Source: Chloracidobacterium sp. (GTDB taxonomy: Bacteria > Acidobacteriota > Blastocatellia > Pyrinomonadales > Pyrinomonadaceae). From it: DNA of 64,000 nucleotides. The notes under the pieces were generated by a model, which was not told the origin of the DNA, ran no database searches, and saw nothing but the letters and a program-made list of their open reading frames with translations. Shown here in pieces: positions 1 through 64,000 of the stretch; position 1 is the stretch's first letter; each line of letters begins with the position of its first letter. The translations under genes and the position numbers were made by a program. The stretch spans positions 33,502 through 97,501 of the forward strand of contig JANMQG010000057.1 in NCBI GenBank assembly GCA_031370285.1, read 5' to 3'.

Positions 1-219
1 TGTCCACTTGAGCTGCGGTGAGCCGCCACCGATCGACCGGTAACTCCTGATCGACGACGGCCCTTTGACCATTGCGATCATGAAAGCCAGGAGCTGCCGA
101 AACGGAGTCGGGACCCCCACCAGTACGGCGGGATTAGCAAATAACCGATACAGAAACGGCTTGACGTCCGACAGGGTCCAGGGTCCACCGAAGTTGAGTA
201 ATAGGATTCCTGTTTTCAT
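1..219 (-). CDS. hemH: ferrochelatase, N-terminal 73 codons (gene runs off window start)
   Basis: Own translation of minus strand from ATG at 219: MKTGILLLNFGGPWTLSDVKPFLYRLFANPAVL..., a typical ferrochelatase N-terminus. Not in ORF track because no stop lies in the window. Co-directional, downstream of hemN. Confidence 0.7.
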   Translation of the reverse strand, partial: MKTGILLLNFGGPWTLSDVKPFLYRLFANPAVLVGVPTPFRQLLAFMIAMVKGPSSIRSYRSIGGGSPQLKWT

Positions 220-240
220 CTTGTTTTGTCCAACCTTGTT

Positions 241-331
241 TGTCCGATAAACTTCAGTTTGTGGTTGACCCGAAATTCCCTTCTAGCAGCCTGGAAACCC
301 ACATGATTGACAAACTGAAGTTTGTCGGACA
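241..331. repeat. 22-bp-armed inverted repeat between hemN stop and hemH start
   Basis: tgtccgataaacttcagtttgt (241-262) pairs with acaaactgaagtttgtcggaca (310-331), 1 mismatch, 47-nt loop. Confidence 0.7.
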
Positions 332-334
332 TTC

Positions 335-1747
335 CTAGATGGTGCGACTAAACAATTGCGTCGCCGGCGCCTTGCGTGCAAGGCGCGCGTCAAAAGCCAT
401 GCAGATGTTACGCAAGAAAGCCCGCCCTTCGTCGGTGACCTCGCAGCGGTTGCGCGAAAGGCGCGCGAGCCCGTCGCGCCTGGGTTCGTCAAGTTTCTCC
501 GGCACTGCGTCGAGGTATGGAACGTAAAGCTCCGGACTGTCCCAACGTGTTTCAAACCGCGTCATCAGATTCAGAATGTGGCGACGCAGAATTTGGTCTT
601 CCTCGTCTAGTTGATGTCCGCGAAAGATCGGAATCTCGCCCTTCTCGATTCGCTCTTCATACGCCTCGATTGATTTTTCGTTTTGCACAAAGACGTCCCA
701 CGAATCACTGATCGAGGAAACGCCGAGGCCAATCAAAGGCGACACAAAGCGTGATGTATAGCCCATGAAATTTCGATGTAGGGTCCCATCCACCGAAGCC
801 TGCCAAAGCGAATCGGACTTCAGGGCAAAGTGATCCATGCCGATTTCGACATAGCCCGCCTGTTCCAGCATCGTCCGGCCAAGCTCGTACAGGCCGCGCT
901 TCTGCTCACCCGATGGCAGATCCGCTTCAGTGAAGTGACGTTGACCGGGCTTGACCCAGGGCACGTGCGCATAGCCATAAAAGGCGATACGCTCCGGCTT
1001 GAGCCTTAACACAGCCTCGATCGTTTGTTTGACGCCGGAGAGATTTTGGAAAGGCAGGCCGTAAATCAGATCGTAATTGATGCTCTGGAATCCGGCGGCG
1101 CGCGCTTGCTCGCTGACCGTCCGCACCTGTTCCTCAGATTGAACGCGATTTACCGCTAACTGCACTCGCGGGTCGAAATCCTGAATCCCAAGACTCAAAC
1201 GCTGGAAACCAAGTCGACCGAGCACTGCGAGTTGATCAGGCCGCGTCACCCTCGGGTCGGATTCAATTGAGAATTCTGCGTCGGGAGTCTGCCTGACGTG
1301 CTCCAGGATACCGCTTAGGAGTTCATCCAGTTCGCCGGCAGTGAGAAACGTCGGTGTCCCCCCACCGAGGTGCAATTCGCTCAGAGGAATGGGTCCGGAG
1401 TGCCCAAGTTTTTGTCGATATAACTCCCATTCCTTGAGCACTGTCTTGACGTAAGCTCCGCCGACAGTAGTGCTGCAGGTGATGCGCGAGTTGCAGCCGC
1501 AATAGGTGCACAGCGATTGGCAGAAGGGTACGTGCACGTAAATCGCCGCGCCGGTGCCGCCTAACTCGGCCAAGTGCAGACTCCGTCGCGTACTCTCAAG
1601 CCAGGCTGCCAGAGTCGGTTCGGCGTCCCAATATAGAATCGTAGGATAGCTTGTATAGCGCGGTCCGGGTACATCGTATTTTCTAAGTAGTTCCGACGCT
1701 GTTGCAATCACTGTCATGTCACCCTGAGACTGATTCGCTTCGGTCAT
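335..1747 (-). CDS. hemN: oxygen-independent coproporphyrinogen III oxidase (radical SAM)
   Basis: 470 aa. Radical-SAM CxxxCxxC seen as CQSLCTYCGC. N-terminal YDVPGPRYTSYPT and HLGGGTPTFL motifs typical of HemN. Confidence 0.9.
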   Translation of the reverse strand: MTEANQSQGDMTVIATASELLRKYDVPGPRYTSYPTILYWDAEPTLAAWLESTRRSLHLAELGGTGAAIYVHVPFCQSLCTYCGCNSRITCSTTVGGAYVKTVLKEWELYRQKLGHSGPIPLSELHLGGGTPTFLTAGELDELLSGILEHVRQTPDAEFSIESDPRVTRPDQLAVLGRLGFQRLSLGIQDFDPRVQLAVNRVQSEEQVRTVSEQARAAGFQSINYDLIYGLPFQNLSGVKQTIEAVLRLKPERIAFYGYAHVPWVKPGQRHFTEADLPSGEQKRGLYELGRTMLEQAGYVEIGMDHFALKSDSLWQASVDGTLHRNFMGYTSRFVSPLIGLGVSSISDSWDVFVQNEKSIEAYEERIEKGEIPIFRGHQLDEEDQILRRHILNLMTRFETRWDSPELYVPYLDAVPEKLDEPRRDGLARLSRNRCEVTDEGRAFLRNICMAFDARLARKAPATQLFSRTI

Positions 1748-2019
1748 TTTAAGTCTATCGAAAGTGGTCGGCTAAACATGCGCTCACTCGTGAGGGGCCC
1801 GAAGGAGCAACGTGTGTGCCGGGTAGCAAACTGAAGCATTATTGGGAAACCCAGGTTCGCAACCTGCGCAATATGACCGACACATTGCGCAGAATTTCGC
1901 AAGAGGAGGAGTCCGCCCATCCGACGCGCGGGTATTCTCCTGGAAGAATCACCGACAACTTGAAGATTGTCACTATTGACCGAACGGCCTTTGAGTTGCT
2001 CTGATGAGTGGCGTGAAAG

Positions 2020-2034
2020 TGAAAACCATTTTCA
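2020..2034. promoter_or_regulatory. AT-rich 6-3-6 palindrome upstream of feoA (candidate Fur-type operator)
   Basis: tgaaaa-cca-ttttca perfect inverted repeat about 60 bp upstream of the feoA ORF. Position and AT-richness only; not a close match to the E. coli Fur box. Confidence 0.25.
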
Positions 2035-2093
2035 TTTTGACATAAAGATCAGGGAAATCCTTCGGAACCTTTTTAGGGATTGATATTCAAAAT

Positions 2094-2375
2094 ATGGGAC
2101 GACTCACAGCAATCACAAAGCGAATAGGCAGGGCGGTGCGGGCATCGATGTCGCTTGCAACCCTGCCTCATGGTGCGGCGGCGCGCGTCGTTGGCGTAGA
2201 CGGTTCTGGAGCTGCGACCCTGCGGCTGATAGAGATGGGGATCGTGCCCGGAGCTGCTATACGCGTGGTCAAAGCGGCGCCTCTCGGAGATCCGATCCAG
2301 GTTTGCCTGAGGAATCATCATCTCGCCCTACGCCGCACCGACGCGGAAAGAATCTCCGTCGTCATAGACGGCTAG
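2094..2375 (+). CDS. feoA: ferrous iron transport protein A (FeoA)
   Basis: Small SH3-like FeoA pattern LATLPHGAAARVVGVDG...RLIEMGIVPGAAIRVV...GDPIQV. Alternative start ATG 2148 gives a more typical 75-aa product. Confidence 0.8.
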   Translation: MGRLTAITKRIGRAVRASMSLATLPHGAAARVVGVDGSGAATLRLIEMGIVPGAAIRVVKAAPLGDPIQVCLRNHHLALRRTDAERISVVIDG

Positions 2376-2401
2376 TGCTTCCCGAGAGTTTTCGGTTCTC
2401 T

Positions 2402-4504
2402 ATGAGTGCGATTTTGCAATCGGACCAAAATGCAGTGTCGGCCGTGCGCGGTTTGGCGCGGCCGCTGTCTGTTGCCATCGCGGGAAATCCAAATGCGGGT
2501 AAGACGAGCCTTTTCAATTCGCTCACGGGACTCCGGCAGAAAGTTGCAAATTACCCTGGCGTCACCGTCGAGAGCAAGACTGGATTGTGGGTCCTCGATC
2601 CACACCTGCCCGCCGCTCGCATAATCGATCTGCCTGGCTTGTATAGCCTTGATGCAACTTCTCTGGACGAGCAAATCGCGCGCGATGTCATGCTCGGGCG
2701 CGCGCCGGCAGTAGCCGATCCGGACGTTATCGTCGTCGTAGTGGACGCGACTAACCTGGTGCGCAATCTCTATCTCGTGACGCAACTCCTCGAGACAGGG
2801 CGGCGGCTCGTTGTGGCGCTGACCATGATCGATCTGGCTGAGCGCGCCAAACTCGAAATCGATACGGCCCGGTTGAGTGAAGCGCTCGGGGTCGCGGTTG
2901 TGCCGGTTGTGGCGAAACAGCGTCGGGGAATCGACCAGCTTGGGCAGGCTCTCCTGCAAGCAGTCGAAAAAAGTGCCCCGGGTCCGAGTTGGCATTTTTC
3001 GCCAGAGGTAGAAGCGCAGTTGGCGCTACTATCCGAGGACGAGCCCGCTCGGCGTTATTCGGTAATGCGTGAACTATTTTCTGACGCGCAACCGAAAAAC
3101 ATCGACCAGCGTACAGCACTCGAACAGTCACGCCAACAGCTTGAGCAGGCCGATCCAAATTGGCGGCAGCAACCGCTAATCGCGCGCTACGAGTGGATCG
3201 AAAGAGTCGTTAACCAATCCTTACATTTCGGCGGTGACGGTCGCCTTAGCAGCACCGAACGGATCGACGCCGTGATGACTCACAAGATCGCCGGCCCTTT
3301 GATTCTGCTCCTGGTAATGCTGCTGGTGTTTCAGTCAATCTTTTCGTGGGCAAACCTGCCCATGAACTTAATTGATCACGTTTTCAGCGCCCTGGGTGAC
3401 GGCGTCCGCGGCCAGCTGCCGGCCGGAATACTCACGGACCTGCTGGTCGATGGCGTGATCGCTGGAGTAGGCGGTGTACTGGTCTTCCTGCCGCAGATTC
3501 TATTGCTCTTCTTCTTCATCTCGATTCTTGAAGACAGCGGTTACATGGCGCGGGCGGCTTTTTTGATGGATCGATTAATGCGGATCGTCGGTTTGAACGG
3601 TAAGGCGTTCATGCCGCTGCTGAGCAGTTTTGCGTGCGCGGTTCCGGGGATCATGGCGACGCGAACGATCGAGAGCCCCAAAGACAGAATTGCGACGATC
3701 ATGATTGCGCCATTCATGAGCTGTTCGGCGCGCCTGCCGGTGTACACGTTGATGATCGCCGCCTGCTTTTCGGATCGAAAGATTCTCGGGGTCATCTCGG
3801 CTGGCGTGGTAATCATCCTGGCGATGTATCTGCTCGGCGTTTTGGTGGCCATCCTCGTTGCCTGGATCTTAAAAGCGACACTCTTGAATGCTCCAGCGCC
3901 GCCCTTTGTAATGGAGCTACCACCTTATCGCGTTCCTCAGTTTGCAAATGTTGCTCACGCGATGTTTGAGCGCGCTGGGTTGTTTGTGAAGCGCGCGGGC
4001 ACGGTGATTCTGGCGATTTCGATACTGCTATGGGCGCTGGTTGCGTTTCCGCGTCGTCCCGCCAGCACCCCCTCCGAGCAGGTGCAGCGCAGCTTCGCCG
4101 GTCAAGCGGGCCGCGCGATCGAGCCGGTAATTACCCCCCTTGGCTTTGACTGGAAGATCGGCGTGGGTCTGATTTCTTCTTTTGCGGCGCGCGAAACTAT
4201 CGTCTCAACGTTGAGCATTGTTTACAACATTGGGGATGATGCAAAGGGACAGTCCGGATCTCTCGTCGATGCACTGCGCAAGGCAAAGCGAGCTGACGGA
4301 TCTCCCGCCTGGACGCCACTTGTTGCGCTTTCGTTGATGGTATTTTTCGTGCTCGCGTGCCAGTGCATGTCTACACTGGCGGTAGTCAGGCGCGAGACCA
4401 ACTCGTGGCGCTGGCCGCTATTCATGATTGGCTACATGCTGGTGCTCGCTTATGTTGGCTCGCTGATAACTTATCAAGGCGGACGGCTGCTGGGCTTCAG
4501 TTAA
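2402..4504 (+). CDS. feoB: ferrous iron transporter FeoB (G-domain plus membrane permease)
   Basis: G1 motif AIAGNPNAGKTSLFNSLTG shortly after ATG 2402, then a long polytopic membrane domain. The ORF-track start at 2303 overlaps feoA, so 2402 is preferred. Confidence 0.92.
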   Translation: MSAILQSDQNAVSAVRGLARPLSVAIAGNPNAGKTSLFNSLTGLRQKVANYPGVTVESKTGLWVLDPHLPAARIIDLPGLYSLDATSLDEQIARDVMLGRAPAVADPDVIVVVVDATNLVRNLYLVTQLLETGRRLVVALTMIDLAERAKLEIDTARLSEALGVAVVPVVAKQRRGIDQLGQALLQAVEKSAPGPSWHFSPEVEAQLALLSEDEPARRYSVMRELFSDAQPKNIDQRTALEQSRQQLEQADPNWRQQPLIARYEWIERVVNQSLHFGGDGRLSSTERIDAVMTHKIAGPLILLLVMLLVFQSIFSWANLPMNLIDHVFSALGDGVRGQLPAGILTDLLVDGVIAGVGGVLVFLPQILLLFFFISILEDSGYMARAAFLMDRLMRIVGLNGKAFMPLLSSFACAVPGIMATRTIESPKDRIATIMIAPFMSCSARLPVYTLMIAACFSDRKILGVISAGVVIILAMYLLGVLVAILVAWILKATLLNAPAPPFVMELPPYRVPQFANVAHAMFERAGLFVKRAGTVILAISILLWALVAFPRRPASTPSEQVQRSFAGQAGRAIEPVITPLGFDWKIGVGLISSFAARETIVSTLSIVYNIGDDAKGQSGSLVDALRKAKRADGSPAWTPLVALSLMVFFVLACQCMSTLAVVRRETNSWRWPLFMIGYMLVLAYVGSLITYQGGRLLGFS

Positions 4505-4525
4505 CGTTTCGAACGGTTGGAAGCA

Positions 4526-4831
4526 ATGTACTGGCAATCAATCATAGTTGCACTCTTAGTGCTGGCTGCTTTTGTATACGTCGGGCGGCGTGGCTGGGTG
4601 CGGCTGCAGTCTTTGGTCAGGACGAAAGGACGACTGACTTCTTCATGCGCCAGCGCTTGCGGTGGGTGTGCCAACGGCAAAGAAATTCCGAACCGAACGG
4701 TTCATTACCAATCCTTGCGACTCACGAAGCCTTCCGCTGAGGCAGGCCTGCGATTCATTCGCTCGCAGCATGAGCCAAACTCAAAAGCGCCGCGACAAAC
4801 AACGCGTTCCAAACGCGCAGAAAATTCATGA
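4526..4831 (+). CDS. FeoB-associated Cys-rich membrane protein-like
   Basis: N-terminal TM helix YWQSIIVALLVLAAFVYVGRRGW followed by CASACGGCANG, directly after feoB. Longer than I expect for this family. Confidence 0.6.
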   Translation: MYWQSIIVALLVLAAFVYVGRRGWVRLQSLVRTKGRLTSSCASACGGCANGKEIPNRTVHYQSLRLTKPSAEAGLRFIRSQHEPNSKAPRQTTRSKRAENS

Positions 4832-4842
4832 TGAAAAGTTAG

Positions 4843-5112
4843 TCAGCCGGCTATCGAGGGATCCCAAACGCTCATACACTTCACTCGAACCGCTTCAGGA
4901 TAGCTCTGAATCCGGTTGATCACCTGACCGGAGATCTTATCGACCGTGGAGATCAGCAGGGCTTCAACCGCGGACCGTTGTTCAGTTGAGAGCGAAGCGA
5001 GCCTGCGGCGGTGACGGATTATTTCAGACCGCGCTATGTCATGTAGGTGAAGTCGAACCTCGCCAAATTCTCGCCCGCTCTCTGTCTCTTCCCCAAGGTC
5101 GTAAGCAAACAT
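4843..5112 (-). pseudogene. fragment resembling the C-terminal dimerisation domain of glutamyl-tRNA reductase (HemA)
   Basis: Last 89 codons of the 233-aa ORF read ...LSTEQRSAVEALLISTVDKISGQVINRIQSY, like the HemA C-terminal helix. No catalytic or NADPH domain upstream. Confidence 0.3.
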
Positions 5113-5448
5113 GAAGCAGCTCCTGATTTTGGATGCCCGGGCTGAAAACGCTTTTTCCCCAAGCCTGAACTCGCCGCGAGTTGTGCAAAGTTGATACCAA
5201 AGCATTTGCGCGGTGGATTCACAACACTCTACTGCCTGCGACGCAGATGATGGAGCTAATGAGGCCCAATTCACTGCGCGCTTTCTCGCAAGACTTTGCG
5301 GAAGTTTCCGCAAAAGTCTGAGGGGAGAAGCAGGGAAACGCGCTGGATTGCTCCTAAGCCTTCGCAATGCGATCCGGCATGCGTGTTGCTCCAGCAGCAA
5401 TCGGGAACCCAAAGCTCGAGCGAAGGGAGCAGCGGCTTGCTGCTCAGA

Positions 5449-5862
5449 ATGCAGAGCAGGGAGAAATGGAGGTTCGATACCGTGGCTAAAGATGATCGAG
5501 ACATTCTCGAACTGCTCAAGGAAGAACTGGCTTTCCTGGAGCAAGGTGGTTACGGACGCTCAGTCCGCACACCGTGGTTACCAAAGTCGGCCTTCCAGGA
5601 CTCCCTGACCTGCATTAACTATGGTTATCCCTATCGCGCGCATCCCTGCAGCGAGTGCCACCTGATTGATTTTGTTGACGAGAAGCATCACGGCGAACAG
5701 GTTCCCTGCCATTACATTCCCTTGAATGAGGCTGGCGAAACCATCGAAGACCTTGAAGCTCAGGACAATCAGGCAAAATTGGAACGCACTCTCAAGGAAT
5801 GGATGCGAGCCAAGATCGCGGAGATTGAGAAAGCGCGAGCGAAGGAGACGGTGAGTCTGTAA
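5449..5862 (+). CDS. hypothetical Cys/His-rich protein
   Basis: ORF from ATG 5449 (MQSREKWRFD...). CxxC-like HPCSECH...CH. C-terminal tail AEIEKARAKETVSL is re-used in the downstream duplication. Confidence 0.5.
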   Translation: MQSREKWRFDTVAKDDRDILELLKEELAFLEQGGYGRSVRTPWLPKSAFQDSLTCINYGYPYRAHPCSECHLIDFVDEKHHGEQVPCHYIPLNEAGETIEDLEAQDNQAKLERTLKEWMRAKIAEIEKARAKETVSL

Positions 5863-6577
5863 GCGAGAATTAGTGGAGGTGTAGCATGACGAAGGTCGTC
5901 GATGTAGTCGCTGCCCTCGCGGTGATGACGGGCCTGTTTTTCGGGGTTCGGTTTTTCAGTCGAGCCTATTTCCGCTACCGAGACTCTAGAATAATCATCT
6001 GCCCGGAAACCAACGAGCAGGCTCTGGTAGAGGTTGATGCTGTACATGCAGCGTTGACGTCGGCCTGGGGCCAACCGGATATTCGCTTACGCAACTGCTG
6101 GCGGTGGCCGCTGAACGAAAACTGCGGTCAGGAATGCCTGACGCAACTCGACGTGGCTTCGCCAGACCGTCTCGTTAGGGGAGTCCTGATGAGGTGGGCG
6201 GAGATTGAGGAAGCGCGAGCGAAGCAGACGGTGAGTCTGTAGGCGAGAATCAGAGGAGGTGTTGCATGACGAACGTCGTCTATGTGATCGCTGCTCTCGC
6301 GGTGATGACGGGCCTGTTTTTCGGGGTTCGTTATTTTATCCGTGCTTATTGCCGCTACCGAGACTCTAGAATAATCATCTGCCCGGACAGCAAGGAACAG
6401 GCGATGGTTGAGGTTGATGCCGTACACGCGGCATTGACTTCGGTTCTGGGCCAACCGGATATTCGCTTACGCAACTGCTGGCGGTGGCCGCTGAACGAAA
6501 ACTGCGGTCAGGAATGCCTGACGCAACTCGACGTGGCTTCACCAGAGTGCCTGGTTCGCGGAGTACTGATGAGGTGG
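5818..6577. repeat. diverged tandem duplication, 2 x 380 bp
   Basis: 5818-6197 aligns with 6198-6577, e.g. gcggagattgagaaagcgcgagcgaaggagacggtgagtctgtaagcgagaat versus gcggagattgaggaagcgcgagcgaagcagacggtgagtctgtaggcgagaat. Scattered substitutions throughout. Confidence 0.85.
5886..6242 (+). CDS. truncated/chimeric paralog of the 6266-6835 membrane-anchored Cys-rich protein
   Basis: 118 aa. First about 103 aa are near-identical to the N-terminus of the next gene. The last 14 aa (AEIEEARAKQTVSL) derive from the duplicated tail of the 5449-5862 gene. Confidence 0.55.
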   Translation: MTKVVDVVAALAVMTGLFFGVRFFSRAYFRYRDSRIIICPETNEQALVEVDAVHAALTSAWGQPDIRLRNCWRWPLNENCGQECLTQLDVASPDRLVRGVLMRWAEIEEARAKQTVSL

Positions 6578-6835
6578 TACGACCTCAAGCAGTGCGTCTA
6601 TTGCGGCAAGCCGTTCGAACAGATTCAGTGGGCGGATCACAAACCCGGTCTGCAGAGTCCGGACGGAAAGCTGGTTGAATGGAGCAAAGTTCCGATTGAG
6701 ACTATTCAGACGGTCATGACTACATATAGTCCGGTCTGCTGGGATTGCTATCTCGCCCAGTCGTTTCTTCGCGATAATCCAGACTTGGTCGTCTATCGCC
6801 CGTGGCGAGAGGGAATCCACCGAGCGGGCCCGTGA
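6266..6835 (+). CDS. membrane-anchored Cys-rich protein, unknown function
   Basis: 189 aa. N-terminal TM (VIAALAVMTGLFFGV) and multiple Cys pairs (NCWRWP..NCGQEC, CVYCG, CWDC). Confidence 0.6.
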   Translation: MTNVVYVIAALAVMTGLFFGVRYFIRAYCRYRDSRIIICPDSKEQAMVEVDAVHAALTSVLGQPDIRLRNCWRWPLNENCGQECLTQLDVASPECLVRGVLMRWYDLKQCVYCGKPFEQIQWADHKPGLQSPDGKLVEWSKVPIETIQTVMTTYSPVCWDCYLAQSFLRDNPDLVVYRPWREGIHRAGP

Positions 6836-6944
6836 TGGAGCGCGCAGCCACCGGTTTGCGCGCCCGGGCAAGGGGCCCGCGCGGCTTCGAATTATTTTCG
6901 ATCTTTTACAAAGGGTGCAATTTCTCAAAGAAAGGAGATGAATT

Positions 6945-7427
6945 ATGACACCCGATACTTTTCTAACCCCCACGAAGAACTTCAAGAACCTGATGGCGGA
7001 TCCGTTCCGGCTCTTAAATCGTCCGGCACGACTGTTCGAAGAACCATTCGCCATGTTTCGTCCCTTCCTGCCGACGGAAGAGAACTGGCAGATGACCGCC
7101 TGGACTCCGCTGTGTGACATCTACGAGACGGACAAAGAGTTGGTGCTCAAGCTCGAACTGCCCGAGATCAAGAAGGACGACGTGCACATCACTCTTGAGA
7201 ACAATGTGCTGACGCTGAAAGGCGAGCGCAGATTCGAGGAGAAGACGGAGCACGAAAACTATCATCGCGTGGAGCGTCGTTACGGTGAATTCCTGCGCAG
7301 CTTCACTCTCCCAACCTTCGTTGATGCGAGCAAGATCGATGCGGGATTCAAGGATGGCGTCCTAACGGTGACGATGCCAAAATTCGAGGAAGCAAGACCG
7401 AAACAGATAAGCGTCAAGGTCCATTAA
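6945..7427 (+). CDS. Hsp20/alpha-crystallin family small heat-shock protein
   Basis: Alpha-crystallin core DIYETDKELVLKLELPEIKKDDVHITLENNVLTLKGER...GVLTVTMPK. AGGAG RBS upstream of ATG 6945. Confidence 0.9.
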   Translation: MTPDTFLTPTKNFKNLMADPFRLLNRPARLFEEPFAMFRPFLPTEENWQMTAWTPLCDIYETDKELVLKLELPEIKKDDVHITLENNVLTLKGERRFEEKTEHENYHRVERRYGEFLRSFTLPTFVDASKIDAGFKDGVLTVTMPKFEEARPKQISVKVH

Positions 7428-7473
7428 TCCATTTGGGGGCTAACTCGCCTCTGCCGCGAGTTGTCTCCGCGCA

Positions 7474-7514
7474 GCCGCAGGCGATTTCTCAAGGAGTCGC
7501 CTGCGGCTTTTATT
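7474..7514 (+). terminator. Rho-independent terminator after Hsp20
   Basis: gccgcaggcga / 12-nt loop / tcgcctgcggc followed by ttttatt. Confidence 0.7.
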
Positions 7515-7703
7515 GTTGGCCGCCGCGCGTACTGACGTTGGCAACTGAAAATGCTCCGTCGCTACCAGACCGTGATTTAGGGTCTGATATTTGCAACCAA
7601 CACCAACGACTCGGGCCATTATGCGCACTACCGCTGGGCTGCGGACAAGTTTGGGGAACATTACACAAAACGATCGTCGACTTCTGGGTGAGATTACACA
7701 GCG

Positions 7704-10700
7704 ATGAGCAACAACTCCGTCACGATAGATGGTAACGAAGCGGCGGCGCATGTCGCCTACAAGACGAATGAGGTGATCGCGATCTATCCGATTACGCCGT
7801 CGTCGAACATGGGTGAATCCGCCGACGCCTGGGCGGCGAAGAATGAAAAGAACATCTGGGGCATGACGCCGATCGTGCGCGAGATGCAATCCGAAGGCGG
7901 CGCCGCAGGAACGGTCCATGGGGCGCTGCAGACAGGCGCGCTAACCACAACCTTCACCGCGAGCCAGGGATTGCTGCTGATGATCCCCAACATGTTCAAG
8001 ATTGCCGGCGAACAAACCAGCACTGTATTCCACATAGCCGCGCGTTCGGTAGCAACGCACGCGCTTTCGATCTTCGGTGATCACAGCGATGTGATGGCCA
8101 CGCGATCGACCGGCTGGGCTATGTTGTTTGCCAACTCGGTCCAGGAGGTCATGGATTTTGCGCTGATCGCTCAGGCGAGCACGCTGCGGTCACGTGTTCC
8201 CTTCCTGCATGTGTTCGACGGATTTCGCACGTCACACGAAGTAATGAAGATTGAAAAGCTCTCTGATGACGAAATCGGCGCCATGATTGACGACGAGCTC
8301 GTGCAAGCGCACCGCTTGCGCGCGCTCACGCCCGATCATCCAGTGATGCGCGGCACGGCACAAAATCCTGACGTTTTCTTTCAGTCACGCGAACGCGCCA
8401 ATTCTTTCTACCTCGAGACACCGGCAATTGTTGAGGGCGTCATGGACAAACTGGCTACGCTCACCGGCCGGCGGTATCGACTGTTTGATTATGTCGGCGC
8501 CCCTGACGCCGAGCGAGTGATAGTCATGATGGGTTCGGGCTGCGAAGCTGCTGAAGAAACTGTGACGGCGTTAAGTGCTCGTGGCGAAAAAGTCGGGCTC
8601 ATTAAGGTCAGATTGTTCCGGCCATTTTCGGTTGATCACCTGCTCGCCGCGTTGCCAGTCTCAGTTCGGGCAATCGCGGTATTGGATCGCACCAAGGAGC
8701 CGGGCAGCGCGGGCGAGCCGCTTTATCAGGACGTCGTCACGGCAATCAGCGAAGGCATGATGAATGGCAACACGCGCTGGGCAAAGATGCCGCGCATCAT
8801 CGGCGGTCGTTACGGATTGGGTTCGAAGGAATTCACGCCGGCGATGGTCAAGGCGGTCTTCGATGAGATGACAAAGCCCGCCTCGAAGAACCACTTCTGC
8901 GTTGGTATCAAGGACGACGTCACTTTCAGCAGCCTGGCGGTCGATTCTAAATTCACTGTCGAACCCGGCGGACAGGTGCGCGCGATGTTCTGGGGTCTGG
9001 GCGCTGATGGCACGGTTAGCGCAAACAAGAATTCAATCAAGATTATCGGCGAAGAGACTGCGAATTATGCACAGGGCTACTTTGTCTACGACTCAAAGAA
9101 ATCGGGCGCCATGACAGTCTCCCACCTGCGCTTTGGCCAGCAGCCGATCAAGAGCACCTACCTTATTCAGAGCGCAAACTTCATTGCCGTTCATGACTTT
9201 AACTTCCTGAATCGTTACCAAATTCTCGATCCTGCTGAAGAAGGTGCGACGTTGCTCTTGAACAGCCCCTACGACGCTCCGGAAGTTTGGGGGCATTTGG
9301 CACGCTCGGTCCAGGAAACGATTATCCGGAAGAGGATTAAGGTTTATTCAATCAATGCTTTCGCGGTCGCGAAAGAGAGACAGCTCGGCAATCGCATCAA
9401 CACGATCATGCAGACGTGCTTCTTTGCGATTAGTGGCGTATTGCCGCGCCAGGAGTCGATTGAGAAGATCAAGGAATCAATCAAGAAGACCTACGGCAAA
9501 CGCGGTGATGCGGTTGTGCTCCAAAATTTCGCGGCAGTAGACGCCGCGCTGGCTCATCTTCACGAAGTGAAGATACCTGAGCAGGCGAGCAGTGCTTTTG
9601 ATTTGCAATCCGCCGTCGCGCGGGAAGCCCCGCAATTTGTGCGAGAGGTGACGGCCGAAATGATGGCCGGACGGGGCGACCTGCTGCCGGTCAGCGCCTT
9701 CCCGGTCGATGGCACCTATCCCGTCGGCACAGCGCAGTGGGAGAAGCGCAACATCGCGCAGGAAGTCCCGGTGTGGGAACCGGATCTGTGCATCGAGTGT
9801 GGTAAATGCGTTTTAGTTTGTCCGCATGCGACGATTCGCGCCAAGGTTTGTCATGAGTCTGATCTCGAAAATGCACCGGTGGGTTTCAAACGCATGCCCG
9901 CGAAATGGCGCGAGCTACCCGATCAGCTCTACACAATTCAGGTGGCAGTTGAAGATTGCACCGGTTGCCGGCTTTGTGTTGAAGTCTGTCCAGCGAAAGA
10001 CAAGAGCAACGTTTCTCGCAAGGCCCTCAATATGCAACCGCAGCTGCCGCTGCGTGACAGCGAGCGGGTCAACTGGGATTACTTCCTCAAGCTTCCCGAA
10101 ATTCACAAGCACGGAACGTTAAATTTCAGTTCAGTAAAGAACGTTCAATTGCTGCAACCGCTGTTCGAGTTTTCTGGCGCTTGTTCCGGTTGCGGTGAGA
10201 CGCCGTACATCAAATTGTTGACACAACTCTTCGGCGACCGCGCAGTTATCGCCAATGCAACTGGCTGTTCAAGCATCTACGGCGGCAATCTACCGACCAC
10301 GCCCTATACGACTAACAGCGAAGGGCGCGGACCTGCCTGGAGCAATTCACTGTTCGAAGACAATGCTGAGTTTGGTCTCGGCATGCGGCTCGCGCTCGAT
10401 CACCAGGGTGCTTACGCCAGGCACCTGGTCGAGCGATTACGCAATAGCATCGGCGAAGACATAGCAGAGGGCCTGCTCAATACGGATCAGTCAGCAGAAA
10501 CAGGAATTGCTGCCGAACGTCAGTTGGTCGGTGAGCTGAAGGAAAAACTGAAAGATATCGAAGGCGTGGAGTCTCGTGACCTATTCAACGTCGCCGACTC
10601 GCTCGTGAGTAAGAGCGTTTGGATCGTTGGCGGAGACGGTTGGGCATATGACATCGGCTACGGTGGACTGGATCACGTGCTGGCGAGCGGGCAAGACGTC

Positions 10701-11258
10701 AATATTCTGGTGCTCGACACCGAGGTCTATTCAAACACTGGCGGCCAGGCGTCAAAGGCGACGCCGCTGGGCGCAGTGGCGAAGTTCGCAGCCGGCGGCA
10801 AGCCGACTGCAAAGAAGGACTTGGGAATCACCGCCATGCGCTACGGAGACGTATACGTTGCGCAAGTCGCCATGGGCGCAAACGACACCCACACAGTCAA
10901 AGCGTTTATCGAAGCCGAAGCGCATCACGGCCCATCACTGATCATTGCTTACAGCCAATGTATTGCGCACGGCATCGATATGGCGCTTGGCATGCGTCAA
11001 CAGAAGCTGGCAGTTGATTCCGGCCACTGGCCGCTCTTTCGTTACGATCCGAAGCTCGCAGCTGAGAACAAGAATCCTTTTCAGCTCGATTCACATGATC
11101 CGAAAATTCCTTTGCAAGACTATATCTACACCGAGGGTCGCTACCGCATGTTGAAACAGAGCGATCCCGAGGTAGCGAAGTTTCTCCTCGGCCAGGCGCA
11201 GAAGTCAGCGGATCGCCGGTGGCAACAATACAAGCAGATGGCGGAGAGGACGCGATGA
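7704..11258 (+). CDS. nifJ: pyruvate:ferredoxin (flavodoxin) oxidoreductase, single-polypeptide NifJ/YdbK type
   Basis: 1184 aa. N-terminus TIDGNEAAAHVAYKTNEVIAIYPITPSS, two ferredoxin-type CxxCxxCxxxCP motifs (CIECGKCVLVCP, CTGCRLCVEVCP), and a TPP-binding GGDGWAYDIG. Confidence 0.95.
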   Translation: MSNNSVTIDGNEAAAHVAYKTNEVIAIYPITPSSNMGESADAWAAKNEKNIWGMTPIVREMQSEGGAAGTVHGALQTGALTTTFTASQGLLLMIPNMFKIAGEQTSTVFHIAARSVATHALSIFGDHSDVMATRSTGWAMLFANSVQEVMDFALIAQASTLRSRVPFLHVFDGFRTSHEVMKIEKLSDDEIGAMIDDELVQAHRLRALTPDHPVMRGTAQNPDVFFQSRERANSFYLETPAIVEGVMDKLATLTGRRYRLFDYVGAPDAERVIVMMGSGCEAAEETVTALSARGEKVGLIKVRLFRPFSVDHLLAALPVSVRAIAVLDRTKEPGSAGEPLYQDVVTAISEGMMNGNTRWAKMPRIIGGRYGLGSKEFTPAMVKAVFDEMTKPASKNHFCVGIKDDVTFSSLAVDSKFTVEPGGQVRAMFWGLGADGTVSANKNSIKIIGEETANYAQGYFVYDSKKSGAMTVSHLRFGQQPIKSTYLIQSANFIAVHDFNFLNRYQILDPAEEGATLLLNSPYDAPEVWGHLARSVQETIIRKRIKVYSINAFAVAKERQLGNRINTIMQTCFFAISGVLPRQESIEKIKESIKKTYGKRGDAVVLQNFAAVDAALAHLHEVKIPEQASSAFDLQSAVAREAPQFVREVTAEMMAGRGDLLPVSAFPVDGTYPVGTAQWEKRNIAQEVPVWEPDLCIECGKCVLVCPHATIRAKVCHESDLENAPVGFKRMPAKWRELPDQLYTIQVAVEDCTGCRLCVEVCPAKDKSNVSRKALNMQPQLPLRDSERVNWDYFLKLPEIHKHGTLNFSSVKNVQLLQPLFEFSGACSGCGETPYIKLLTQLFGDRAVIANATGCSSIYGGNLPTTPYTTNSEGRGPAWSNSLFEDNAEFGLGMRLALDHQGAYARHLVERLRNSIGEDIAEGLLNTDQSAETGIAAERQLVGELKEKLKDIEGVESRDLFNVADSLVSKSVWIVGGDGWAYDIGYGGLDHVLASGQDVNILVLDTEVYSNTGGQASKATPLGAVAKFAAGGKPTAKKDLGITAMRYGDVYVAQVAMGANDTHTVKAFIEAEAHHGPSLIIAYSQCIAHGIDMALGMRQQKLAVDSGHWPLFRYDPKLAAENKNPFQLDSHDPKIPLQDYIYTEGRYRMLKQSDPEVAKFLLGQAQKSADRRWQQYKQMAERTR

Positions 11259-11389
11259 AAGTTTCGAGTTTCGAGTCTCAAGTTTCAAGTTTCAAGTTCG
11301 CCAATTCAAATGAGCCCCAACTGCGATGCTAAAAGAACGCTTAGCGTGAAATCCGGAACTTGAAACTTGAAACTTGAAACTCGAAACTT
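11259..11389. repeat. tandem-heptamer long-armed hairpin (GTTTCRA arms)
   Basis: Left arm aagtttcgagtttcgagtctcaagtttcaagtttcaagtt, right arm aacttgaaacttgaaacttgaaactcgaaactt, 58-nt loop, no T-tract. Confidence 0.85.
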
Positions 11390-11405
11390 AACCTGAGGTT
11401 CGACT

Positions 11406-12404
11406 ATGACCCTAACTACAAACTATCTCGGCCTGGTGCTGAAGAATCCCATCGTTGTCTCGTCGTGCCCTTTGTCACACACCGTCGATAGCATTCGCCG
11501 CCTCGAAGACGCCGGCGCCAGCGCGGTGGTGATGTATTCGCTGTTTGAGGAACAGATCACCTTCGACAGTCTATTGCTTGACCAATATCTCCGCAGCGGC
11601 ACGAACAGCTTCGCGGAATCACTCAGTTATTTTCCGGAGATGGACAACTACAACACGGGACCGGACGAATACATGAATTTGATCCGGCGCGCGAAAGAGG
11701 CCGTCGATATTCCGATCATCGGCAGCCTCAACGGCGTCTCCGCCGGAGGCTGGACCAATTACGCCGGGCTGATCGAAGCCGCCGGCGTGGACGCGCTGGA
11801 GCTTAACGTCTACTACGTTCCGACGAGCCTGGATCTGACCGGCCAGGAAGTTGAGAATATTTATCTGGACATGCTGCGCCAGGTGATGGCATCGGTGAAG
11901 ATTCCAATTGCGATGAAGCTAAGCCCGTTCTTCAGTTCTACCGCAAATATGGCGCAGCGGTTGGTCGGGGAAGGAGCTAGCGGACTTGTATTGTTCAATC
12001 GTTTCTATCAGCCGGACTTGAATTTGGAAACACTCGAAGTCGCGCCACGTTTGGTGCTCAGCAACTCGGACGAATTGCGTTTGCCACTGCGTTGGGTCGC
12101 GATTCTTTATGGACGCGTGCTTGCCGATTTGGCGATTACCAGCGGCGTGCACACTGCGGAAGATGTCTTGAAAGGGCTAATGGCGGGGGCCAAAGTAACG
12201 ATGATGGCTTCCGAGTTACTGCAGCGCGGCGTGCGCCGTATAAAAGAGACGGTGAATGAAATTGAGAGCTGGATGGACGAACACGAATACGAGTCCATAG
12301 CGCAGATGATCGGCAGCATGAGCCAAATACATTGCGCCGAGCCGGCCGCTTTTGAACGCGCTAACTACATGAAAACCCTCGATTCTTACCGGCCGATTAA
12401 CTAG
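11406..12404 (+). CDS. dihydroorotate dehydrogenase-like (class 1 DHOD/DHPD fold) protein
   Basis: 332 aa. TIM-barrel DHOD-like pattern [13 protein letters not shown]...ELNVYY...LVLFNRF. Commonly found beside PFOR. Confidence 0.8.
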
Positions 12405-12644
12405 GTTTGAAGTTCCCGCACATGAGTCGCCGTCATCAATGCATAGCACGTAGGGGCTAGTTGGGTGATCGTTGGTCATAACAGTCAATCAAGATAGTCT
12501 TTGATCTTTGGCCCGGCCTCAAATCGATTGCGTGAGACTGAGGTTCGGGTACGTTACAAGAGAAAAGTGAAGGTGTTTTAGACGCCAATCGTTTCCAATT
12601 GCATGTGCTTAAGCGTCTCCGCGGACACGCGCTTGGAAAGATGC

Positions 12645-12758
12645 GTCCATAGCCCCAGATGATCGGCTGCATGAGCCGGCAACATTGCGCTGAGCTAGCC
12701 GCATTTGAGCGCGCTAACTACATGAAAACCTTCGATTCTTACCGGCCCGATTAACTAG
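12645..12758 (+). pseudogene. duplicated 3'-end fragment of the DHOD-like gene
   Basis: 12645-12758 aligns with 12293-12404 (tccatag..gatgatcgg..gcgctaactacatgaaaacc..gattaactag) with roughly a dozen differences. No upstream ORF. Confidence 0.7.
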
Positions 12759-12830
12759 ATCGAATTGAAGCGAGCGAAGTCCTGGGCCATAACGACCTGG
12801 ACGAAACAGCCACCGTTGCCGGTGGCTCAT

Positions 12831-12880
12831 TGGTGGAGCAGACGAGGGTCGAACTCCTGGCCTCCGCATTGGAACGCGGC
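12831..12880 (-). repeat. partial copy of tRNA-Ala(CGC) 3' half (att-like remnant)
   Basis: tggtggagcagacgagggtcgaactcctggcctccgcattggaacgcggc matches 30114-30164 with 1 substitution and 1 indel, in the same orientation as the intact tRNA. Confidence 0.8.
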
Positions 12881-13190
12881 AAAGTAGGACGTACGGCAAG
12901 GGAGGCTTCCCGGTCACTTCAGCCTGCGGAATTCTGCGCATGAGTTCGGCATATTTCGCAGTGAATCACGGTTGATCGTCCGAGAACAAGCCTTCTAACG
13001 CTGGCACAAACGTTGCTGCCCACCTCCTGTAGGCCATCAGTGCTTACTGCCCGCAACGGCGCGCCTGCTGTCTCGTAACTACACCAGCGGGATCAGTCTG
13101 CAGGGAATGATCGCGAGCGCGGCTGGCCCTGAATTAGTAGGACGCCAGTAGCGTCCAATCGAGACGCAATTTCGAAGGGAGCAGTTCGAA

Positions 13191-14141
13191 GTGGAGAAAA
13201 TCAAAGCCATCGATTTCATGTATTACGTGGCCACGAGCGAGTTCATGGAGCAGTGGGACCGCGCCAAGGAAGGGGAGTTGGTCTGCCGGATGGAGAAGGC
13301 GATCGGCGGGTTGCCGCGATTTACTTCCATCGCAGAGATGCTGCGGCAGATGGACGACGCCGGAGTCGAAAAAGTCTTTATCACGCAGTGTAAGATGTGG
13401 TCTTACTGGCGCAAGTGGATGTACATGGACACCAAACTCGAAGACGTGCTCCAGTACACCGAAGCCCATCCCGATCGATTTGTCGGACTCGCCGGTTACA
13501 ACCCGTTTCGCATTAAAGAGAGCCTGACCGAAATCGAACTCGCCGTTACCAAACACGGCTTCAAAGGCGTCTATGTCCACATCTATGGATTCGACATTCC
13601 CTTGAACGACGCGAAGATGTATCCGCTGTTCGCCAAATGCGTCGAGCTCGATGTGCCGGTGTCAATGCAGGTAGGCCACGTGCTCGAGGCCAGTCCCAGC
13701 GATGGCGCGCGGCCGATGTTCCTGGATCGCATCGCCTGCGATTTTCCTGATTTGAAAATGATTGGCGCGCACACCGGCTGGCCCTGGGTCGATGAACTGC
13801 TCTCAGTTTGTTACAAGTGGGAGAACATCTGGTTTGGGGTCGATGCGTGGCTGCCAAAATACCTCTCACCGCAAATCATCCAGTTTATTAATAGCCGAAT
13901 GGGTCGCGATCGTTGTATCTGGGGAACGAATGGTCTGCCGTGGCAAGAGAGCCTCCAGCAGCTTTGCGATTTGGGACTGAAAGAAGAAGTGCAAAGAAAA
14001 CTTCTGCGCGAGAACGCGATCGAGTTATTCAAGTTGGAGCCAAAAGATCGGGCTGATGACATTTCGACCAGCCTCGAAGAGGCGGCATTTAGTAGCACCG
14101 TCCGTGAGGGCGGGGTTGCAGCCAGACGGGAAATGCTCTGA
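13191..14141 (+). CDS. amidohydrolase-2 family protein (ACMSD/LigW-like metal-dependent hydrolase or decarboxylase fold)
   Basis: 316 aa, GTG start. Overall pattern (KAIDF..., GFKGVYVH, MQVGH, IGAHTGWPW, WGTN) recalls the Amidohydrolase_2 family. Confidence 0.7.
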   Translation: MEKIKAIDFMYYVATSEFMEQWDRAKEGELVCRMEKAIGGLPRFTSIAEMLRQMDDAGVEKVFITQCKMWSYWRKWMYMDTKLEDVLQYTEAHPDRFVGLAGYNPFRIKESLTEIELAVTKHGFKGVYVHIYGFDIPLNDAKMYPLFAKCVELDVPVSMQVGHVLEASPSDGARPMFLDRIACDFPDLKMIGAHTGWPWVDELLSVCYKWENIWFGVDAWLPKYLSPQIIQFINSRMGRDRCIWGTNGLPWQESLQQLCDLGLKEEVQRKLLRENAIELFKLEPKDRADDISTSLEEAAFSSTVREGGVAARREML

Positions 14142-14171
14142 GGCTTCGAAGGGCCGGCACCGAACCAATAG

Positions 14172-14945
14172 ATGAGCCTTAATTTCAATGACGAGACAGT
14201 AATCGTAACCGGGGGTGCGCGGGGCATTGGCCGCGCCGTCGTCCAGGCTTTTGCCGCAGCGGGCGCTGATGTTGTCATCGGCGACCTGCGTCTGGAAGAT
14301 GCCAGCCAAACGGCGATGGAGATCAGCGAGAGCAGTGGCCAGCGAGTGGTCGCGGTTCAGACCGACGTGACCAAACGTGAAGATATCGACAGGCTGCGCG
14401 ACGAGACACTGCGCATCTTTGGCAAGATCGATGTGCTGGTCAATTGCGCCGGCTGGGATCGCTTGCTGCCGTTTCTCAAGACGACGTCGGAACTCTGGCA
14501 GAAGGTGCTGAACGTCAACTTCCTGAGCGTGGTCAATATGTGCCACGCAATTCTGCCGCACATGGTTGAGCGCAAGCAGGGTGCAATCGTCAACATCAGT
14601 TCAGACACGGGGCGAGTCGGGTCTTTTGGCGAAGCTCTTTATGCCAGCTCGAAGGCCGCCATCAATGCCTTTTCGAAAACCATCGCGCGCGAACATGCTC
14701 GCGACCATATCCGGGTGAACGTGGTTTCACCCGGGCTGTGCGAAACGCCTTTGATTGAAGAGATGCGACACGACGACGAATTCACGGCGAAGATTCTCGG
14801 CTCGATCGTTAACTTCATTCCGATGAAACGCCTGGGTGAGCCGGAGGAGATTGCGCCCCTGGTTGTGTTTCTGGCTTCTGATTCGGCCAGTTACATCACC
14901 GGCCAGGTCTTCAGTATTAACGGCGGGCTGAACATGGTTGGGTGA
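14172..14945 (+). CDS. short-chain dehydrogenase/reductase (FabG/BadH-like)
   Basis: TGGARGIG cofactor motif, NISS, catalytic YASSKAA. Confidence 0.9.
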   Translation: MSLNFNDETVIVTGGARGIGRAVVQAFAAAGADVVIGDLRLEDASQTAMEISESSGQRVVAVQTDVTKREDIDRLRDETLRIFGKIDVLVNCAGWDRLLPFLKTTSELWQKVLNVNFLSVVNMCHAILPHMVERKQGAIVNISSDTGRVGSFGEALYASSKAAINAFSKTIAREHARDHIRVNVVSPGLCETPLIEEMRHDDEFTAKILGSIVNFIPMKRLGEPEEIAPLVVFLASDSASYITGQVFSINGGLNMVG

Positions 14946-14957
14946 CAAACACTTCGA

Positions 14958-16124
14958 ATGACCGAACCAATCTTTCACGAATGGCAAAACAGATCGCTCG
15001 ACGATGCCATCTACGAATGCCGCGAGCTGTTTGAAGACACGACTTTTCCCACTGTGAAGCGTTGGCGCGAACGTGGCGGGAGAATAGTGGGCCATTTCCA
15101 GGTTAACTTTCCCGAAGAGATCGTTCATGCCGCTGGTCTCTTGCCGTTCAAAGTTCGTGGCGCGCCCATCGAAGCAGTCCAGGCAGACTCACGCTTTGGA
15201 TCGTACCTCTGCTCGATTCTCAAAACTTCGCTCGAACTTGCCCTCAGCAAAACCGTCGAGCTTGAGATGTTCGTTACGCATCCGATTTGCGACGCCGCGC
15301 GCAATCTTGGAGCGGTGTGGGGGCGCAATGTTTCCTATCCCTGTCAGATTCTGTATCTGCCGCAGAACCCGAACTCGCCGCATTCCGTGATCTATCTCCG
15401 CGGCGAATACGAGCGGTTGAAAAGATCCATCGAAGAGATCTCCGGCAAAACGATCACCGACGACGCGCTGCGGAATTCGGTCGCCGTCTTCAACCAGAAT
15501 CGCGCGCTGATGCGCGAGTTGTACGAGATCAAGAAGGATACCCCCTGGCTGGTTTCTGCCGATGAAGCGTACGTGCTGGTGGCGCTGGCGGGACTGATTC
15601 CACGCGACGAACATAACGAACTGCTGCGCACGCTGCTCCCGCAGATTCGCGCGCGTAGGTTGCGAACGCAAGATAAAGTCCGGGTTGTGTTCGAAGGCGG
15701 TTTCTGCGAGCAGCCGCCGCTCGACATGATTCGCGGCATCGCGCGTTCTTGTTACGTAGTCGATGACGATCTGCTGATTGGTCTGCGCTGGTTGCTTGAA
15801 GACGTTCCGCTTGACGGCGATCCGCTCTTCAATCTCGCCGAAGCTTATCTCGAAAAATCTTCATATAGCCCGGTCCAACACGATATGCGCAAGCCGAAAG
15901 AACAGATGCTGCTCGCCCGCATTCGCAACGCGCGGGCCGACGCCGCCATCATCACCGCCGCCAAGATGTGCGAGCCGGGCCTGGAAGAGCAGGTCGCGTA
16001 CACACGCGCGCTGGACGAAGCAGGCATCCCGTATTTCGTTTCGGAATTTGAAGAGAGCATGACCAGCTTTGACTCCATGGAAATTCAATTGGAGACGTTC
16101 GTCGAAAATATTTTGTTTAGCTGA
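14958..16124 (+). CDS. benzoyl-CoA reductase / 2-hydroxyacyl-CoA dehydratase family subunit (BcrC/BadD/HgdB-like)
   Basis: 388 aa. Family pattern [25 protein letters not shown], conserved Cys residues, C-terminal IPYFVSEFE. Confidence 0.8.
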
Positions 16125-16136
16125 TTGCCCAACGAC

Positions 16137-17420
16137 ATGACCCAGACACATGACCTCGTCGGCCGCGGCAACCGTGACGGCGCGGCCTTATTTCAAAGAT
16201 GGTTCACCGAGCTGAATGGTACTGCCGAAACAGGCGGTCAGGCCGCGTATGTTTTCGTCATGGGCAGCATGGCTGAACTGCTGCGCGTCTTTGATCTGCC
16301 AATCGTGATGCCGGAAATTAACTCGCTGCAAACGGCGGTGCGTCGCGTCGCGCACGAGTACCTGGATCAGGCGGAAGACTACGGCTATTCGCCGGACATT
16401 TGCGGTTATGTTAAGGCCGACGTCGCCGTGCAACTCAGACACGGCGAGCATCCGATGGGTCGCATTCCGCCGCCGTCGCTCGCAGTGCTGACGAACGCCT
16501 GCAACACCTACATCAAGTGGGCGGAAATCTGGGAGCGCATGTATCACATTCCGATCTTCACTCTCGACATTCCCGGGACCCGCGCGTGCGGCAAACAGAC
16601 CTGGCCCGGAGAACCTGATTTCGAGAACGACCGCCAGTACGTTCTGGCCCAGGTGAAAGAGTTGATTACGGTTTGCGAGAGTCTCACCGGAAAGCAGTTC
16701 GACATTGATCGCCTGCGCGAGAATTTGCAGCATGCGAACGTCATGAGTCGTGGCTGGCGCCGGGTGCTGGAACTGAACCAGAGTAAGCCGTCGGTCTTTA
16801 ACGCGCTCACCGACGGAACGATTTACCTCGGCGTGTCGAATGGTTTCCGCGGCACAGCCGAAGGCGCGAAGTATTTCGAAGATCTGGTCGAAGAGATGGA
16901 GTTCAAGGCCGCGCACGGTATCGGCACGATGACGGATGAGAAGTACCGGCTGGTGTTCGTCGGTGTTCCCTGCTATCCGATCTTTCGCCGCTTTAACGAG
17001 CTGTTCACCGAATGGGGTGGCACCTTCGTCCACTCGACTTATCTCTGGTTTGCCGCCGGTGGAGTGGCTCACGGGTACGAATACGATTTGAGCAAACCGC
17101 TTGAGAGTTTTGCCGAAGGAGTTCTGATCTACGTGCGCAACGCAATGGACAGCATGTTTTATCAGGACCAGGCGCTGGGCCACATGATCGATCCGTTTCA
17201 TGTCGACGGCGTCGTGTACCACCCGATTAAGAGTTGTCGCACGGTCTCGACCGGCCTGGCCGACAATCGTCGCGCGTTGATGGCGTCGCGTGACATTGCC
17301 AGCCTGTTCATCGAGTCGGACATGATGGATCGCCGTGTGGTGTCAGAGGCCCAGTTGAAGAACCGGGCCGACGCGTTTTTTGAAGGCCTGGCGTCGCGGC
17401 GACTGGCGGCCGCCCGTTGA
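16137..17420 (+). CDS. benzoyl-CoA reductase / 2-hydroxyacyl-CoA dehydratase family subunit (BcrB/BadE/HgdA-like)
   Basis: About 427 aa from ATG 16137 (the ORF opens at TTG 16125). YVFVMGSMAELLRVFDLPIVMPE and DICGYVK motifs typical of the family. Confidence 0.8.
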   Translation: MTQTHDLVGRGNRDGAALFQRWFTELNGTAETGGQAAYVFVMGSMAELLRVFDLPIVMPEINSLQTAVRRVAHEYLDQAEDYGYSPDICGYVKADVAVQLRHGEHPMGRIPPPSLAVLTNACNTYIKWAEIWERMYHIPIFTLDIPGTRACGKQTWPGEPDFENDRQYVLAQVKELITVCESLTGKQFDIDRLRENLQHANVMSRGWRRVLELNQSKPSVFNALTDGTIYLGVSNGFRGTAEGAKYFEDLVEEMEFKAAHGIGTMTDEKYRLVFVGVPCYPIFRRFNELFTEWGGTFVHSTYLWFAAGGVAHGYEYDLSKPLESFAEGVLIYVRNAMDSMFYQDQALGHMIDPFHVDGVVYHPIKSCRTVSTGLADNRRALMASRDIASLFIESDMMDRRVVSEAQLKNRADAFFEGLASRRLAAAR

Positions 17421-17435
17421 ATAGATGGAGTCTGT

Positions 17436-18302
17436 ATGGCATACGCAGCCGGCGTTGACGTCGGATCAACTCAAACCAAAGCAGTCATCATCGACGAAGC
17501 GGGCGAGATCGTTGGCCGCGCGCTGATCGACACGGGCGCCAATGTGATCGCCGCCGCCGAAAACGCTTTCGCCCAAGCCCTCGCCTCCGATTCTCTCGAC
17601 GAGCGCGAAGTCGAATACGTGATCGGCACCGGCTATGGCCGCTATCGCGTGACGTTCGGCAATGCGCAGGTAACCGAGATCAGTTGCCACGGGCGCGGCG
17701 CGGTGCACATGTTTCCGAACACCCGCACGGTGGTCGACATGGGCGGTCAGGACACGAAGGCAATCCGCGTTAACGCGACCGGCGAGATCGTCGACTTTTG
17801 CATGAATGACAAATGCGCTGCCGGCACCGGTAGGTTTCTGGGTGCGGCATCTACTGCGCTGGACATTCCGCTCGACGAGTTGGGCGAAGTTGCGCTGCGC
17901 GCCGAGCGAGCAGTGAAGATCAGCACGACGTGCACAGTCTTCGCAGAGTCTGAAGTTCTCTCCTGGCTGGGCAAAGGGAAGAAGATCGAAGACATCCTCG
18001 CCGGGGTACATCAATCGATCGCGGCGCGCTCGATAGGTTTGTTACGGCGCGTGGGCATCGATCCGGAAGTTACGTTTACCGGAGGCGTCGCAAAGAACAT
18101 CGGCATGATCGCGGCACTTAACAAGGGAATGAATCTGAAGGTGAACGTAAGCGCTGATTCGCATTTCATGGGCGCGCTCGGCGCGGCGCTGTTCGCGCTG
18201 GACCACATCCACGCGAGCCGGGTTCCCGCGGGGGTCCGTGAAGAGGGTAATGCGGGGAAAACGGGCGTCGTTGAGGGGCCGCTGGGAGAGATAACTCTAT
18301 GA
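17436..18302 (+). CDS. BadF/BadG/BcrA/BcrD-type ATPase subunit 1
   Basis: ASKHA-fold N-terminus [22 protein letters not shown], cluster-ligand region [12 protein letters not shown]. Confidence 0.85.
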
Positions 18303-19138
18303 CTTACACCGTCGGCATCGACGTCGGCTCGACCTATACCAAGGCGCTGATTCTTTCCGATGACTTTCGCATCGTCGGCAAGGCGCTGACCAACACCGGT
18401 TTTAAACTTGCCGCAGTCGCACGCAAACTTTTTGATCAGTCTCTTGCACAAGCCGGCCTGAAAGACGCCGATATTGCCTACGTCGTGGCGACCGGTTTTG
18501 GCCGCCACATGGTTCCGTTCAGCAACGTTGCGGTGACGGATCTAACGGCGAGCGCGCGGGGAACGGCGTTTCTTTTTCCCAAGACCCGCACGGTTCTGGA
18601 TGTCGGCGGGCAAACGATGAAGGCGAGCCGCCTCGACGAGACTGCCAAAGTGAGGTCGTTCCGGCTGAACGACAAGTGCGCCGCGGGCACGGGCGCATTC
18701 ATCGAGAAAACCGCGCGCTACATGGGTTACACGACCGAAGAGATTGGGCCGCTGGTCGCCACCTCGAAAGTGGCCGTGCCGATCTCCGGTGTCTGTGCTG
18801 TGTTTGCCGAGTCCGAAGTGATCAATCAACTATCGATGGGCGCACCCCCGGCGGACATCATGCATGGCGCCATCTCGTCGCTGGTTGATCGTTCGGTCCA
18901 ATTGATGAGGCGCGTGCAGATGGAACCCGAATACACACTGATCGGCGGCATCCTGCGCTTCGGCATGATGGCGCGCGTCGTGCGCGAGAAGTTGAACTCA
19001 GAAGTAAACGTTCCCGAGGGCGAGATGGTTCAATACACGACCGCCCTGGGAGCGGCGATTCTGGGCCACCAGCGATTGCGAAAGCTGAAAGAAAGCGGTG
19101 TTGAGGTTTCAAGCGTAACTGAAACGGTGGCGGCGTAA
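18299..19138 (+). CDS. BadF/BadG/BcrA/BcrD-type ATPase subunit 2
   Basis: [35 protein letters not shown]. Overlaps the previous gene by 4 nt (ATGA), suggesting translational coupling. Confidence 0.85.
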
Positions 19139-19156
19139 GCCGGCGACAAATGAAAA

Positions 19157-19178
19157 CGGCAGGGTGCGCGCCCTGCCG
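19157..19178 (+). terminator. GC-rich hairpin after the ATPase gene (weak terminator candidate)
   Basis: cggcaggg-tgcgcg-ccctgccg. The T-run (tttt) starts only 14 nt downstream. Confidence 0.4.
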
Positions 19179-19195
19179 GAAGTGCCTGATTTTAT

Positions 19196-19241
19196 TGGTG
19201 GAGCAGAGGAGGGTCGAACTCCTGGCCTCCGCATTGCGAAC
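19196..19241 (-). repeat. partial copy of tRNA-Ala(CGC) 3' half (att-like remnant)
   Basis: 46 nt tggtggagcagaggagggtcgaactcctggcctccgcattgcgaac identical to 30114-30159, same orientation. Confidence 0.85.
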
Positions 19242-19784
19242 TGGACTACCGGCAAAAACGTAAGTATTTGCCTTTTCGAAAGTTGCGGCCACCGAAGAAA
19301 TATCGAGGTTTTCCCCTCCTTTCCCATTTCTTACCATCGCGCAGCGGTCGCTTGCTGTTATTCTTGTCCACGTATTGGCCACGCGAGAATTGTCAATCAG
19401 GGCGTTTCTAGGAATCCAACTTGGCACCTCAAAACAAGAACCAGCAAATCAGTCAAACCCACAGCCTTCCTGGTCATTAAGAACCGGGCAGTATGTCCTT
19501 TTGTCTTTGAGAGGCCCGGCTTGCCGTTTCCCGATCGTTCCAATCTACCAACAAGTAGGCGAAACCCTGGTCCTACGCCCTCGAGAGTTGTGGTTTAATC
19601 GGCAAAGTGGCGAGCTATGAGAAATAAGATGATTACTCGTATTCGGCTTACGACGTTCACTCCTTCTTTGAGAATGCATGGTAGTATTTTTCCGAAGAAA
19701 CGAATTGTTCAATTATTACCCTAGTTGACCGCGATCAACCGATACGTAGGCCCTTGAGCTGAGGAGACACCTTCCGCTAAAACC

Positions 19785-22601
19785 ATGTCTACTCCTGTCG
19801 GCAAACGTCTTGGCCGTTATGAGATCCGCTCGCTGCTCGGAGTGGGCGGCATGGGTGAAGTCTATCTTGCTCAAGACAGTCAGCTGCGCCGACCGGTGGC
19901 GCTAAAACTTCTGCCGCCGAAATTCACAATCGACGAGGAGCGGCTGCGCCGTTTTAAGCAGGAAGCTCTTGCCGCATCTGCCCTGAACCATCCGAATATT
20001 CTCACGATCCACGAGATCGGCTCAGAAGGCGACACCGATTTTATCGTTACGGAATTTATCGACGGAATCTCGCTGCGCGAGCTCATGGCAAAACAGCCGA
20101 TGTCGATCGGACAGGTACTGGACATCTGTAGCCAAATCGCTTCCGCGCTGGCTGCAGCTCATGCGGCCGGCATCGTGCATCGCGATATTAAGCCAGAGAA
20201 TGTGATGGTCCGACGCGATGGCTATGTAAAGGTGCTCGACTTTGGTCTCGCGAAGCTTACTGAGCTTCCAGGACTGCATAGTGATTCCGAGGCGGCGACG
20301 GTACAAGTGGTGAAGACTGATCCTGGAAAGGTCATGGGCACAGCCAAGTACATGTCTCCCGAACAGGCGCGCGGGTTAGAAGTTAATGAGCAAACCGACA
20401 TCTGGAGTCTGGGAGTCTTACTTTATGAACTGGCCGCAGGGCGGGTTCCTTTTGAAGGACAGACCGGCAGTGACGTTTTGGCGTCGATATTGACCGCCGA
20501 ACCCGTACCTCTGCAACGACATTCGCCCGACATTCCAACCGAACTGCAACGGATCGTGCGTAAAGCATTGCGCAAGGATCGCGAGGAGCGATATCAGTTG
20601 GCCAAGGAGTTGGCCCTGGATCTAAAGAATCTGCGCCGGGAGTTGGAGCTTAACGTCGAAATCGAGATTTCTCAGCAACCTGCTGCGCCCCCTCAGCAAG
20701 CTTTGGGCATAGGCGCCAGCCGGGCGGGCACTAGAAGTTTCCATTCGACTTCGCACACTGCGGAGGTGAATGTCCGAAAGACCAACTCGACTGCCGAATA
20801 CCTCGTAGCGGAAATCAAATCTCATCCCAAAGCCCTCGTGTTTATCCTGGGAGTTATCGGTTTAGCAGCGCTGGCGATCGTGCTGACGGTGGCTTACCGG
20901 TGGACGGCAACACAGTCCTCGTCCAGCAACGTTTCCAGTTCTTTGCGAACCATGAAGATCGCCCGCCTCACAAGCTCCGGCACTGCGGATAAAGCGGCCA
21001 TCTCGCCTGATGGCAAATACCTGGTCCATGTTGCGAGCGAGAGCGGACAGCAGAGTTTGCGCGTGCGTCAGGTCAACACCAACAGTGATGTGCAGATCAT
21101 GCCGCCATCTGACGTGCAATTTGCCGGACTGACTTTTTCGCGGGATGGCGATTTCATCTACTACGTGGCCGCTGAGAAGAACAGCGCTACGTCGAACCTC
21201 TATCAAATCCCCGCATTGGGCGGAAACGAACGAAGACTGTTCTCAAATGTGGGAAGTGCTGTCACGTTCTCGCCCGACGGACAGCAGGTGGCATTCATTC
21301 GCAACTTTCCCGACGCCGGAGAAGATGCATTGATGATCGCGAGCGCCCAGGGTGGCGGCGAACGCAAACTCACTGTGCGCAAGTTGCCAAACTTCTTTCG
21401 CCATGTCGCCTGGTCGCCGGACGGAAAAACAATCGCCTGCAGCGCCGGGAGTTTTGTTCCCAGCTACACCACCTATGTTGTTGATGTAGCATTGGAAAGC
21501 GGCAAAGAGAAACAGATCGGAACTCAAAGCTGGATGTTTATGGGCCAGCTGGCCTGGATAGGTGATGGTAGTGCCCTAATTCTTGCCGCCTCGGAACAAG
21601 AGTCGGGTAGTTTTGATGCGCAACAGATCTGGTACGTCTCTTATCCTGAAGGTGGAGCGCGACGGGTTACGAACGACTTGAATGATTACACAGGAGTTAG
21701 TCTGACGTCCGACTCGAATCGTCTGGTGACCGTTCAGTCTGAAACGAGTGCGAATGTTTGGATCGTGCCGAATGGTGACGCGAATCGGGCAACCCGAACC
21801 ACCACCGGGACGGGCAAGATCGATGGGCGCGACGGCCTCGCCTCGACCCCTGAGGGAAAGATCGTCTACGCCTCGAAGGCCAGCGGCAATTTGGATCTTT
21901 GGATGATGAATGGCGACGGCACTAATCAAAGGCAGTTGACAGAAAACTCGCGTATCAACAGTCACCCTGCGGTATCGCCCGATGGTCGTTACATTGTCTT
22001 CGCTTCGGATCGCACCGGAGCGTCAAACATCTGGCGCACCGACATAGATGGCAGCAATGCCCGACAGTTAACCAGGGGCAGCGGCGAAGACAATCCGCAA
22101 TGTTCGCCGGACGGTAAATGGGTTGTTTACACCTTGCTGGGCGCAGGGAAGCCAACCCTCTGGCGCGTCTCAATTGATGGCGGAGCTGCTCAGGAACTCA
22201 CCGATAAGTATACCGCCGCTGCGGCTCTCTCGCCCGACGGTAAATCGCTGGCCTGCCTCTATCGCGAAGAACAACCCAATTCGCCGCTCAAACTGGCAAT
22301 CTTTCCTCTCGAAGGAGGAGAGCTAACGCGTGTCTTTGATGCGCCAATTCCCGCCGAGGAAGTATCGCTCGTGCCACCGCCCCGCTGGACAACGAATGGC
22401 CGAGCGCTGACCTACGTTGTGACAAGCGCAGGTGTTTCTAATATCTGGCTTCAGCCGATCGACGGCGGGGCGCCCAGACAGCTGACCATGTTCAGCGCCG
22501 ACCGCATCTTCTCATTTGAGTGGTCGCGCGATGGCAAGCAACTCTTAGTCGCCCGCGGCATGGTGGCGAGCGACGTCGTATTGATTAGTAATTTTCGTTG
22601 A
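19785..22601 (+). CDS. Ser/Thr protein kinase with TM segment and C-terminal TolB-like beta-propeller repeats
   Basis: Kinase motifs GVGGMGEVY, HRDIKPEN, DFGLA. TM ALVFILGVIGLAALAIVLTVAY. Repeated SPDGK/SPDGR propeller blades. Confidence 0.85.
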   Translation: MSTPVGKRLGRYEIRSLLGVGGMGEVYLAQDSQLRRPVALKLLPPKFTIDEERLRRFKQEALAASALNHPNILTIHEIGSEGDTDFIVTEFIDGISLRELMAKQPMSIGQVLDICSQIASALAAAHAAGIVHRDIKPENVMVRRDGYVKVLDFGLAKLTELPGLHSDSEAATVQVVKTDPGKVMGTAKYMSPEQARGLEVNEQTDIWSLGVLLYELAAGRVPFEGQTGSDVLASILTAEPVPLQRHSPDIPTELQRIVRKALRKDREERYQLAKELALDLKNLRRELELNVEIEISQQPAAPPQQALGIGASRAGTRSFHSTSHTAEVNVRKTNSTAEYLVAEIKSHPKALVFILGVIGLAALAIVLTVAYRWTATQSSSSNVSSSLRTMKIARLTSSGTADKAAISPDGKYLVHVASESGQQSLRVRQVNTNSDVQIMPPSDVQFAGLTFSRDGDFIYYVAAEKNSATSNLYQIPALGGNERRLFSNVGSAVTFSPDGQQVAFIRNFPDAGEDALMIASAQGGGERKLTVRKLPNFFRHVAWSPDGKTIACSAGSFVPSYTTYVVDVALESGKEKQIGTQSWMFMGQLAWIGDGSALILAASEQESGSFDAQQIWYVSYPEGGARRVTNDLNDYTGVSLTSDSNRLVTVQSETSANVWIVPNGDANRATRTTTGTGKIDGRDGLASTPEGKIVYASKASGNLDLWMMNGDGTNQRQLTENSRINSHPAVSPDGRYIVFASDRTGASNIWRTDIDGSNARQLTRGSGEDNPQCSPDGKWVVYTLLGAGKPTLWRVSIDGGAAQELTDKYTAAAALSPDGKSLACLYREEQPNSPLKLAIFPLEGGELTRVFDAPIPAEEVSLVPPPRWTTNGRALTYVVTSAGVSNIWLQPIDGGAPRQLTMFSADRIFSFEWSRDGKQLLVARGMVASDVVLISNFR

Positions 22602-22620
22602 GAGGTTAACGCCGGCTAGG

Positions 22621-23229
22621 CTACTGCTTGATCACTCTTAAATTCTTCAGTGCCGACCCTACTTCTTCGTTGTTCGGCCGCTGCTTGTAGTCGGTCTCGA
22701 CTTTGATCCAGGCGACTCGTCCGTCCTCATCGATAATGTAAACCGTGGCGTGCGGAATGCCCTCAAATTTCTGCCCATTGTAAGCCGAGTCGCGAACTCC
22801 ATATGCGTCGATCACCCGATGAGCGGGGTCGGACAAGATTGGAAAGTTGACTTCTCCTTTGCCGTCGGCGGCAATCTGCTCAGCAAACTGTCTGCTTTCG
22901 GCCGGACTGTCAACGCTGACTGCATAGAAGCGAACCTGCTCTTCTTGTTTTACCAATGAACGCAGCCCGGCCAACTGCCGAGCACAGTAGGGTCACCAGT
23001 TGCCTCGATAAAAGACAAGGACTGTGGGCATGCTGCCGCGCGCGGAGGAGAGTGTAACTTTTCGATTGTTTTGATCATCGAGTGTAAAGTCGGGAGCCAT
23101 CTCACCGACCGCGACCGGCGAATTACGAGGCTTCAAGTCGCCGTCGCTCGAGGAAGATGAGTTGAGCTTCGTAGTACACGCGATGCTTCCGATGATTAGG
23201 GTGATTGCTCCCGCAACTCTGAGATTCAT
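22621..23229 (-). CDS. lipoprotein-type peroxiredoxin-like (AhpC/TSA-redoxin) protein with in-frame TGA at 22993-22995; selenoprotein candidate or pseudogene
   Basis: ORFs 22993-23229 and 22621-22974 are in one frame. The junction reads VLVFYRGNW-TGA-PYCARQLAGL, so the stop replaces the first Cys of the WCPxC redox motif. Signal/lipobox LIIGSIAC. Confidence 0.6.
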
Positions 23230-23872
23230 AAGCCTGACATCCTAACGAGTATTCTATGATGTGTGCAGCCGGGTATTCCTTCTTCGTTCGCCGGTAACAG
23301 TATTACAAAATTGCAGTTCGGGCAAAGCAAACTCTATTTCTGGCGTTTGAACGCATGAATCTCTTGGCGGGGATCCAGCCGTATCTAACGTCGGTCAAAA
23401 GAGTGGCTTCGCTGTTAGCCCTCTTTGTTCCGCTTGCCATCTTCGGGATTCGATTTCTGACGGGGAAGTTCAAAGCAAGGCTCTGACACTGCGCATCATT
23501 AAGCTTCGCACTTCGAATACTCAGAATCAAAATGTGATGATTAGAGGTGTTATTCAGGCTAATATCTTGACTATGATATTTTGCCGTTCCTAACCAAGGA
23601 GACCGTCTCACGATATGAAAGTGGTCAGAGGCGCGCGCCGAGCAAAAGCGTCGCGCCCAAAATGGATGGGCCAAACCTGGAAACGTATCGTCCAATATTG
23701 ATCTTCATTCTGATCTCCTCATTCTAAAAAAGCGTACCGTCGAGGTGCGGAACGATGGATTTACTCCAGGTCTTGCCGCCATCTTTCGACCTGGCGATGT
23801 TCCAGCCAACGCGGTTTTCCAAGGGTTTTATACGCTTATATATGGAGCTTAACGCAACCGCCGTAGATTTAT

Positions 23873-23912
23873 CTGTAGCGACGTCACAACGGCGTCACAA
23901 GAAGATGAGCGC
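23873..23912. repeat. left copy of about 40-bp direct repeat containing CGTCACAA x2
   Basis: ctgtagcgacgtcacaacggcgtcacaagaagatgagcgc versus ctgcagccgcgtcacaacggcgtcacaagagaaaatgagagc at 30030-30072. Confidence 0.7.
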
Positions 23913-23953
23913 GCAGGCAGAGTTTGAATACCCAGCCATTGAGTAGGCAACTA

Positions 23954-26900
23954 CTAACCGTGGATGCGCAGACAGGCATAGTCAACAACGATAGCGCCGT
24001 AGGACAGTGAGAGACCCTCGACTTCCGGGCGAGCAAAGCGGTAAGTCTGCTCGTGAAAGAGAGGAAGCAGCAGTCTGTCCCGCGCGATGATTTCTTCGAC
24101 CTGTCGATAGATACCATGTCTAGCCGCCGGTGATGTTTCTAATCGTCCCCGTGCTATCAGACGGTCAACTTCGGCTGAGCCACACAGTTTTCCTAAATAT
24201 CCATTCTTGGTACTCAGGATGTTTGCGAAGGTGTCGGCATCAGGATAATCCGCGCCCCAGCGCCCCAGAACTATATCGACGGAACCCTGTAACAGCGCCT
24301 CCTGCAATTCATTCATCGTCTTGTTCACGGTGCGAAATTTTATCTGGTGATCGCTGACCGAGCGCGAGATCTCACGCGCGAGAGCTGAATATTCCCCAAA
24401 AAACACCGGGTTTACGGCAGCGGTCAATTCGACTTTCACGTCTGGCTGTTCGGACGCGGATGTAGATGGAACAGGCATTCTCGGCGTGTATGCAGAATCA
24501 TGACCAAGCAGTCCAGGCGGTATGAGTCCCTGGGCTGGGACCGCGAGTCGTCCCAGGGTCTGACGCACCACGCTCGCAACGTCGATCGACCGCGCCAGCG
24601 TCTGGCGCAGGCGTTTGTCCTTCAGTGGTCCGCGTTGACAGTTGAATGCCGCGTAGTAGGTTATGAGGTTCGGGATCTCGTGATAACCGGAGGCAAACTC
24701 AGGATCGCGCCGCAGCGCCTCTGCGTCCGCAGGCAACAGATCGGCCGCCAGCGAAAATCGACCGGCGCGGAACTGCGAGAGGATGTCCGCCGGGGCGACA
24801 CCGAAATTAAAATTGAGTCGTTCAATTCTCGGATAGCCACTGCGCCAGTAGTTTCGGTTTCGCTCGAGCTCAAGGCGCACGCCTGGCTCAAACTTTAAAA
24901 CGCGAAAAGGGCCGGTTCCCACGCTACCTTCTTGCCAGCTTGCCCCAAACTTGTCGCTGCCTTCAGGGACGATGGCCGCTGCGTGATAAGAAATGAGCGC
25001 CGGGAAGAATGAGACCGGCTCGTCGAGCTCGATCGTAAACTCATTGGCTGAGTGAATGCGAAAGCCGGCAAGGTCGGAAGCCTCACCGTTCAGGAGCGTC
25101 TTAGCGCCGCGAATGGGTGCATAGAAGAAGCGTCCAAGACTTTCCGGGTTCAGTAGCAGCCTTTCAAACGAGTAGCGAACATCGCGCGCGGTCAGTTTGC
25201 GTCCATCATGGAAGCGAACATCATCCCGGAGGCGGAAACGATATCTCCTACCTCCCTGTTCAGCCGTGAAATCTGTAGCCAGCCAGGGAACGATGCGAGC
25301 GCCACCGACATCGCGAGTCAGGGTTTCGAAAATGCTCGGCAGCACCTCTGAATCTTCTACGGTGCCCGCCAGTGAGGGATCGACGTGGTTGAGTGTGCCT
25401 GTTATCGGGACTTCAATCGTGCCACCGCCGGCCCGCAGGGTGTCGGTCGCTCTGGCCGCCGATTCTAACTTGCCTATCTCGGCATAGTTAACATATGGAG
25501 CGCTGCCATAAAGGTTAAGCCCGCGAACCTTTGAGTTGGCAAGGCGATAATCGACATCGTGAAACAGCGGTAACACAATTCCTGATTCCTGCAAAAAACT
25601 TTCGTACTTCCGATACAGTGATGCCCTGACACCGGGACGGCTTTCGGTACGCGCCTCTTCGAGTATCTGATCCCCTTCGGCCGAGGAGATGTAAGTGCGG
25701 TATAGACCCACACGTGAATGGAAGAGACCATAGGTAAAGTCGTCCGGGTCATCATAGTCAGCATTCCATCTGCCGATGAACACATCTATTCCCGCACTAC
25801 TCTGGAAAGATTCCAGGTAAGAGGCCATCGTGGGTGTCGCGACCTCAACTTTCACACCGAGCTCCGACCAGATTGAGAGCAGACTTGTCAGTAGCGATTC
25901 ATATCGATCCAGAAACAAAGGATGTACGGCCGCCCTGAGCTTGATTGGATCGGTGATGCCGGCTGAGCGCAGCATGGATGAGGTCTCGTCGCGAGTGAGT
26001 GTTTGGCGCCGCCTTCCCGGATCATACCCAAGCATCCCGGGTGGAATCAGGCAGACGGCAGGCTGCGCAAACCGCCCAAGTGTTTGCCAAACCAGATCGT
26101 GCGTGCGCACTACGCCGGAGAGTGCTCGACGAAGGTCGAGATTTTGGGCGACTGAACCACTCGTCGAATTGAATATCAGGAAGTAAGTGTTCTTGCGCGG
26201 AGACTCGACCAACCCGCCGCGAAAGCGTGGGTCGCGAAGAAACTCTTCAAGATCCTGAGGCGATAGATCGCGTGCGAGGTCAATCGAGCCTGACCGCAAC
26301 CCTGAAGCTATCTCAGCAGCGCTGAGCCCGGCCCGAAATTCAACCTCATCAAGATGCGCGGAAGAACCCTTCCAGTATTTTTCATTACGCTCGAGCACGA
26401 TGCGGTCGGGCCTATACGAGGCCATGCGAAACGGACCCGTGCCAATCGGAATCGAATCGGTCTTTCCCGCAGCAACGTCGCTTAGGGTGATGCCGGTCTT
26501 GTAATCTGTCAGTAGGGCAGGATAGATGGAAAGTGGGTCAGGCAACTGTATTTCCAATTTGTAATCTGCATGGACCACAATTCCAACAAGCTCCTCGTCA
26601 TTGCTCGCCGTCCTTGCGAATTCGGCCGCGCCACGGATCGCCGCGAGTCCCGGAGGTAGCTCACGAGCTACACGAATGCTCCGCTCGAAGGAACGTTTGA
26701 CAGCCTGAGCGGTCAGGGCCTGACCATTCTGGAAGCGGACGTTTTCTCGCAGTGTAAAGAAAACCGAAGTGCCGTCCTCGGACACTTCCCATTTCTCGCA
26801 GAGAGCCGGAACTAAATTGCCTTCGAGATCTGTCGCCAATAAAGTCTCAAAGACGTTTGCTAAAATCTCCTGCTCTTCCACCAGTTCCATATTGACGGGA

Positions 26901-29629
26901 TCAATGTCGCCGAGCGGGGTGGCCAAAGCCACGACCAGTCTGCCCCCCTTTGGTATCTCTTCCTGGAGTTCGGTTTCCTTTGCAGCCGGAGCCAGGGAAA
27001 CTGCCTCTTCGAGGTAATCGTTGGCTTTCTCATACTCTCCACGAAGGTTGGCGAGGGTGGCCGCCAAAGACAGCGCATGCCTCAGGCTATCGGTGTCTCC
27101 CACCGCGTGCGCAGCGTCAATAACCTGCTGCACCAGTCGCGTTGTCTCCTCGACCTTTCTGGCTTGCCAGGCAGTCTCCGCGGCGAGCAGGAGTGCTGCG
27201 ACTGCTCGCGGCTTTTGATTTTCACGTTCCAGGATCCGTCCCGCACTCTCTGCCTCTTTTAGTGCAGCATCGACGTCTCCCGCGATGCGGTGGGCCTGAG
27301 CCAGGAGCATTCGTGCTTCACCTTCGAGAGCCGGATCACCTTCCCATTCCTCATCAAGAAACTCGAGTACTGTCTTCGCGGCGCGAGCTGCTTCTTCGGG
27401 GCTGAAAGCATCAAGCGCTGCCTTAGCCATGCGCAACCCATACTCAACTGTCTTGTCGGGGACGTCACCCTGGGAGAAGTGGTGGACCAATTGTGGGTAG
27501 ACGCGCTCGAGTCTGCCGCCGTGACGCTTCTCAACTTCCTCAGCATATTTCCGGTGCAACGACCTTCGCTTGCGGCGGGCAATTGCACCGTAAAGCACGT
27601 CGCGAACGACGCCGCTCGAAAACACCAGGCGATCACCTCTCGACTCCCGTTCTTCCTCAAGGAGTCCCTCTTCTACCAGACGGTCAATCGCGTCCTCAAC
27701 ATCCTTTGCACCGGCCAGCGCTTCCAGGTCGCGAAAGTCAAAAGCCTTGCCGATAACTGAAGCAATCGACAGAATCTCACGCAGTTCTTCAGGTAGACGC
27801 TCGATACGTTTTTCGACCGCCTGTTGAATGGTGGCCGGCAAATCGCCGGTTGAGAGATCAGTGGCAGCACCGAGACTCCAGGCTCCTGTTTGATCCTTTG
27901 CGATGCCGCCTGAATCAAGCAGCGAGCGGACCAGTTCCTTAGTGAAGAATGGGTTGCCCTCAGTTCCTTCATAAAGTTTTTCGACGAGGCTGTCGGCTAG
28001 TTTAGGTCCGCCTATCAGTGTTTCGAGAAACAGGCGATGTTCCGCGGGTGAGAAAGGTCCCAGCGGGATTGCGGAAAAACGGCGGTCCCCGCGGAAACTT
28101 TCAAGCATTCGGAGCAGCGGATGGTTACGGCTGTCTACTTCACTTGACCGGTACGTCCCAACAATCAGCGTGGGAGTTGGTCCTAATCGACGAACGATGT
28201 ATTGCAATGCTTCAATGGATATCTCTGCCGCATGAAGATCTTCGAGGAAAAGAATCAGCGGCTTTCCCGCTGCCAGGCGTGTGAGCGTTCGCGCCAGTAG
28301 TTCAAAAACCTGGGTGCGGTTTTCGGGTCCCTGTGATCCGCCAAGCGATCCTCCAGACTGGGCCAACTTGGAGTCACCAGTCGCGGCGGCGCGAATCTCG
28401 CTGATCTCTGTAAGCATGGGAAACAACGACACGAGATCGGGGGCAACATCCGACAGCTCTAACATGTTGTCGGGAGAGCTGGCGCTATCCTTCAGCCGGA
28501 AGTATTCCTGAATTGCTTCACAGAACCCTTGATACGGGAAGGCGCCATCCTGCTCAATCGATCGGCCATGAAGGACGAGAAGCTTGCGGGCTTTGGCCAG
28601 GTTTTCTATCTCGTCGAGCAATCGTGTCTTACCGACGCCGGGCTCGCCTGACACCACGACAAATTGGCACTCACCGCTAATGGCGGCATTGAGTCGCTTC
28701 TGCAACTCAGCCTGCTCCTTCTCTCGGCCGATGAAGGGAGAGAGCGCCACACGCGGCATCATCAACGTCTTGGTCATTACCACTGATTTGCCGAGGTCGC
28801 TCTGGTGCAATCGGGTTTGACAGCGCCTTAAGGAATCAGCAACTTCACTTGCTCGCTGTGGTCGCTTTCCAGGCTCCTTGGCTATGCAGGCGAGTATGGC
28901 TTCCTCGAGGTCCTCATTAATCTCCGCACCCAATGAGCGCGGCGACTGGGGAATCTCATGAACTATTCGATAGAGTATCGATTGAAGTTCGCCCGAGAAT
29001 GGCGGTTCGCCAGTAAGACACTCGTAGAGAACAGTGCCGAGAGAATAAATGTCCGAGCGATGGTCCACTGCGTTAGCCGCCACTTGCTCCGGACTCATGT
29101 ATGAGAGAGTTCCTGCAATAGTGCCGGTCTTGGTAATGCGACTCTCTGTGGCGCCTCTGGCCAGACCAAAGTCCATGATCCGCACCCTGACACGAGCACC
29201 ATCCTCCCGCGTCGCCATGATGTTCTCCGGTTTTATGTCCCGGTGCGTTACGCCGCGTGAATGGCTGTATTCGAGTGCTTCGGAAACCTGGATGCCAATG
29301 TCGATAACTTCGCCCAGCGTCAGCGCGCCTTCGCGCTCGAACCAGCGCAGGTTCGTTCCCTGGAGAACGGGCATGACAAAAAAGAGCGATCCTTCGTGTT
29401 TGCCAAAGTCGAAGATTGGCACGATTGCTGGATGGTCCATCTGGGCCACCAGCTGCGCTTCGCGTTGGAAGCGTTGTTCCGTTTCGGGGTTCAGCAGTGT
29501 TGGAGGAATAAGCTTGACGGCTACTTCACGGTTCAATAGCGGGTCATGCGCGCGGTAGACCACGCCCATTCCGCCGCGGCCCAACTCCGACTTGATTTCG
29601 TATCGGTTAGAAAGCGTTTGACCAATCAT
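23954..29629 (-). CDS. multidomain Ser/Thr kinase - AAA/STAND ATPase - TPR-like region - two tandem family-5 solute-binding (peptide/nickel SBP) domains
   Basis: Start taken at ATG 29629 (GGAGGG RBS); the ORF opens at TTG 29656. Kinase GRGGMGVVY/HRDIKPEN/DFGLA. Walker A SGEPGVGKTRLLDE. Two SBP5-like modules each with DP...FETL...VRFxxG..LTA..V..SFER. No TM or signal peptide seen. Confidence 0.85.
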   Translation of the reverse strand: MIGQTLSNRYEIKSELGRGGMGVVYRAHDPLLNREVAVKLIPPTLLNPETEQRFQREAQLVAQMDHPAIVPIFDFGKHEGSLFFVMPVLQGTNLRWFEREGALTLGEVIDIGIQVSEALEYSHSRGVTHRDIKPENIMATREDGARVRVRIMDFGLARGATESRITKTGTIAGTLSYMSPEQVAANAVDHRSDIYSLGTVLYECLTGEPPFSGELQSILYRIVHEIPQSPRSLGAEINEDLEEAILACIAKEPGKRPQRASEVADSLRRCQTRLHQSDLGKSVVMTKTLMMPRVALSPFIGREKEQAELQKRLNAAISGECQFVVVSGEPGVGKTRLLDEIENLAKARKLLVLHGRSIEQDGAFPYQGFCEAIQEYFRLKDSASSPDNMLELSDVAPDLVSLFPMLTEISEIRAAATGDSKLAQSGGSLGGSQGPENRTQVFELLARTLTRLAAGKPLILFLEDLHAAEISIEALQYIVRRLGPTPTLIVGTYRSSEVDSRNHPLLRMLESFRGDRRFSAIPLGPFSPAEHRLFLETLIGGPKLADSLVEKLYEGTEGNPFFTKELVRSLLDSGGIAKDQTGAWSLGAATDLSTGDLPATIQQAVEKRIERLPEELREILSIASVIGKAFDFRDLEALAGAKDVEDAIDRLVEEGLLEEERESRGDRLVFSSGVVRDVLYGAIARRKRRSLHRKYAEEVEKRHGGRLERVYPQLVHHFSQGDVPDKTVEYGLRMAKAALDAFSPEEAARAAKTVLEFLDEEWEGDPALEGEARMLLAQAHRIAGDVDAALKEAESAGRILERENQKPRAVAALLLAAETAWQARKVEETTRLVQQVIDAAHAVGDTDSLRHALSLAATLANLRGEYEKANDYLEEAVSLAPAAKETELQEEIPKGGRLVVALATPLGDIDPVNMELVEEQEILANVFETLLATDLEGNLVPALCEKWEVSEDGTSVFFTLRENVRFQNGQALTAQAVKRSFERSIRVARELPPGLAAIRGAAEFARTASNDEELVGIVVHADYKLEIQLPDPLSIYPALLTDYKTGITLSDVAAGKTDSIPIGTGPFRMASYRPDRIVLERNEKYWKGSSAHLDEVEFRAGLSAAEIASGLRSGSIDLARDLSPQDLEEFLRDPRFRGGLVESPRKNTYFLIFNSTSGSVAQNLDLRRALSGVVRTHDLVWQTLGRFAQPAVCLIPPGMLGYDPGRRRQTLTRDETSSMLRSAGITDPIKLRAAVHPLFLDRYESLLTSLLSIWSELGVKVEVATPTMASYLESFQSSAGIDVFIGRWNADYDDPDDFTYGLFHSRVGLYRTYISSAEGDQILEEARTESRPGVRASLYRKYESFLQESGIVLPLFHDVDYRLANSKVRGLNLYGSAPYVNYAEIGKLESAARATDTLRAGGGTIEVPITGTLNHVDPSLAGTVEDSEVLPSIFETLTRDVGGARIVPWLATDFTAEQGGRRYRFRLRDDVRFHDGRKLTARDVRYSFERLLLNPESLGRFFYAPIRGAKTLLNGEASDLAGFRIHSANEFTIELDEPVSFFPALISYHAAAIVPEGSDKFGASWQEGSVGTGPFRVLKFEPGVRLELERNRNYWRSGYPRIERLNFNFGVAPADILSQFRAGRFSLAADLLPADAEALRRDPEFASGYHEIPNLITYYAAFNCQRGPLKDKRLRQTLARSIDVASVVRQTLGRLAVPAQGLIPPGLLGHDSAYTPRMPVPSTSASEQPDVKVELTAAVNPVFFGEYSALAREISRSVSDHQIKFRTVNKTMNELQEALLQGSVDIVLGRWGADYPDADTFANILSTKNGYLGKLCGSAEVDRLIARGRLETSPAARHGIYRQVEEIIARDRLLLPLFHEQTYRFARPEVEGLSLSYGAIVVDYACLRIHG

Positions 29630-30029
29630 CTTCCCTCCATGAAGAAACAAAGTCAAAAAGGTGTGAGAGGAACTCCTTCGTTAGGATGAGGAAAGAGAAC
29701 CCTTGTTGAGGGCGCTCTGTACTACTGAGCCAAGCGGTGACGGAAGTTGTAATGATAGGGCAGACCCTTACGGATTGTATAGAGGTGCGCACGAACGAGC
29801 GGGGACTAAGGTTGGCAAGTCAGGTGATGATGTTCGCGCGGCGCTTAAGACGAGGTAAGCGCTCAACCGTACTTCCCAATGCTGGTCAGGAGTCTCAAAT
29901 CCTAAGTCGAATCGCCCACGATTTGAATCTCTGACCTCCGCGTTGCACTTGGCCTCAATCACCTTTCGAACACTCTTAAGCCAAACAAAATCACATATTA
30001 TTCGAACGTCTGACTTCCGCGATCCGGCT

Positions 30030-30072
30030 CTGCAGCCGCGTCACAACGGCGTCACAAGAGAAAATGAGAGCT
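30030..30072. repeat. right copy of about 40-bp direct repeat containing CGTCACAA x2
   Basis: See 23873-23912. Lies 42 bp from the 3' end of tRNA-Ala. Confidence 0.7.
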
Positions 30073-30113
30073 AGACGAACTGCTGCTGGAAATCTTTGAA
30101 AATCGAAGGGTTT

Positions 30114-30189
30114 TGGTGGAGCAGAGGAGGGTCGAACTCCTGGCCTCCGCATTGCGAACGCGGCGCTCTGCCAACTGAGCTACTGCCCC
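30114..30189 (-). tRNA. tRNA-Ala (anticodon CGC), CCA encoded
   Basis: Reverse complement folds as a cloverleaf: GGGGCAG-TA-GCTC-AGTTGGCA-GAGC-G-CCGCG-TTCGCAA-TGCGG-AGGCC-AGGAG-TTCGACC-CTCCT-CTGCTCC-A-CCA. Carries the G3:U70 alanine identity pair. Confidence 0.93.
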
Positions 30190-30206
30190 ACGCCACGCTA
30201 GAATAC

Positions 30207-30235
30207 AGTTTCGAGTTTCGAGTTTCAAGTTTGAG
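30207..30235. repeat. orphan GTTTCRA heptamer array (single arm)
   Basis: agtttcgagtttcgagtttcaagtttgag beside the tRNA 5' end. No inverted partner found nearby. Confidence 0.5.
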
Positions 30236-30243
30236 ACCCGTCG

Positions 30244-30510
30244 CTACTGCGGAGTCAGGTCGAGTGCTTCGATCACTCTCGTGTACGGTATCTGAGCGGC
30301 ATCGTTTACCTCTTTCACTAACTCCGGATTGGCCGCTTCGAACAGACACATACAATGCGCCTCACCGGGCACGAAGGTGGTGCGGATGTAGCGCACGGCC
30401 TTACCCTCGGCAGTGAACTTGCCACTTGTTTCGATCGCTGCCTTCTGCGCAGCTGCCAGTTGCTCCATCTCAATACCGGGAAGATCACGTTCAACCATGT
30501 AGACGGGCAT
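30244..30510 (-). CDS. DUF4242-like small protein
   Basis: 88 aa. MPVYMVERDLPG...HCMCLFEAANPE pattern as I remember for DUF4242. Confidence 0.7.
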   Translation of the reverse strand: MPVYMVERDLPGIEMEQLAAAQKAAIETSGKFTAEGKAVRYIRTTFVPGEAHCMCLFEAANPELVKEVNDAAQIPYTRVIEALDLTPQ

Positions 30511-30659
30511 AAAAATCTCCTTGTTGAGTTAAAGAATCTGCAGAGCGGATCCACAAATTCAAATTACAGACAAAAACAGAAAACCTAAGTGCTGTGATGT
30601 CCAAGCGTCCTTCTGTTGCTTGACTGTCTGAGTCAGTGAAGTCTATGTAAGCTGCGACA

Positions 30660-31868
30660 TCAGATCAAGCTCTTAGCCGCCTGGTCCAGTGCTTCGTCGA
30701 GGTTTTCAACATTCTTTCCGCCGCCTTGCGCCAGGTCAGGCTTGCCGCCGCCGCGACCTTCGAGCAGCTCGCAGGCGTGGCGCATTAGAACATTCATGTC
30801 CCCCGGCGCATCCGCGGCTTTCGCGAAGACCAGACGCGCTGCTTCCTTATCGCGCGAGCCGAGTAGGGCAATCGTATTTGGATGGGCAATCAACGCCACC
30901 GCCAAACGCTTCAGCGACTCCGCATCGCGATTGTCAAAAACATGGTCAACGACGCGAACACCGAGCGCACTTGGCGAGGCAGCGGCCAGCAGTTCATCTG
31001 CTTCAACACGGGCGGCGATTTCTTCAAGACTGCGGACGCGCCGGTGCAGTTCTTTATTCTCTTCAACCATTCGCGCCGTCAGCTTTGCCGCATCGTCGCG
31101 GCTGGCGCTGAAGAGAGTTGCGACCGCGCGCGCAGTTTTGTTTGCGCGACGATAGTCGGCCAGCGCGCGGGTACCGGCGGCAAACTCAATCCGCGTTAGT
31201 CCTTTGGCGCGCTCCCAGGTCCGCACGGCAATCATTCCGACTTCGCCGGTGCGGTAGGCGTGGGTACCGCCGCAAGGAGTCAGATCGAAGCCTTCGATTT
31301 CAATCAGCCGTAATTCGCCAGCGCGCGAAGGATCCTTTCGCAAGGGAAGCTGCGCCGCTTCATCTGCCGTGGCGCGCTTGATGTTTACCTGGCGATCTTC
31401 CCAGATGACATTGTTTGCCAACTCCACGGCCCGTTGGATTAGTTCATTCGTGGGGTTGGTTAGTTCAACATCGATCTCGCACACTTCGTGCAGCACCCGA
31501 AAGCCGCGCGTCGGCGCGTTGAAGAGAGTTACGAAAGCCTGCGAAAGGATGTGTTGGCCGGTGTGTTGCTGAATATGATCGAGACGCCGGGACCAATCGA
31601 TTCTTCCTTTGACGGTTGCGCCTACCTCCGGCGCGCGGCCCTGAACGACGTGCAGTACTCCGTTGTCCTCGTCGTCGATACACTCGAGCACTCGTTCGCC
31701 GTTTAGCGTTCCCGTGTCGCTCGGCTGCCCGCCACCGGTTGGATAAAACGCGGTGCGATCGAGCGTGACAGCGCTCCAACCACTGACGCGGTCAGTCTTG
31801 TCGGTGACGAGCGCTTCAAACTCGATAAGATGAGAGTCAGAATAGTAGAGACGTTCGGTTGGAGGCAT
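30660..31868 (-). CDS. alaX: alanyl-tRNA editing protein, AlaX-L type (AlaRS editing domain plus DHHA1-like C-terminus)
   Basis: Start at ATG 31868 (MPPTERLYYSD). Zinc/editing motifs HTGQHILSQA and CGGTH. C-terminal GGGKPDLAQGGG typical of the AlaRS C-terminal/DHHA1 region. Confidence 0.85.
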   Translation of the reverse strand: MPPTERLYYSDSHLIEFEALVTDKTDRVSGWSAVTLDRTAFYPTGGGQPSDTGTLNGERVLECIDDEDNGVLHVVQGRAPEVGATVKGRIDWSRRLDHIQQHTGQHILSQAFVTLFNAPTRGFRVLHEVCEIDVELTNPTNELIQRAVELANNVIWEDRQVNIKRATADEAAQLPLRKDPSRAGELRLIEIEGFDLTPCGGTHAYRTGEVGMIAVRTWERAKGLTRIEFAAGTRALADYRRANKTARAVATLFSASRDDAAKLTARMVEENKELHRRVRSLEEIAARVEADELLAAASPSALGVRVVDHVFDNRDAESLKRLAVALIAHPNTIALLGSRDKEAARLVFAKAADAPGDMNVLMRHACELLEGRGGGKPDLAQGGGKNVENLDEALDQAAKSLI

Positions 31869-31941
31869 GGTTGAATTGATTAATAGTGCAACTCGTAGAA
31901 CCTTGCAAGTGAACAAGTCGATCTGAGTTGTCTCAGGATCG

Positions 31942-32007
31942 GGAAGGGTGGTTTACCCACGCAGTTGATTCCGGAAAAGCCAAGACCGGGGGTAAACCCA
32001 CCCTTCC
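31942..32007. repeat. 17-18-bp inverted repeat in divergent alaX / M61-peptidase intergenic region
   Basis: ggaagggtggtttaccc ... gggtaaacccacccttcc, one extra base, about 31-nt loop. Confidence 0.5.
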
Positions 32008-32165
32008 TTGACCTCAAGACTGCCTGCCTTGAGAGAGATCACTTGCTTGAATGCTCCCATTACTAAGACCGCAGATACTTTGACAGGCTTTCCTGAAAAC
32101 CAACATAATCCGCCGTGCTTCCAAACATCTGCGCCTTTGGCCGCTTCTAGCAGAAACCAGATCTT

Positions 32166-34091
32166 ATGAGCCGCATTTTCCGAACACTTCTCGTATGCCG
32201 CCTCGCGCTGCTTCTATCATTGCTCGCTTCCATGAGCGCGATCGCAGCCGCTCAGCAGGACCAGCAGCTGCGCTCGATAACTTACCGGCTTGGGATGTCG
32301 CGGCCGGTTTCTCACCTGTTCGAAGTGACCATTGAGGTCGAGCTGGAGAAAGGTGCGGCGGCGAAAACAATCGACTTCCAGATGCCCAAGTGGTCGCCGG
32401 GCCGTTATGCCGTTTTCGACTTCGCCAAGAACGTGCAGGAGTTTAGCCCTGCTCATTTCGATTGCAAGCGCCACGGAGAGACAGGTTCTGCTATTGACTG
32501 CGCCGTTACTCCATTGCCTGTCACCCGCGTTGACGATCAAACCTGGCGCGTGGCAACGATGAATACGCACAGCTTGACAATTCGCTACAAAGTCTTCGGC
32601 AACGACCTCTCGGGCACTTTCTCTCAACTTGATTCTCGTCACGCAAACTTCAATGGCGGCTCCCTCTTTATGTACGTCGTCAACCACAAGCCTGATCCGG
32701 TGAAGCTGATAATCGATCCGCCCGCAGGCTGGCGGATCGTCAACGGTCGCACTGAGCAAAGCAATCAGCCCGAATGGCAGTTTCCTAATTACGACGTCAT
32801 GATCGATACGCCAACTGAAATCGCGCCAGACTGGACTGACGACCAGTTTCAGGTCGATGGCAAACGCTATCACGTCGTCATTCATTCGTTTGGCGATGAA
32901 GGTGGAAAGCGCGATGACCTGGTTCGTGACATCGAGAAGATTGTGCGTGCGGAGACCGCAATGTGGGGCCCGCCGGAGTTTGACTCTTACACGTTCCTGA
33001 TCCACTTCGCTGCCGACGACCACTCCGGCGACGGCATGGAACATCTCACCTCGACGCAAATCATCGAACCGGGCGCGCTCGGGGAAGATGGTGTTTACGG
33101 CGACACTCTCGATACGGTGGCTCACGAGTTTTTCCACGTCTGGAATGTGAAACGACTCCGTCCGTTGGAACTCGGGCCCTGGGACTTCACGCGTCCTTTA
33201 AGTACGCGTGGTCTGTGGATCGCGGAGGGAATAACCAACTACTACGGCCATCTAATGAGACGGCGGGCCCAGTTGTGGGACGACACCGCGTTGTTCCGTC
33301 GTGAAAGCCAAACCATTACTGGTATCGAAAACGCTCCCGGTAGCCATTTGATGAGCGCGGAAGACTCTTCGCTTTCCGCACCTTTCCTTGATGATGCGCC
33401 GCATGCGCAACAAACGAATCTGGAGAACGCTTCTGTCAGCTATTATCCGAAAGGCGAGTTGATCGGCTTGGTTCTCGATCTAATGATCCGCGGGAAAACC
33501 AACGGCAAAGCTTCGCTTGATGACGTCATGCGCCGCATGTATGAAGAGTTTTATCTCCAGAGTCCGAACGCGAGTTACTACCTGCGCGGGCGCGGCTACA
33601 CGACCGAAGACTTCGAGCGCGTCGCTTCTGAAGTTGCAGGGTTTGACCTGCAAAGTTTTTTCCGCCTGCACGTTCGCGGCGTGGCAGTGCTCCCGTATGA
33701 CGAGGCGTTCGCTTTCCTTGGACTATCCGTAATTCGCGAACAGGCCCGCCAGCCTTTTGATGCGGGTATTGGAATCGACTGGCAAGAGAAGGGGGCTCTT
33801 ACAATCGGAGTGGTGCAGTCGCACTCGCCTGCGGAGGATGCCGGCTTGCAGGAGGGCGACGAAATCGTTTCGCTCGGCAAGAAAAATATCTCGCGTGAAA
33901 CCTTTCTGGTGTCGCTCGCACGTTACAAGCAAGGCGATCGCGTCCCGGTTACCGTTAAGCGCGACCGACGAACGATTCAGACTACGCTCGTGCTCGGTGC
34001 TCCGGAACGGTTCGAGTATCGAATCGAGGAAAGAAAAGACGCAACGCCGCAACAGAAAGCCCTGCGCGCTGCCTGGTTGAAGGGCTCGTGA
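32166..34091 (+). CDS. M61 family (glycyl aminopeptidase-like) metallopeptidase with C-terminal PDZ domain, secreted
   Basis: Signal peptide LLLSLLASMSAIAAAQQ. Zinc motif HEFFHVWN. PDZ-like GIDW..GALTIGVVQSHSPAEDAGLQEGDEIVSLG. Confidence 0.85.
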   Translation: MSRIFRTLLVCRLALLLSLLASMSAIAAAQQDQQLRSITYRLGMSRPVSHLFEVTIEVELEKGAAAKTIDFQMPKWSPGRYAVFDFAKNVQEFSPAHFDCKRHGETGSAIDCAVTPLPVTRVDDQTWRVATMNTHSLTIRYKVFGNDLSGTFSQLDSRHANFNGGSLFMYVVNHKPDPVKLIIDPPAGWRIVNGRTEQSNQPEWQFPNYDVMIDTPTEIAPDWTDDQFQVDGKRYHVVIHSFGDEGGKRDDLVRDIEKIVRAETAMWGPPEFDSYTFLIHFAADDHSGDGMEHLTSTQIIEPGALGEDGVYGDTLDTVAHEFFHVWNVKRLRPLELGPWDFTRPLSTRGLWIAEGITNYYGHLMRRRAQLWDDTALFRRESQTITGIENAPGSHLMSAEDSSLSAPFLDDAPHAQQTNLENASVSYYPKGELIGLVLDLMIRGKTNGKASLDDVMRRMYEEFYLQSPNASYYLRGRGYTTEDFERVASEVAGFDLQSFFRLHVRGVAVLPYDEAFAFLGLSVIREQARQPFDAGIGIDWQEKGALTIGVVQSHSPAEDAGLQEGDEIVSLGKKNISRETFLVSLARYKQGDRVPVTVKRDRRTIQTTLVLGAPERFEYRIEERKDATPQQKALRAAWLKGS

Positions 34092-34163
34092 GGTTTCGCA
34101 GACAGCAAACTCATAAGAGGAAAGACTATCAGCTCCACACCACCCATCGCTGCCACGCCGCAA

Positions 34164-35195
34164 TTGAGGTTGCTCGGTGTCAGATACTTCCTGCTCCTGT
34201 GGCTGTTGTTCTTTGCAATCTGCTTTGGCCTTGGTTACCCGACGCTCCAACGCTATGACCCACGAAGGACAGAAGGGATGAGCGACACGCCGAAGTATTA
34301 CGCCATCACAACCGGCGCAGATACTTCTGGATTTAAGGAAATGTTCCGCGGTCGCCTCCTGGTTCCTTACGTTGCCCGGCCCTTCTACTGGTTTGCCCAG
34401 AAATACCTGCAAAGTTGGAACGCCGGCTTCTTCGGTCTGCTGATGGCCAATGCGCTTTTCTGTGCCACGACCGCGTGCCTTATCGTGACCATTGGTAACA
34501 GGGTGCTCAACGATCTTGGTGCAGCTTTGTTTGGAGCAGCGCTCTACTTGCTCAGCTTTACCGTTCCCAACCTGCAACTTGCGGGGTTGATCGATAGCGG
34601 CGAAGCCTGTTTCCTCGCCGCCGTAACCTGGAGTCTACTCACCGGCAAGTGGTATTTGCTGCCACTCTGGGGATTGTTCGGGGCGCTGGCCAAGGAGACG
34701 TTTGTTCCGTTCTCCTGTGTCTTTGCGTTGACTTGGTGGCTAGCGGAGCGGCGCCAAGTCGGAACCGATGCGTCGAGATTAAGATGGATTGTCGCGCTGG
34801 GAGTTGTGGGATTGGCGACGGTGATGGCCGTTCACTCCAGGGTGTCCGGGCAATTCAAATGGCCGTGGGATATTGCGGGACAGGCAAGAGCGCCGGTTAA
34901 CTTCTTCGTCGCGTTGTGGCACTGTCTTACCGAACGGAGTTTTTGGTACGTGTTTGGCTGGCTGATACCCTTGGGAGTTTGGCGGCTAAAGTTTTTTCCT
35001 GGGCCATGGCTTGCGGCAGCGATTGCCACATCGATATTTGCAGTTATGTTGGGAGCGTATAGTAATGCGGGCGGAACCGTGGGCCGCGCTACTTTCAACA
35101 TCATCGGTCCGCTGCTGAGTCTCTCAGTTGCGTTATTGATTGCCAGACCGCAGGCAAACGTACCGAAGAAGTTTCTCGCGGATGAACGCGGCTAG
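34164..35195 (+). CDS. polytopic integral membrane protein, unknown function
   Basis: 343 aa, TTG start, at least 8 hydrophobic segments. No motif recognised. Confidence 0.55.
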   Translation: MRLLGVRYFLLLWLLFFAICFGLGYPTLQRYDPRRTEGMSDTPKYYAITTGADTSGFKEMFRGRLLVPYVARPFYWFAQKYLQSWNAGFFGLLMANALFCATTACLIVTIGNRVLNDLGAALFGAALYLLSFTVPNLQLAGLIDSGEACFLAAVTWSLLTGKWYLLPLWGLFGALAKETFVPFSCVFALTWWLAERRQVGTDASRLRWIVALGVVGLATVMAVHSRVSGQFKWPWDIAGQARAPVNFFVALWHCLTERSFWYVFGWLIPLGVWRLKFFPGPWLAAAIATSIFAVMLGAYSNAGGTVGRATFNIIGPLLSLSVALLIARPQANVPKKFLADERG

Positions 35196-35219
35196 CGGCG
35201 ACCCATTTCAAATTTTGCA

Positions 35220-35969
35220 ATGCAAGCTGAAGGCACTCAGAGGCAACATTACAACCGCATTGCGGCCGACTATGAAGCCCAATACGGCGACCCCGATGGT
35301 CTGACTTACCGCGAGGAGTTTCTGTACGAACCACTGCTCGCCGGGTTGGACCTCGAAGGGCGGCGAGTGCTCGAAGCATTAAGCGGTAGCGGGCATGCGA
35401 CCGGATATCTTCTCAACCACAAGAAGGCCCTGGTTACCGGTTTGGATATTTCTGAAGAAGCGATCGCCAGCTTCAAAGAGCGCTGGCCGACGTGTGCAGC
35501 CATCTGTGCTCCAATTACTGAGTCTGGCCTGGCTGCCGAATCCTTCGACTGCATTGTGGCAGTCATGGGCCTGCATCATCTACATCCGCATCTCCCCGAA
35601 GCGTTGCGCGAGATTCATCGCCTCTTGCGGAAGGGAGGAACCTTCTGCTTTACCGAACCGCACAAGGAATCGGCCTTCAGCCAGCTACGAACATTCTGGT
35701 ACCGGCACGATTCGCTTTTCGCTGACAACGAAGCAGCTCTGGATATTGAAGCGTTGAAGCGTGAATGTCAGGATCTGTTTGAGTTTAGAACGGAAAAACA
35801 CGTCGGCAGCGTGGCCTATCTGCTGGTCTTAAACTCGATGATCTTTCGCGTGCCTTTGTGGCTAAAGCGAATCTACTCACCCGCCGTGATGCGTCTGGAA
35901 AAGATGCTCGCCGGTTTCCACTCGCGCACTTTCTCGTTGGGAGTCATCTGCCAGTGGGAAAAGAAATGA
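35220..35969 (+). CDS. class I SAM-dependent methyltransferase
   Basis: Motif I VLEALSGSGHATGYL, then LDISEEAI and a post-I acidic region. Confidence 0.8.
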   Translation: MQAEGTQRQHYNRIAADYEAQYGDPDGLTYREEFLYEPLLAGLDLEGRRVLEALSGSGHATGYLLNHKKALVTGLDISEEAIASFKERWPTCAAICAPITESGLAAESFDCIVAVMGLHHLHPHLPEALREIHRLLRKGGTFCFTEPHKESAFSQLRTFWYRHDSLFADNEAALDIEALKRECQDLFEFRTEKHVGSVAYLLVLNSMIFRVPLWLKRIYSPAVMRLEKMLAGFHSRTFSLGVICQWEKK

Positions 35970-35971
35970 AA

Positions 35972-36036
35972 CCCCAATAAGCCAGCCTGAAGGGCTGCAA
36001 GATAGTGGCCGGTGGTCGAAGCGGAGCGCAGACCAC
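35972..36036 (-). repeat. REP-like element (inverted orientation relative to copy at 40007-40063)
   Basis: Reverse complement gtggtctgcgctccgcttcgaccaccggccactatcttgcagcccttcaggctggc shares a 34-nt core (3 mismatches) with 40007-40040. Tail CTATC..CAGGCTGG resembles the RAYT-flanking repeats at 58.7/59.3 kb. Confidence 0.55.
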
Positions 36037-36328
36037 ATAATCCTCGTTCGACAAATTGTCGAACGCCGTACGGAAAGCTGGCCGATTGACGAAGCTGTTT
36101 ACAAACGCTTCCTTGTTCGCTTGCAGTGTCGCCTCCCAACCGGGATTACCGACTACGACGCCCAGTCCCACGGCGCGCGTGTCAGGCATGAACGCGGCGA
36201 AGTTTGGAGAGTTTGAACCATTGTGCCACACATTTGCGAGTATTGACTTCGCCCCGCGTTTGGCATACAAGGGCCTTACTAGCAGTCGTCGTAACCTTCT
36301 CAATTGCGTACTTAACAGGAAGGTTCTT

Positions 36329-39300
36329 ATGACCCATTCCCAACGTAATTCAACTTTGCTCGCGCCACACACGTTATTCCGAAGCATCCTCATCGCGTTG
36401 CTGTTATCAAGCCTGACAACCAAAGCGGAACCGAGGTGCGATGCTCGCTCCCTCAAGCACGTCACGCAAAGCGAACAGGACGTAACCTTGTTACAGGAAG
36501 GCAAGCCAATCGAGCGCGAGCTAAAAGGGGCGCAGGCACACTCCTACCGGCTGATGCTCCCCTCAGATCTATATCTTTCCGCTGTGGTCGATCAGCGTGG
36601 CATTGATGTAGTCGTCACATTGTTTGCGCCCGACGGACAAAAACTTGCTGAAGTCGACAGCCCCAACGGCGCCAAAGGGCCTGAACCACTCGCGCTCATT
36701 ACCGCGACTGCGGGCAGTTTTAGGCTTGAAGTTCGGTCGCTTGAAAAGGACGCAAAGCCAGGACGCTACCAAGTAGAGATCGTTGAACTGCGTCCTGCAA
36801 CAGCACAAGACCGCAGTCGCATTGCGGCGCAGAAGATCTACGCGGAGGCGGAGCAATTGCGCACCCGGCAAACAAGTGCTTCGTTGCACCAGGCGATCAA
36901 GAAATATGAGGAAGGTCTGCTGCTCTTCCGCGCGGCTGCGGATCGCAGTGGCGAGGGGGACACGCTAATCGGGATCGGCGTTGCCTATAAAGACCTTGGC
37001 GAACGACAGAAGGCGTTGGAATACTATGCTCAGACGCTCGCCATTCGACAGGCCGCCGCTGACCATCGCGGCGAGGCGGAAGCGCTGAATAATATCGCCG
37101 AAGTGTATGACGCGATGGGCGAGAAAAAGAAGGCGCTTGAGAATTTCGAACTCGCATTGCAACTCTGGCGAGCCGCCGCCGATCGCTCGGGCGAGTCCTC
37201 AACACTGAGCAACATGGCAGCGCTCTATTCTTCCATTGGCCAGCCACGGAAGGCTCTCGATCTTTTCAATGAGGCACTGCCGCTACGCAGAGCCAGCGGC
37301 GACCGACCGGGCGAAGCGGCAACGCTCAATGACATCGGCGTCACTTACTTTGCATTAGCTGAACTGCAAAAGGCGCTGAGCTATTTCAATCAGGCGCTAA
37401 GCATCGTCAAAGCCATCGGTGATCGGCGCGGGGCTGCGTACACGATGACCAGTATGGGCCTCCTCTACGATGCCCTGGACGAAAAGCAGAAAGCACTCGA
37501 TTACTATGAGCAATCCTTAGCTCTTTTGAAAGCTCTTGATGATCGGTATGGGACGGCGGCCGCGCTCAACAACGAGGCGCTTCTCTATCTTTCGTTGCAC
37601 GAGAATCAGAAGGCGCTCGATTATTACAATCAATCGCTCTCGCTGGTAGTTGCGTTGGGTGATCGCTATGGTCAAGCCACTGTGTTGAATGGTCTGGGCA
37701 AGGTTTACCTCCTAATGGGCGAACCGCAGAAGGCGCTGGATTCGTTCAATCAATCGCTGCCCATGCGACGAGCCATCAGTGACCGCTCCGGCGAAGCCTA
37801 CACACTTCACAACATTGGCGGAGTCTACGAGCACCTGGGCGAAAAGCAGAAAGCGCTCGATCACTACAATCAGGCCCTCGCGCTGTGGAGCGTCGTCGGC
37901 GACCGGCGAGGAGAGGCTAGCACGCTTATCAGTACCGGAAGAGTTTACGAAGCTCTGGGCGACGGGCCGAAGGCCCTCGACTTTCTGAATCGGGGATTGG
38001 CGCTTCACCGAACCGTTAGTAACCGCAGCGGCCAGGCTCAGTCGCTTTACGAGCTAGCTCGCCTCGAGCGGGATCGCGGCAATTTGATCGAAGCCCGCTC
38101 GAGGATCGAAGCGGCCCTTGGGATCATCGAATCGCTCCGAACGAAAATCGCCAGCGAACAACTGCGCTCCTCATACTTTTCTTCGGTGCAGGAATACTAC
38201 GAGCTGTACATCGATGTGCTGATGCGCTTACACAAATTGCACCCGTCGGAAGGAAACGACGCCTCTGCTCTGCGAGGCAGTGAGCGCGCGCGGGGGCGCG
38301 GTTTGATTGATTTATTGATCGAATCGCACGCTGATATTCGGCAAGGGGTCGATCCGCAGTTGCTTGAACGCGAGCACGATTTGCAACAACTCCTGAATGC
38401 GAAGGCTGAGCGTCAGTTGCGCCTACTGAGTGGCAAGCATAGTGAAGAAAGCGCGCAGGCAGTGGCCAGGGAGCTGGAAGCCCTGACCACTGAGTATCAG
38501 GAAATCGAGGCCCAGATAAGATCGAAGAGTCCCCGTTATGCGGCGCTGACTCAACCACAGCCGCTTGCGCTGCGTGATATACAAGCGGAGCTACTCGATC
38601 AAGACACGCTGCTATTGGAATACTCGCTCGGCGAGCAGCAAAGTTATCTTTGGGCCGTGACGCAAACAGGAATTGCCAGTTATGGACTACCATCGCGAAC
38701 CGTCATCGATGAGCTGGCGAAGAATTTTTACAATTTGCTGACTGCACCGAGCCATCCCGCCGAGCCTGGAAAGAAGAGAGGACTCGGTGTGGAGACAAGC
38801 AGAGGTTCGTATGGCGACGTAGCGAATCGCCTGAGTCAGATGGTTCTTGGTCCGGTCGCCGCGCAATTGGGTAAAAAGCGTCTGGTCATCGTAGCGGAGG
38901 GCGCCCTGCAGTACGTGCCGTTCGGAGCATTGTTCTCGCCCACGATGACCAATAGACGCAAGACGAAAACTCCGCTGATTGTTGACCACGAAATCATCAG
39001 CTTGCCGTCGGCTACGACCCTCGCGGTATTGCGACGCGAGCTACCGGAACGCCGAACTGCGGTCAAATATGTTGCGGTTTTGGCGGATCCGGTCTTCGAT
39101 GTGCGTGATGAACGAATTAAGAAAGCACCGAGAGATGCGGCCGGCACTGCAAATGAGCAGGAGACTAGCGCTGAGAACCGGGGGTTGGGTCTGGCCCTGG
39201 AGAAATCAGCACAGGATACGGGGCTGAGTACGAGGTCTCTTAGCATACCTCGATTGCCCGGTACCAGGCGTGAAGCTGAGGCAATTCTGGCGCTTGTTCC

Positions 39301-39823
39301 TGCCAATGAGAGCAAGCAAGCATTGGATTTCGACGCGAGCCGTGCAACCGCCTTCAGCCCTGAGCTTAGTCAGTATCGATATGTGCACTTTGCCACGCAT
39401 GGCTTGCTTAATAGTGTTCATCCCGATCTATCTGGGATCGTGTTGTCAATGATAGACAAGAATGGCGCACCAGAAGATGGCTTCCTCCGCGGACATGAGA
39501 TCTTTAATTTACGCCTATCAGCGGAGCTTGTTGTCTTGAGTGCCTGTCAAACTGGCCTTGGGAAAGAAGTGCGCGGAGAGGGATTGGTAGGATTGACTCG
39601 CGCCTTCATGTACGCAGGAGCGCCGCGCGTAGTCGTAAGTTTGTGGAGCGTCAGCGATCTCGCAACCGCCGAGTTGATGGAGCGCTTTTATAAAGGGATG
39701 CTCGTTGACAGATTACGTCCGGCAGCAGCCTTACGCGCCGCGCAAGTTGCCATGTGGAAACAGCAACGTTGGTCTTCGCCGTTCTATTGGGCGGCGTTTA
39801 CGCTCGAGGGTGAGTGGCGCTGA
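36329..39823 (+). CDS. secreted TPR-repeat / CHAT-domain (caspase-like) protein
   Basis: Start at ATG 36329 gives a signal peptide ([17 protein letters not shown]). More than 15 TPR units with recurring GD(R)xGEAxTLNNIG. The CHAT His/Cys dyad context is HFATHG ... [10 protein letters not shown]. Confidence 0.85.
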
Positions 39824-39871
39824 ATAGGCGTTGGTCTGGGAGAACGGCTGTGGGGCATTGCCGTGCGGTAA

Positions 39872-40003
39872 GGCTTTGCCTTACGCGCGTTCACCGTAAG
39901 TCCTTCGGCGACTAATTCAGTGCGAAAATACATTGCAGACCAGCAAAGGCACCATGCAAAGAAGTCGTTTGTTGATGAGTTGAAGGAATTGTTAGAGAAG
40001 GCA
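39872..40003 (+). pseudogene. degraded C-terminal remnant of an IS200/RAYT-type Y1 transposase
   Basis: Reads GFALRAFTVSPSATNSVRKYIADQQRHHAKKSFVDELKELLEKAG. Compare RFAWQARYGAFTVSESQVDNVRLYIRNQEKHHQEFSFAEEFKALL in the intact copy at 58767-59207. No N-terminal HUH part, and an in-frame stop lies upstream. Confidence 0.65.
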
Positions 40004-40006
40004 GGG

Positions 40007-40063
40007 GTGGTCTACGCTCCGCTTCGACCACCGGCTACTTTCTATTCAACCCAGCGGGTTGAA
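40007..40063 (+). repeat. REP-like element abutting the transposase remnant
   Basis: gtggtctacgctccgcttcgaccaccggctactttctattcaacccagcgggttgaa. Terminal hairpin ttcaaccc-agc-gggttgaa. Confidence 0.55.
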
Positions 40064-40072
40064 TACGCAGCT

Positions 40073-41545
<1,473 letters not shown>

Positions 41546-41591
41546 TTATTAACTCCTTGAAGATTTGCTATGAGATGAAAAGTCGATGATA

Positions 41592-41624
41592 GAAACAAAA
41601 CTGCCCGCCAATCGGAGCGGGCAG
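41592..41624 (-). terminator. Rho-independent terminator/attenuator between the RodZ-like gene and guaB
   Basis: Minus strand reads ctgcccgc-tccgattg-gcgggcag followed by ttttgtttc. Confidence 0.65.
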
Positions 41625-41728
41625 TCTTGAAGTAGTTTCTGTTGCTGACGAGGTTGTGGCGAGACTCCTGACAAGCGCGCGCACGCCTGTGTATTGAGCC
41701 CTCGGGCACAAACTCTGTCGACCAACAC

Positions 41729-42229
41729 TTATTGCAGGAACTGTTCGTAATCAGTTTTCCGAATATCCAAACCACCAGCGATACTTGCGGTAAGCGGCGC
41801 TTCATGATGTAACTCCGCGGACCGGCGCTGTACCCAGTGGAGCACGCTTAGCGCCACCGCAGTTAATATTGCCAGGATCACAATTGCCAGCACGACAGTC
41901 AAAAGCGGCGAGCGAGTGGCGGGTGCATCGGTATAAACCTTCGAGTGATAAGGGGTGCTTGCTACTTCTTCGCCTGTGCCTCCAGCTTCACGCATATAGC
42001 GCGTATAGCCTTCAATCGCCTCTTTCTCGTCGTAACCAACGTAACGAGCATAAGCTTTGACGAAGCTGCGATTGAAAATCCCGCCCGGCAAGCGTTTGTA
42101 ATCATTCGTTTCTATCGCTTCAAGGTAGTGCATCGAGATTCGCGTCTGATCGGAAATCTCGCGTAGCGGAATGCCGCGTCCCTCGCGTGCGAGTCGCAAC
42201 TGTTCACCGATAGTCGCTTCCATCACCAT
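41729..42229 (-). CDS. RodZ-like helix-turn-helix membrane protein
   Basis: HTH IGEQLRLAREGRGIPLREISDQTRISMHYLEAIE..FNRSFVKAYARYVG, one TM (LLTVVLAIVILAILTAVAL). Start uncertain (42229 or 42223 versus ORF start 42301). Confidence 0.7.
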   Translation of the reverse strand: MVMEATIGEQLRLAREGRGIPLREISDQTRISMHYLEAIETNDYKRLPGGIFNRSFVKAYARYVGYDEKEAIEGYTRYMREAGGTGEEVASTPYHSKVYTDAPATRSPLLTVVLAIVILAILTAVALSVLHWVQRRSAELHHEAPLTASIAGGLDIRKTDYEQFLQ

Positions 42230-42511
42230 TCGCTTCAGCCTTTTGCCTATCGCTTCGGTGGAGGTGGGCCTCGTTGGATACCAGTTGAAAGTAGACTGCA
42301 ACTTAGATTGCTGGAATCGGAGGCGGTCTAGCCCGCGCTGCTAAATCCCCTAATTGTTTGGCTGAATATATCTTGCGTTGCTAAACGCTGTCAACTTTTG
42401 CGTCAGAAAGAGAAGCGTCTCTTGATTCTTCGTGCGCGCGGTGATAGGTTTGCGCCTGCGATCGAACGTCGACTTTAATTTCTACAACAATAAAAAGTGA
42501 GGTTACATGAG

Positions 42512-42910
42512 ATGCCTTTAGAAGCACTCGGAATGGTGGAGACCAAGGGCTTTGTCGGAGCTGTCGAAGCCGCGGACGCGATGGTCAAAGCTGCGAATGT
42601 TCAGCTCATTGGAAAAGAGTATATCGGAGCCGGTTACGTGACGATCTTTGTTCGCGGAGACGTGGGCGCGGTTAAGGCAGCCACCGACGCCGGAGCAGCG
42701 GCAGCGCGAAGAGTCGGCGAACTGATTAGTGTTCACGTGATTCCTCGCCCACATGCTGAAGTCGAGCGCGTCTTACCGGCCGACGGGCGCACCGGTTTGA
42801 GCCCGGATGAGCGCTCGCTTGGAGGTGGCACTCGAGGCCAGTTGGGAGAAGGCGATCAGGGGCGCTCGCTTCACGGCGCGCGAGAAGGAAGCAAGGAAAA
42901 AGCCAGGTAA
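42512..42910 (+). CDS. BMC-H (hexamer) shell protein with about 45-aa Gly/Arg/Glu-rich C-terminal tail
   Basis: [58 protein letters not shown], the canonical PduA/EutM/CcmK-type BMC domain. Confidence 0.9.
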
Positions 42911-42913
42911 ACC

Positions 42914-42988
42914 GATTTTAGATTTCAGATTTCGGATTTTGGATTGGTGCCTTCCAAATCGCCAATCAAAAATCAGAAATCAAAAATC
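42914..42988. repeat. tandem-heptamer hairpin (GATTTYR arms)
   Basis: gattttagatttcagatttcggattttggattgg / short loop / ccaaatcgccaatcaaaaatcagaaatcaaaaatc. Confidence 0.8.
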
Positions 42989-43005
42989 GTGTTGGGGGGT
43001 TCGTC

Positions 43006-44886
43006 ATGTCCGCAGACAAGGACCTGATCTCGGTACAGCAGGCGCGGGACCTGGTAGAAGCCGCTTATAAGGCGCAGGCTGAGATCGTCAAATTTGACCA
43101 GGCAAAGATCGATCGAATTTGCGAGGCCATGTCCCGGGCCGCTCTGCGCGAAGCCGCCCGCCTCGGCGCATTGGCCGTGGAGGAAACCGGCTTCGGTATC
43201 CCGGACGATAAGCGAGAGAAGAACCGTTTTGCCGCTGAAGATGTTTGGAACTACTTTCGCGGGTTGCGCACTGTCGGCGTCGTTTCAGAATCAAGAGATG
43301 TTGTAGAGATAGCGAGCCCGCGCGGCGTTGTTGCCGGCATCATCCCTTCCACCAATCCGACCTCCACGGCGATCTTTAAAGTTTTGATCGCGGTCAAATC
43401 CAGAAACGCTATTGTGCTTTCCCCTCATCCGTCCGCGGCTCGTTGTATCAACGAAACGGTGCAGGTGATGCGCGAAGCGGCCATCAAAGAAGGTCTGCCG
43501 GCGGACGCGGTTGCCTGCATGACGACCGCCACCATCGAAGGCACTGAAGCTTTGATGAAACACAAGCAGACGGCTGTCATCCTGGCTACCGGCGGCATTG
43601 GGCTGGTGCGCGCAGCTTATTCATCGGGCAAACCCGCGTTTGGAGTCGGCCCCGGTAACGTTCCTGTTTTTATCGAGAGAACTGCGGATGTTACCAAAGC
43701 GGTTCAGGATATTTTGACTGGAACGACTTTCGACAACGGAACCATTTGCGCTTCTGAGCAAGCTGTAGTTTGTGATGCTCCTATTGAAAAAGCTGTAAGG
43801 GAACAATTCAAAGCGCAGGGCGGGCACTTTCTTTCCGCTGCGGAAGCTGACCAACTGGGCAAAGTGGTGGCAACTCCACAACGTTCTCTAAACCCCGGGA
43901 TCGTAGGAAAGTCGGTCGAGGTGATTGCCAAGCTGGCCGGGTTGAACGTCCCTCCAGGCACGCGCTGCCTGATGGTGGATGTTGGCGGTGTCGGACGTGA
44001 GTTTCCGCTGTCTATGGAAAAGCTCTCACCCATCCTCGCGTTCTATGTGACGGACGGCTTATCGCGTGGCGCGGAGCGTTGCTATGAAATCCTGCGCTAC
44101 GGCGGCATGGGCCACACCGCGGGAGTTCACACTCGTTCGCGCGAGGCCGCGGTCCGCTTCGGCGGGGAGATGCCGGCGTCGCGCATTACGGTGAATACAC
44201 CTACAACTCACGGGGCGATTGGTTTCTCGACGGCGCTTCCGCCATCGATGACCCTGGGCTGCGGTTCGTGGGGCGGCAATGTAACTTCGGATAATGTGTC
44301 GCCACTCCACTTGCTGGATATCAAGCGAGTAGCTTTTGAAACAAGAGCAGTGAAAAGTAAACGGCCGGCAGTTGCAGCTTCTACGGTAGCCACTCCTGCG
44401 CCAGCGGCCGCGTATGCCGGAACGACTGCGAGCTCGGCGCCAGCTCAACCTCAGGCGGTAGTTGGTTCTGGTGCGGGCAAGATCAACCGCGAAGACATCG
44501 CCGCGATAGTCGACCGGTTTCTGGCGGGGCGCCAACCGGAGCAGCCGTCGAGTGAAGCAAGGGAGACGCGACAGCAACCGTCGCGCGCAGCAAGCGAGCC
44601 CGAAGCCGAAGCTGGCAGCATGTATGCCGGACCAGGCCAGAACCGAACTGATAATGTCCGCCAGCCGGCAAATGCCGGCCGATCATCTTCGGCATCTTCG
44701 GCTGGCTCCAGTTCAAGCAGCGCTTTGACCGCGAACAATGGCGCGAAGACGGTTGACTTCGTTAGTGAAGACGACGTCAAACGCGCGATTCAAAAAGGTG
44801 AGAAGATCTATATCAACGCGAAAACCATTATCACTCCGGCAGCCCGTGACATCGGCGAACCGGGCGAAGTGTTTGCTAAAGGCTAA
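43006..44886 (+). CDS. CoA-acylating aldehyde dehydrogenase (PduP/EutE-like) with 180-aa C-terminal extension
   Basis: Core about aa 1-446 with catalytic Cys in [11 protein letters not shown] (codon 43747-43749). Then an Ala/Ser/Pro-rich linker, amphipathic [16 protein letters not shown], a second Ser-rich linker, and the terminal module [33 protein letters not shown]. Confidence 0.9.
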
Positions 44887-44978
44887 AGTTTCAAGTTCCA
44901 AGTTCCAGGTTTCAAGTTAGGCGCTCAGGGCCAGACTGGAAACCTGGAACTTGGAACTTGAAACTTGGAACTTGAAAC
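44886..44978. repeat. tandem-heptamer hairpin (GTTYCAA/GTTCCAR arms)
   Basis: aagtttcaagttccaagttccaggtttcaagtt / loop / ctggaaacctggaacttggaacttgaaacttggaacttgaaac. The right arm ends 1 nt before ATG 44980. Confidence 0.85.
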
Positions 44979-44979
44979 C

Positions 44980-45309
44980 ATGTTCTTAGGCAAAGTCGTC
45001 GGCACAGTTTGGTCTACCAAGAAGACTCCCGATCTTGAAGGCATCCGCTTTCTGGTCGTGCACCCCTATGATCTGGAAAAAGATCCAACCCGGAACATCG
45101 TCATTGTTGCCGATCGGCTGGGCGCCGGAAGTGGCGAGATGGTGATTTGTGCCTTTGGCAAAGCAGCGCGCACGGCAATGGGCAATCAGGACATGGCAAT
45201 CGAAGCCGCAGTCGTTGGGATAGTCGATCGGGTGGACATCACCGACACGGCTTCAGAAGAGATGCGCGAGGCGGCGCGTCAACTCGCGCGCGATAATGGA
45301 AGACAGTGA
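44980..45309 (+). CDS. BMC-P (pentamer/vertex) shell protein, EutN/CcmL family
   Basis: MFLGKVVGTVWSTKK...LVV...VADRLGAGSGEMVICAFGKAAR...EAAVVGIVDRVD. Confidence 0.9.
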   Translation: MFLGKVVGTVWSTKKTPDLEGIRFLVVHPYDLEKDPTRNIVIVADRLGAGSGEMVICAFGKAARTAMGNQDMAIEAAVVGIVDRVDITDTASEEMREAARQLARDNGRQ

Positions 45310-45413
45310 GGAGTGAAAAGTGAAGAGTGAAAAGGCGTTGAATTGTGCTGAGGTTTGATTCACGCGCTAGCCAACATTCCAGAACTCATCACTTTTCACT
45401 TTTTACCTTTCAC
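45306..45413. repeat. tandem-heptamer hairpin (GTGAARA arms)
   Basis: gtgaggagtgaaaagtgaagagtgaaaag / 50-nt loop / ctcatcacttttcactttttacctttcac. Confidence 0.85.
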
Positions 45414-45421
45414 TGGTTTTT

Positions 45422-45901
45422 ATGGCTAACGAAGATTTGATTTACCGGCTCACGAAGGCCGTCTACGGCCGCCTGGGTCCGGCAGCGGACGAGCAAACCG
45501 TCGAGCAACTCGTCACAGAAGTGTTCCGCGAGATCGAGCCCTTTCTGCACGCGAACGGATCGTCATACTCCTCTTTACAATCTCTTCCCGCGAGCGGCAC
45601 CGCTGCTTCGCAATCGCCGGAAGGTTCTGCTGACCGAATGATCATTTCGGTGTTTGGCGTAGACCATCCCGGCATTGTCGCCGGAGTCGCCCAGATACTG
45701 GCCGGTGCCGGCTGCAGCATTGTGGATATCAACCAGACGGTAGTGCAGGGCAAGTTTGCCATGGTCATCATCGCCAACAGCGCGCACGCGCGGGAGAGCG
45801 CAGCCGAATTGAAAGAGCGACTGCGGAGCGAAGGGGAAAAACTTGGCGTCCGTATCTACGCGCAGCGTGAAGATCTCTTTAACGCCATGCACCGGATTTG
45901 A
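45422..45901 (+). CDS. ACT-domain protein of the UPF0237 type with 71-aa N-terminal extension
   Basis: C-terminal 88 aa: MIISVFGVDHPGIVAGVAQILAGAGCSIVDINQTVVQGKFAMVII...GVRIYAQREDLFNAMHRI, as in UPF0237 partners of UPF0210. The N-terminus has helices LIYRLTKAVYGRL and VEQLVTEVFREIEPFL followed by a Ser/Pro/Ala linker. Confidence 0.8.
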   Translation: MANEDLIYRLTKAVYGRLGPAADEQTVEQLVTEVFREIEPFLHANGSSYSSLQSLPASGTAASQSPEGSADRMIISVFGVDHPGIVAGVAQILAGAGCSIVDINQTVVQGKFAMVIIANSAHARESAAELKERLRSEGEKLGVRIYAQREDLFNAMHRI

Positions 45902-45903
45902 AT

Positions 45904-46018
45904 GTCGAATTTCGGATTGCGGAATTCGAATTGAAGAACCGAGACTTTCAAACTTCAAATTAAAAGCACAGCTGACAATGGACAAAACCCGCAATCCGAA
46001 ATTCGCAATCCGAAATTC
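45904..46018. repeat. long-armed hairpin (GAATTTCGGATTGCG arms)
   Basis: gtcgaatttcggattgcggaattcgaattg / 56-nt loop / cgcaatccgaaattcgcaatccgaaattc. Confidence 0.85.
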
Positions 46019-46023
46019 CCACT

Positions 46024-46560
46024 ATGCCTGAACCAGAAATTGCTCGACGCTGTCCCACCTGCGGCGCATCAATTCGCGAGGTAGCCCTCTTCTGTCCGCA
46101 ATGTGGCAACGCGCAGCCACACCGGCAAGCGCGCGCCGCAGCCGCACTCCCAGAAACGACTTCTAAAAGTACAGCCCCCCTGGAAGACTCAGAGGCCGAG
46201 GCGCCGCAGAAGTCTATGTCCGACACAATCGCGATTGAGAGACCTGAAGATGCGCCCAAAGTTCCGGCTAACGCGCGATCTATGTCTGACACTATCGCGA
46301 TTGAGAGACCTGAAGAAACGCCCAAAATCTCGGCTAGTCCAAACGTACGTGGAGCGGTGGGCGCAAAGCTGCAGCGTGCCACCACGCTCGTGCGTGATGT
46401 CGAAGGCGACGTGATTTATCGAGTGCAGAAAGTGCGTGAGATCTCCAGTGTAGTTTTGGATGAAGCGGGAAACGATCCCGGGCTGCGTTTTTTGCTGGTC
46501 GCCGGAATCCTCTTTGTTCTGTTTCTCGTCATTGTGTTGTTGAATAGATTGATTACGTAG
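46024..46560 (+). CDS. zinc-ribbon protein with C-terminal TM anchor and internal 22-aa tandem repeat
   Basis: CPTCGASIREVALFCPQCG. SMSDTIAIERPE(D/E) twice (DNA repeat 46213-46250 / 46279-46316, period 66). C-terminal LRFLLVAGILFVLFLVIVLL. Confidence 0.65.
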   Translation: MPEPEIARRCPTCGASIREVALFCPQCGNAQPHRQARAAAALPETTSKSTAPLEDSEAEAPQKSMSDTIAIERPEDAPKVPANARSMSDTIAIERPEETPKISASPNVRGAVGAKLQRATTLVRDVEGDVIYRVQKVREISSVVLDEAGNDPGLRFLLVAGILFVLFLVIVLLNRLIT

Positions 46561-46654
46561 AGTTTTTAGTTTTGAGTTTTGAGTTTAAGGAAGAGCCACA
46601 CCAGCGAAAGCCGCGTATCTCAAAACTAAAAACTCAAAACTCAAAACTTAGAAC
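46561..46654. repeat. tandem-heptamer hairpin (GTTTTGA arms)
   Basis: agtttttagttttgagttttgagtttaag / 29-nt loop / ctcaaaactaaaaactcaaaactcaaaacttagaac. Confidence 0.85.
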
Positions 46655-46663
46655 TAGAAAACC

Positions 46664-48025
46664 ATGGAATATTCGCAAGCAGAAATCCTTCAAACCGTCG
46701 CGATGACGGAAATGGAACACCTGGACGTTCGCACCGTAACGCTGGGTCTGAGTCTGCGCGACTGCGCCAGCGAAACAATCACGCGCACCGCCGAACGCGC
46801 GGTGGAAAAAATTCACCGGTTCGCCGATGTTTTGGTTCAGACTGTCGACGCGATAGGCGACGAATTTGGGATACGCATCGCCCACAAGAGAATCGCGATA
46901 ACGCCGGTGTCGATGATTACGGAAAGCGCCTCCGGCGATCCGGTCAACCTGGCACGTGCGATTGACGAGGTCGCAGCCGCAGTCGGCGTGGATTTTATTG
47001 GTGGCTATTCCGCGCTGGTTCACAAGGGAGCCACCGATTCCGAGCGCGAGTTTATGAACTCCATTCCCGAAGCGCTCTCCGTCACCAAGAGGTTGTGTTC
47101 ATCTGTGAACGTTGCGACCACGCGCGCCGGCATAAACATGGACGCGGTGCGGCAGGTGGGAATCATCATCAAGGAAGCCGCCGAGCGCACCAGCAACGAA
47201 GGCGGCATCGCCTGCGCAAAGTTTGTCTGTTTTGCGAATTCAGTTGAAGACAATCCCTTCATGGCCGGAGCTTTTCACGGGCTCGGCGAACCCGAGGCCG
47301 TGATCAATGTCGGCGTGTCCGGCCCCGGCGTTGTTAACTATGCCATCAGGCATGCCGCGCCAGATCTGCCGCTGCAGGAGTTAGCCGAAATCATTAAGAA
47401 GCTTTCGTTCAAACTTTCGCGCGCCGGCGAACTGGTGGGCAGGGAAGCCGCGCGCCGTCTGGGAATTCCTTTCGGCATTATTGATTTGTCACTCGCGCCG
47501 ACACCTGTGCCAGGTGATTCAGTGGCAAACATAATCGAGGCGATGGGTTTTGAAAGAGCGGGAACTCATGGCACCACTGCCGCGCTCGCCTTGCTTACCG
47601 ATGCAGTCAAAAAGGGCGGGGCGATGGCGAGCGGATCTGTCGGCGGTATGAGCGGCGCGTTCATTCCCGTTTCCGAGGACGCGGGCATGATCGAGGCCGT
47701 CCGCCTCGGCGCGCTTTCGCTCGATAAACTCGAAGCCTGGACCAGCGTCTGTTCTGTCGGTATTGATATGGTGGCCGTGCCCGGCTCAACTTCGGCCGAG
47801 ACTATCTCCGCAATCATTGCCGACGAGATGGCTATCGGTGTGATGAATAACAAGACCACGGCCGTCAGGATCATCCCGGCGCCCGGCCGGGTGGTAGGTG
47901 AGATGGTTGAGTTTGGCGGCCTGCTTGGCAGCGCGCCGATAATGGCAGTAAACGCGTTTTCGTCGGCCGGCTTCATCCATCGTGGCGGCCGCATTCCGGC
48001 GCCGATCCATTCGCTGCGGAACTAA
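46664..48025 (+). CDS. UPF0210 / DUF711 family protein
   Basis: 453 aa. N-terminus [27 protein letters not shown] and the length match my memory of the UPF0210 family, which is normally paired with a UPF0237 ACT protein. Confidence 0.8.
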
Positions 48026-48037
48026 AGCCGGGTAACA

Positions 48038-48171
48038 GAGCCCTCCATAACTGTCGGGCTACTGCCCCGGCGGAGATTGCGCGTGAATTCTCAAGTCTCG
48101 GCTGCTCGCGTCACTCAAAAATGGGCTTGCGGCGTAGCACGGGGCAGTAGCCCGACAGTTATGGAGGGCTC
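48038..48171. repeat. perfect 32-bp inverted repeat, 134-bp MITE/REPIN-like unit
   Basis: gagccctccataactgtcgggctactgccccg (48038-48069) and its exact reverse complement (48140-48171), 70-nt loop. Confidence 0.85.
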
Positions 48172-48273
48172 CGCTAACCCAACACTCAATCCTGGAGATG
48201 CCAATCTTTTCGTGCGGGACGCCCACGGTCTGGCAGATATGAAGATGGTCCTTATTAATTTGAATCAATAGGC

Positions 48274-48744
48274 ATGAGCTGTACGCCCAACACTCTTCGT
48301 CAAATCGCGCGCCGAAAATTCCACCGCTTCATCTTTTGCGCGGCCGGCATTTACAACATCGTCTGGGGTCTCTACTCAGTTTGGGACCCGCAGTGGTTGT
48401 TCCGATACTCTGGTCTGCCGCTACAAAACCATCCACAGATCTTCGCTTGCCTCGGTATGGTGGTGGGATTGTATGGGATTATTTATTTCGAGGTCGCGCG
48501 CGTTCCCGAGCGCGGCTGGTTGCTGGCCGCCGTCGGGCTGACAGGGAAAGTGCTTGGCCCCATCGGCCTCTTCCGCTTGATCTGGAGCAGTACGTGGCCG
48601 CGGGCGACGATGGTGTTGTCGCTCACAAACGATCTGATCTGGTGGGTCCCATTCGCCCTATATCTCTACGATGCCTGGCCGGCGTTTCGACAAGATGTAT
48701 TCCAAACGGTGAGCAACAAAGACTCTGGACAAATTGCAGGCTAA
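48274..48744 (+). CDS. hypothetical 4-TM membrane protein
   Basis: 156 aa with four hydrophobic segments. No SD seen, no motif recognised. Confidence 0.5.
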
Positions 48745-48794
48745 GGCTTAAGTTCTACCTATTCAACGGCAGCATAAGGAGCGGCGAAGAAAAA

Positions 48795-49118
48795 ATGGCA
48801 GAAGCACTCGGCATGGTTGAATGCATGGGACTGGTCGCGATGATCGAAGCGGCTGACGCAATGGTCAAAGCTGCTAACGTACGCCTCGTCGGCTGGGAAA
48901 AGATCGACGCCGGTTTAGTCACGGCGATAGTGAGGGGCGACGTCGCTGCGGTGCGTGCGGCCGTCGATGCCGGAGCTGCCGCCGGCAGCAAAGTCGGCAA
49001 GGTTGTTGCTACCCACGTAATTCCGCAACCGCATGGCGATGTCGATCTGGGGTTGCCGGTCCTGCAAACAGGTGAAACAACCAAGAAGAAGATTAGCGGT
49101 TCAGTTCGCGCGAAATGA
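48795..49118 (+). CDS. BMC-H (hexamer) shell protein, second paralog
   Basis: From ATG 48795 (AAGGAG upstream): [58 protein letters not shown]. Confidence 0.9.
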
Positions 49119-49301
49119 ATCCACAGATTTCGCAGATTACACCGATTCCGTAAAGACAAAAAAAATCGAACGCGAGTGAGAGGACGTTTCCAACAGTCTG
49201 CTTGCTTCTCTATCCCGAAACCAGAGAAAGGGTGTGATCATAAACCAGCCTTTCTGTTCAGGCTTATTCATATCTGTGTAATCTGCGAAATCTATGGATT
49301 C
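49117..49301. repeat. 26-bp inverted repeat with about 133-nt loop after BMC-H2
   Basis: gaatccacagatttcgcagattacac (49117-49142) versus gtgtaatctgcgaaatctatggattc (49276-49301), 1 mismatch. Confidence 0.75.
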
Positions 49302-49330
49302 GGTCCTAAGCTGCTGATTCCTGACCTCAA

Positions 49331-49972
49331 ATGAGTTTGACTCTCTATCTTCTTCGTCACGGACAAACCGCACTCAGTCGCGACGACGTCTTCTGTGGGT
49401 CCGGCCTTGATCCCGAGTTGACGCCGGAGGGCTTGCAGATGGCCAGGGCTTTCGCAGCGGCCTACAGCGCGAAACCCTGGCGTGCAATTTATTCCAGCAG
49501 TCTGCGACGAGGTATCGACACCGCTCAGCCGCTCTGCGATGAGCTGAAAATCTCAATTCAGGTACGCGCGGATCTAAATGAGATCGGCTATGGCAAATGG
49601 GAAGGACAAAACAGAGAGAACGTCGCCCGCGAATATCACGACGACTACGTGAGTTGGCTCGCCGATCCGGCCTGGCATGCGCCGACTGGCGGCGAGCTGG
49701 CGATCACGGTAGCCACGCGCAGCTTGCGGGTGATTGATGAAATCAAGCAGCAGTTTGCGGAGGGAAATGTCCTGATCGTTTCTCACAAGGCGACCATAAG
49801 AATAATTCTTTGCAGCCTGCTGGGGATCGATGTGGGCCGCTTTCGTTACCGGCTCGGCTGCCCGGTAGGTTCGGTTAGCGTGATTGAGTTTTCCCTCGAA
49901 GGTCCGCTGTTGCATTCATTGGCTGATCGTTTACACTTGAGTGAATCGTTGCGAGCCTTGCCTGGTACGTGA
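49331..49972 (+). CDS. histidine phosphatase family protein (phosphoglycerate mutase / CobC-like)
   Basis: LYLLRHGQT catalytic RHG motif, and a later SHKATIR. Confidence 0.85.
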   Translation: MSLTLYLLRHGQTALSRDDVFCGSGLDPELTPEGLQMARAFAAAYSAKPWRAIYSSSLRRGIDTAQPLCDELKISIQVRADLNEIGYGKWEGQNRENVAREYHDDYVSWLADPAWHAPTGGELAITVATRSLRVIDEIKQQFAEGNVLIVSHKATIRIILCSLLGIDVGRFRYRLGCPVGSVSVIEFSLEGPLLHSLADRLHLSESLRALPGT

Positions 49973-50018
49973 CACATGACGACAAACAAATCACGCTCGA
50001 TGGCTGACTAAAACACCT

Positions 50019-50825
50019 ATGCGACACTCACTCCCCCGGCTGATATTCACACTGCCTCTGCTGCTTCTTGTTCTAGCTGCAACTGCCGTCGCTCAACAAC
50101 CCTTCGTCACGGACGACGCAGACACCACGCCGAAAGGCCGTTTCCATTTCGAGTTCAGTAATGAGTTTGATCTGCTGCAGCGCTCGGCCTTTCCCAGTCT
50201 TAAGCAGAACACGGCTGACTTCGAACTCGACTACGGACTTTTTGACGGAGTGGAGATTGGTATTGCGGCGCCACTGCTAACAATCTTCAACGCCGCGGGC
50301 ACAATTCCCAAGACGACTTCCGGAATCGGGGACACCAACATTGCGCTGAAATACAACTTCCTGACAGAGCATGAGGATTCGCGCCTGCCGGCAATGGCAA
50401 TTGCCTTCAACCTGGAGTTACCAACGGGCGACCCAAGCCGACAGCTCGGTTCAGGTTTAGCGGATTTCTACATGAACGGCATTCTGCAGAAGTCTCTGAC
50501 CAGTAAAACGAAGTTGCGACTTAACGGCGGCATTCTGTTTTCCGGCAACGAGACGACGGGTGTGGTTGGAATCAAATCCCGCGGCACTGTGTTCACAGGA
50601 GGCGGGTCGCTCGTTAAGCAGTTTTCTCCAAAACTCCAACTTGGCATTGAACTCACCGGCGCGGTCGAGAAGAATTTCCAGCTTGGTAAGGGACAACTAC
50701 AAACTCTGTTCGGCGGCAACTACCAATTCAAGAATAATATGTCATTCGACTTCGGAATAATTGGAGGGAAATACGCAGCCAGCCCGCGAGCGGGTGTACA
50801 GCTTGGCCTGTCAGTAGACTTTTGA
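50019..50825 (+). CDS. outer-membrane beta-barrel transporter (MetA-pathway-of-phenol-degradation-like family)
   Basis: Signal peptide, QQPFVTDDADT start of the mature protein, alternating beta-strand pattern, C-terminal LGLSVDF. Confidence 0.7.
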   Translation: MRHSLPRLIFTLPLLLLVLAATAVAQQPFVTDDADTTPKGRFHFEFSNEFDLLQRSAFPSLKQNTADFELDYGLFDGVEIGIAAPLLTIFNAAGTIPKTTSGIGDTNIALKYNFLTEHEDSRLPAMAIAFNLELPTGDPSRQLGSGLADFYMNGILQKSLTSKTKLRLNGGILFSGNETTGVVGIKSRGTVFTGGGSLVKQFSPKLQLGIELTGAVEKNFQLGKGQLQTLFGGNYQFKNNMSFDFGIIGGKYAASPRAGVQLGLSVDF

Positions 50826-50939
50826 GCGGCGGCGTTCAAAGGCCTCACGCCCGATGTTGATCAATACCGAATCAGGTCAGTATGAGGCTGATCACACACC
50901 GGATTAGCATTCGCTTTCGACAAAATCCGTTGCCGCTGC

Positions 50940-51119
50940 TCAAAAGGGCGAATTGTAGCTGATGACATGCTTGGCGAATACTCCGTACACGTGACCACAC
51001 GCGCAGCAATAAGCGACATTGAATCGCTCATCCCCAGCCTCGGATTTTTCCACGCTATCTTGGGATACGATCTTATCTATCCCTTCCGCGCCGCATTTAG
51101 GACACTTCGGCTCTGCCAT
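50940..51119 (-). CDS. small zinc-ribbon protein (59 aa), absent from ORF track
   Basis: Own translation: MAEPKCPKCGAEGIDKIVSQDSVEKSEAGDERFNVAYCCACGHVYGVFAKHVISYNSPF. Strong RBS GAGGAGGAG 7 nt upstream of ATG 51119. Confidence 0.55.
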   Translation of the reverse strand: MAEPKCPKCGAEGIDKIVSQDSVEKSEAGDERFNVAYCCACGHVYGVFAKHVISYNSPF

Positions 51120-51261
51120 CTAAACTCCTCCTCGGTAAATGAAGTCCTGCTGATGTTACCATTGCGTGCCGACGTAAGAGTTTTATCGCGTCGAGCGCCG
51201 CAAAGCGAGCTATCATAACCCCCCTGGACAATCAGACAGTAAGTATCTGGAGGGCTGAACG

Positions 51262-51738
51262 ATGCCAAAGAAGAAAAGAAACGGACTCGGTCAATTGCTG
51301 GAGCGCTTCTCGCGCAAGGTGACGGAGGCCACCGGAACCTCAAGCGCCTTCATCATCGCTTTGCTGATAATTGTCATCTGGATAATTACCGGCCCATTGT
51401 TTCACTTTTCCGATACCTGGCAGTTGGTAATCAACACCGGGACAACCATCGTTACGTTCCTGATGGTCTTCCTGATTCAGCGCAGCCAAAACAAGGATGC
51501 GCTGGCGATTCACCTGAAGCTGAACGAAATTGTGGCGGCGTTGGAAGGCGCCAGCAATCGGTTGATTGACGTGGAAGACTTGACTGAAGCAGAAATCAAA
51601 ACGCTTCACGTTCACTATCAGAAACTTGTGGCCATGGCGAAAAAGGATATAAAGCTGACGCAAAGTCATTCAATCGAAGAAGCTGAGGCTCGTCACGAAG
51701 TGAAACACAAGAAGCACCGCCACTCGGCAAAGTCGTGA
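51262..51738 (+). CDS. low-affinity iron permease family protein
   Basis: FSRKVTEATGTSSAFIIALLIIVIWIITGPLFHFSDTWQLVINTGTTIVTFLMVFLIQRSQNKD pattern. Confidence 0.8.
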   Translation: MPKKKRNGLGQLLERFSRKVTEATGTSSAFIIALLIIVIWIITGPLFHFSDTWQLVINTGTTIVTFLMVFLIQRSQNKDALAIHLKLNEIVAALEGASNRLIDVEDLTEAEIKTLHVHYQKLVAMAKKDIKLTQSHSIEEAEARHEVKHKKHRHSAKS

Positions 51739-51752
51739 TTAGAAAGCTTCGT

Positions 51753-53135
51753 TCAGAGTAACCAAACTGAACAAGTGAGGAAACAAATGACCGCACCGAT
51801 AACGTTGGGTTTCTCGTCTGCATGAGGCAATTTGGGAGCTTTCGGGTCTTGGGGAATGAACCGAACTCGGCGGATGCGGCGGCCTTCCAGACGTTCGACT
51901 ATGAAATTACCGCCATTGTAGTTGATGAAGTCTCCTTCGTTTAGAAGTCGGCCGGCCTGGGCCATCAGAAAGCCTGCAATCGTATTGAATCCCTCATGCT
52001 CTGGCAATTGCAGCTGAAGAATGCGATTCGCATCGCGTACAACCAACCTCCCGCTGAGCACGTAAGAATCGCCATCCTTCACGATCTGCTCCCTTACCTC
52101 TTCGTCAAACTCATCATCAATTTCTCCAACAATCTCTTCCAGTAAATCTTCCAGCGTAATAATTCCTTCAAGGCCACCATGTTCATCGACGACGCACGCC
52201 AGATGAGTCCTGGTTGTCTGCATCTGCTTCAGCACCGATACTAAACGCGCACCGTCAGGTATGAACACTACCGGATGCATTATTGCTCGCAGCGCAAATG
52301 GCAGGTTGGAATTCTCGAGGAATGGCTCTATGTCTCTACGAAAAACGATGCCGATCACATCGTCGAGCCGTTCCTGGTAGACAGGCATGCGGGAGTATCC
52401 CGTTGTACGAAAGACGTTTTTGGTCTCCTCTAGAGTTGCCGATAGCGGCAGAGCTGAGACCGCGGTCCTCGGTATCATCGCTTCGCGTACTTCAGTCTCC
52501 CTGAAATCAAATACGCGGTTAATTAATTTTTGCTGATCGGCTCCAAGATGTCCGCCTTCGCGCGAGGCGTTGATGAGTTGGCGGATTTCTTCTTCACTGT
52601 AAATCGAAGCGTGCTCGCCCGAAGGATGTAGTCCAAACAAGCTCACGGTGCGGGTACCGGCCCAGTCGAGCAGGCGTATCGGCCAACGAAAGAGTTTGTA
52701 AAAGAGATGAAGGGGACGGGCCACTGCCAGCGCTATTTTTTCCGTGCGCTCCAGCGCGAGGGTTTTTGGAGCCAGTTCGCCCAAGACGATATGCAGAAAG
52801 GTGATCAGCGTAAAGGCGAGGGCGAAAGCGATCGTATCGAGTACGGCATCAGAAACCCGACCCTTGAGGGGAGCTTCGAGCAAGTGTGCGAAGACAGGCT
52901 CGCCAATCCAGCCGAGAGCGAGAGAAGCCATCGTGATGCCGAGCTGCGTGGCTGAAATATAAGCGTTCAGGCTATCGATTAACTCGAGCAGGAGCTTTGC
53001 GCGGAGATTGCCATCCTGGGCCAGCGCCGCGACTCGCGAGCGGCGAACACCGACCAGTGCGAATTCGGCGGCAACGAAAAAGCCGTTCGTCAGGACCAGC
53101 AGAATAACCAGGAGAAGATATGAAACCGAAACCAC
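51753..53135 (-). CDS. CNNM/hemolysin-family transporter (DUF21 - CBS pair - CorC_HlyC)
   Basis: LTNGFFVAAEFALV N-terminal DUF21, CBS pair, C-terminal ...FIVERLEGRRIRRVRF. Confidence 0.9.
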   Translation of the reverse strand: MVSVSYLLLVILLVLTNGFFVAAEFALVGVRRSRVAALAQDGNLRAKLLLELIDSLNAYISATQLGITMASLALGWIGEPVFAHLLEAPLKGRVSDAVLDTIAFALAFTLITFLHIVLGELAPKTLALERTEKIALAVARPLHLFYKLFRWPIRLLDWAGTRTVSLFGLHPSGEHASIYSEEEIRQLINASREGGHLGADQQKLINRVFDFRETEVREAMIPRTAVSALPLSATLEETKNVFRTTGYSRMPVYQERLDDVIGIVFRRDIEPFLENSNLPFALRAIMHPVVFIPDGARLVSVLKQMQTTRTHLACVVDEHGGLEGIITLEDLLEEIVGEIDDEFDEEVREQIVKDGDSYVLSGRLVVRDANRILQLQLPEHEGFNTIAGFLMAQAGRLLNEGDFINYNGGNFIVERLEGRRIRRVRFIPQDPKAPKLPHADEKPNVIGAVICFLTCSVWLL

Positions 53136-53291
53136 TGCACTAGTATGCTAGGTTTTTGTCAGGCGCGCGTCAAACTAACCTCAAGATCTACCAACAACGC
53201 CAGTGGGTGCGCACAGACGTTCATTGAACAGACCCCCAAGGAACCAGGAAGCCAGCGAGCCGAACTGCGGTGCTTGTTTGGAGGGGCTGAC

Positions 53292-54137
53292 TCAGGAGCT
53301 GGAACTAAGCGCCTTCTCGAGTTTCTCAAAACGCGCCATCATGTTTTCATAAATGCGGTCGGTCTTTTCGTGCAGGTGGGCGACCTCAAGTTCCGCCTTT
53401 ATGTTTACCTCGTATTCAATGTCGGCTCGCACCTTGTCTTTTTCCGCCTGGCGGTTCTGACTGATCAGGACGAAGCACGCGAGAAAAATCGCTTCCAGCG
53501 AAACGATCATAGTTAGAAGACCGAAGGGGAAGGGATCGAAAGCATGGTCGCGCAGAATAAAGGTATTGAGTGAGACCCAGATGATAAACCAGAATGTATG
53601 CGAAAAGAGAAAAGGCATGCTGCCGCTAAACCAAGCGAGCCAGTCGGCAATCCGTTGGAGGAAGGTGGAGTGGACTTCCATTTCCTCGTTGAGATTTCGC
53701 GAGACGCGGGTGCGCAGCAGTTCATCAGCTTTGCGCGTCAGGCCACTCAAGGCGGCCAGCATGTGAAGCGCCGCTTCGGGTTTGCGCTGAAAGAGCAACA
53801 CCAGATCGTCGCGATCAAGGACCAGGACTTCGCAATCCGTTAGCGCCATTGCCGTAGCGGTGCGCGGACCCGTGTCGAGCATCGCCAATTCGCCAAACAT
53901 ATCGCCCTGTTCCGCTGTCGTGAGAACGATCTTCTGACCCGCCGTGTCTTTGATAAAGAGTTCGATTTCTCCCACTCGGACGATGAATAGCGAGTCGCCG
54001 GGGTCACCCGCGTGGAAAAGCGTGTGGCCTTCCGGGACTGTCAATTCATCGACGACCGCGGCAAGGGCGATTCGATCATCTTCATTAAGGAGTTCGAACA
54101 TCGTGATGTTCGCAAGAAAACTGGGGTCACAGGGCAT
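53292..54137 (-). CDS. cyclic-nucleotide-binding domain fused to DUF1003 membrane domain
   Basis: cNMP fold (FGELAMLD..PRTATAMA) followed by FDPFPFGLLTMIVSLEAIFLACFVLISQNRQ. Confidence 0.85.
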   Translation of the reverse strand: MPCDPSFLANITMFELLNEDDRIALAAVVDELTVPEGHTLFHAGDPGDSLFIVRVGEIELFIKDTAGQKIVLTTAEQGDMFGELAMLDTGPRTATAMALTDCEVLVLDRDDLVLLFQRKPEAALHMLAALSGLTRKADELLRTRVSRNLNEEMEVHSTFLQRIADWLAWFSGSMPFLFSHTFWFIIWVSLNTFILRDHAFDPFPFGLLTMIVSLEAIFLACFVLISQNRQAEKDKVRADIEYEVNIKAELEVAHLHEKTDRIYENMMARFEKLEKALSSSS

Positions 54138-54360
54138 TGGCGGTTCCTCTCTGACAAGCGGGCTGCGCTAGAAGAGCCCGACATTATAGTCCAAGTTGTC
54201 TTAATAGTGAGTTGGTCAAGCGAGCCTCAGACGCTTTCGGCTTTGATTCGTCACACGTTGCGAGAGGCAGCAGCTAAGGGTTAATCAAAGTGCCTCGTCT
54301 AAATATCGTTGGTGGGCAAAGAGGTTTGCAGGAAACTTGTATAATATTTGTTAGGCCCAC

Positions 54361-54726
54361 TTGACAATTAACCAAACATCTACCGAGTTTCTCTTCTCGT
54401 ATGGGACGCTGCAGCTCGAGGCAGTGCAGATAGCCACGTTTGGTCGGCTATTAGCCGGTACAAGCGATTCCTTAGCCGGGTTCGAACAGGTGATGTTAAA
54501 GATCGAAGACCAAGCGGTAGTTGCAGTTAGCGGAAAGGCGCACCATACGATCGCCAGGTTCACCGGGCGCGCCTCCGATGTAGTATTCGGAACAGTGTTT
54601 CGCGTCACAGCAGATGACATTCAGAATGCCGACAGGTACGAAGTCGACGCGTGCAAACGAGTAGCGGTGACCCTCCGATCAGGAGCACGCGCATGGGTGT
54701 ACGTTGACGCACAATATATCCCGTAA
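54361..54726 (+). CDS. gamma-glutamylcyclotransferase-like (AIG2/GGACT) protein
   Basis: LFSYGTLQ N-terminal motif, about 120 aa, TTG start. Confidence 0.65.
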   Translation: MTINQTSTEFLFSYGTLQLEAVQIATFGRLLAGTSDSLAGFEQVMLKIEDQAVVAVSGKAHHTIARFTGRASDVVFGTVFRVTADDIQNADRYEVDACKRVAVTLRSGARAWVYVDAQYIP

Positions 54727-54858
54727 TTCATGGCGCGCCGTGGTCGAGATTTCGGATCCAACTTAAGACACTCCCGGTAGCTGAGCGGTGCGGGCTGAAG
54801 GCTGTGAGCATAAAGCGTCACCGCCTAAGAATCCGTGCTGCCGATCCGCTCTGCTTAC

Positions 54859-56178
54859 TTAAGGCGTTGTTTTGTTCGTGACCCCGGCGGGTTTGGTTGG
54901 AGTGCGCGTCGGAAGCTTCACCGCCGGCGGTTCGCCCTTTGGGGCAACGCGTCCGTTGCGAGTCAGGGCAATGTGTTTGTCGCGGCTGGAGCCGTCATCC
55001 ACCACCACCTTAATCGAGCGAAAAGAGCCATCGCGCAATTTGTTGGTTGGATTGTAGGCCAGGACATACTGCGTGCGCAGGTCGCGCACAATCTCGTTGG
55101 CGATTTGCGGCAACTCGGATAGTGCTTCCGGAAAGAAGGCCCGTCCACCAGTTTCAGTGGCGAGTTTGTTAATCAGAGTAACCGCCTTATCACGCGGGCT
55201 CTTCCGAATGAGGCCACCTTCTTTGTCGAGTTCCCTGACAAATCCGATTACGTAAATCTGCACGTCTTCTTCGCGCAGTCGCGCAAATAGCTTCTCCTGA
55301 GAGTAAAAGCTGGATCGGTCTTCGCCGTCGGTAATTACAATCAAGGCGCGCCGCCGGCGATCGTTGTCATCTCCCTTTTTGTACGCAGCAACATGCTCAG
55401 CGGTAAGGTAGACAGCGTCGATTATCGCCGTCTGGCCTCCCTCAACGTAAAGTTCGTCAAGCCCGTCCATTAGCAAGTCTTTGCTGGCAGTGAAGTCCTG
55501 GACAGTTACTATCTTGTCGCTGCTGATAAAACGGACCAGGAAAGTTTCGTCGCCCGGCTTGTTGCTGTTGATGATGGTCTTGCCGGCGTCAATTACGCCC
55601 TGCAACTGTGAACGCAGCGAGCCGGAAGTATCAATCGCCAGCCCATAACTGATCGGCACTTCTTCACGCGAGAACGACTCAATGGGTTGGGCGACGCCAT
55701 CCTCGAAAACGTGAAAATCGGCTTGGCGCACATTGTCGATGGGCCGATTATTGCGGTCAATCACGCGAACATTCAGCGTAACCAATTCCGTGTTTACCTT
55801 GATGATCTCGTCCTCACCAAATTCTTCCGGCGGCGTGGGCGTTGGCTTGGGCTTAAGCACCGGAAGCGGTGGAGGCTCGCCGAGCTGAGGAGTTATGCGG
55901 TCAATCGGAGTTGGCGCGGCGGTCGGGCTGGGCGTAGGTCGGGACGTTGGAGTTGGGGTCGCCGCTGATGTCACCGGCCGGCTGACGGACTGAGTTGCAC
56001 GCGGCACGGGAGTAGGAGTTGGGGTTGCTTTGGGAGCTGTGACGGCGTTGCGAGGTCGCGAATTCTGGGTCCTGGCAGCGAAGACCAGGCCGGAACAAAT
56101 TATAGAGATCACCCCGAGGACCAGCGCCAGCGTCAATGCGAATCTTCGTCTCTTTATTCCGCTCATCCAGTTTCCCAT
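54859..56178 (-). CDS. VWA-domain protein, VWFA-related acidobacterial type
   Basis: N-terminal TM, Pro/Thr-rich linker, VWA MIDAS DTSGSL. C-terminal ...YVLAYNPTN...FRSIKV pattern, TIGR03436-like from memory. Confidence 0.8.
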   Translation of the reverse strand: MGNWMSGIKRRRFALTLALVLGVISIICSGLVFAARTQNSRPRNAVTAPKATPTPTPVPRATQSVSRPVTSAATPTPTSRPTPSPTAAPTPIDRITPQLGEPPPLPVLKPKPTPTPPEEFGEDEIIKVNTELVTLNVRVIDRNNRPIDNVRQADFHVFEDGVAQPIESFSREEVPISYGLAIDTSGSLRSQLQGVIDAGKTIINSNKPGDETFLVRFISSDKIVTVQDFTASKDLLMDGLDELYVEGGQTAIIDAVYLTAEHVAAYKKGDDNDRRRRALIVITDGEDRSSFYSQEKLFARLREEDVQIYVIGFVRELDKEGGLIRKSPRDKAVTLINKLATETGGRAFFPEALSELPQIANEIVRDLRTQYVLAYNPTNKLRDGSFRSIKVVVDDGSSRDKHIALTRNGRVAPKGEPPAVKLPTRTPTKPAGVTNKTTP

Positions 56179-56467
56179 CCATTCCCCCAGCAGTCTCCCA
56201 TTAGTTCCTTAGTAAGGTTCATCTTTTGAGAGTTCTAACTCAATCAATAGCAGCCAATGCTCACAGAAAGTCCGATCTATATTAGTTTAACCTCTCACGG
56301 GGCCGCTTGCGAAACAGCCTCGGTTCCTGGTAAGGCAAACCAATAGTTTGGCCGCGCAGGCTAACAGCTTGCGCTACCTGGCGACGTTATTGAAAGATGT
56401 TCGGGAGAGTTAATGCGTTGCCGTATGGCGACCTTGAAATCAACCGGGTGAATTCAACCAGCTCGCT

Positions 56468-57544
56468 TCAGCGCGAGCTGGGGACAGCGTAGTAGCCTTC
56501 TTTGGAGCGAACGAACAAGCGCGGCAAACCGCGTGGCGGAGTGACCTTCACTTTGATCTTGTGCCAGCGGCCGTCGTTGGTGAAATTCACGGGCTTGTAA
56601 CCAATCGAATATTGATGACGAAGCTCGAGCGCAATCTGCTCGAAAATGTCGTCCATCTCGGGGTTGCTTCTGGGGAAGAACGCTTTGCCGCCCGAGACGC
56701 TGGCGAGTTCATCCAGAATGCCCTGGCCTTCCATGCCCAACCCGCTGCCGGCGTCGCTGCCGCTAAGAATGCCGATGCCGTAGAGCGTTACATCCGACTC
56801 TTTCAGCAGCCGGCGCAGCTCGTTAAAGGTGTAGCGAGAATTATTGTCCTGACCGTCGCTGATCAACAGCAATGCGCGTTTGGGATGAGTGCCGCGCTGG
56901 ACCTTCTCTACGCCGAGATAGCAGGCGTCGTACAGCGCAGTATTGTTTCTGGTTTGTACAAACGTGAGCTTGTCGAGGACTTGATTCCCATCGCGAGTTT
57001 TGTCGAGCAGCAATTGCGCTCTGGAATTGAAGGCGATCAGAAAATACTCATCCATGTTATGGCTGGTCTGGATAAACTTGGACAGCGCGTCGCGCGCGCG
57101 CTTGACCTTGTCACCACTCATCGATCCCGAGACGTCAAAGATTACGCCAACTGAAACGGGCGAATCGTCGTCGCTAAAGTAAGTTATCTCCTGGGGCTTC
57201 TTCTCATCGAGCACCGTAAAAGCGGCCTTGCCCAATCCTGAAACATAGCGCCCATAGGTGTCAGTTACCGTAACGGTAAAGGTAATCAGGTCGGTGTTCG
57301 TGATGACCGGACCCTGGCCGAGGTCGTTTGGCGACTTCTGTTGGCCGGGAGCCGAGGCCTCGGCATTGGGAGGCGTTGGCTGGGCGGCTGGTTCGCTAGT
57401 GTGCTCGCTGGGCGACGATGCGTTGGTAGATTTTTGCGGGCTCTTGTCCTGCGTTCGCGCAACTGGAGAATTGGAAATGAGAAAGAGGATAACCAGACAG
57501 GAGATTATGGCGATGGTAAAAGCGCGTCCAGGAGGTAAGTGCAT
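56468..57544 (-). CDS. VWA-domain protein, VWFA-related acidobacterial type (paralog)
   Basis: Start at ATG 57544. TM, low-complexity linker, DVSGSM MIDAS, ...YSIGYKPVN...WHKIKV. Confidence 0.8.
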   Translation of the reverse strand: MHLPPGRAFTIAIISCLVILFLISNSPVARTQDKSPQKSTNASSPSEHTSEPAAQPTPPNAEASAPGQQKSPNDLGQGPVITNTDLITFTVTVTDTYGRYVSGLGKAAFTVLDEKKPQEITYFSDDDSPVSVGVIFDVSGSMSGDKVKRARDALSKFIQTSHNMDEYFLIAFNSRAQLLLDKTRDGNQVLDKLTFVQTRNNTALYDACYLGVEKVQRGTHPKRALLLISDGQDNNSRYTFNELRRLLKESDVTLYGIGILSGSDAGSGLGMEGQGILDELASVSGGKAFFPRSNPEMDDIFEQIALELRHQYSIGYKPVNFTNDGRWHKIKVKVTPPRGLPRLFVRSKEGYYAVPSSR

Positions 57545-57905
57545 GTGACCCTCGCGTTCCTCGCAGGCGTTACTGAATAGAGCCGGCTGATGGTTGGAGA
57601 CCAGAGATAGGGCTGCAACCACAGATGCCGGATGCAGAAGCCGTGATGTCCGAAGACCTGAAATTTTCTTAGATCTAACTGGGAATCGCTGACGTGGGGA
57701 AACGGCCGCGCGCTACTTCCAATCCAGTCTGTGATAGCTGCGATTCATTGTAAGACGGATAGCGGACGGGGTAAAGCGAAAAGGACAGAAGGCAGTGGGC
57801 AGAAAGCAGAAAGCAGAAGACAAGGGGCAGCGAACCGAAAATCTGGCCCCAGTAATGTGCCAGTCAAACTACTGTACGGGACTGCATATGTCGTAAACTT
57901 GTGGC

Positions 57906-58493
57906 ATGACAAGCCGTCCGCGCGGATACTGGTCACTCGGTTTCCGGAATCGTTTTCGTCACTGGCGCTTTTGGGGCTGGGCGCTAGTGACCGCACCGCT
58001 ATGGCTCATTGGCGCGTTTATTCTGGTGCGGGATGGACTGCTCGCGCCGGAATACAGAAATGCATACATTCTCCAATTCCTTCCCTCTTTCCGTTGGTAT
58101 TGGCATTGGTATGCTATCGGACTGCTTATCTATTGTTTCGGTCTACTGCTTTTTGTCGCGCCAGTGGCAAACCAATTCAAGCTAGCGGCAGAGCGAGAAC
58201 GCTCCGACAAGAAACTACGTTGCTATCAAAGGCTTCGACAGTCTCAATTTCACCCACCGCCGCCTCATCGTGAAGTCATAGCTGAGTCCAATATAGAACC
58301 GATCGCGATGGAGACAATCCACGCTTTCAGGAACGAGCGCGGCTTCATAATTGAAACCAATGAAACTGAAGCGACATTGAGAGCCTTAGTGATTCCATTT
58401 AAGAACAATCGCAATCATCGCTCTTTGGCGACAAATAGACATGCTCAACGAGTTAGACAAGAAAGACTCTTAGGCGGCTTTCTTTTTCGTTAG
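57906..58493 (+). CDS. hypothetical membrane protein
   Basis: 195-aa ORF with 2-3 hydrophobic segments. Overlaps an alternative-frame ORF (57731-58273). No motif. Confidence 0.35.
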   Translation: MTSRPRGYWSLGFRNRFRHWRFWGWALVTAPLWLIGAFILVRDGLLAPEYRNAYILQFLPSFRWYWHWYAIGLLIYCFGLLLFVAPVANQFKLAAERERSDKKLRCYQRLRQSQFHPPPPHREVIAESNIEPIAMETIHAFRNERGFIIETNETEATLRALVIPFKNNRNHRSLATNRHAQRVRQERLLGGFLFR

Positions 58494-58528
58494 TTGCTTT
58501 GTATTCAAAGCGAGAAACAGATTGAAAG

Positions 58529-58766
58529 CCTCCAACGAGGCTGCGGAGCAGCCGGAAGAGTATTAGCCCCTGGCGAGGCTTTGCGAGCCTGGGGAAACAT
58601 CGCATGAAATCAACCGAGCCTGCGAAGCTGGCGACAGAATCTCGCCACTAGACCATTTCTGTCGCCAGCTTCGCAGGCTCATGGTTTTAGTTGGTCAACT
58701 TTCCCCAGGCTCGCAAAGCCTCGCCAGGGGCTAATACTCTATCGCCTGCTACGCAGGCTGGTTGAG
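58529..58766. repeat. about 240-bp nested palindrome of REP-like units (REPIN-like doublet)
   Basis: Perfect 41-bp arms agagtattagcccctggcgaggctttgcgagcctggggaaa (58557-58597) / reverse complement (58700-58740). Inner arms gagcctgcgaagctggcgacag / ctgtcgccagcttcgcaggctc. Confidence 0.85.
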
Positions 58767-59326
58767 TTATCCCCACAAGTGCGCTTCATCAAAGTCGATG
58801 TGGTGGGCCCTTAGTAACGCTTTGAACTCTTCTGCGAAAGAGAACTCTTGGTGATGCTTTTCCTGGTTGCGAATGTACAGTCTCACATTGTCGACTTGAG
58901 ATTCACTGACAGTGAACGCACCATAACGCGCCTGCCAGGCAAAGCGGCCTTTGGTTTGCCGTTTGGCCCAACCCGAAGAGTTCGCTTTCAACTTGCTCAA
59001 GAAGTCTGACACGGAGATGGTTGGACGTAGCTTAACCAGCAGATGGACATGATCTGACACTCCGTTGATCTCAATTGGAATGCATCCTAAACCGCGCACG
59101 ATACCTCCGAGATATTCGTGCAATCTAGGCTTCAACGTGTTCGTAATTAGTGGAGCGCGCTCCTTTGTCGCGTACACAACGTGACAGAGGAGATTGGTAT
59201 ATGACATATCTTTACCTCTTTCGCCTGCTAGCAGGCTCATTCCTTTTGGTTGGTTAGTTTCCCCAGGCTCGCAGAGCCTCGCCAGGGGCTAGGATTCTAT
59301 CGCCTGCATCACAGGCTGGTTGAGTG
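58662..59326 (-). mobile_element. IS200/IS605-family or RAYT-type element: Y1 transposase gene flanked by about 105-bp direct repeats
   Basis: 58662-58768 and 59221-59326 align (tcgcc.gct..gcaggctcat..tttccccaggctcgca.agcctcgccaggggcta..a.tctatcgcctgc..c.caggctggttgagt). About 665 bp total, IS200-like size. Confidence 0.7.
58767..59207 (-). CDS. tnpA: IS200-like / REP-associated tyrosine (Y1, HUH) transposase
   Basis: 146 aa from ATG 59207 (GAGG RBS). HUH motif DHVHLLV, catalytic Tyr region VRLYIRNQEKHH. Confidence 0.9.
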   Translation of the reverse strand: MSYTNLLCHVVYATKERAPLITNTLKPRLHEYLGGIVRGLGCIPIEINGVSDHVHLLVKLRPTISVSDFLSKLKANSSGWAKRQTKGRFAWQARYGAFTVSESQVDNVRLYIRNQEKHHQEFSFAEEFKALLRAHHIDFDEAHLWG

Positions 59327-59549
59327 TGAAGCTGTAGTGAGGATGTTCCAACAGTTGCCGAAGAATTTGCATCGAGCAGGAAGTAGTGCAATCCCTGACC
59401 ATTTCCTTGATCCCCTAAGCTAGTCACTGCTGTGGGAACTTTCCAGTCGCGTCATCGTGTACTAGGAGCTGCGTAGTGGGCAGCAAACGGTTGTCGCGAG
59501 CGCGCATGCTATACTTTCGCGCTACTCTAACCGTAGGAAGCATGAAGTA

Positions 59550-60791
59550 ATGGCTGAGTTCATTTGCCGACTAGGGACGCCCGCGGGCGAGGTTGTAACG
59601 CGCACAATCGAAGCGCCGGGTGTCAACGAAGCGCGCGCGCGCTTGGAGCGTGAAGGCTTCCGCGTTTTCAATGTCACGCCCCCGAAAACAAGTGGAGTGA
59701 CCGCGCTAACGCGATTTGGCGGACGCGGCGGTCAACCAAAAGTAAAGGCAGGGGACTTCCTGCTTTTCAACCAACAACTAGCGGCATTGGTGCGCGCTGG
59801 TATACCCATTCTGCAAGCCATCTCGATGTTACGTAAGCGCGCCGCCTCCGCACGTTTGCGCGCAGTGCTCGGGGACGTTGAAGATCAGATTCGCGGAGGC
59901 GCGGCGCTTTCCCAGGCTTTTGCGTCGCAGGGAAATATCTTCCCAAGAATCTACACGGCTTCGATTCTGGCTGGCGAACGTTCAGGTGCGTTGGATGAGG
60001 TGCTGCTTCGTTACGTCACCTACATGCGACGCAATGTAGCGTTGCGCCGCAAGATTCGCGGCGCCCTCGCTTATCCGCTCTTCCTGCTCTTCGCCTCGGG
60101 CTGCATGGTGACTTTTCTGACAGTGTATGTGGTGCCGAGGATGTCGGATCTGTTTTCAGGATTTGGCACTGAACTCCCAACCGTTACACAAATCGTACTG
60201 GGTCTTTCTAAATGGCTGTCGACTAACGTGCTCTGGTTTGGCCCGCTGTTTATTGGCGGCGCCATCGCTCTGTTTCTCTGGTCACGAACCGAGTCTGGTC
60301 GACTGAAAGTGGATGCAATGCTGTTGAAGATTCCACTCGCCGGTAATCTTGTTATTCAGCTTTCAATCGCACAAGCCACACGCTCGCTGGCAACGTTATT
60401 GGCTGGTGGCATTACGCTGGTTGAGTCGTGGGAGATAGCCGGGGAATCAATTACAAACCGTGAGTTGCGGCGGCGCAGCTCGGCGATTCTGCCGATGATT
60501 CGCGAGGGCCGTACATTTACTGAGAGTCTGGAAGCGGCCAACTGGGTGCCGCTGCTTGCGGTTGACATGGTGGGTATCGGCGAGCGGTCCGGCAGTTTGC
60601 GTGAGATGCTTGACGAGGTGGCAGTCTTCTATGATGCCGAATCGGAGGTTCGGCTTGAGCAGTTGACGACCACGCTGGAGCCTGCGATTCTGGTGGTCAT
60701 GGGTGGAATCGTCGTCACTATTCTCCTGGCCATCTATCTTCCTATCATTCAATCAATTTCCGGCGGCACGGGAGTTACCGGCCGTCACTAA
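59550..60791 (+). CDS. type II secretion / type IV pilus platform protein (GspF/PilC family)
   Basis: 413 aa. Two T2SSF repeats and three TM segments. LLFNQQLAALVRAGIPILQA typical. Confidence 0.9.
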   Translation: MAEFICRLGTPAGEVVTRTIEAPGVNEARARLEREGFRVFNVTPPKTSGVTALTRFGGRGGQPKVKAGDFLLFNQQLAALVRAGIPILQAISMLRKRAASARLRAVLGDVEDQIRGGAALSQAFASQGNIFPRIYTASILAGERSGALDEVLLRYVTYMRRNVALRRKIRGALAYPLFLLFASGCMVTFLTVYVVPRMSDLFSGFGTELPTVTQIVLGLSKWLSTNVLWFGPLFIGGAIALFLWSRTESGRLKVDAMLLKIPLAGNLVIQLSIAQATRSLATLLAGGITLVESWEIAGESITNRELRRRSSAILPMIREGRTFTESLEAANWVPLLAVDMVGIGERSGSLREMLDEVAVFYDAESEVRLEQLTTTLEPAILVVMGGIVVTILLAIYLPIIQSISGGTGVTGRH

Positions 60792-60851
60792 GGCAAAGCC
60801 GAGGAGGTCCGCAAGACGCTGGTTGATCACCGGCGACGGCAGCAAAACTGA

Positions 60852-62570
60852 ATGAAAGAGTTACCGCAAAATCTCGGAGCAACACCGCCCTCGCAACCAA
60901 CATTGAGTTCGCCGCTGGCAGTAGAAAGCCTGGCGCCTGGTGGAGACAACCATGATCCGCCTGAGGTGCGCACGGCGAAGGAACTTGCCCGTCGCTATCG
61001 GTTGACCTTCGTTGAACTACTTCCTACCGATCAGGAGTCCCCCATCAATTACGCTCTCTTCAATGAGATTCCGGTCGATCTGATGGTGCGTCACCAGTTT
61101 CTTCCGTTAGGGCGTGATGAAAAGGGACTGCACCTCGGGATGGCTGATCCAACCGACCTGGAACGGCTGGATGAACTCGCGAACGCACTGAAAGCGCGGA
61201 TTGTTCCTTACGTCGCCACGGCCGGAGCCATCGAGGTCATCTTGCGGCGCGGCGATGCCACGCAACGCGTTTTGCAGGAAGCAGCGTCGGGCTTTCGCAT
61301 TTCTTTGGTCAGGGAAACTGAAAGTGGTGAAGAGGTACTCGATCTCGATCGCCTGGCCACCGATTCCGAGATGTCCCCGATTATTAAGCTGGTGGACACG
61401 ATCATCTATAACGCGATGGAGTCGCGTGCCTCCGACATTCACATTGAAACGCGAGACACAGAGGTGCAGGTCAAGTATCGAATTGACGGAGCCCTTTACG
61501 CCAAAGTTGATCCGATTGACCTTGCTTTCCACCAAACGTTGATCTCGCGCATCAAGGTCATGTCCGAGTTGGATATTGCCGAGCGTCGCGTGCCGCAGGA
61601 CGGTCGCTTCCGAGTTCGCTACAAAGGCCGCAACGTTGATTTTCGCGTTTCGATCATGCCCACGATTCACGGCGAAGACGCGGTCATTCGTATTCTCGAC
61701 AAGGAGCAGATCAACGAAGAGTTTAAGAATTTGAATCTTGACGTGGTGGGCTTTGCCGAAGACGACCTGAGAAAGTTTCGCCACTATATTGCCGAGCCTT
61801 ACGGCATGGTGCTGGTGACTGGTCCCACCGGTTCCGGCAAGACCACCACGCTTTACGCCGCGCTCAACGAAATCAGAAACGAAGAAGACAAGATCGTCAC
61901 CATCGAGGATCCGGTGGAGTATCAGTTGCACGGTATTACCCAGATTCCGGTTAACGAGAAGAAAGGGCTGACATTCGACCGCGGCCTGCGTTCGATTCTG
62001 CGCCACGACCCCGACAAGATCATGATCGGGGAAATCCGTGACACCGAAACCGCGCAGATTGCCATCCAGTCTGCGTTGACAGGCCATCTTGTTTTCACCA
62101 CCGTACACGCAAACAACGTCATCGACGTCATCGGGCGTTTTCTCAACATGGGCGTTGAGCCTTACAACTTTGTTTCGTGCTTGAACTGCGTATTAGCCCA
62201 GCGGTTGATTCGCATGCTTTGTCCTTATTGCAAGCGTCAATATCGCGCGAAAGAGCAGGAGTTGATTGAATCAGGACTAAGACCGGAAGAGCACCTTGAG
62301 ACGCCTTTCTATATCAACGTCGGCTGCGATGCCTGCAACCACACCGGCTATCGTGGCCGCACGGCGATTCATGAACTGCTCGATCTTTCCGACAATATTC
62401 GCGAAATGATCGTCGAGCGCCGGCCAGGCTCGGAGGTTCGCAGAGCGGCCGAGGCCGAAGGGCTGACAAGTTTGCGTGAATCTGCGCTCCGGAAAGTGTT
62501 CGCGGGGGTCTCAACGCTGCACGAGATTAACCGGGTGACGTTTGTCGAGGAAGTGGGCGCCCGTCGCTAA
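60852..62570 (+). CDS. type II secretion / type IV pilus assembly ATPase (GspE/PilB family)
   Basis: N-terminal T2SSE_N-like domain, Walker A GPTGSGKTT, Asp box, tetracysteine CPYC...CDAC. Confidence 0.92.
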   Translation: MKELPQNLGATPPSQPTLSSPLAVESLAPGGDNHDPPEVRTAKELARRYRLTFVELLPTDQESPINYALFNEIPVDLMVRHQFLPLGRDEKGLHLGMADPTDLERLDELANALKARIVPYVATAGAIEVILRRGDATQRVLQEAASGFRISLVRETESGEEVLDLDRLATDSEMSPIIKLVDTIIYNAMESRASDIHIETRDTEVQVKYRIDGALYAKVDPIDLAFHQTLISRIKVMSELDIAERRVPQDGRFRVRYKGRNVDFRVSIMPTIHGEDAVIRILDKEQINEEFKNLNLDVVGFAEDDLRKFRHYIAEPYGMVLVTGPTGSGKTTTLYAALNEIRNEEDKIVTIEDPVEYQLHGITQIPVNEKKGLTFDRGLRSILRHDPDKIMIGEIRDTETAQIAIQSALTGHLVFTTVHANNVIDVIGRFLNMGVEPYNFVSCLNCVLAQRLIRMLCPYCKRQYRAKEQELIESGLRPEEHLETPFYINVGCDACNHTGYRGRTAIHELLDLSDNIREMIVERRPGSEVRRAAEAEGLTSLRESALRKVFAGVSTLHEINRVTFVEEVGARR

Positions 62571-62791
62571 GGTCGAAGGTAAGGCGCGATTGTTAGGTTG
62601 CGAGTTCCTTGAGCCGTTGCCGCGAAAACTAACAGGTGCGCGTCGCAAGATTTGCTGCCGTTTTAAGGAACTGTTATTTTTGGCTTGCGTGTAAGAAAAT
62701 GAGGCGGGGGGTTGCATCTTAGCCTCCTGAACGGCATTATTAAACCAAGTTTATTGGCTGCTTCGGCCAGCGACCTTCACCGGAGACTATT

Positions 62792-64000
62792 ATGAGAATA
62801 AAAATAGAGACGCGCGTTTTTGTTTCCCTATTGCTTACCTTCTGTCTGCTGGTTTTGCCGGCGACTGCTTTCGCCAAGAAAGGTGACAAGCATTTCAAAG
62901 AGGGAATGCGCAACGAGGCGGCCCAGCAATGGGAGAAAGCTGCCCAGGAGTTTACCATGGCGGTTGCTGCCGATCCTTCAAATCTGGAGTATCAGCTCCA
63001 TTTTCGTCGGGCGAGCTTCAACGCTTCGCAGTCGTATATGCAGCAGGGTCGCGCTCTGGCGGAACAGAGGGATTTCGTTGGAGCCTATAACGCTTTTCGC
63101 CAGGCTTACGGGTACGATCCCGTAAACGAGTTGGCAGTTTCTGAGATGGAGCACATGTTACGTCTCCAGGGCGTGAAAGAAGGGACCAACACAGGGAATG
63201 AAAAGAGCACTGATCCGGGATCAGCCGGCTCGACGAGCGCGCAGGAGGCTGCTTTAGAGCCGCCGCGACTTGAGATGCGCGTAATAAGTTACAGTGGAGA
63301 TTTGAAGGCTTTCATTCGCAGCCTCGCCGAGCAGCTCAACTTGAATGTTATTTTCGACCGGCAGTCGTTTGTCCAACCGCGCACCATCGATATCAATTTG
63401 CGCGAAGTCACTACCTCGCAAGCGCTCGACTACATTTTTCTCCAGGAGAGCTTATTTTTTCAAAAGCTCAGCCGGCGAACAATTCTGGTCGCGGAACAAA
63501 CGCGCCGGCCGCAATACCAACAACTGGTTTTGCGCACGTTCTTCCTGGCAAACAGTGATCCTGAAAAAGCTAAGACACTCGTCGCACAGGCGATACCTCC
63601 CTCAGTTGGCCGGCCGCAGACCATCGTCGTTGCCGACAAAGACACTAACAGCTTGACGATTCGCGACACCGCCGAAAACGTGCGCTTGATTGGGGAGCTG
63701 ATTCAAAGCATCGACAAGGATCGCGCCGAAGTCGTGATGGACGTGAACATCTACGAAGTGTCCAAAAACGATCTGCTGCAATTTGGTAGTCAGTTGGGAA
63801 CGGAGACGACGCTTCTTAATCTTGGCGGTATACAGAGGGGCCTCTCGGTTCTTCAGGGCGGGGCAGGCACCGTCGGTCTGCCTGTCGCCCTTGGTTCGGC
63901 GCTGATTTTGCCGTCTTCGACCCTGACGGCGCTTCAGAGTAGAAATCGTACGAAACTTATTGCTTCGACCCAGGTACATGCATTCAATGGCGAGGAGTCA
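62792..64000 (+). CDS. secretin (GspD/PilQ family) with N-terminal TPR-like region, partial (runs off window end)
   Basis: Own translation from ATG 62792: signal peptide MRIKIETRVFVSLLLTFCLLVLPATAFA, secretin N-domains (ISYSGDLKAFIRSLAEQLNLNVIFD, TNSLTIRDTAENVRLIGELIQSIDK), then the start of the secretin core. Open to base 64000. Confidence 0.8.
   Translation, partial: MRIKIETRVFVSLLLTFCLLVLPATAFAKKGDKHFKEGMRNEAAQQWEKAAQEFTMAVAADPSNLEYQLHFRRASFNASQSYMQQGRALAEQRDFVGAYNAFRQAYGYDPVNELAVSEMEHMLRLQGVKEGTNTGNEKSTDPGSAGSTSAQEAALEPPRLEMRVISYSGDLKAFIRSLAEQLNLNVIFDRQSFVQPRTIDINLREVTTSQALDYIFLQESLFFQKLSRRTILVAEQTRRPQYQQLVLRTFFLANSDPEKAKTLVAQAIPPSVGRPQTIVVADKDTNSLTIRDTAENVRLIGELIQSIDKDRAEVVMDVNIYEVSKNDLLQFGSQLGTETTLLNLGGIQRGLSVLQGGAGTVGLPVALGSALILPSSTLTALQSRNRTKLIASTQVHAFNGEES

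Follow-up and report, generated by a model that had tools for sequence, protein, structure and literature searches.

The REP/BIME palindromes of enterobacteria belong to one or a few conserved families of 20–40 nt that carry a GTAG/CGTC tag and owe their mobility to RAYT transposases. By stabilising the mRNA upstream of them, REPs bring about differential expression within operons (e.g. malE-malF); when located near a stop codon, they can also disturb termination. In plant pararetroviruses, a stable stem separates a stop codon from the next start, its base close to both, and the ribosome resumes beyond it; to our knowledge, no bacterial equivalent of such ribosome shunting has been demonstrated.

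Effects on transcription or translation are suspected for the STRR heptamers of heterocystous cyanobacteria and the heptamer repeats of Nostoc. Xanthomonas genomes each contain 70–75 “convergent” inverted pairs of the GGGAATC heptamer simple sequence repeat (SSR), G-rich arm first, which are transcribed and keep the same gene neighbours in related species while length and sequence vary (Rehm et al. 2015, PMC4692102). The TAACTGA repeats of Beggiatoaceae form 169 direct sets versus 1 inverted set and lack secondary structure by prediction; their ends frequently lie 1 nt short of a start codon, and a role in translation was proposed (PMC4679880).

Heptamer hairpins at five junctions of a microcompartment operon

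We analyzed a 64,000-nt stretch of DNA (the window) from a soil acidobacterium that contains a microcompartment operon, an ACI-type BMC satellite operon. Its co-directional string BMC-H > AldDH > BMC-P > ACT > Zn-ribbon > DUF711 has five junctions (J1–J5), and at each of them inverted arms built of heptamers in tandem take up the whole gap between stop and start codons (energies are RNA minimum free energies):

42512..42910, + strand: BMC-H shell protein gene, the operon's first (Pfam PF00936, E 4e-29)
42912..42995, + strand: J1 hairpin, left arm (GATTTYR)n ~42913-42945, right arm ~42964-42988, terminal loop 10 nt; −29.3 kcal/mol, z −5.4
43006..44886, + strand: aldehyde dehydrogenase (AldDH), 626 aa, with a long C-terminal extension (Pfam PF00171)
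44886..44978, + strand: J2 hairpin, (AAGTTYC)n / (GRAACTT)n; −60.1 kcal/mol, z −9.3
44980..45309, + strand: BMC-P (EutN/CcmL) pentamer gene (Pfam PF03319)
45304..45415, + strand: J3 hairpin, (GTGAARA)n / (TYTTCAC)n; −45.0 kcal/mol, z −5.3
45422..45901, + strand: ACT-domain protein (Pfam PF13740/PF01842)
45907..46018, + strand: J4 hairpin, GAATTTC GGATTGC GGAATTC / CGCAATC CGAAATT x2, arms separated by ~58 nt; −34.3 kcal/mol, z −5.0
46024..46560, + strand: Zn-ribbon protein (Pfam zinc-ribbon families)
46561..46655, + strand: J5 hairpin, (AGTTTTK)n / (MAAAACT)n; −34.8 kcal/mol, z −6.2
46664..48025, + strand: DUF711/UPF0210 protein, which ends the hairpin-punctuated string (Pfam PF05167, E 6e-177)

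Tandem Repeats Finder located period-7 arrays at 42914-42939/42964-42988, 44886-44918/44941-44978, 45312-45334/45389-45414, 45990-46018, and 46560-46586/46622-46662, and an inverted-repeat search paired the arrays into arms of 23–40 nt with 85–92% complementarity, confirming the five elements of the preliminary description. That description had given units of 7–8 nt and a “15-mer” at 45904-46018; the units are always 7 nt, and the supposed 15-mer is a degenerate heptamer, GRATTKC. Across J1–J5, none of 200 dinucleotide shuffles folded as well as the native sequence (−29.3 to −60.1 kcal/mol, z −5.0 to −9.3).

The J1 hairpin is followed by a Shine-Dalgarno sequence (SD), GGGGGG, and the AldDH ATG at 43006; the BMC-H gene has a GAGG SD of its own. 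J2 forms a perfect 28-bp stem (44886-44913 with 44939-44966), its left arm overlapping the AldDH TAA stop and its right arm, which has extra units, stopping 1 nt short of the BMC-P ATG at 44980. The first repeat of J3 includes the BMC-P TGA stop, and a T5 at 45417-45421 lies immediately 5′ of the ATG at 45422, an exception to the earlier statement that no element is followed by a T-tract. J5 begins directly 3′ of the TAG stop, with the next ATG at 46664. No SD was found before the BMC-P ATG at J2 or the DUF711 ATG at J5, and scans of the + strand of J1–J5 for promoter or terminator consensus found none, in keeping with the operon-internal placement claimed earlier. The Zn-ribbon protein has a hydrophobic C-terminal tail, and its gene contains a 66-nt tandem repeat (46213-46336; Tandem Repeats Finder).

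The claim that every junction of the BMC locus carries a heptamer hairpin holds for these five junctions only: REP-like palindromes without heptamers lie in the gaps between DUF711 and the next gene (48030-48179) and between BMC-H2 and a phosphatase gene (49117-49301), and the gap at 48744-48795 contains no palindrome. Two further heptamer features lie elsewhere in the window:

11259..11389, + strand: sixth heptamer hairpin, outside the BMC locus, (AAGTTTC)n / (GAAACTT)n
30204..30234, + strand: lone unpaired (AGTTTCG)n array, adjoining tRNA-Ala

The sixth hairpin (−56.4 kcal/mol, z −8.9) sits between PFOR (7704-11258) and a DHODH-like gene (11406-12404). Its unit essentially matches the J2 unit AAGTTYC (87.5% identity over 40 nt), and the view that each junction has its own repeat sequence is therefore correct within the locus but not across the window. 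Many matches of the J2 and 11259 elements elsewhere stem from shared repeat arms. Overall, the window contains 13 period-7 arrays versus 0–1 for each of periods 5, 6, and 8–14, and arrays occupy 4–5 of the 5 operon junctions versus 1 of 30 neighbouring co-directional gaps.

Conserved position and structure, changing sequence

We compared 80 orthologous Pyrinomonadaceae loci (AldDH identity down to 73%), using gene calls from a home-made codon model for the census. J1–J5 are structured in most of the 80 species, with a structured spacer retained in 59–97% depending on the junction, and heptamer arrays with differing units occur at 51–76% of the junction gaps, ∼50 unit families turning over among them. 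Median gap lengths are 90–123 nt and median minimum free energies −30 to −41 kcal/mol. The median z of operon spacers of 60–200 nt is −5.3 (z < −3 in 74%), compared with −1.1 (20%) for other co-directional gaps and −3.2 (52%) for convergent, terminator-type gaps. Arrays are present at 241/396 operon junctions (61%) versus 25/458 neighbouring co-directional gaps (odds ratio 28; 5–15% of neighbouring gaps overall), a comparison made with flanks of ±10 kb and among loci that are phylogenetically non-independent. Coding sequence makes up 82% of the DNA, yet intergenic regions hold 486 of the 513 arrays. As proposed for orthologous loci, position and structure are thus kept while sequence turns over; since the same junctions keep hairpins with different repeats in most of the 80 species, the elements look like a repeat-built counterpart of the stem-loops by which operons tune expression.

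Several lineages have lost the hairpin at single junctions, where it must therefore be dispensable. Gap lengths are bimodal, hairpin-less junctions collapsing to TAATG, ATGA, or ≤25 nt. Whole-element orthologous matches were found for J1 (J1 of L014, L016, L044, L068, and L074) and J4 (J4 of L006 and L015).

Conspecific strain contigs that are ∼98–99% identical differ by slippage of one unit and by exchange of the whole J1 hairpin. One (L202) has a one-unit insertion in J2 (+7 nt, AACCTGG) at 44941, and in two others (L203 and L204) J1 is replaced by a CAGTGGT-type hairpin, a different heptamer hairpin whose boundaries are unchanged in L203 (99.1% identity). Four synonymous changes in the final four codons of BMC-H accompany the swap, an indication that it arose by homologous recombination between alleles rather than by transposition. 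The elements evolve through slippage of whole units and through the exchange of one complete hairpin for another.

About 12 common unit families recur across junctions and species, and junctions of the same genome share a family more often than expected by permutation (41/339 observed, 27.7 ± 4.2 expected, P = 0.0025), leaving unsupported the suggestion that sequence diversity serves to avoid recombination. The argument against spread of one repeat family is half right, given these recurrent families and the whole-hairpin swap between strains. The 51 unit families show no common motif (3.63 bits versus a null of 3.57 ± 0.14), and no copies of whole elements or loops were found at other sites besides same-site orthologues.

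The elements are also found in metagenome contigs, in ordinary operons (between SmpB/PepA, MraZ/RsmH, ACAD/EtfB, MoeA/MoaC, and Bcp/YggX) and in convergent gaps, some flush with both stop codons. Among these non-BMC cases, 26 of 34 begin ≤15 nt after the upstream stop codon, the distance to the next start codon is variable, and SD frequency equals background. True REP-like dispersed palindromes are present in the same genomes. The hairpins are therefore not specific to BMC loci and belong to a class spread through genomes of Pyrinomonadaceae and other soil bacteria.

Candidate roles and origins

We tentatively favour, with a probability of roughly 0.45, the reading of the elements as REP-like intercistronic RNA hairpins that arose from heptamer SSRs and act post-transcriptionally. 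Judged from sequence comparison, their conserved position and structure and the ∼28-fold enrichment would fit such a role, possibly in stoichiometry, and we count in its favour that the replacement allele at J1 is again a hairpin. The intergenic restriction, the lack of promoter and terminator signals, the bimodal gap lengths, and the arm geometry, SD pattern, and E. coli re-initiation data given below speak for it as well. On this view, a single polycistronic mRNA would include the hairpins, which would function at the RNA level, with each 25–40-bp AT-rich “zipper” stem hindering 3′-to-5′ decay and/or offering an RNase III-type processing site; mRNA segments upstream of each stem, BMC-H first, would thereby outlast those downstream. 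At J2–J5, the stem may also sequester the G-poor leader of the SD-less next gene and leave ∼10–15 unpaired nt between stop and start codons; translation of the downstream gene would in that case require ribosomes that terminate at the upstream one. In combination, the effects could fix the expression ratios of shell : enzyme : accessory proteins.

Rather less probable, in our judgement, is that the hairpins are neutral or selfish by-products of mutation, in which heptamer SSRs expand through polymerase slippage, turn into quasi-palindromes through template switching, and accumulate where harmless; tight junctions would tolerate only self-folding inserts, and mutational homogenisation rather than selection would keep the structure, with no benefit to the host. 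The one-unit slip between strains fits this, as do the collapses to overlapping stop and start codons in several lineages, the use of one unit vocabulary at many unrelated sites in many taxa, and the genome-wide bias towards heptamer SSRs that is ascribed to polymerase slippage (Mrazek 2007, as cited in PMC4692102). The arms also behave as interchangeable zippers without mirrored fine structure: pairing is 87% in the best register versus 82–86% when shifted by 7 or 14 nt, and units within an arm are 85% similar. Among stem mismatches (∼11%), a strand-specific test for RNA counted 212 of G.U type in the sense strand versus 199 of A.C type (p = 0.55), and this lack of asymmetry, with the indifference to register, means that base-pair-level selection on the sense RNA is not demonstrated. 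Bacterial deletion bias, however, should erase 100-nt inserts, yet structured spacers persist in most species, and hairpin-less spacers, instead of being long and unstructured, measure ≤25 nt with few exceptions. The operon's enrichment over its neighbours and a swapped J1 allele that is still a hairpin also speak against this reading. Nor would a symmetric mutational process predict the strict arm polarity first noted at J1–J5, which holds beyond the window: in 115/136 pairs G and T prevail in the 5′ arm, A and C in the 3′ arm (pooled left arms A.26, C.14, G.27, T.33; pooled right arms A.36, C.26, G.14, T.23).

The junction geometry raises the possibility, which we think improbable, of a translational stop-start bridge, a bacterial analogue of ribosome shunting with no part for mRNA stability, in which the terminating ribosome opens the lowest ∼12 bp so that the A/C-rich leader is released, and then re-initiates at the SD-less start across the closed stem. 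The arms are flush with both codons (left arm 0–5 nt 3′ of the stop; right arm a median of 7–10 nt from the ATG at J2–J5 and 17 nt at J1), the 3′ arm is G-poor, and an SD precedes 1/265 genes at J2–J5 versus 39% of genes overall; hairpin-less collapsed junctions, overlapping or ≤25 nt, likewise lack one (0/34). Re-initiation in E. coli declines with linear distance, SD-less re-initiation falling to <3% at 40 nt (PMC2268962). However, J1 has a free SD in 79/79 cases and is still the most constantly occupied junction (hairpin in ∼97% of species), which excludes stop-start bridging as the general role. The non-BMC hairpins, moreover, hug the upstream stop at varying distances from the next start, with background SD frequency, and occur in convergent gaps too, and ∼61% of genes in the compared genomes lack an SD anyway.

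Mobile or protein-recognised elements, whether REP/RAYT-type, MITEs, or binding arrays with a 7-nt footprint, are very unlikely to account for the hairpins. The limited unit vocabulary re-used across junctions and species, its sharing within genomes, the whole-cassette replacement between strains, and the co-occurring REP-like palindromes could all be read this way, and cold-shock-domain proteins would be candidate binders in that each binds one heptamer with a preference for T-rich units (PMC4679880). Against this stand the motif-less diversity of units, the failure to find element copies beyond orthologous sites, and a J1 swap pointing to homologous recombination; no transposase was identified either, though without a systematic search. 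Least likely of all are transcription terminators or attenuators, or DNA-level structures (cruciform, G-quadruplex) affecting replication or supercoiling: for all the elements flush with both stops in convergent gaps, the T5 after J3, and the discussion of Xanthomonas heptamer pairs as G4 or cruciform formers, a tract of T4 or longer follows within 12 nt in only 11/136 pairs, the + strand terminator scan was negative, termination at each junction would leave the distal genes of a conserved six-gene string silent, and most units lack the G-runs that a G-quadruplex requires.

Comparison with known systems

The pararetrovirus shunt hairpin and termination-reinitiation signals resemble the heptamer hairpins only as a possible mode of action, shunt systems being eukaryotic and scanning-dependent. 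The STRR and Nostoc heptamers are likewise tandem, intergenic, and of several unit families, often near start codons and inside operons, but STRRs are mainly direct arrays, with few paired or inverted cases reported in Nostoc, come from a different phylum, and have no reported family-wide positional conservation as hairpins. Like the Xanthomonas GGGAATC pairs (PMC4692102), the elements here are heptameric, mostly intergenic between co-directional genes, and of the same polarity; Xanthomonas, however, has one G-rich family with G-quadruplex potential, whereas many units, mostly without G-runs, are used here, in hairpins that span whole junctions from stop to start and are concentrated in one operon. 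The Beggiatoaceae TAACTGA repeats (PMC4679880) share the placement of intergenic heptamer arrays close to start codons, but consist of one unit, almost always direct and without predicted structure.

REP/BIME elements are likewise imperfect palindromes found only in extragenic DNA that is transcribed, often just 3′ of stop codons, in both co-directional and convergent gaps. Unlike REPs, the heptamer hairpins are built from tandem units of ∼50 families without a common motif, and their stems are longer and AT-rich; we know of no link between them and RAYT transposases. By analogy, REP/BIME elements would nevertheless be the best functional model for the heptamer hairpins.

Heptamer hairpins occupy the junctions of a BMC gene string

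The window (55% GC) carries a string of microcompartment (BMC) genes that is preceded by IMPDH and a divergent HTH gene.

Genes of the BMC locus in the window
42512–42910, + strand: BMC-H, first gene of the co-directional string
43006–44886, + strand: aldehyde dehydrogenase (AldDH)
44980–45309, + strand: EutN-type BMC-P
45422–45901, + strand: ACT-domain protein
46024–46560, + strand: Zn-ribbon protein
46664–48025, + strand: DUF711 protein
48795–49118: second BMC-H, continuation of the locus beyond DUF711

The five gaps from BMC-H to DUF711 (J1 to J5 in gene order), of 93–122 nt each, are all filled by an inverted repeat with tandem-heptamer arms, confirming the preliminary description, which had also called for folding energies. 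These hairpins fold strongly, at −29 to −60 kcal/mol (z of −5.0 to −9.3 against shuffled sequence), and all 200 dinucleotide shuffles fold less well. The period is singular: the window holds 13 period-7 arrays against 0–1 for each other period from 5 to 14. The fourth junction, previously read as built from a 15-mer, in fact contains a degenerate heptamer array (GAATTTC GGATTGC GGAATTC). The statement that every junction of the locus is so occupied holds for the first five and fails further on, where the palindromes at 48030–48179 (z −11.7) and 49117–49301 (z −6.4) are non-heptameric. A further hairpin of this very type is found 31 kb upstream, at 11259–11389, in a PFOR/DHODH-like gap (z −8.9).

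A consensus scan found no + strand promoter or terminator in the junctions, and no terminator on that strand anywhere in 41500–50000. In an Rfam 15 scan of the window, tRNA-Ala was the sole match, and the heptamer hairpins match no curated covariance model at its gathering score. A lone unpaired array, (AGTTTCG)x3.7, lies 15 nt before the 5′ end of this tRNA-Ala(CGC), which is on the − strand (30114–30234 region); read in tRNA orientation, the array presents the A/C-rich strand.

The window also contains long non-heptamer palindromes with arms of 22–65 nt, at 48030–48179, 49117–49301, 58533–58764, and 241–331. The arms of the first, second, and last recur elsewhere in nine of the comparison loci, and the only other copy of the 58533 palindrome is a partial one within the window (59217–59322). 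These palindromes resemble dispersed families of the REP/MITE type, present side by side with the heptamer hairpins.

Three coding features of the window are recorded here. The Pfam Aldedh match of AldDH is limited to residues 9–271 and is followed by a long, low-complexity, Ala/Ser/Pro-rich C-terminal extension, whose conserved terminal segment is a candidate module for encapsulation or interaction. The Zn-ribbon gene contains an in-frame 66-nt (22-aa) tandem repeat (46213–46336, 1.9 copies); a conspecific contig is one copy short, so that protein length differs between strains. A 380-bp tandem duplication (5818–6577; 2.0 copies, 88% identity) runs across the small ORFs 5886–6242 and 6266–6835.

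Structure and position are kept across the family, and the unit is not

Scanning with back-translated AldDH recovered 80 orthologous loci (AldDH identity 73–90%), all from MAGs of Pyrinomonadaceae or Blastocatellia (Acidobacteriota) and all with the same synteny: IMPDH(−), HTH(−), BMC-H, AldDH, BMC-P, ACT, Zn-ribbon, and DUF711. ACI-type microcompartments occur only in Acidobacteria subdivisions 4 and 6 and have their AldDh on a satellite locus (Sutter et al. 2021, PMC8217296); the BMC-H-to-DUF711 string is most probably this ACI satellite locus.

The 80 loci (1.25 Mb) contain 501 period-7 arrays, compared with 0–27 for periods 5, 6, and 8–13. With the window included, 486 of 513 arrays are intergenic despite 82% of the DNA being coding, where gene calls and start codons, and hence the coding/intergenic split, come from a simple codon model. 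The same set yields 136 inverted pairs (median arm 30 nt, median loop 36 nt), found in co-directional (119), convergent (4), and divergent (6) gaps. Across the orthologous junctions J1–J5, the median gap is 90–123 nt and the median minimum free energy −30 to −41 kcal/mol; 59–97% of spacers fold below −20 kcal/mol, and 51–76% contain one or more strict heptamer arrays. Many of the 80 loci derive from short-read MAGs, and the same hairpins are also present in megabase long-read contigs.

Operon spacers of 60–200 nt have a median z of −5.3 (z < −3 in 74%), against −1.1 (20%) in other co-directional gaps of the same size and −3.2 (52%) in convergent gaps, all computed with mononucleotide shuffles. 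The comparison across orthologs proposed in the preliminary description thus shows that junction structure and position are kept; the unit differs among species and persists within clades.

Heptamer units at orthologous junctions among species
J1: GATTGCC, CAGTGGT, or GATTTTA
J2: GTTTCGA, GTAAATC, or CAGTTGT
J3: GAGTGAT or GTGAAAA
J4: GTAAATG or GRATTKC
J5: GTTTCGA

Four loci have nested compound hairpins at J2, with inner (CTTTGRN)n arms inside outer (CAGTTGT)n arms; these may represent intermediate stages at which one unit family is displacing another.

The operon is a hotspot within a wider distribution

Heptamer arrays occupy 241 of 396 junctions of the operon. In the gaps of its ±10 kb flanks, which served as the comparison set, they occur in 25 of 458 co-directional, 17 of 141 convergent, and 24 of 155 divergent gaps; the odds ratio of operon junctions against neighbouring co-directional gaps is 28, in counts that pool related species. 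Within the window alone, a strict detector finds arrays in 4/5 junctions (5/5 by eye) versus 1/30 other co-directional gaps. The BMC operon is exceptionally dense in these hairpins. Sixteen of the occupied divergent gaps, in 16 orthologous loci, are the operon's own leader, the HTH/BMC-H gap that is the site of its promoter and 5′ UTR. The AGAGGTC family is mostly found there, and the window's own leader has no arrays.

An unbiased metagenome scan for at least three copies of GTTTCRA returned 120 contigs (GC 32–69%) with 319 period-7 arrays, against 0–26 at other periods. Their 66 inverted pairs lie mainly in co-directional gaps (39; convergent 6, divergent 2), and the left arm has G > C in 50 and C > G in 8. 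Only 3–4 BMC operons occur among these contigs. The hairpins sit mostly between other gene pairs, among them SmpB/PepA, MraZ/RsmH, acyl-CoA dehydrogenase/EtfB, MoeA/MoaC, and Bcp/YggX, and are therefore not a microcompartment feature.

Polarity, geometry, and Shine-Dalgarno motifs

The G-rich strand forms the 5′ arm in 115 of the 136 pairs, with G = C in most exceptions, and by unit family the count is 19 versus 6 (p = 0.015). Pooled left arms have G.27, C.14, and T.33; right arms have C.26, G.14, and A.36. Because either strand of an inverted repeat gives the same reading, this polarity is intrinsic rather than a strand bias. Transcription-coupled strand skew is ruled out as its cause, the polarity being equal on both strands and the sense right arm A/C-rich.

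The left arm starts inside the stop codon or 0–5 nt past it, and the right arm ends at a median distance from the ATG of 7–10 nt at J2–J5 and 17 nt at J1. Stems are AT-rich (~41% GC), with a median best stem of 27 bp and ~11% mismatches; J2 of the window has 28 perfect bp. Stop triplets in the unit, considered as a source of out-of-frame stops, were rejected on inspection, since the common units GATTGCC and GTTTCGA contain none.

A Shine-Dalgarno (SD)-like motif precedes the start codon at J1 in 79/79 species and at J2–J5 in 1/265 cases, against a background of 39% of 792 confident genes. Gap lengths are bimodal: either 60–200 nt with a hairpin or ≤25 nt (TAATG, ATGA, 4–20 nt), with few between, and the short hairpin-less junctions also lack an SD (0/34). 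Outside BMC operons, the constant feature is nearness to the upstream stop codon (≤15 nt in 26/34); spacing to the next start codon is variable and SD motifs occur at background frequency.

Unit turnover and allele replacement

Clustering at ≤1 mismatch gave ~51 unit families, of which ~12 are common and reappear at different junctions and in different species; within the window, J2 and the 11259–11389 element have a unit in common. No motif is shared by all families beyond chance (3.63 bits vs 3.57 ± 0.14); such a motif would have pointed to one binding protein for all units or to a transposase tag. Units had been proposed to diverge at neighbouring sites so as to avoid recombination. We see no sign of this: among junction pairs of the same genome, 41 of 339 have a family in common, more than the 27.7 ± 4.2 expected by permutation. 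The window's J1 and J4 match whole elements of some species at 72–83% identity, an orthology that points to vertical descent.

Conspecific contigs were found through BMC-P and BMC-H protein look-ups; an exact-protein look-up of AldDH returned no record. One contig 98.1% identical to the window (L202) differs in J2 by precisely one added unit, AACCTGG (+7 nt), in the right arm. In a second (L203), which matches the window at 99.1% identity on either side, J3 and J4 are unchanged and J2 differs by a single substitution. At J1 (window 42901–42990), this contig carries an unrelated CAGTGGT/CAGTTGT-type hairpin with the same boundaries (2345–2447), and the four final codons of BMC-H show synonymous changes alone (AAA GCC AGG TAA to AAG GCG CGG TAG). 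A third J1 allele occurs in L204, whose flanks are ~99% identical to the window. As read from these alignments, the swap has the pattern of allelic homologous recombination rather than transposition.

Look-ups of the DUF711 and DHODH-like proteins returned two contigs, with 100% and 99.97% identity to the window, from independent short-read assemblies of the same strain or a near-identical one, both ending inside such elements: one (L205) stops at window position 48066, inside the palindrome at 48030–48069, and another (L206) begins at 11360, inside the right arm of the 11259–11389 hairpin. With two Logan contigs ending in them, hairpins and palindromes evidently fragment short-read assemblies, and the hairpins can be expected to mislead the prediction of gene starts in Acidobacteriota MAGs.

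Selection at the RNA level and a possible role

Stems were scored by Watson-Crick pairs alone, so that neither mismatch type is favoured. A.C mismatches in the sense strand are G.U only in the antisense transcript, and the asymmetry test gave no signal (212 sense G.U vs 199 A.C mismatches, p = 0.55). Arm complementarity is 87% in the best register, 82% on average (86% at best) when shifted by 7 or 14 nt, and 85% among units within an arm. Because the best register barely exceeds the shifted ones, the arms behave as interchangeable zippers, which makes classical covariation analysis uninformative on arm pairing. No selection on individual base pairs of the sense RNA can be detected. Since a 27-bp zipper is highly redundant, these negative tests are no proof of neutrality; they are no support for function either.

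The reading we favour, at slightly below even odds, is a REP-like post-transcriptional role. The hairpins would be transcribed as parts of polycistronic mRNA, with stems that would block decay or serve as processing sites directly behind each stop codon. At J2–J5, which lack an SD, the stems may also gate downstream initiation, sequestering a G-poor leader and holding stop and start codons close together. In Escherichia coli, re-initiation without an SD amounts to <3% at 40 nt separation (PMC2268962). If J2–J5 are translationally coupled, their 100-nt spacers could be tolerated only in folded form.

The main rival holds that the hairpins arise by slippage and template switching and are tolerated, without bringing any benefit. 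The negative wobble test, lineage-specific losses, and the constant occupation of J1, which bears an SD, all count against the favoured role. Function is favoured because the hairpins persist against deletion bias in most of the 80 species and are 28-fold enriched over neighbouring gaps, and because gaps contain either a hairpin or an overlap, polarity is fixed, and hairpins are replaced by hairpins. Less likely are sequence-specific protein recognition or transposition, set against units without a shared motif and an allelic pattern of replacement; termination, given the empty terminator scan; and purely DNA-level roles.

A much bolder version of the post-transcriptional reading, to which we give little credence, makes the zippers a dedicated bacterial device by which terminating ribosomes re-initiate across SD-less spacers of ~100 nt, the prokaryotic equivalent of ribosome shunting. 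A single-strand-binding chaperone with a 7-nt footprint (e.g. a cold-shock-domain protein) would fit the 7-nt register; by attaching to the G/U-rich 5′ arm, it would set whether the zipper is open or closed, and shell:cargo stoichiometry would then respond to temperature or growth state. Such a device, if real, would also explain the long-noted heptamer excess and fixed polarity in several phyla.

Protein stoichiometry matters in microcompartments, and the setting here is the stoichiometry-sensitive shell hexamer, pentamer, and enzyme of an uncharacterised ACI-type microcompartment. The locus is an unusually clean natural experiment: five adjacent junctions in 80 species keep structure, position, and polarity as the unit turns over, with SD and SD-less junctions side by side and one-unit or whole-hairpin alleles within a species. 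Whether such elements are junk or expression-tuning RNA structure is directly testable at this locus.

Comparison with known repeat and hairpin systems

An excess of heptamer repeats in bacterial intergenic DNA has been known since 1990 and 2007; we know of no accepted function for it. In the literature searched, such elements are described neither from Acidobacteriota nor from BMC operons, and a preprint on structured intergenic regions (Minerva) does not mention them.

Like REP/BIME elements, the hairpins are extragenic, follow stop codons, and lie in co-directional or convergent gaps (486/513 arrays intergenic; 26/34 non-BMC hairpins ≤15 nt after a stop), and they are presumably transcribed. 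REP/BIME consist of one conserved palindromic family in many copies, whereas here ~51 families differ at neighbouring junctions. REP/BIME further carry a conserved GTAG/CGTC tag and go together with a RAYT (IS200/IS605-like) transposase; the absence of a motif common to the units argues against a comparable tag. With no conserved sequence family and probably no tag, the heptamer hairpins are not REP members; by analogy, they may work like REP/BIME stem-loops.

MITEs have terminal inverted repeats around a conserved core, a target-site duplication, and near-identical dispersed copies, a combination not seen here. BLAST across 200 loci found no copy of a whole element or loop away from its orthologous site, with only repeat arms matching elsewhere, and the strain-level swap looks like allelic recombination.

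Intrinsic terminators have a short GC-rich stem, a 3–8-nt loop, and a U-tract, in contrast to the ~41% GC stems and median 36-nt loops found here. The earlier claim that no hairpin is followed by a T-tract holds except at J3, where T5 lies directly before the ATG; in the whole set, a downstream run of T4 or longer follows 11 of 136 pairs. At ~20 bp or more of near-continuous double strand, as predicted by folding, the stems qualify as putative RNase III substrates.

The hairpins fit the description of heptameric simple-sequence repeats (SSR/STRR): tandem 7-nt units that are intergenic, over-represented (501 vs 0–27 arrays), and polymorphic by whole units, as in the +7 nt of L202. Xanthomonas has inverted heptamer pairs with the G-rich arm first and the arms close together, as seen here (136 pairs, median loop 36 nt, G-rich arm first in 115), and the polarity of its GGGAATC pairs has been termed 'convergent' (PMC4692102). 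The Xanthomonas unit has a G-tract and is G-quadruplex-capable, whereas the units here (AGTTTCG, ATTGCCG, AGTTGTC, AAATGGT, etc.) are without G3 runs. The identification as heptameric SSR inverted repeats, of a kind known from Xanthomonas (one family) and related to cyanobacterial STRRs, is well supported. New here are the large number of unit families, the occupation of every junction of a conserved operon from stop to start codon across a bacterial family, the contrast between SD and SD-less junctions, and the within-species swap of a whole hairpin.

What the first reader, a model, noticed from the sequence alone, without database searches (positions are those of the whole stretch)
45422..45634. 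N-terminal 71-aa extension on the ACT/UPF0237 protein looks like BMC encapsulation peptide(s)
Seen: the ACT core starts at about aa 72 (MIISVFGVDHPGIVAG...). Upstream are two short predicted amphipathic helices (LIYRLTKAVYGRL; VEQLVTEVFREIEPFL), then a Ser/Pro/Ala-rich linker (SSYSSLQSLPASGTAASQSPEGS). Established: BMC cargo is commonly targeted by about 18-aa amphipathic helices joined to the enzyme by a low-complexity linker. Stand-alone UPF0237 proteins are about 90 aa as far as I recall. Inference: the extension targets this protein, and possibly its UPF0210 partner by piggy-backing, to the shell lumen.
Basis: partly seen in the sequence, partly recalled or inferred. Interest (0 to 1): 0.7.

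Follow-up and report, generated by a model that had tools for sequence, protein, structure and literature searches.

The report
Tandem encapsulation-like helices on ACT protein
A small ligand-binding (ACT) protein encoded next to bacterial-microcompartment shell genes carries a conserved N-terminal pair of duplicated amphipathic helices on a floppy linker. This looks like a microcompartment targeting tag, but the same tag also sits on relatives encoded far from any shell gene.

Summary
ORF 45422-45901 encodes 159 aa. There are two confidently predicted helices (aa 3-18 and 24-44), a disordered Ser-rich linker (aa 45-71), and a UPF0237-type ACT core (aa 72-159). The ATG start and the helices are conserved under purifying selection in 80 Pyrinomonadaceae genomes. 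All of these share the gene order BMC-H, AldDh, BMC-P, ACT, Zn-ribbon protein, DUF711, BMC-H. This order matches the published "ACI" satellite locus.

The extension is not specific to this locus. It is an ancient, internally duplicated two-helix module with an invariant Gly between the helices, and it is shared by a broad ACT subfamily.

- **Next to microcompartment genes:** in Calditrichaeota the extension-bearing ACT gene follows a BMC-P gene and precedes DUF711. In two further clades and in Chloroherpetonaceae it lies beside ACI-like AldDh genes.
- **Away from shell genes:** in Ignavibacteria, Rhodothermales and KSB1 the extended ACT-DUF711 pair has no shell gene within 10 kb.
- **Possible reconciliation:** those phyla are reported to carry fragmented, cargo-less BMC loci. 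Whether the same genomes hold both was not testable here.
- **Controls:** homologs without the extension (about 90 aa, PDB 1ZPV) are never next to shell genes.

Best reading (about 0.55): a tandem encapsulation-peptide-like targeting module, with DUF711 possibly carried in by binding to the ACT protein.

The parts
45422..45901 (+). Gene for the 159-aa ACT (UPF0237-like) protein with an N-terminal extension
   Evidence: ORF. Pfam ACT_6 at aa 73-145. 4929 homologs, the best 120 full-length at 82-92% identity.
45428..45475 (+). Helix 1 (aa 3-18, NEDLIYRLTKAVYGRL), first EP-like repeat
   Evidence: AF2 helix 3-18. Mean conservation 0.86 for aa 1-20, with E4, I7, Y8, T11 and V14 invariant. Purifying selection. 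Moderate hydrophobic moment.
45476..45478 (+). Gly19, invariant turn residue between the two helices
   Evidence: Invariant in the extension-only alignment A3, and at least 90% conserved in A1 and A2.
45491..45553 (+). Helix 2 (aa 24-44, EQTVEQLVTEVFREIEPFLHA), second EP-like repeat, strongly amphipathic
   Evidence: AF2 helix 24-44. Hydrophobic moment up to 0.66, shuffle p=0.006. Similar to helix 1: p=0.0015 in Pyrinomonadaceae and 0 of 3000 shuffles in the distant family.
45554..45634 (+). Disordered Ser/Gly/Ala/Pro-rich linker (aa 45-71)
   Evidence: pLDDT below 50 at aa 46-64. Low conservation (0.62) with indels. 32% Ser; length 15-30 aa locally and 6-43 aa across the family.
45635..45898 (+). 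ACT core (aa 72-159), UPF0237 type
   Evidence: Pfam ACT_6. PDB 1ZPV aligns to aa 70-159, E 3.6e-10. pLDDT 96-98.
44965..45309 (+). BMC-P (EutN/CcmL pentamer) gene directly upstream; the protein probably starts at MFLGK (44980)
   Evidence: Pfam PF03319, E 1.3e-27. 59% identical to Caldithrix abyssi Cabys_2141, which Sutter et al. place in the 'waterBlue2' BMC-P clade and which is also followed by an extended ACT gene and DUF711.
43006..44886 (+). BMC-type aldehyde dehydrogenase. It has a C-terminal EP (aa 491-510, nt 44476-44535), a linker, and a ~46-aa terminal domain (nt 44746-44883).
   Evidence: Pfam Aldedh. The conserved [19 protein letters not shown] helix and terminal domain are present in 72 loci. 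Matches the ACI satellite description in Sutter 2021 Supplementary Data 2.
42497..42910 (+). BMC-H shell protein with a C-terminal tail
   Evidence: Pfam PF00936, E 4.6e-29. Syntenic in the related loci.
46024..46560 (+). Zn-ribbon protein with a C-terminal transmembrane helix, inserted between ACT and DUF711
   Evidence: Pfam zinc-ribbon hits. Present at this position in all Pyrinomonadaceae loci that extend far enough.
46664..48025 (+). DUF711/UPF0210 protein (453 aa) with no extension; proposed piggy-back partner
   Evidence: Pfam PF05167, E 5.9e-177. Aligns end to end with PDB 2HA9 (aa 7-453 against 6-446). 58% identical to the Caldithrix ortholog.
48795..49118 (+). Second BMC-H shell protein
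   Evidence: Pfam PF00936, E 7.8e-29. Conserved synteny.
45304..45415 (+). Long intergenic RNA hairpin between the BMC-P and ACT genes, built from AGTGAAA heptads
   Evidence: MFE -45 kcal/mol, z -4.4. The equivalent spacer is strongly structured in 81% of 78 related loci.

Best explanation
The 44 N-terminal residues form a small hairpin of two tandemly duplicated, acidic, amphipathic helices joined at an invariant glycine. A disordered Ser-rich linker of about 27 aa tethers this hairpin to a UPF0237-type ACT domain.

I propose that the hairpin works like a microcompartment encapsulation peptide. It would dock the ACT protein onto the lumenal side of the shell, or bundle it with the EP helix of the co-encoded aldehyde dehydrogenase, during assembly. 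The blue-clade BMC-P encoded immediately upstream is the obvious candidate shell partner. DUF711/UPF0210 has no tag of its own and is the near-universal gene neighbour of UPF0237, so it would enter by binding to ACT.

Shown: the anatomy, translation, purifying selection, internal duplication, the variable linker, recurrent adjacency to BMC-P or AldDh, and absence of the extension from ~90-aa homologs.

Inferred: binding to shell or cargo, encapsulation, and the ACT-DUF711 complex.
For: 1. The extension meets the structural EP definition of PMC4594438: terminal helices at aa 3-18 and 24-44, a disordered and poorly conserved linker, then the functional domain.

2. The helices are constrained as strongly as the ACT core, and the start codon is fixed.

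3. In 79 of 80 Pyrinomonadaceae loci the gene lies between shell genes and an AldDh. That AldDh has the EP plus ~50-aa domain described for ACI satellite loci.

4. The three-gene module BMC-P, extended ACT, DUF711 recurs in Calditrichaeota, including the cultured Caldithrix abyssi (Cabys_2141/2140). The genes are separated by 3-20 nt or overlap by 4 nt. BMC-P is 59% and DUF711 58% identical to the window's proteins.

5. The extended ACT gene also lies next to ACI-like AldDh genes carrying C-terminal EPs in the P0129 clade, the P0145 clade and Chloroherpetonaceae.

6. Homologs without the extension (19 loci, and PDB 1ZPV) are never near shell genes.

7. Named carriers of the extension are Blastocatellia, Calditrichaeota, Ignavibacteria, Chloroherpetonaceae, Rhodothermales and KSB1. 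Five of these six taxa (all but KSB1) correspond to taxa that Sutter et al. name for the ACI, FRAG1 and FRAG3 types; KSB1 is named only for MIC4.

8. An extension-only profile searched against 177,635 PDB sequences gave, as its best hit, residues 1-21 of a flavodoxin (5VEG, E 0.044). Its other in-register N-terminal hit was residues 1-18 of diol dehydratase beta, the PduD-type EP position (E 2.7).

9. The Sutter catalogue already lists an ACT-domain HMM for ACI/MIC3 loci and an ACT protein with an unexplained N-terminal domain in FRAG4.
Against: 1. Of 19 extension-bearing loci outside Pyrinomonadaceae with at least 5 kb on both sides, only 3 contain a shell gene and 1 an AldDh. A sensitive HMM search (hmmsearch --max) also found none in the rest. 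The Ignavibacteriaceae, Rhodothermales and KSB1 neighbourhoods look like housekeeping genes.

2. The taxonomic overlap with FRAG-type BMCs is at phylum or class level and is confounded by phylogeny. Co-occurrence within the same genome was not shown, except for Caldithrix abyssi.

3. The extension has no significant similarity to the AldDh EP of the same locus (p=0.23). Its profile hits no other protein in the 175 held loci.

4. Sutter et al. report that EP-HMM searches in FRAG genomes found nothing. They report no detectable EP in MIC3 and do not list the ACT protein among ACI EP carriers.

5. A confidently predicted two-helix hairpin is not the canonical single 18-aa helix. Helix 1 alone is not significantly amphipathic.

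6. The PDB hits are marginal, and I could not verify that 5VEG is microcompartment-associated.
Confidence: 0.55

Rival explanations
1. The hairpin is a family-wide oligomerisation or partner-binding domain of one UPF0237 subfamily (for example binding DUF711 or another enzyme) and has nothing to do with encapsulation. Its neighbourhood with shell genes in some lineages reflects pathway linkage or gene-order drift.
For: Most long extension-bearing loci outside Acidobacteria and Calditrichaeota have no BMC genes within 10 kb. The module is ancient, with an invariant Gly, and AF2 gives pLDDT above 90 for both helices as for a folded mini-domain. There is no significant similarity to the AldDh EP. 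Published EP HMMs found nothing in FRAG genomes.
Against: ACT-DUF711 pairs without the extension exist widely (14 of 19 extension-less loci; 1ZPV/2HA9), so the hairpin is not needed for the ACT-DUF711 relationship. An extended ACT gene also occurs without an adjacent DUF711 but next to an EP-bearing AldDh (L172). A tight, partly overlapping operon with a lone BMC-P is conserved between two phyla. Extension-less homologs are never next to shell genes.
Confidence: 0.3
2. The ACT protein is a ligand sensor that docks on the outside of the shell, or on the BMC-P vertex, through the hairpin. It would regulate the compartment or DUF711 rather than being lumenal cargo.
For: ACT domains are typically small-molecule-binding regulatory modules (Pfam ACT/ACT_6). 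The most constant shell neighbour is a single BMC-P rather than a full shell set. A membrane-anchored Zn-ribbon protein is inserted in the operon.
Against: There is no evidence for any exterior-binding tag in this family. The AldDh of the same locus uses a helix-plus-linker architecture that is generally lumenal.
Confidence: 0.1
3. The extension is a DNA-binding helix-turn-helix or ribbon-helix-helix, making the protein a ligand-responsive transcription factor for the locus.
For: Two short N-terminal helices followed by an ACT-like sensor resemble the layout of some small regulators (general knowledge).
Against: The extension is acidic: net charge -4.1 on average in Pyrinomonadaceae and -2.2 across the family, with only 2 of 31 sequences positive. 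AF2 predicts no N-terminal beta-strand. There is no Pfam HTH or RHH hit even at E up to 10. A separate HTH_25 protein is encoded divergently upstream.
Confidence: 0.03
4. The true start is the internal Met73 and the upstream 71 codons are untranslated leader.
For: Met73 is ATG in 66 of 80 loci, and a GGAAGG-like stretch lies upstream.
Against: The codon-position entropy shows protein-level purifying selection on both helices. The EGS codons upstream of Met73 vary synonymously, so the conservation is at the amino-acid level and is not a ribosome-binding site. The position is not Met in the wider family, where the sequence reads RIIITAFG or RVILTSFG. Upstream in-frame stops fix the ATG at 45422. 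An additional internal start cannot be excluded.
Confidence: 0.02

Closest known systems
Canonical metabolosome encapsulation peptides (N-termini of PduP, PduD, EutC; C-terminus of CcmN; Kinney 2012, Aussignargues 2015, PMC4594438)
   Same: A terminal amphipathic helix or helices of about 16-20 aa, tethered to the functional domain by a poorly conserved flexible linker and encoded beside shell genes. The hydrophobic spacing i, i+3, i+4, i+7 is as in those peptides. The extension profile's in-register N-terminal PDB hits include a PduD homolog (not significant).
   Different: There are two duplicated helices joined by an invariant Gly instead of one. The module is conserved as a recognisable sequence family across phyla, whereas EPs are described as lacking sequence conservation. 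It also occurs on homologs encoded away from shell genes. Function is untested.
C-terminal EP of the ACI-type aldehyde dehydrogenase (Sutter et al. 2021, Supplementary Data 2)
   Same: Same locus and the same helix-plus-linker logic. Visually the N-cap (N-x-E-D/E) and the hydrophobic register are shared.
   Different: Profile-to-profile similarity is not significant (p=0.23). The AldDh EP is a single helix and is followed by a further ~46-aa domain that the window's ACT protein lacks.
FRAG4 (Marinimicrobia) ACT-domain protein with an unexplained N-terminal domain, and the catalogue HMM 'HMM01842act_1_acimic3' (Sutter et al. 2021)
   Same: An ACT domain of about 90 aa at the C-terminus of a protein regarded as typical of microcompartment loci. 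The catalogue recognises an ACT family in ACI/MIC3 loci.
   Different: The catalogue text does not call the N-terminus an EP. It says it has no detectable homology, and reports no EPs in MIC3. I could not obtain those sequences to test whether they carry the same hairpin.
Streptococcus pneumoniae SP0238 (UPF0237, PDB 1ZPV) and SP0239 (UPF0210, PDB 2HA9) gene pair
   Same: The ACT core and DUF711 are clear homologs (E 3.6e-10 and 1.7e-154), and the two genes are neighbours in most lineages.
   Different: SP0238-type proteins are about 90 aa with no N-terminal extension, and the extension-less loci sampled here are not next to shell genes. The function of both families is unknown.
Engineered tandem EP constructs (EP2/EP3) used to drive condensation (PMC12339742)
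   Same: Two EP helices in series on one polypeptide. That paper reports that EPs bundle and that covalently linked EPs can self-associate.
   Different: Those constructs are synthetic. Here the tandem arrangement is natural, ancient and separated by a 5-residue turn rather than a long linker.

Membership tests
BMC encapsulation peptide (Kinney/Aussignargues definition) | [quoted passage not shown] | tested here: met
   AF2 helices at aa 3-18 and 24-44 with pLDDT above 90. Helix 2 hydrophobic moment 0.51-0.66, shuffle p=0.006. Helix 1 about 0.4, in the range of the reference EPs but not significant against shuffles.
BMC encapsulation peptide (Kinney/Aussignargues definition) | Separated from the functional domain by a poorly conserved, flexible linker | tested here: met
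   aa 45-71: pLDDT below 50; conservation 0.62 against 0.92 for the core, with indels; relaxed codon constraint; length 6-43 aa across the family.
BMC encapsulation peptide (Kinney/Aussignargues definition) | Extension present on BMC-associated homologs and absent from homologs not associated with BMCs | tested here: inconclusive
   Absent from 19 extension-less loci and from 1ZPV, none of them near shell genes. But present in 57 of 73 non-Pyrinomonadaceae loci with no shell gene in the held DNA, including 16 of 19 with at least 5 kb on each side. Genome-wide presence of shell genes was shown only for Caldithrix abyssi.
BMC encapsulation peptide (Kinney/Aussignargues definition) | Sufficient to direct a heterologous protein into shells, or binds shell proteins | not testable with these tools
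   Needs GFP-fusion and shell co-expression, pull-down, or multimer structure prediction.
BMC encapsulation peptide (Kinney/Aussignargues definition) | Recognised by published EP HMMs (Sutter 2021 Supplementary Data 5) or similar to an EP of the same organelle | tested here: not met
   No significant similarity to the locus's AldDh EP (p=0.23). Sutter et al. report no EP-HMM hits in FRAG genomes.
UPF0237 / ACT_6 (PF13740) stand-alone ACT proteins | A single ACT fold of about 75-90 aa matching PF13740 above its gathering score | tested here: met
   52.9 bits against a cutoff of 23, at aa 73-145. 1ZPV E 3.6e-10. Beta-alpha-beta-beta-alpha-beta topology in AF2.
UPF0237 / ACT_6 (PF13740) stand-alone ACT proteins | Gene neighbour of a DUF711/UPF0210 gene | tested here: met
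   DUF711 lies 2 genes downstream in the window. It is adjacent in 57 of 73 extension-bearing and 14 of 19 extension-less other loci.
ACI-type BMC satellite locus (Sutter et al. 2021) | AldDh with an EP close to the C-terminus followed by a ~50-aa domain of unknown function | tested here: met
   The window AldDh has the helix at aa 491-510 and a terminal domain at aa 581-626, both conserved in 72 loci. Description.
ACI-type BMC satellite locus (Sutter et al. 2021) | Found in Acidobacteria (subdivisions 4 and 6), with an extra BMC-P (blue clade) and BMC-H beside the AldDh | tested here: met
   All 80 closest genomic loci are Pyrinomonadaceae/Blastocatellia MAGs. BMC-P and two BMC-H genes are present. 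Clade colour is inferred only through 59% identity to Cabys_2141, which is 'waterBlue2'.
ACI-type BMC satellite locus (Sutter et al. 2021) | Main locus elsewhere, with a class II aldolase, hydroxyacid dehydrogenase and a BMC-P triplet | not testable with these tools
   No further BMC-H or BMC-P genes occur in the 64-kb window. The rest of the genome is not available.
HTH/RHH-ACT transcription regulators | A basic DNA-binding N-terminal domain with a recognisable HTH or RHH signature | tested here: not met
   Net charge -2 to -6. No Pfam DNA-binding family even at E up to 10. No N-terminal strand.

The most novel reading that the evidence does not exclude
The extended ACT protein together with DUF711/UPF0210 may be the conserved and so far unrecognised cargo of the ACI and 'fragmented' (FRAG1/FRAG3/FRAG4-like) microcompartments. 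Sutter et al. could assign no enzymes or encapsulation peptides to those organelles. On this reading the duplicated two-helix hairpin is a distinct class of targeting domain, possibly read by blue-clade BMC-P pentamers. DUF711 belongs to the same ten-stranded barrel superfamily as the glycyl-radical enzymes (PMC4390871) and may even be the missing aldehyde-generating signature enzyme.
Probability: 0.25. Interest if true: 0.8.

Novelty: new variant of a known kind. Interest (0 to 1): 0.55.

Why it matters
Many catalogued microcompartment types have no known substrate. These include ACI, with 125 loci in soil Acidobacteria, and the FRAG types in Ignavibacteria, Calditrichaeota and relatives. For the FRAG types, some loci also lack any identifiable enzymes, and no targeting peptides were found in those genomes.

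If the hairpin is a targeting module, it does two things. It labels a defined protein pair (UPF0237 and UPF0210, both of unknown function despite solved structures) as cargo. It also gives a sequence profile for finding cargo in genomes where shell genes are scattered. That would turn the question of what these organelles do into a testable one, for example in the cultured Caldithrix abyssi.

A natural tandem-EP hairpin would also interest groups who engineer EP-driven condensation and encapsulation (PMC12339742). If instead the hairpin has nothing to do with microcompartments, the finding reduces to an ordinary N-terminal domain on a subfamily of ACT proteins.

Tried and rejected
- **Internal start at Met73 or a conserved internal ribosome-binding site.** Rejected. 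Synonymous variation in the EGS codons, no Met at this position in the wider family, and coding-type constraint on the helices all argue against it.
- **Homology between the ACT extension and the AldDh EP.** The eyeballed alignment (N-x-E-D, same hydrophobic register) is the best ungapped one but is not significant (p=0.23).
- **Searching all ORFs of the 175 held loci and the window with the extension profile for other tagged cargo.** Only noise was found (E above 5).
- **Pfam on the extension alone at E up to 10.** No consistent family.
- **Using the published EP HMMs.** The held copy of ep_hmms.hmm is cut to 26 models and contains no ACT-derived model. I did not transcribe models by hand.
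- **Verifying that PDB 5VEG (best profile hit) is the microcompartment-associated flavodoxin of Plegaria et al. 2017.** That paper is not held and no held paper names 5VEG. A review lists the L. reuteri protein as 149 aa, against 178 aa for the 5VEG chain. This remains unresolved.
- **Genome-level co-occurrence in Ignavibacteria, via locus-tag prefixes of two Stygiobacter genomes in Sutter's trees.** Not found, but the tree files are truncated and collapsed.
- **Context of several 50%-cluster representatives (P0146, P0163, P0145, P0152, P0192).** The contigs were too short to be informative. Two showed a histidine kinase or response regulator upstream.
- **PDB and Pfam identity of the AldDh terminal ~46-aa domain.** Only sub-threshold hints to PF15953 (PDU_like) and PF02817 (E3_binding).
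- **DNA-binding reading.** Rejected on charge and fold.
Full report
**1. The observation**

- Pfam places an ACT_6 domain at aa 73-145.
- The 91-aa stand-alone ACT protein of PDB 1ZPV aligns only to aa 70-159. The first ~71 residues are therefore an addition to a UPF0237-type core.
- AlphaFold2 on a 42-sequence alignment gives helices at aa 3-18 and 24-44 (pLDDT mostly above 90), a disordered stretch at aa 46-64 (pLDDT below 50) and a confident ACT fold at aa 72-158.
- Helix 2 is strongly amphipathic (hydrophobic moment up to 0.66; 0.6% of shuffles reach it). Helix 1 is only moderately amphipathic.

**2. The extension is translated**

A scan of one genome per species returned 405 relatives. 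The best 80 are all Pyrinomonadaceae/Blastocatellia MAGs and match aa 1-159 at 72-91% identity.
- The ATG is at the same position in 76 of 79 loci, and about 25 loci have an in-frame stop 0-3 codons upstream.
- Codon-position entropies in the two helices (0.43/0.18/1.34 and 0.41/0.13/1.39) equal those of the ACT core (0.26/0.14/1.33). The linker is relaxed.
- The conserved E67-G68-S69 stretch varies synonymously, so it is not an internal ribosome-binding site. Position 73 is not Met in the wider family.
- The internal-start alternative is therefore rejected as the sole start.

**3. The locus**

The gene order is: HTH protein (-), BMC-H, AldDh (626 aa), BMC-P, ACT, Zn-ribbon/TM protein, DUF711, membrane protein, BMC-H, histidine phosphatase.
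- There are no further shell genes in the 64-kb window.
- The same order holds in all 80 related loci.
- The AldDh carries a conserved C-terminal helix ([19 protein letters not shown]), a variable linker and a conserved ~46-aa terminal domain.
- This is the architecture Sutter et al. (PMC8217296, Supplementary Data 2) describe for the satellite locus of the Acidobacteria-specific 'ACI' microcompartment. They describe that locus as sometimes accompanied by a blue-clade BMC-P and a BMC-H.
- Their HMM table lists an ACT-domain model for ACI/MIC3 loci. Their text does not describe an EP on it.

**4. The extension is not specific to this locus**

An exhaustive search of 1.84 billion cluster representatives found 1830 relatives.
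- Many proteins of 140-165 aa align from residue 1-5 at 30-56% identity.
- Others are 89-95-aa stand-alone ACT proteins or tandem-ACT proteins.
- Aligned, the extension-bearing proteins share the pattern M..E..I..L.......LG..A....VE..V..V, with Gly19 nearly invariant in A1 and A2 and invariant in A3.
- Helix 1 and helix 2 are significantly similar to each other. In Pyrinomonadaceae the score is 19.6 against a null of 3.4 +/- 4.0 (p=0.0015). In the distant family it is 12.3 against -0.3 +/- 2.3 (0 of 3000 shuffles).

The extension is therefore an ancient tandem duplication of one amphipathic helix, most likely folded as a hairpin. It is acidic (net charge -2 to -4), has no Pfam match, and shows no significant similarity to the AldDh EP of the same locus (p=0.23).

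**5. Genomic context of the extension-bearing family**

A metagenome scan seeded with distant members, together with exact-protein look-ups, gave 95 further loci.

*Adjacent to microcompartment genes:*
- The P0190 clade, which is Calditrichaeota by source names. It includes the cultured Caldithrix abyssi, where a 97-aa BMC-P (Cabys_2141) is followed by the extended ACT gene (Cabys_2140) and DUF711. The genes are 3-20 nt apart, or overlap by 4 nt in L087.
- Sutter's BMC-P tree lists Cabys_2141 as 'waterBlue2, fragmented (sat)', and lists other Caldithrix shell genes elsewhere in that genome.
- The window's BMC-P is 59% and its DUF711 58% identical to the Caldithrix proteins. The three-gene module is therefore orthologous across two phyla.
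- The P0129 and P0145 clades place the extended ACT gene beside AldDh genes that have the same EP plus terminal-domain tail. A Chloroherpetonaceae contig places it three genes from an AldDh ending in an EP-like helix.

*Not adjacent to microcompartment genes:*
- Ignavibacteria (named through), Rhodothermales and KSB1 have the extended ACT gene followed by DUF711 in ordinary-looking neighbourhoods, with no shell gene or AldDh within 10 kb. A sensitive HMM search (hmmsearch --max) also found none.

*Tally:*

| Set of loci | With a shell gene | With AldDh | With DUF711 |
|---|---|---|---|
| Pyrinomonadaceae (80) | 79 | 77 | 69 |
| Other, extension present (73) | 16 | 3 | 57 |
| Other, extension present, at least 5 kb both sides (19) | 3 | 1 | 18 |
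| Other, extension absent (19) | 0 | 0 | 14 |

**6. How to read this**

The published EP definition has two parts. One is structural. The other is comparative: the extension should be present only on microcompartment-associated homologs.
- The structural criteria are met.
- The comparative criterion is ambiguous. Homologs without the extension are never near shell genes, but most carriers outside Acidobacteria and Calditrichaeota are not near them either.
- The named carrier taxa are Blastocatellia, Calditrichaeota, Ignavibacteria, Chlorobi-related Chloroherpetonaceae, Rhodothermales and KSB1. Five of these six (all but KSB1) correspond to taxa that Sutter et al. list for ACI, FRAG1 and FRAG3. 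KSB1 is listed only for MIC4.
- The FRAG types have components scattered over up to six places, and EP-HMM searches in those genomes found nothing. Some FRAG loci, including the shell-only FRAG1, have no identifiable enzymes.
- FRAG4's only 'typical' non-shell protein is an ACT protein with an unexplained N-terminal domain.
- This overlap is suggestive but is at phylum level and confounded by phylogeny. I could show co-occurrence within the same genome only for Caldithrix abyssi. An attempt for two Stygiobacter genomes was uninformative.

**7. Independent hint**

The extension-only profile was searched against all PDB sequences.
- Its best hit was residues 1-21 of a flavodoxin chain (5VEG, MALREDRIAEIVERVLARLGS, E 0.044).
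- Its other in-register N-terminal match was residues 1-18 of diol dehydratase beta, the PduD-type EP position (E 2.7).
- Both are marginal, and I could not verify the origin of 5VEG.

**8. Mechanism proposed**

The best-supported reading (about 0.55) is that the hairpin is a tandem EP-like targeting or assembly module. It would be tethered by a flexible linker and would bring the ACT protein into, or onto, the compartment. DUF711 aligns end to end with 2HA9 and has no tag, so it would follow by binding ACT.

Rivals:
- The main rival (about 0.3) is a subfamily-wide partner-binding or oligomerisation hairpin unrelated to encapsulation.
- An exterior sensor or adaptor role has about 0.1.
- DNA binding and a mis-called start are unlikely.

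**9. Novelty**

No held paper combines 'microcompartment', 'ACT domain' and 'encapsulation', and none follows up the FRAG types. UPF0237 and UPF0210 have no functional literature in the library. The catalogue-level association of an ACT family with ACI/MIC3 loci is already known.

New here:
- the EP-like, internally duplicated hairpin;
- its conservation across phyla;
- the orthologous module of BMC-P, extended ACT and DUF711;
- the possibility that this pair is the missing cargo of fragmented microcompartments.

I rate it a new variant of a known kind, of moderate interest, with a more interesting but unproven upside.

Noticed in passing
window 45304-45415 (intergenic, between the BMC-P and ACT genes): A long hairpin built from four AGTGAAA(A/G) heptads and their complements. 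MFE -45 kcal/mol, z -4.4. The equivalent spacer is strongly structured in 81% of 78 related Pyrinomonadaceae loci (median z -5.7). It could be a terminator or attenuator, or an mRNA processing or stability element that sets shell-to-cargo stoichiometry.
   Followed up: partly
window 44746-44883 (AldDh aa 581-626); also the N-termini of P0177, P0180, P0184, P0198, P0200, P0229, P0268 and P0270: The ~46-aa terminal domain of the AldDh (consensus ..DFVSEDDV..A...G..I.I....IITPAARD.G) recurs at the N-terminus of other ACT proteins. There it sometimes precedes the two-helix module. AldDh and ACT therefore share two accessory modules. There is no PDB hit, only sub-threshold Pfam hints to PDU_like (PF15953) and E3_binding (PF02817).
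   Followed up: partly
window 46024-46560: A Zn-ribbon protein with two copies of SMSDTIAIERPE(D/E)xPK and a C-terminal transmembrane helix is inserted between ACT and DUF711 in all Pyrinomonadaceae loci. It is absent from the Calditrichaeota module, where ACT and DUF711 abut. A membrane-anchored protein inside a microcompartment operon is unexpected.
   Followed up: no
window 46664-48025: [quoted passage not shown] Glycyl-radical enzymes are signature enzymes of GRM microcompartments, and ACI has no known aldehyde-generating enzyme.
   Followed up: no
window 44608-44631 (AldDh aa 535-542): A short motif, EAGSMY.G, is conserved inside the otherwise variable linker between the AldDh EP and its terminal domain. 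It may be a second short interaction motif.
   Followed up: no
window 42497-42910 and 48274-49118: The first BMC-H has a ~50-aa charged C-terminal tail. The second BMC-H gene is preceded by a 156-aa multi-pass membrane protein gene that is present in only some related loci.
   Followed up: no
L081-L083 and the JGI contig of P0192: In two lineages of unknown taxonomy the extended ACT gene follows a histidine kinase or response regulator and precedes an enoyl-CoA hydratase rather than DUF711. The contigs are too short to judge any link to microcompartments.
   Followed up: partly
L084 4713-6107: In the P0129 clade a 464-aa protein with no Pfam match sits between the EP-bearing AldDh and the extended ACT gene. 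It is an unannotated candidate microcompartment component.
   Followed up: no
window 49331-49972 and 41729-42301: A histidine phosphatase (phosphoglycerate-mutase family) gene downstream and a divergent HTH_25 (RodZ-like) gene upstream are syntenic with the shell genes in most related loci. They may belong to the locus.
   Followed up: no
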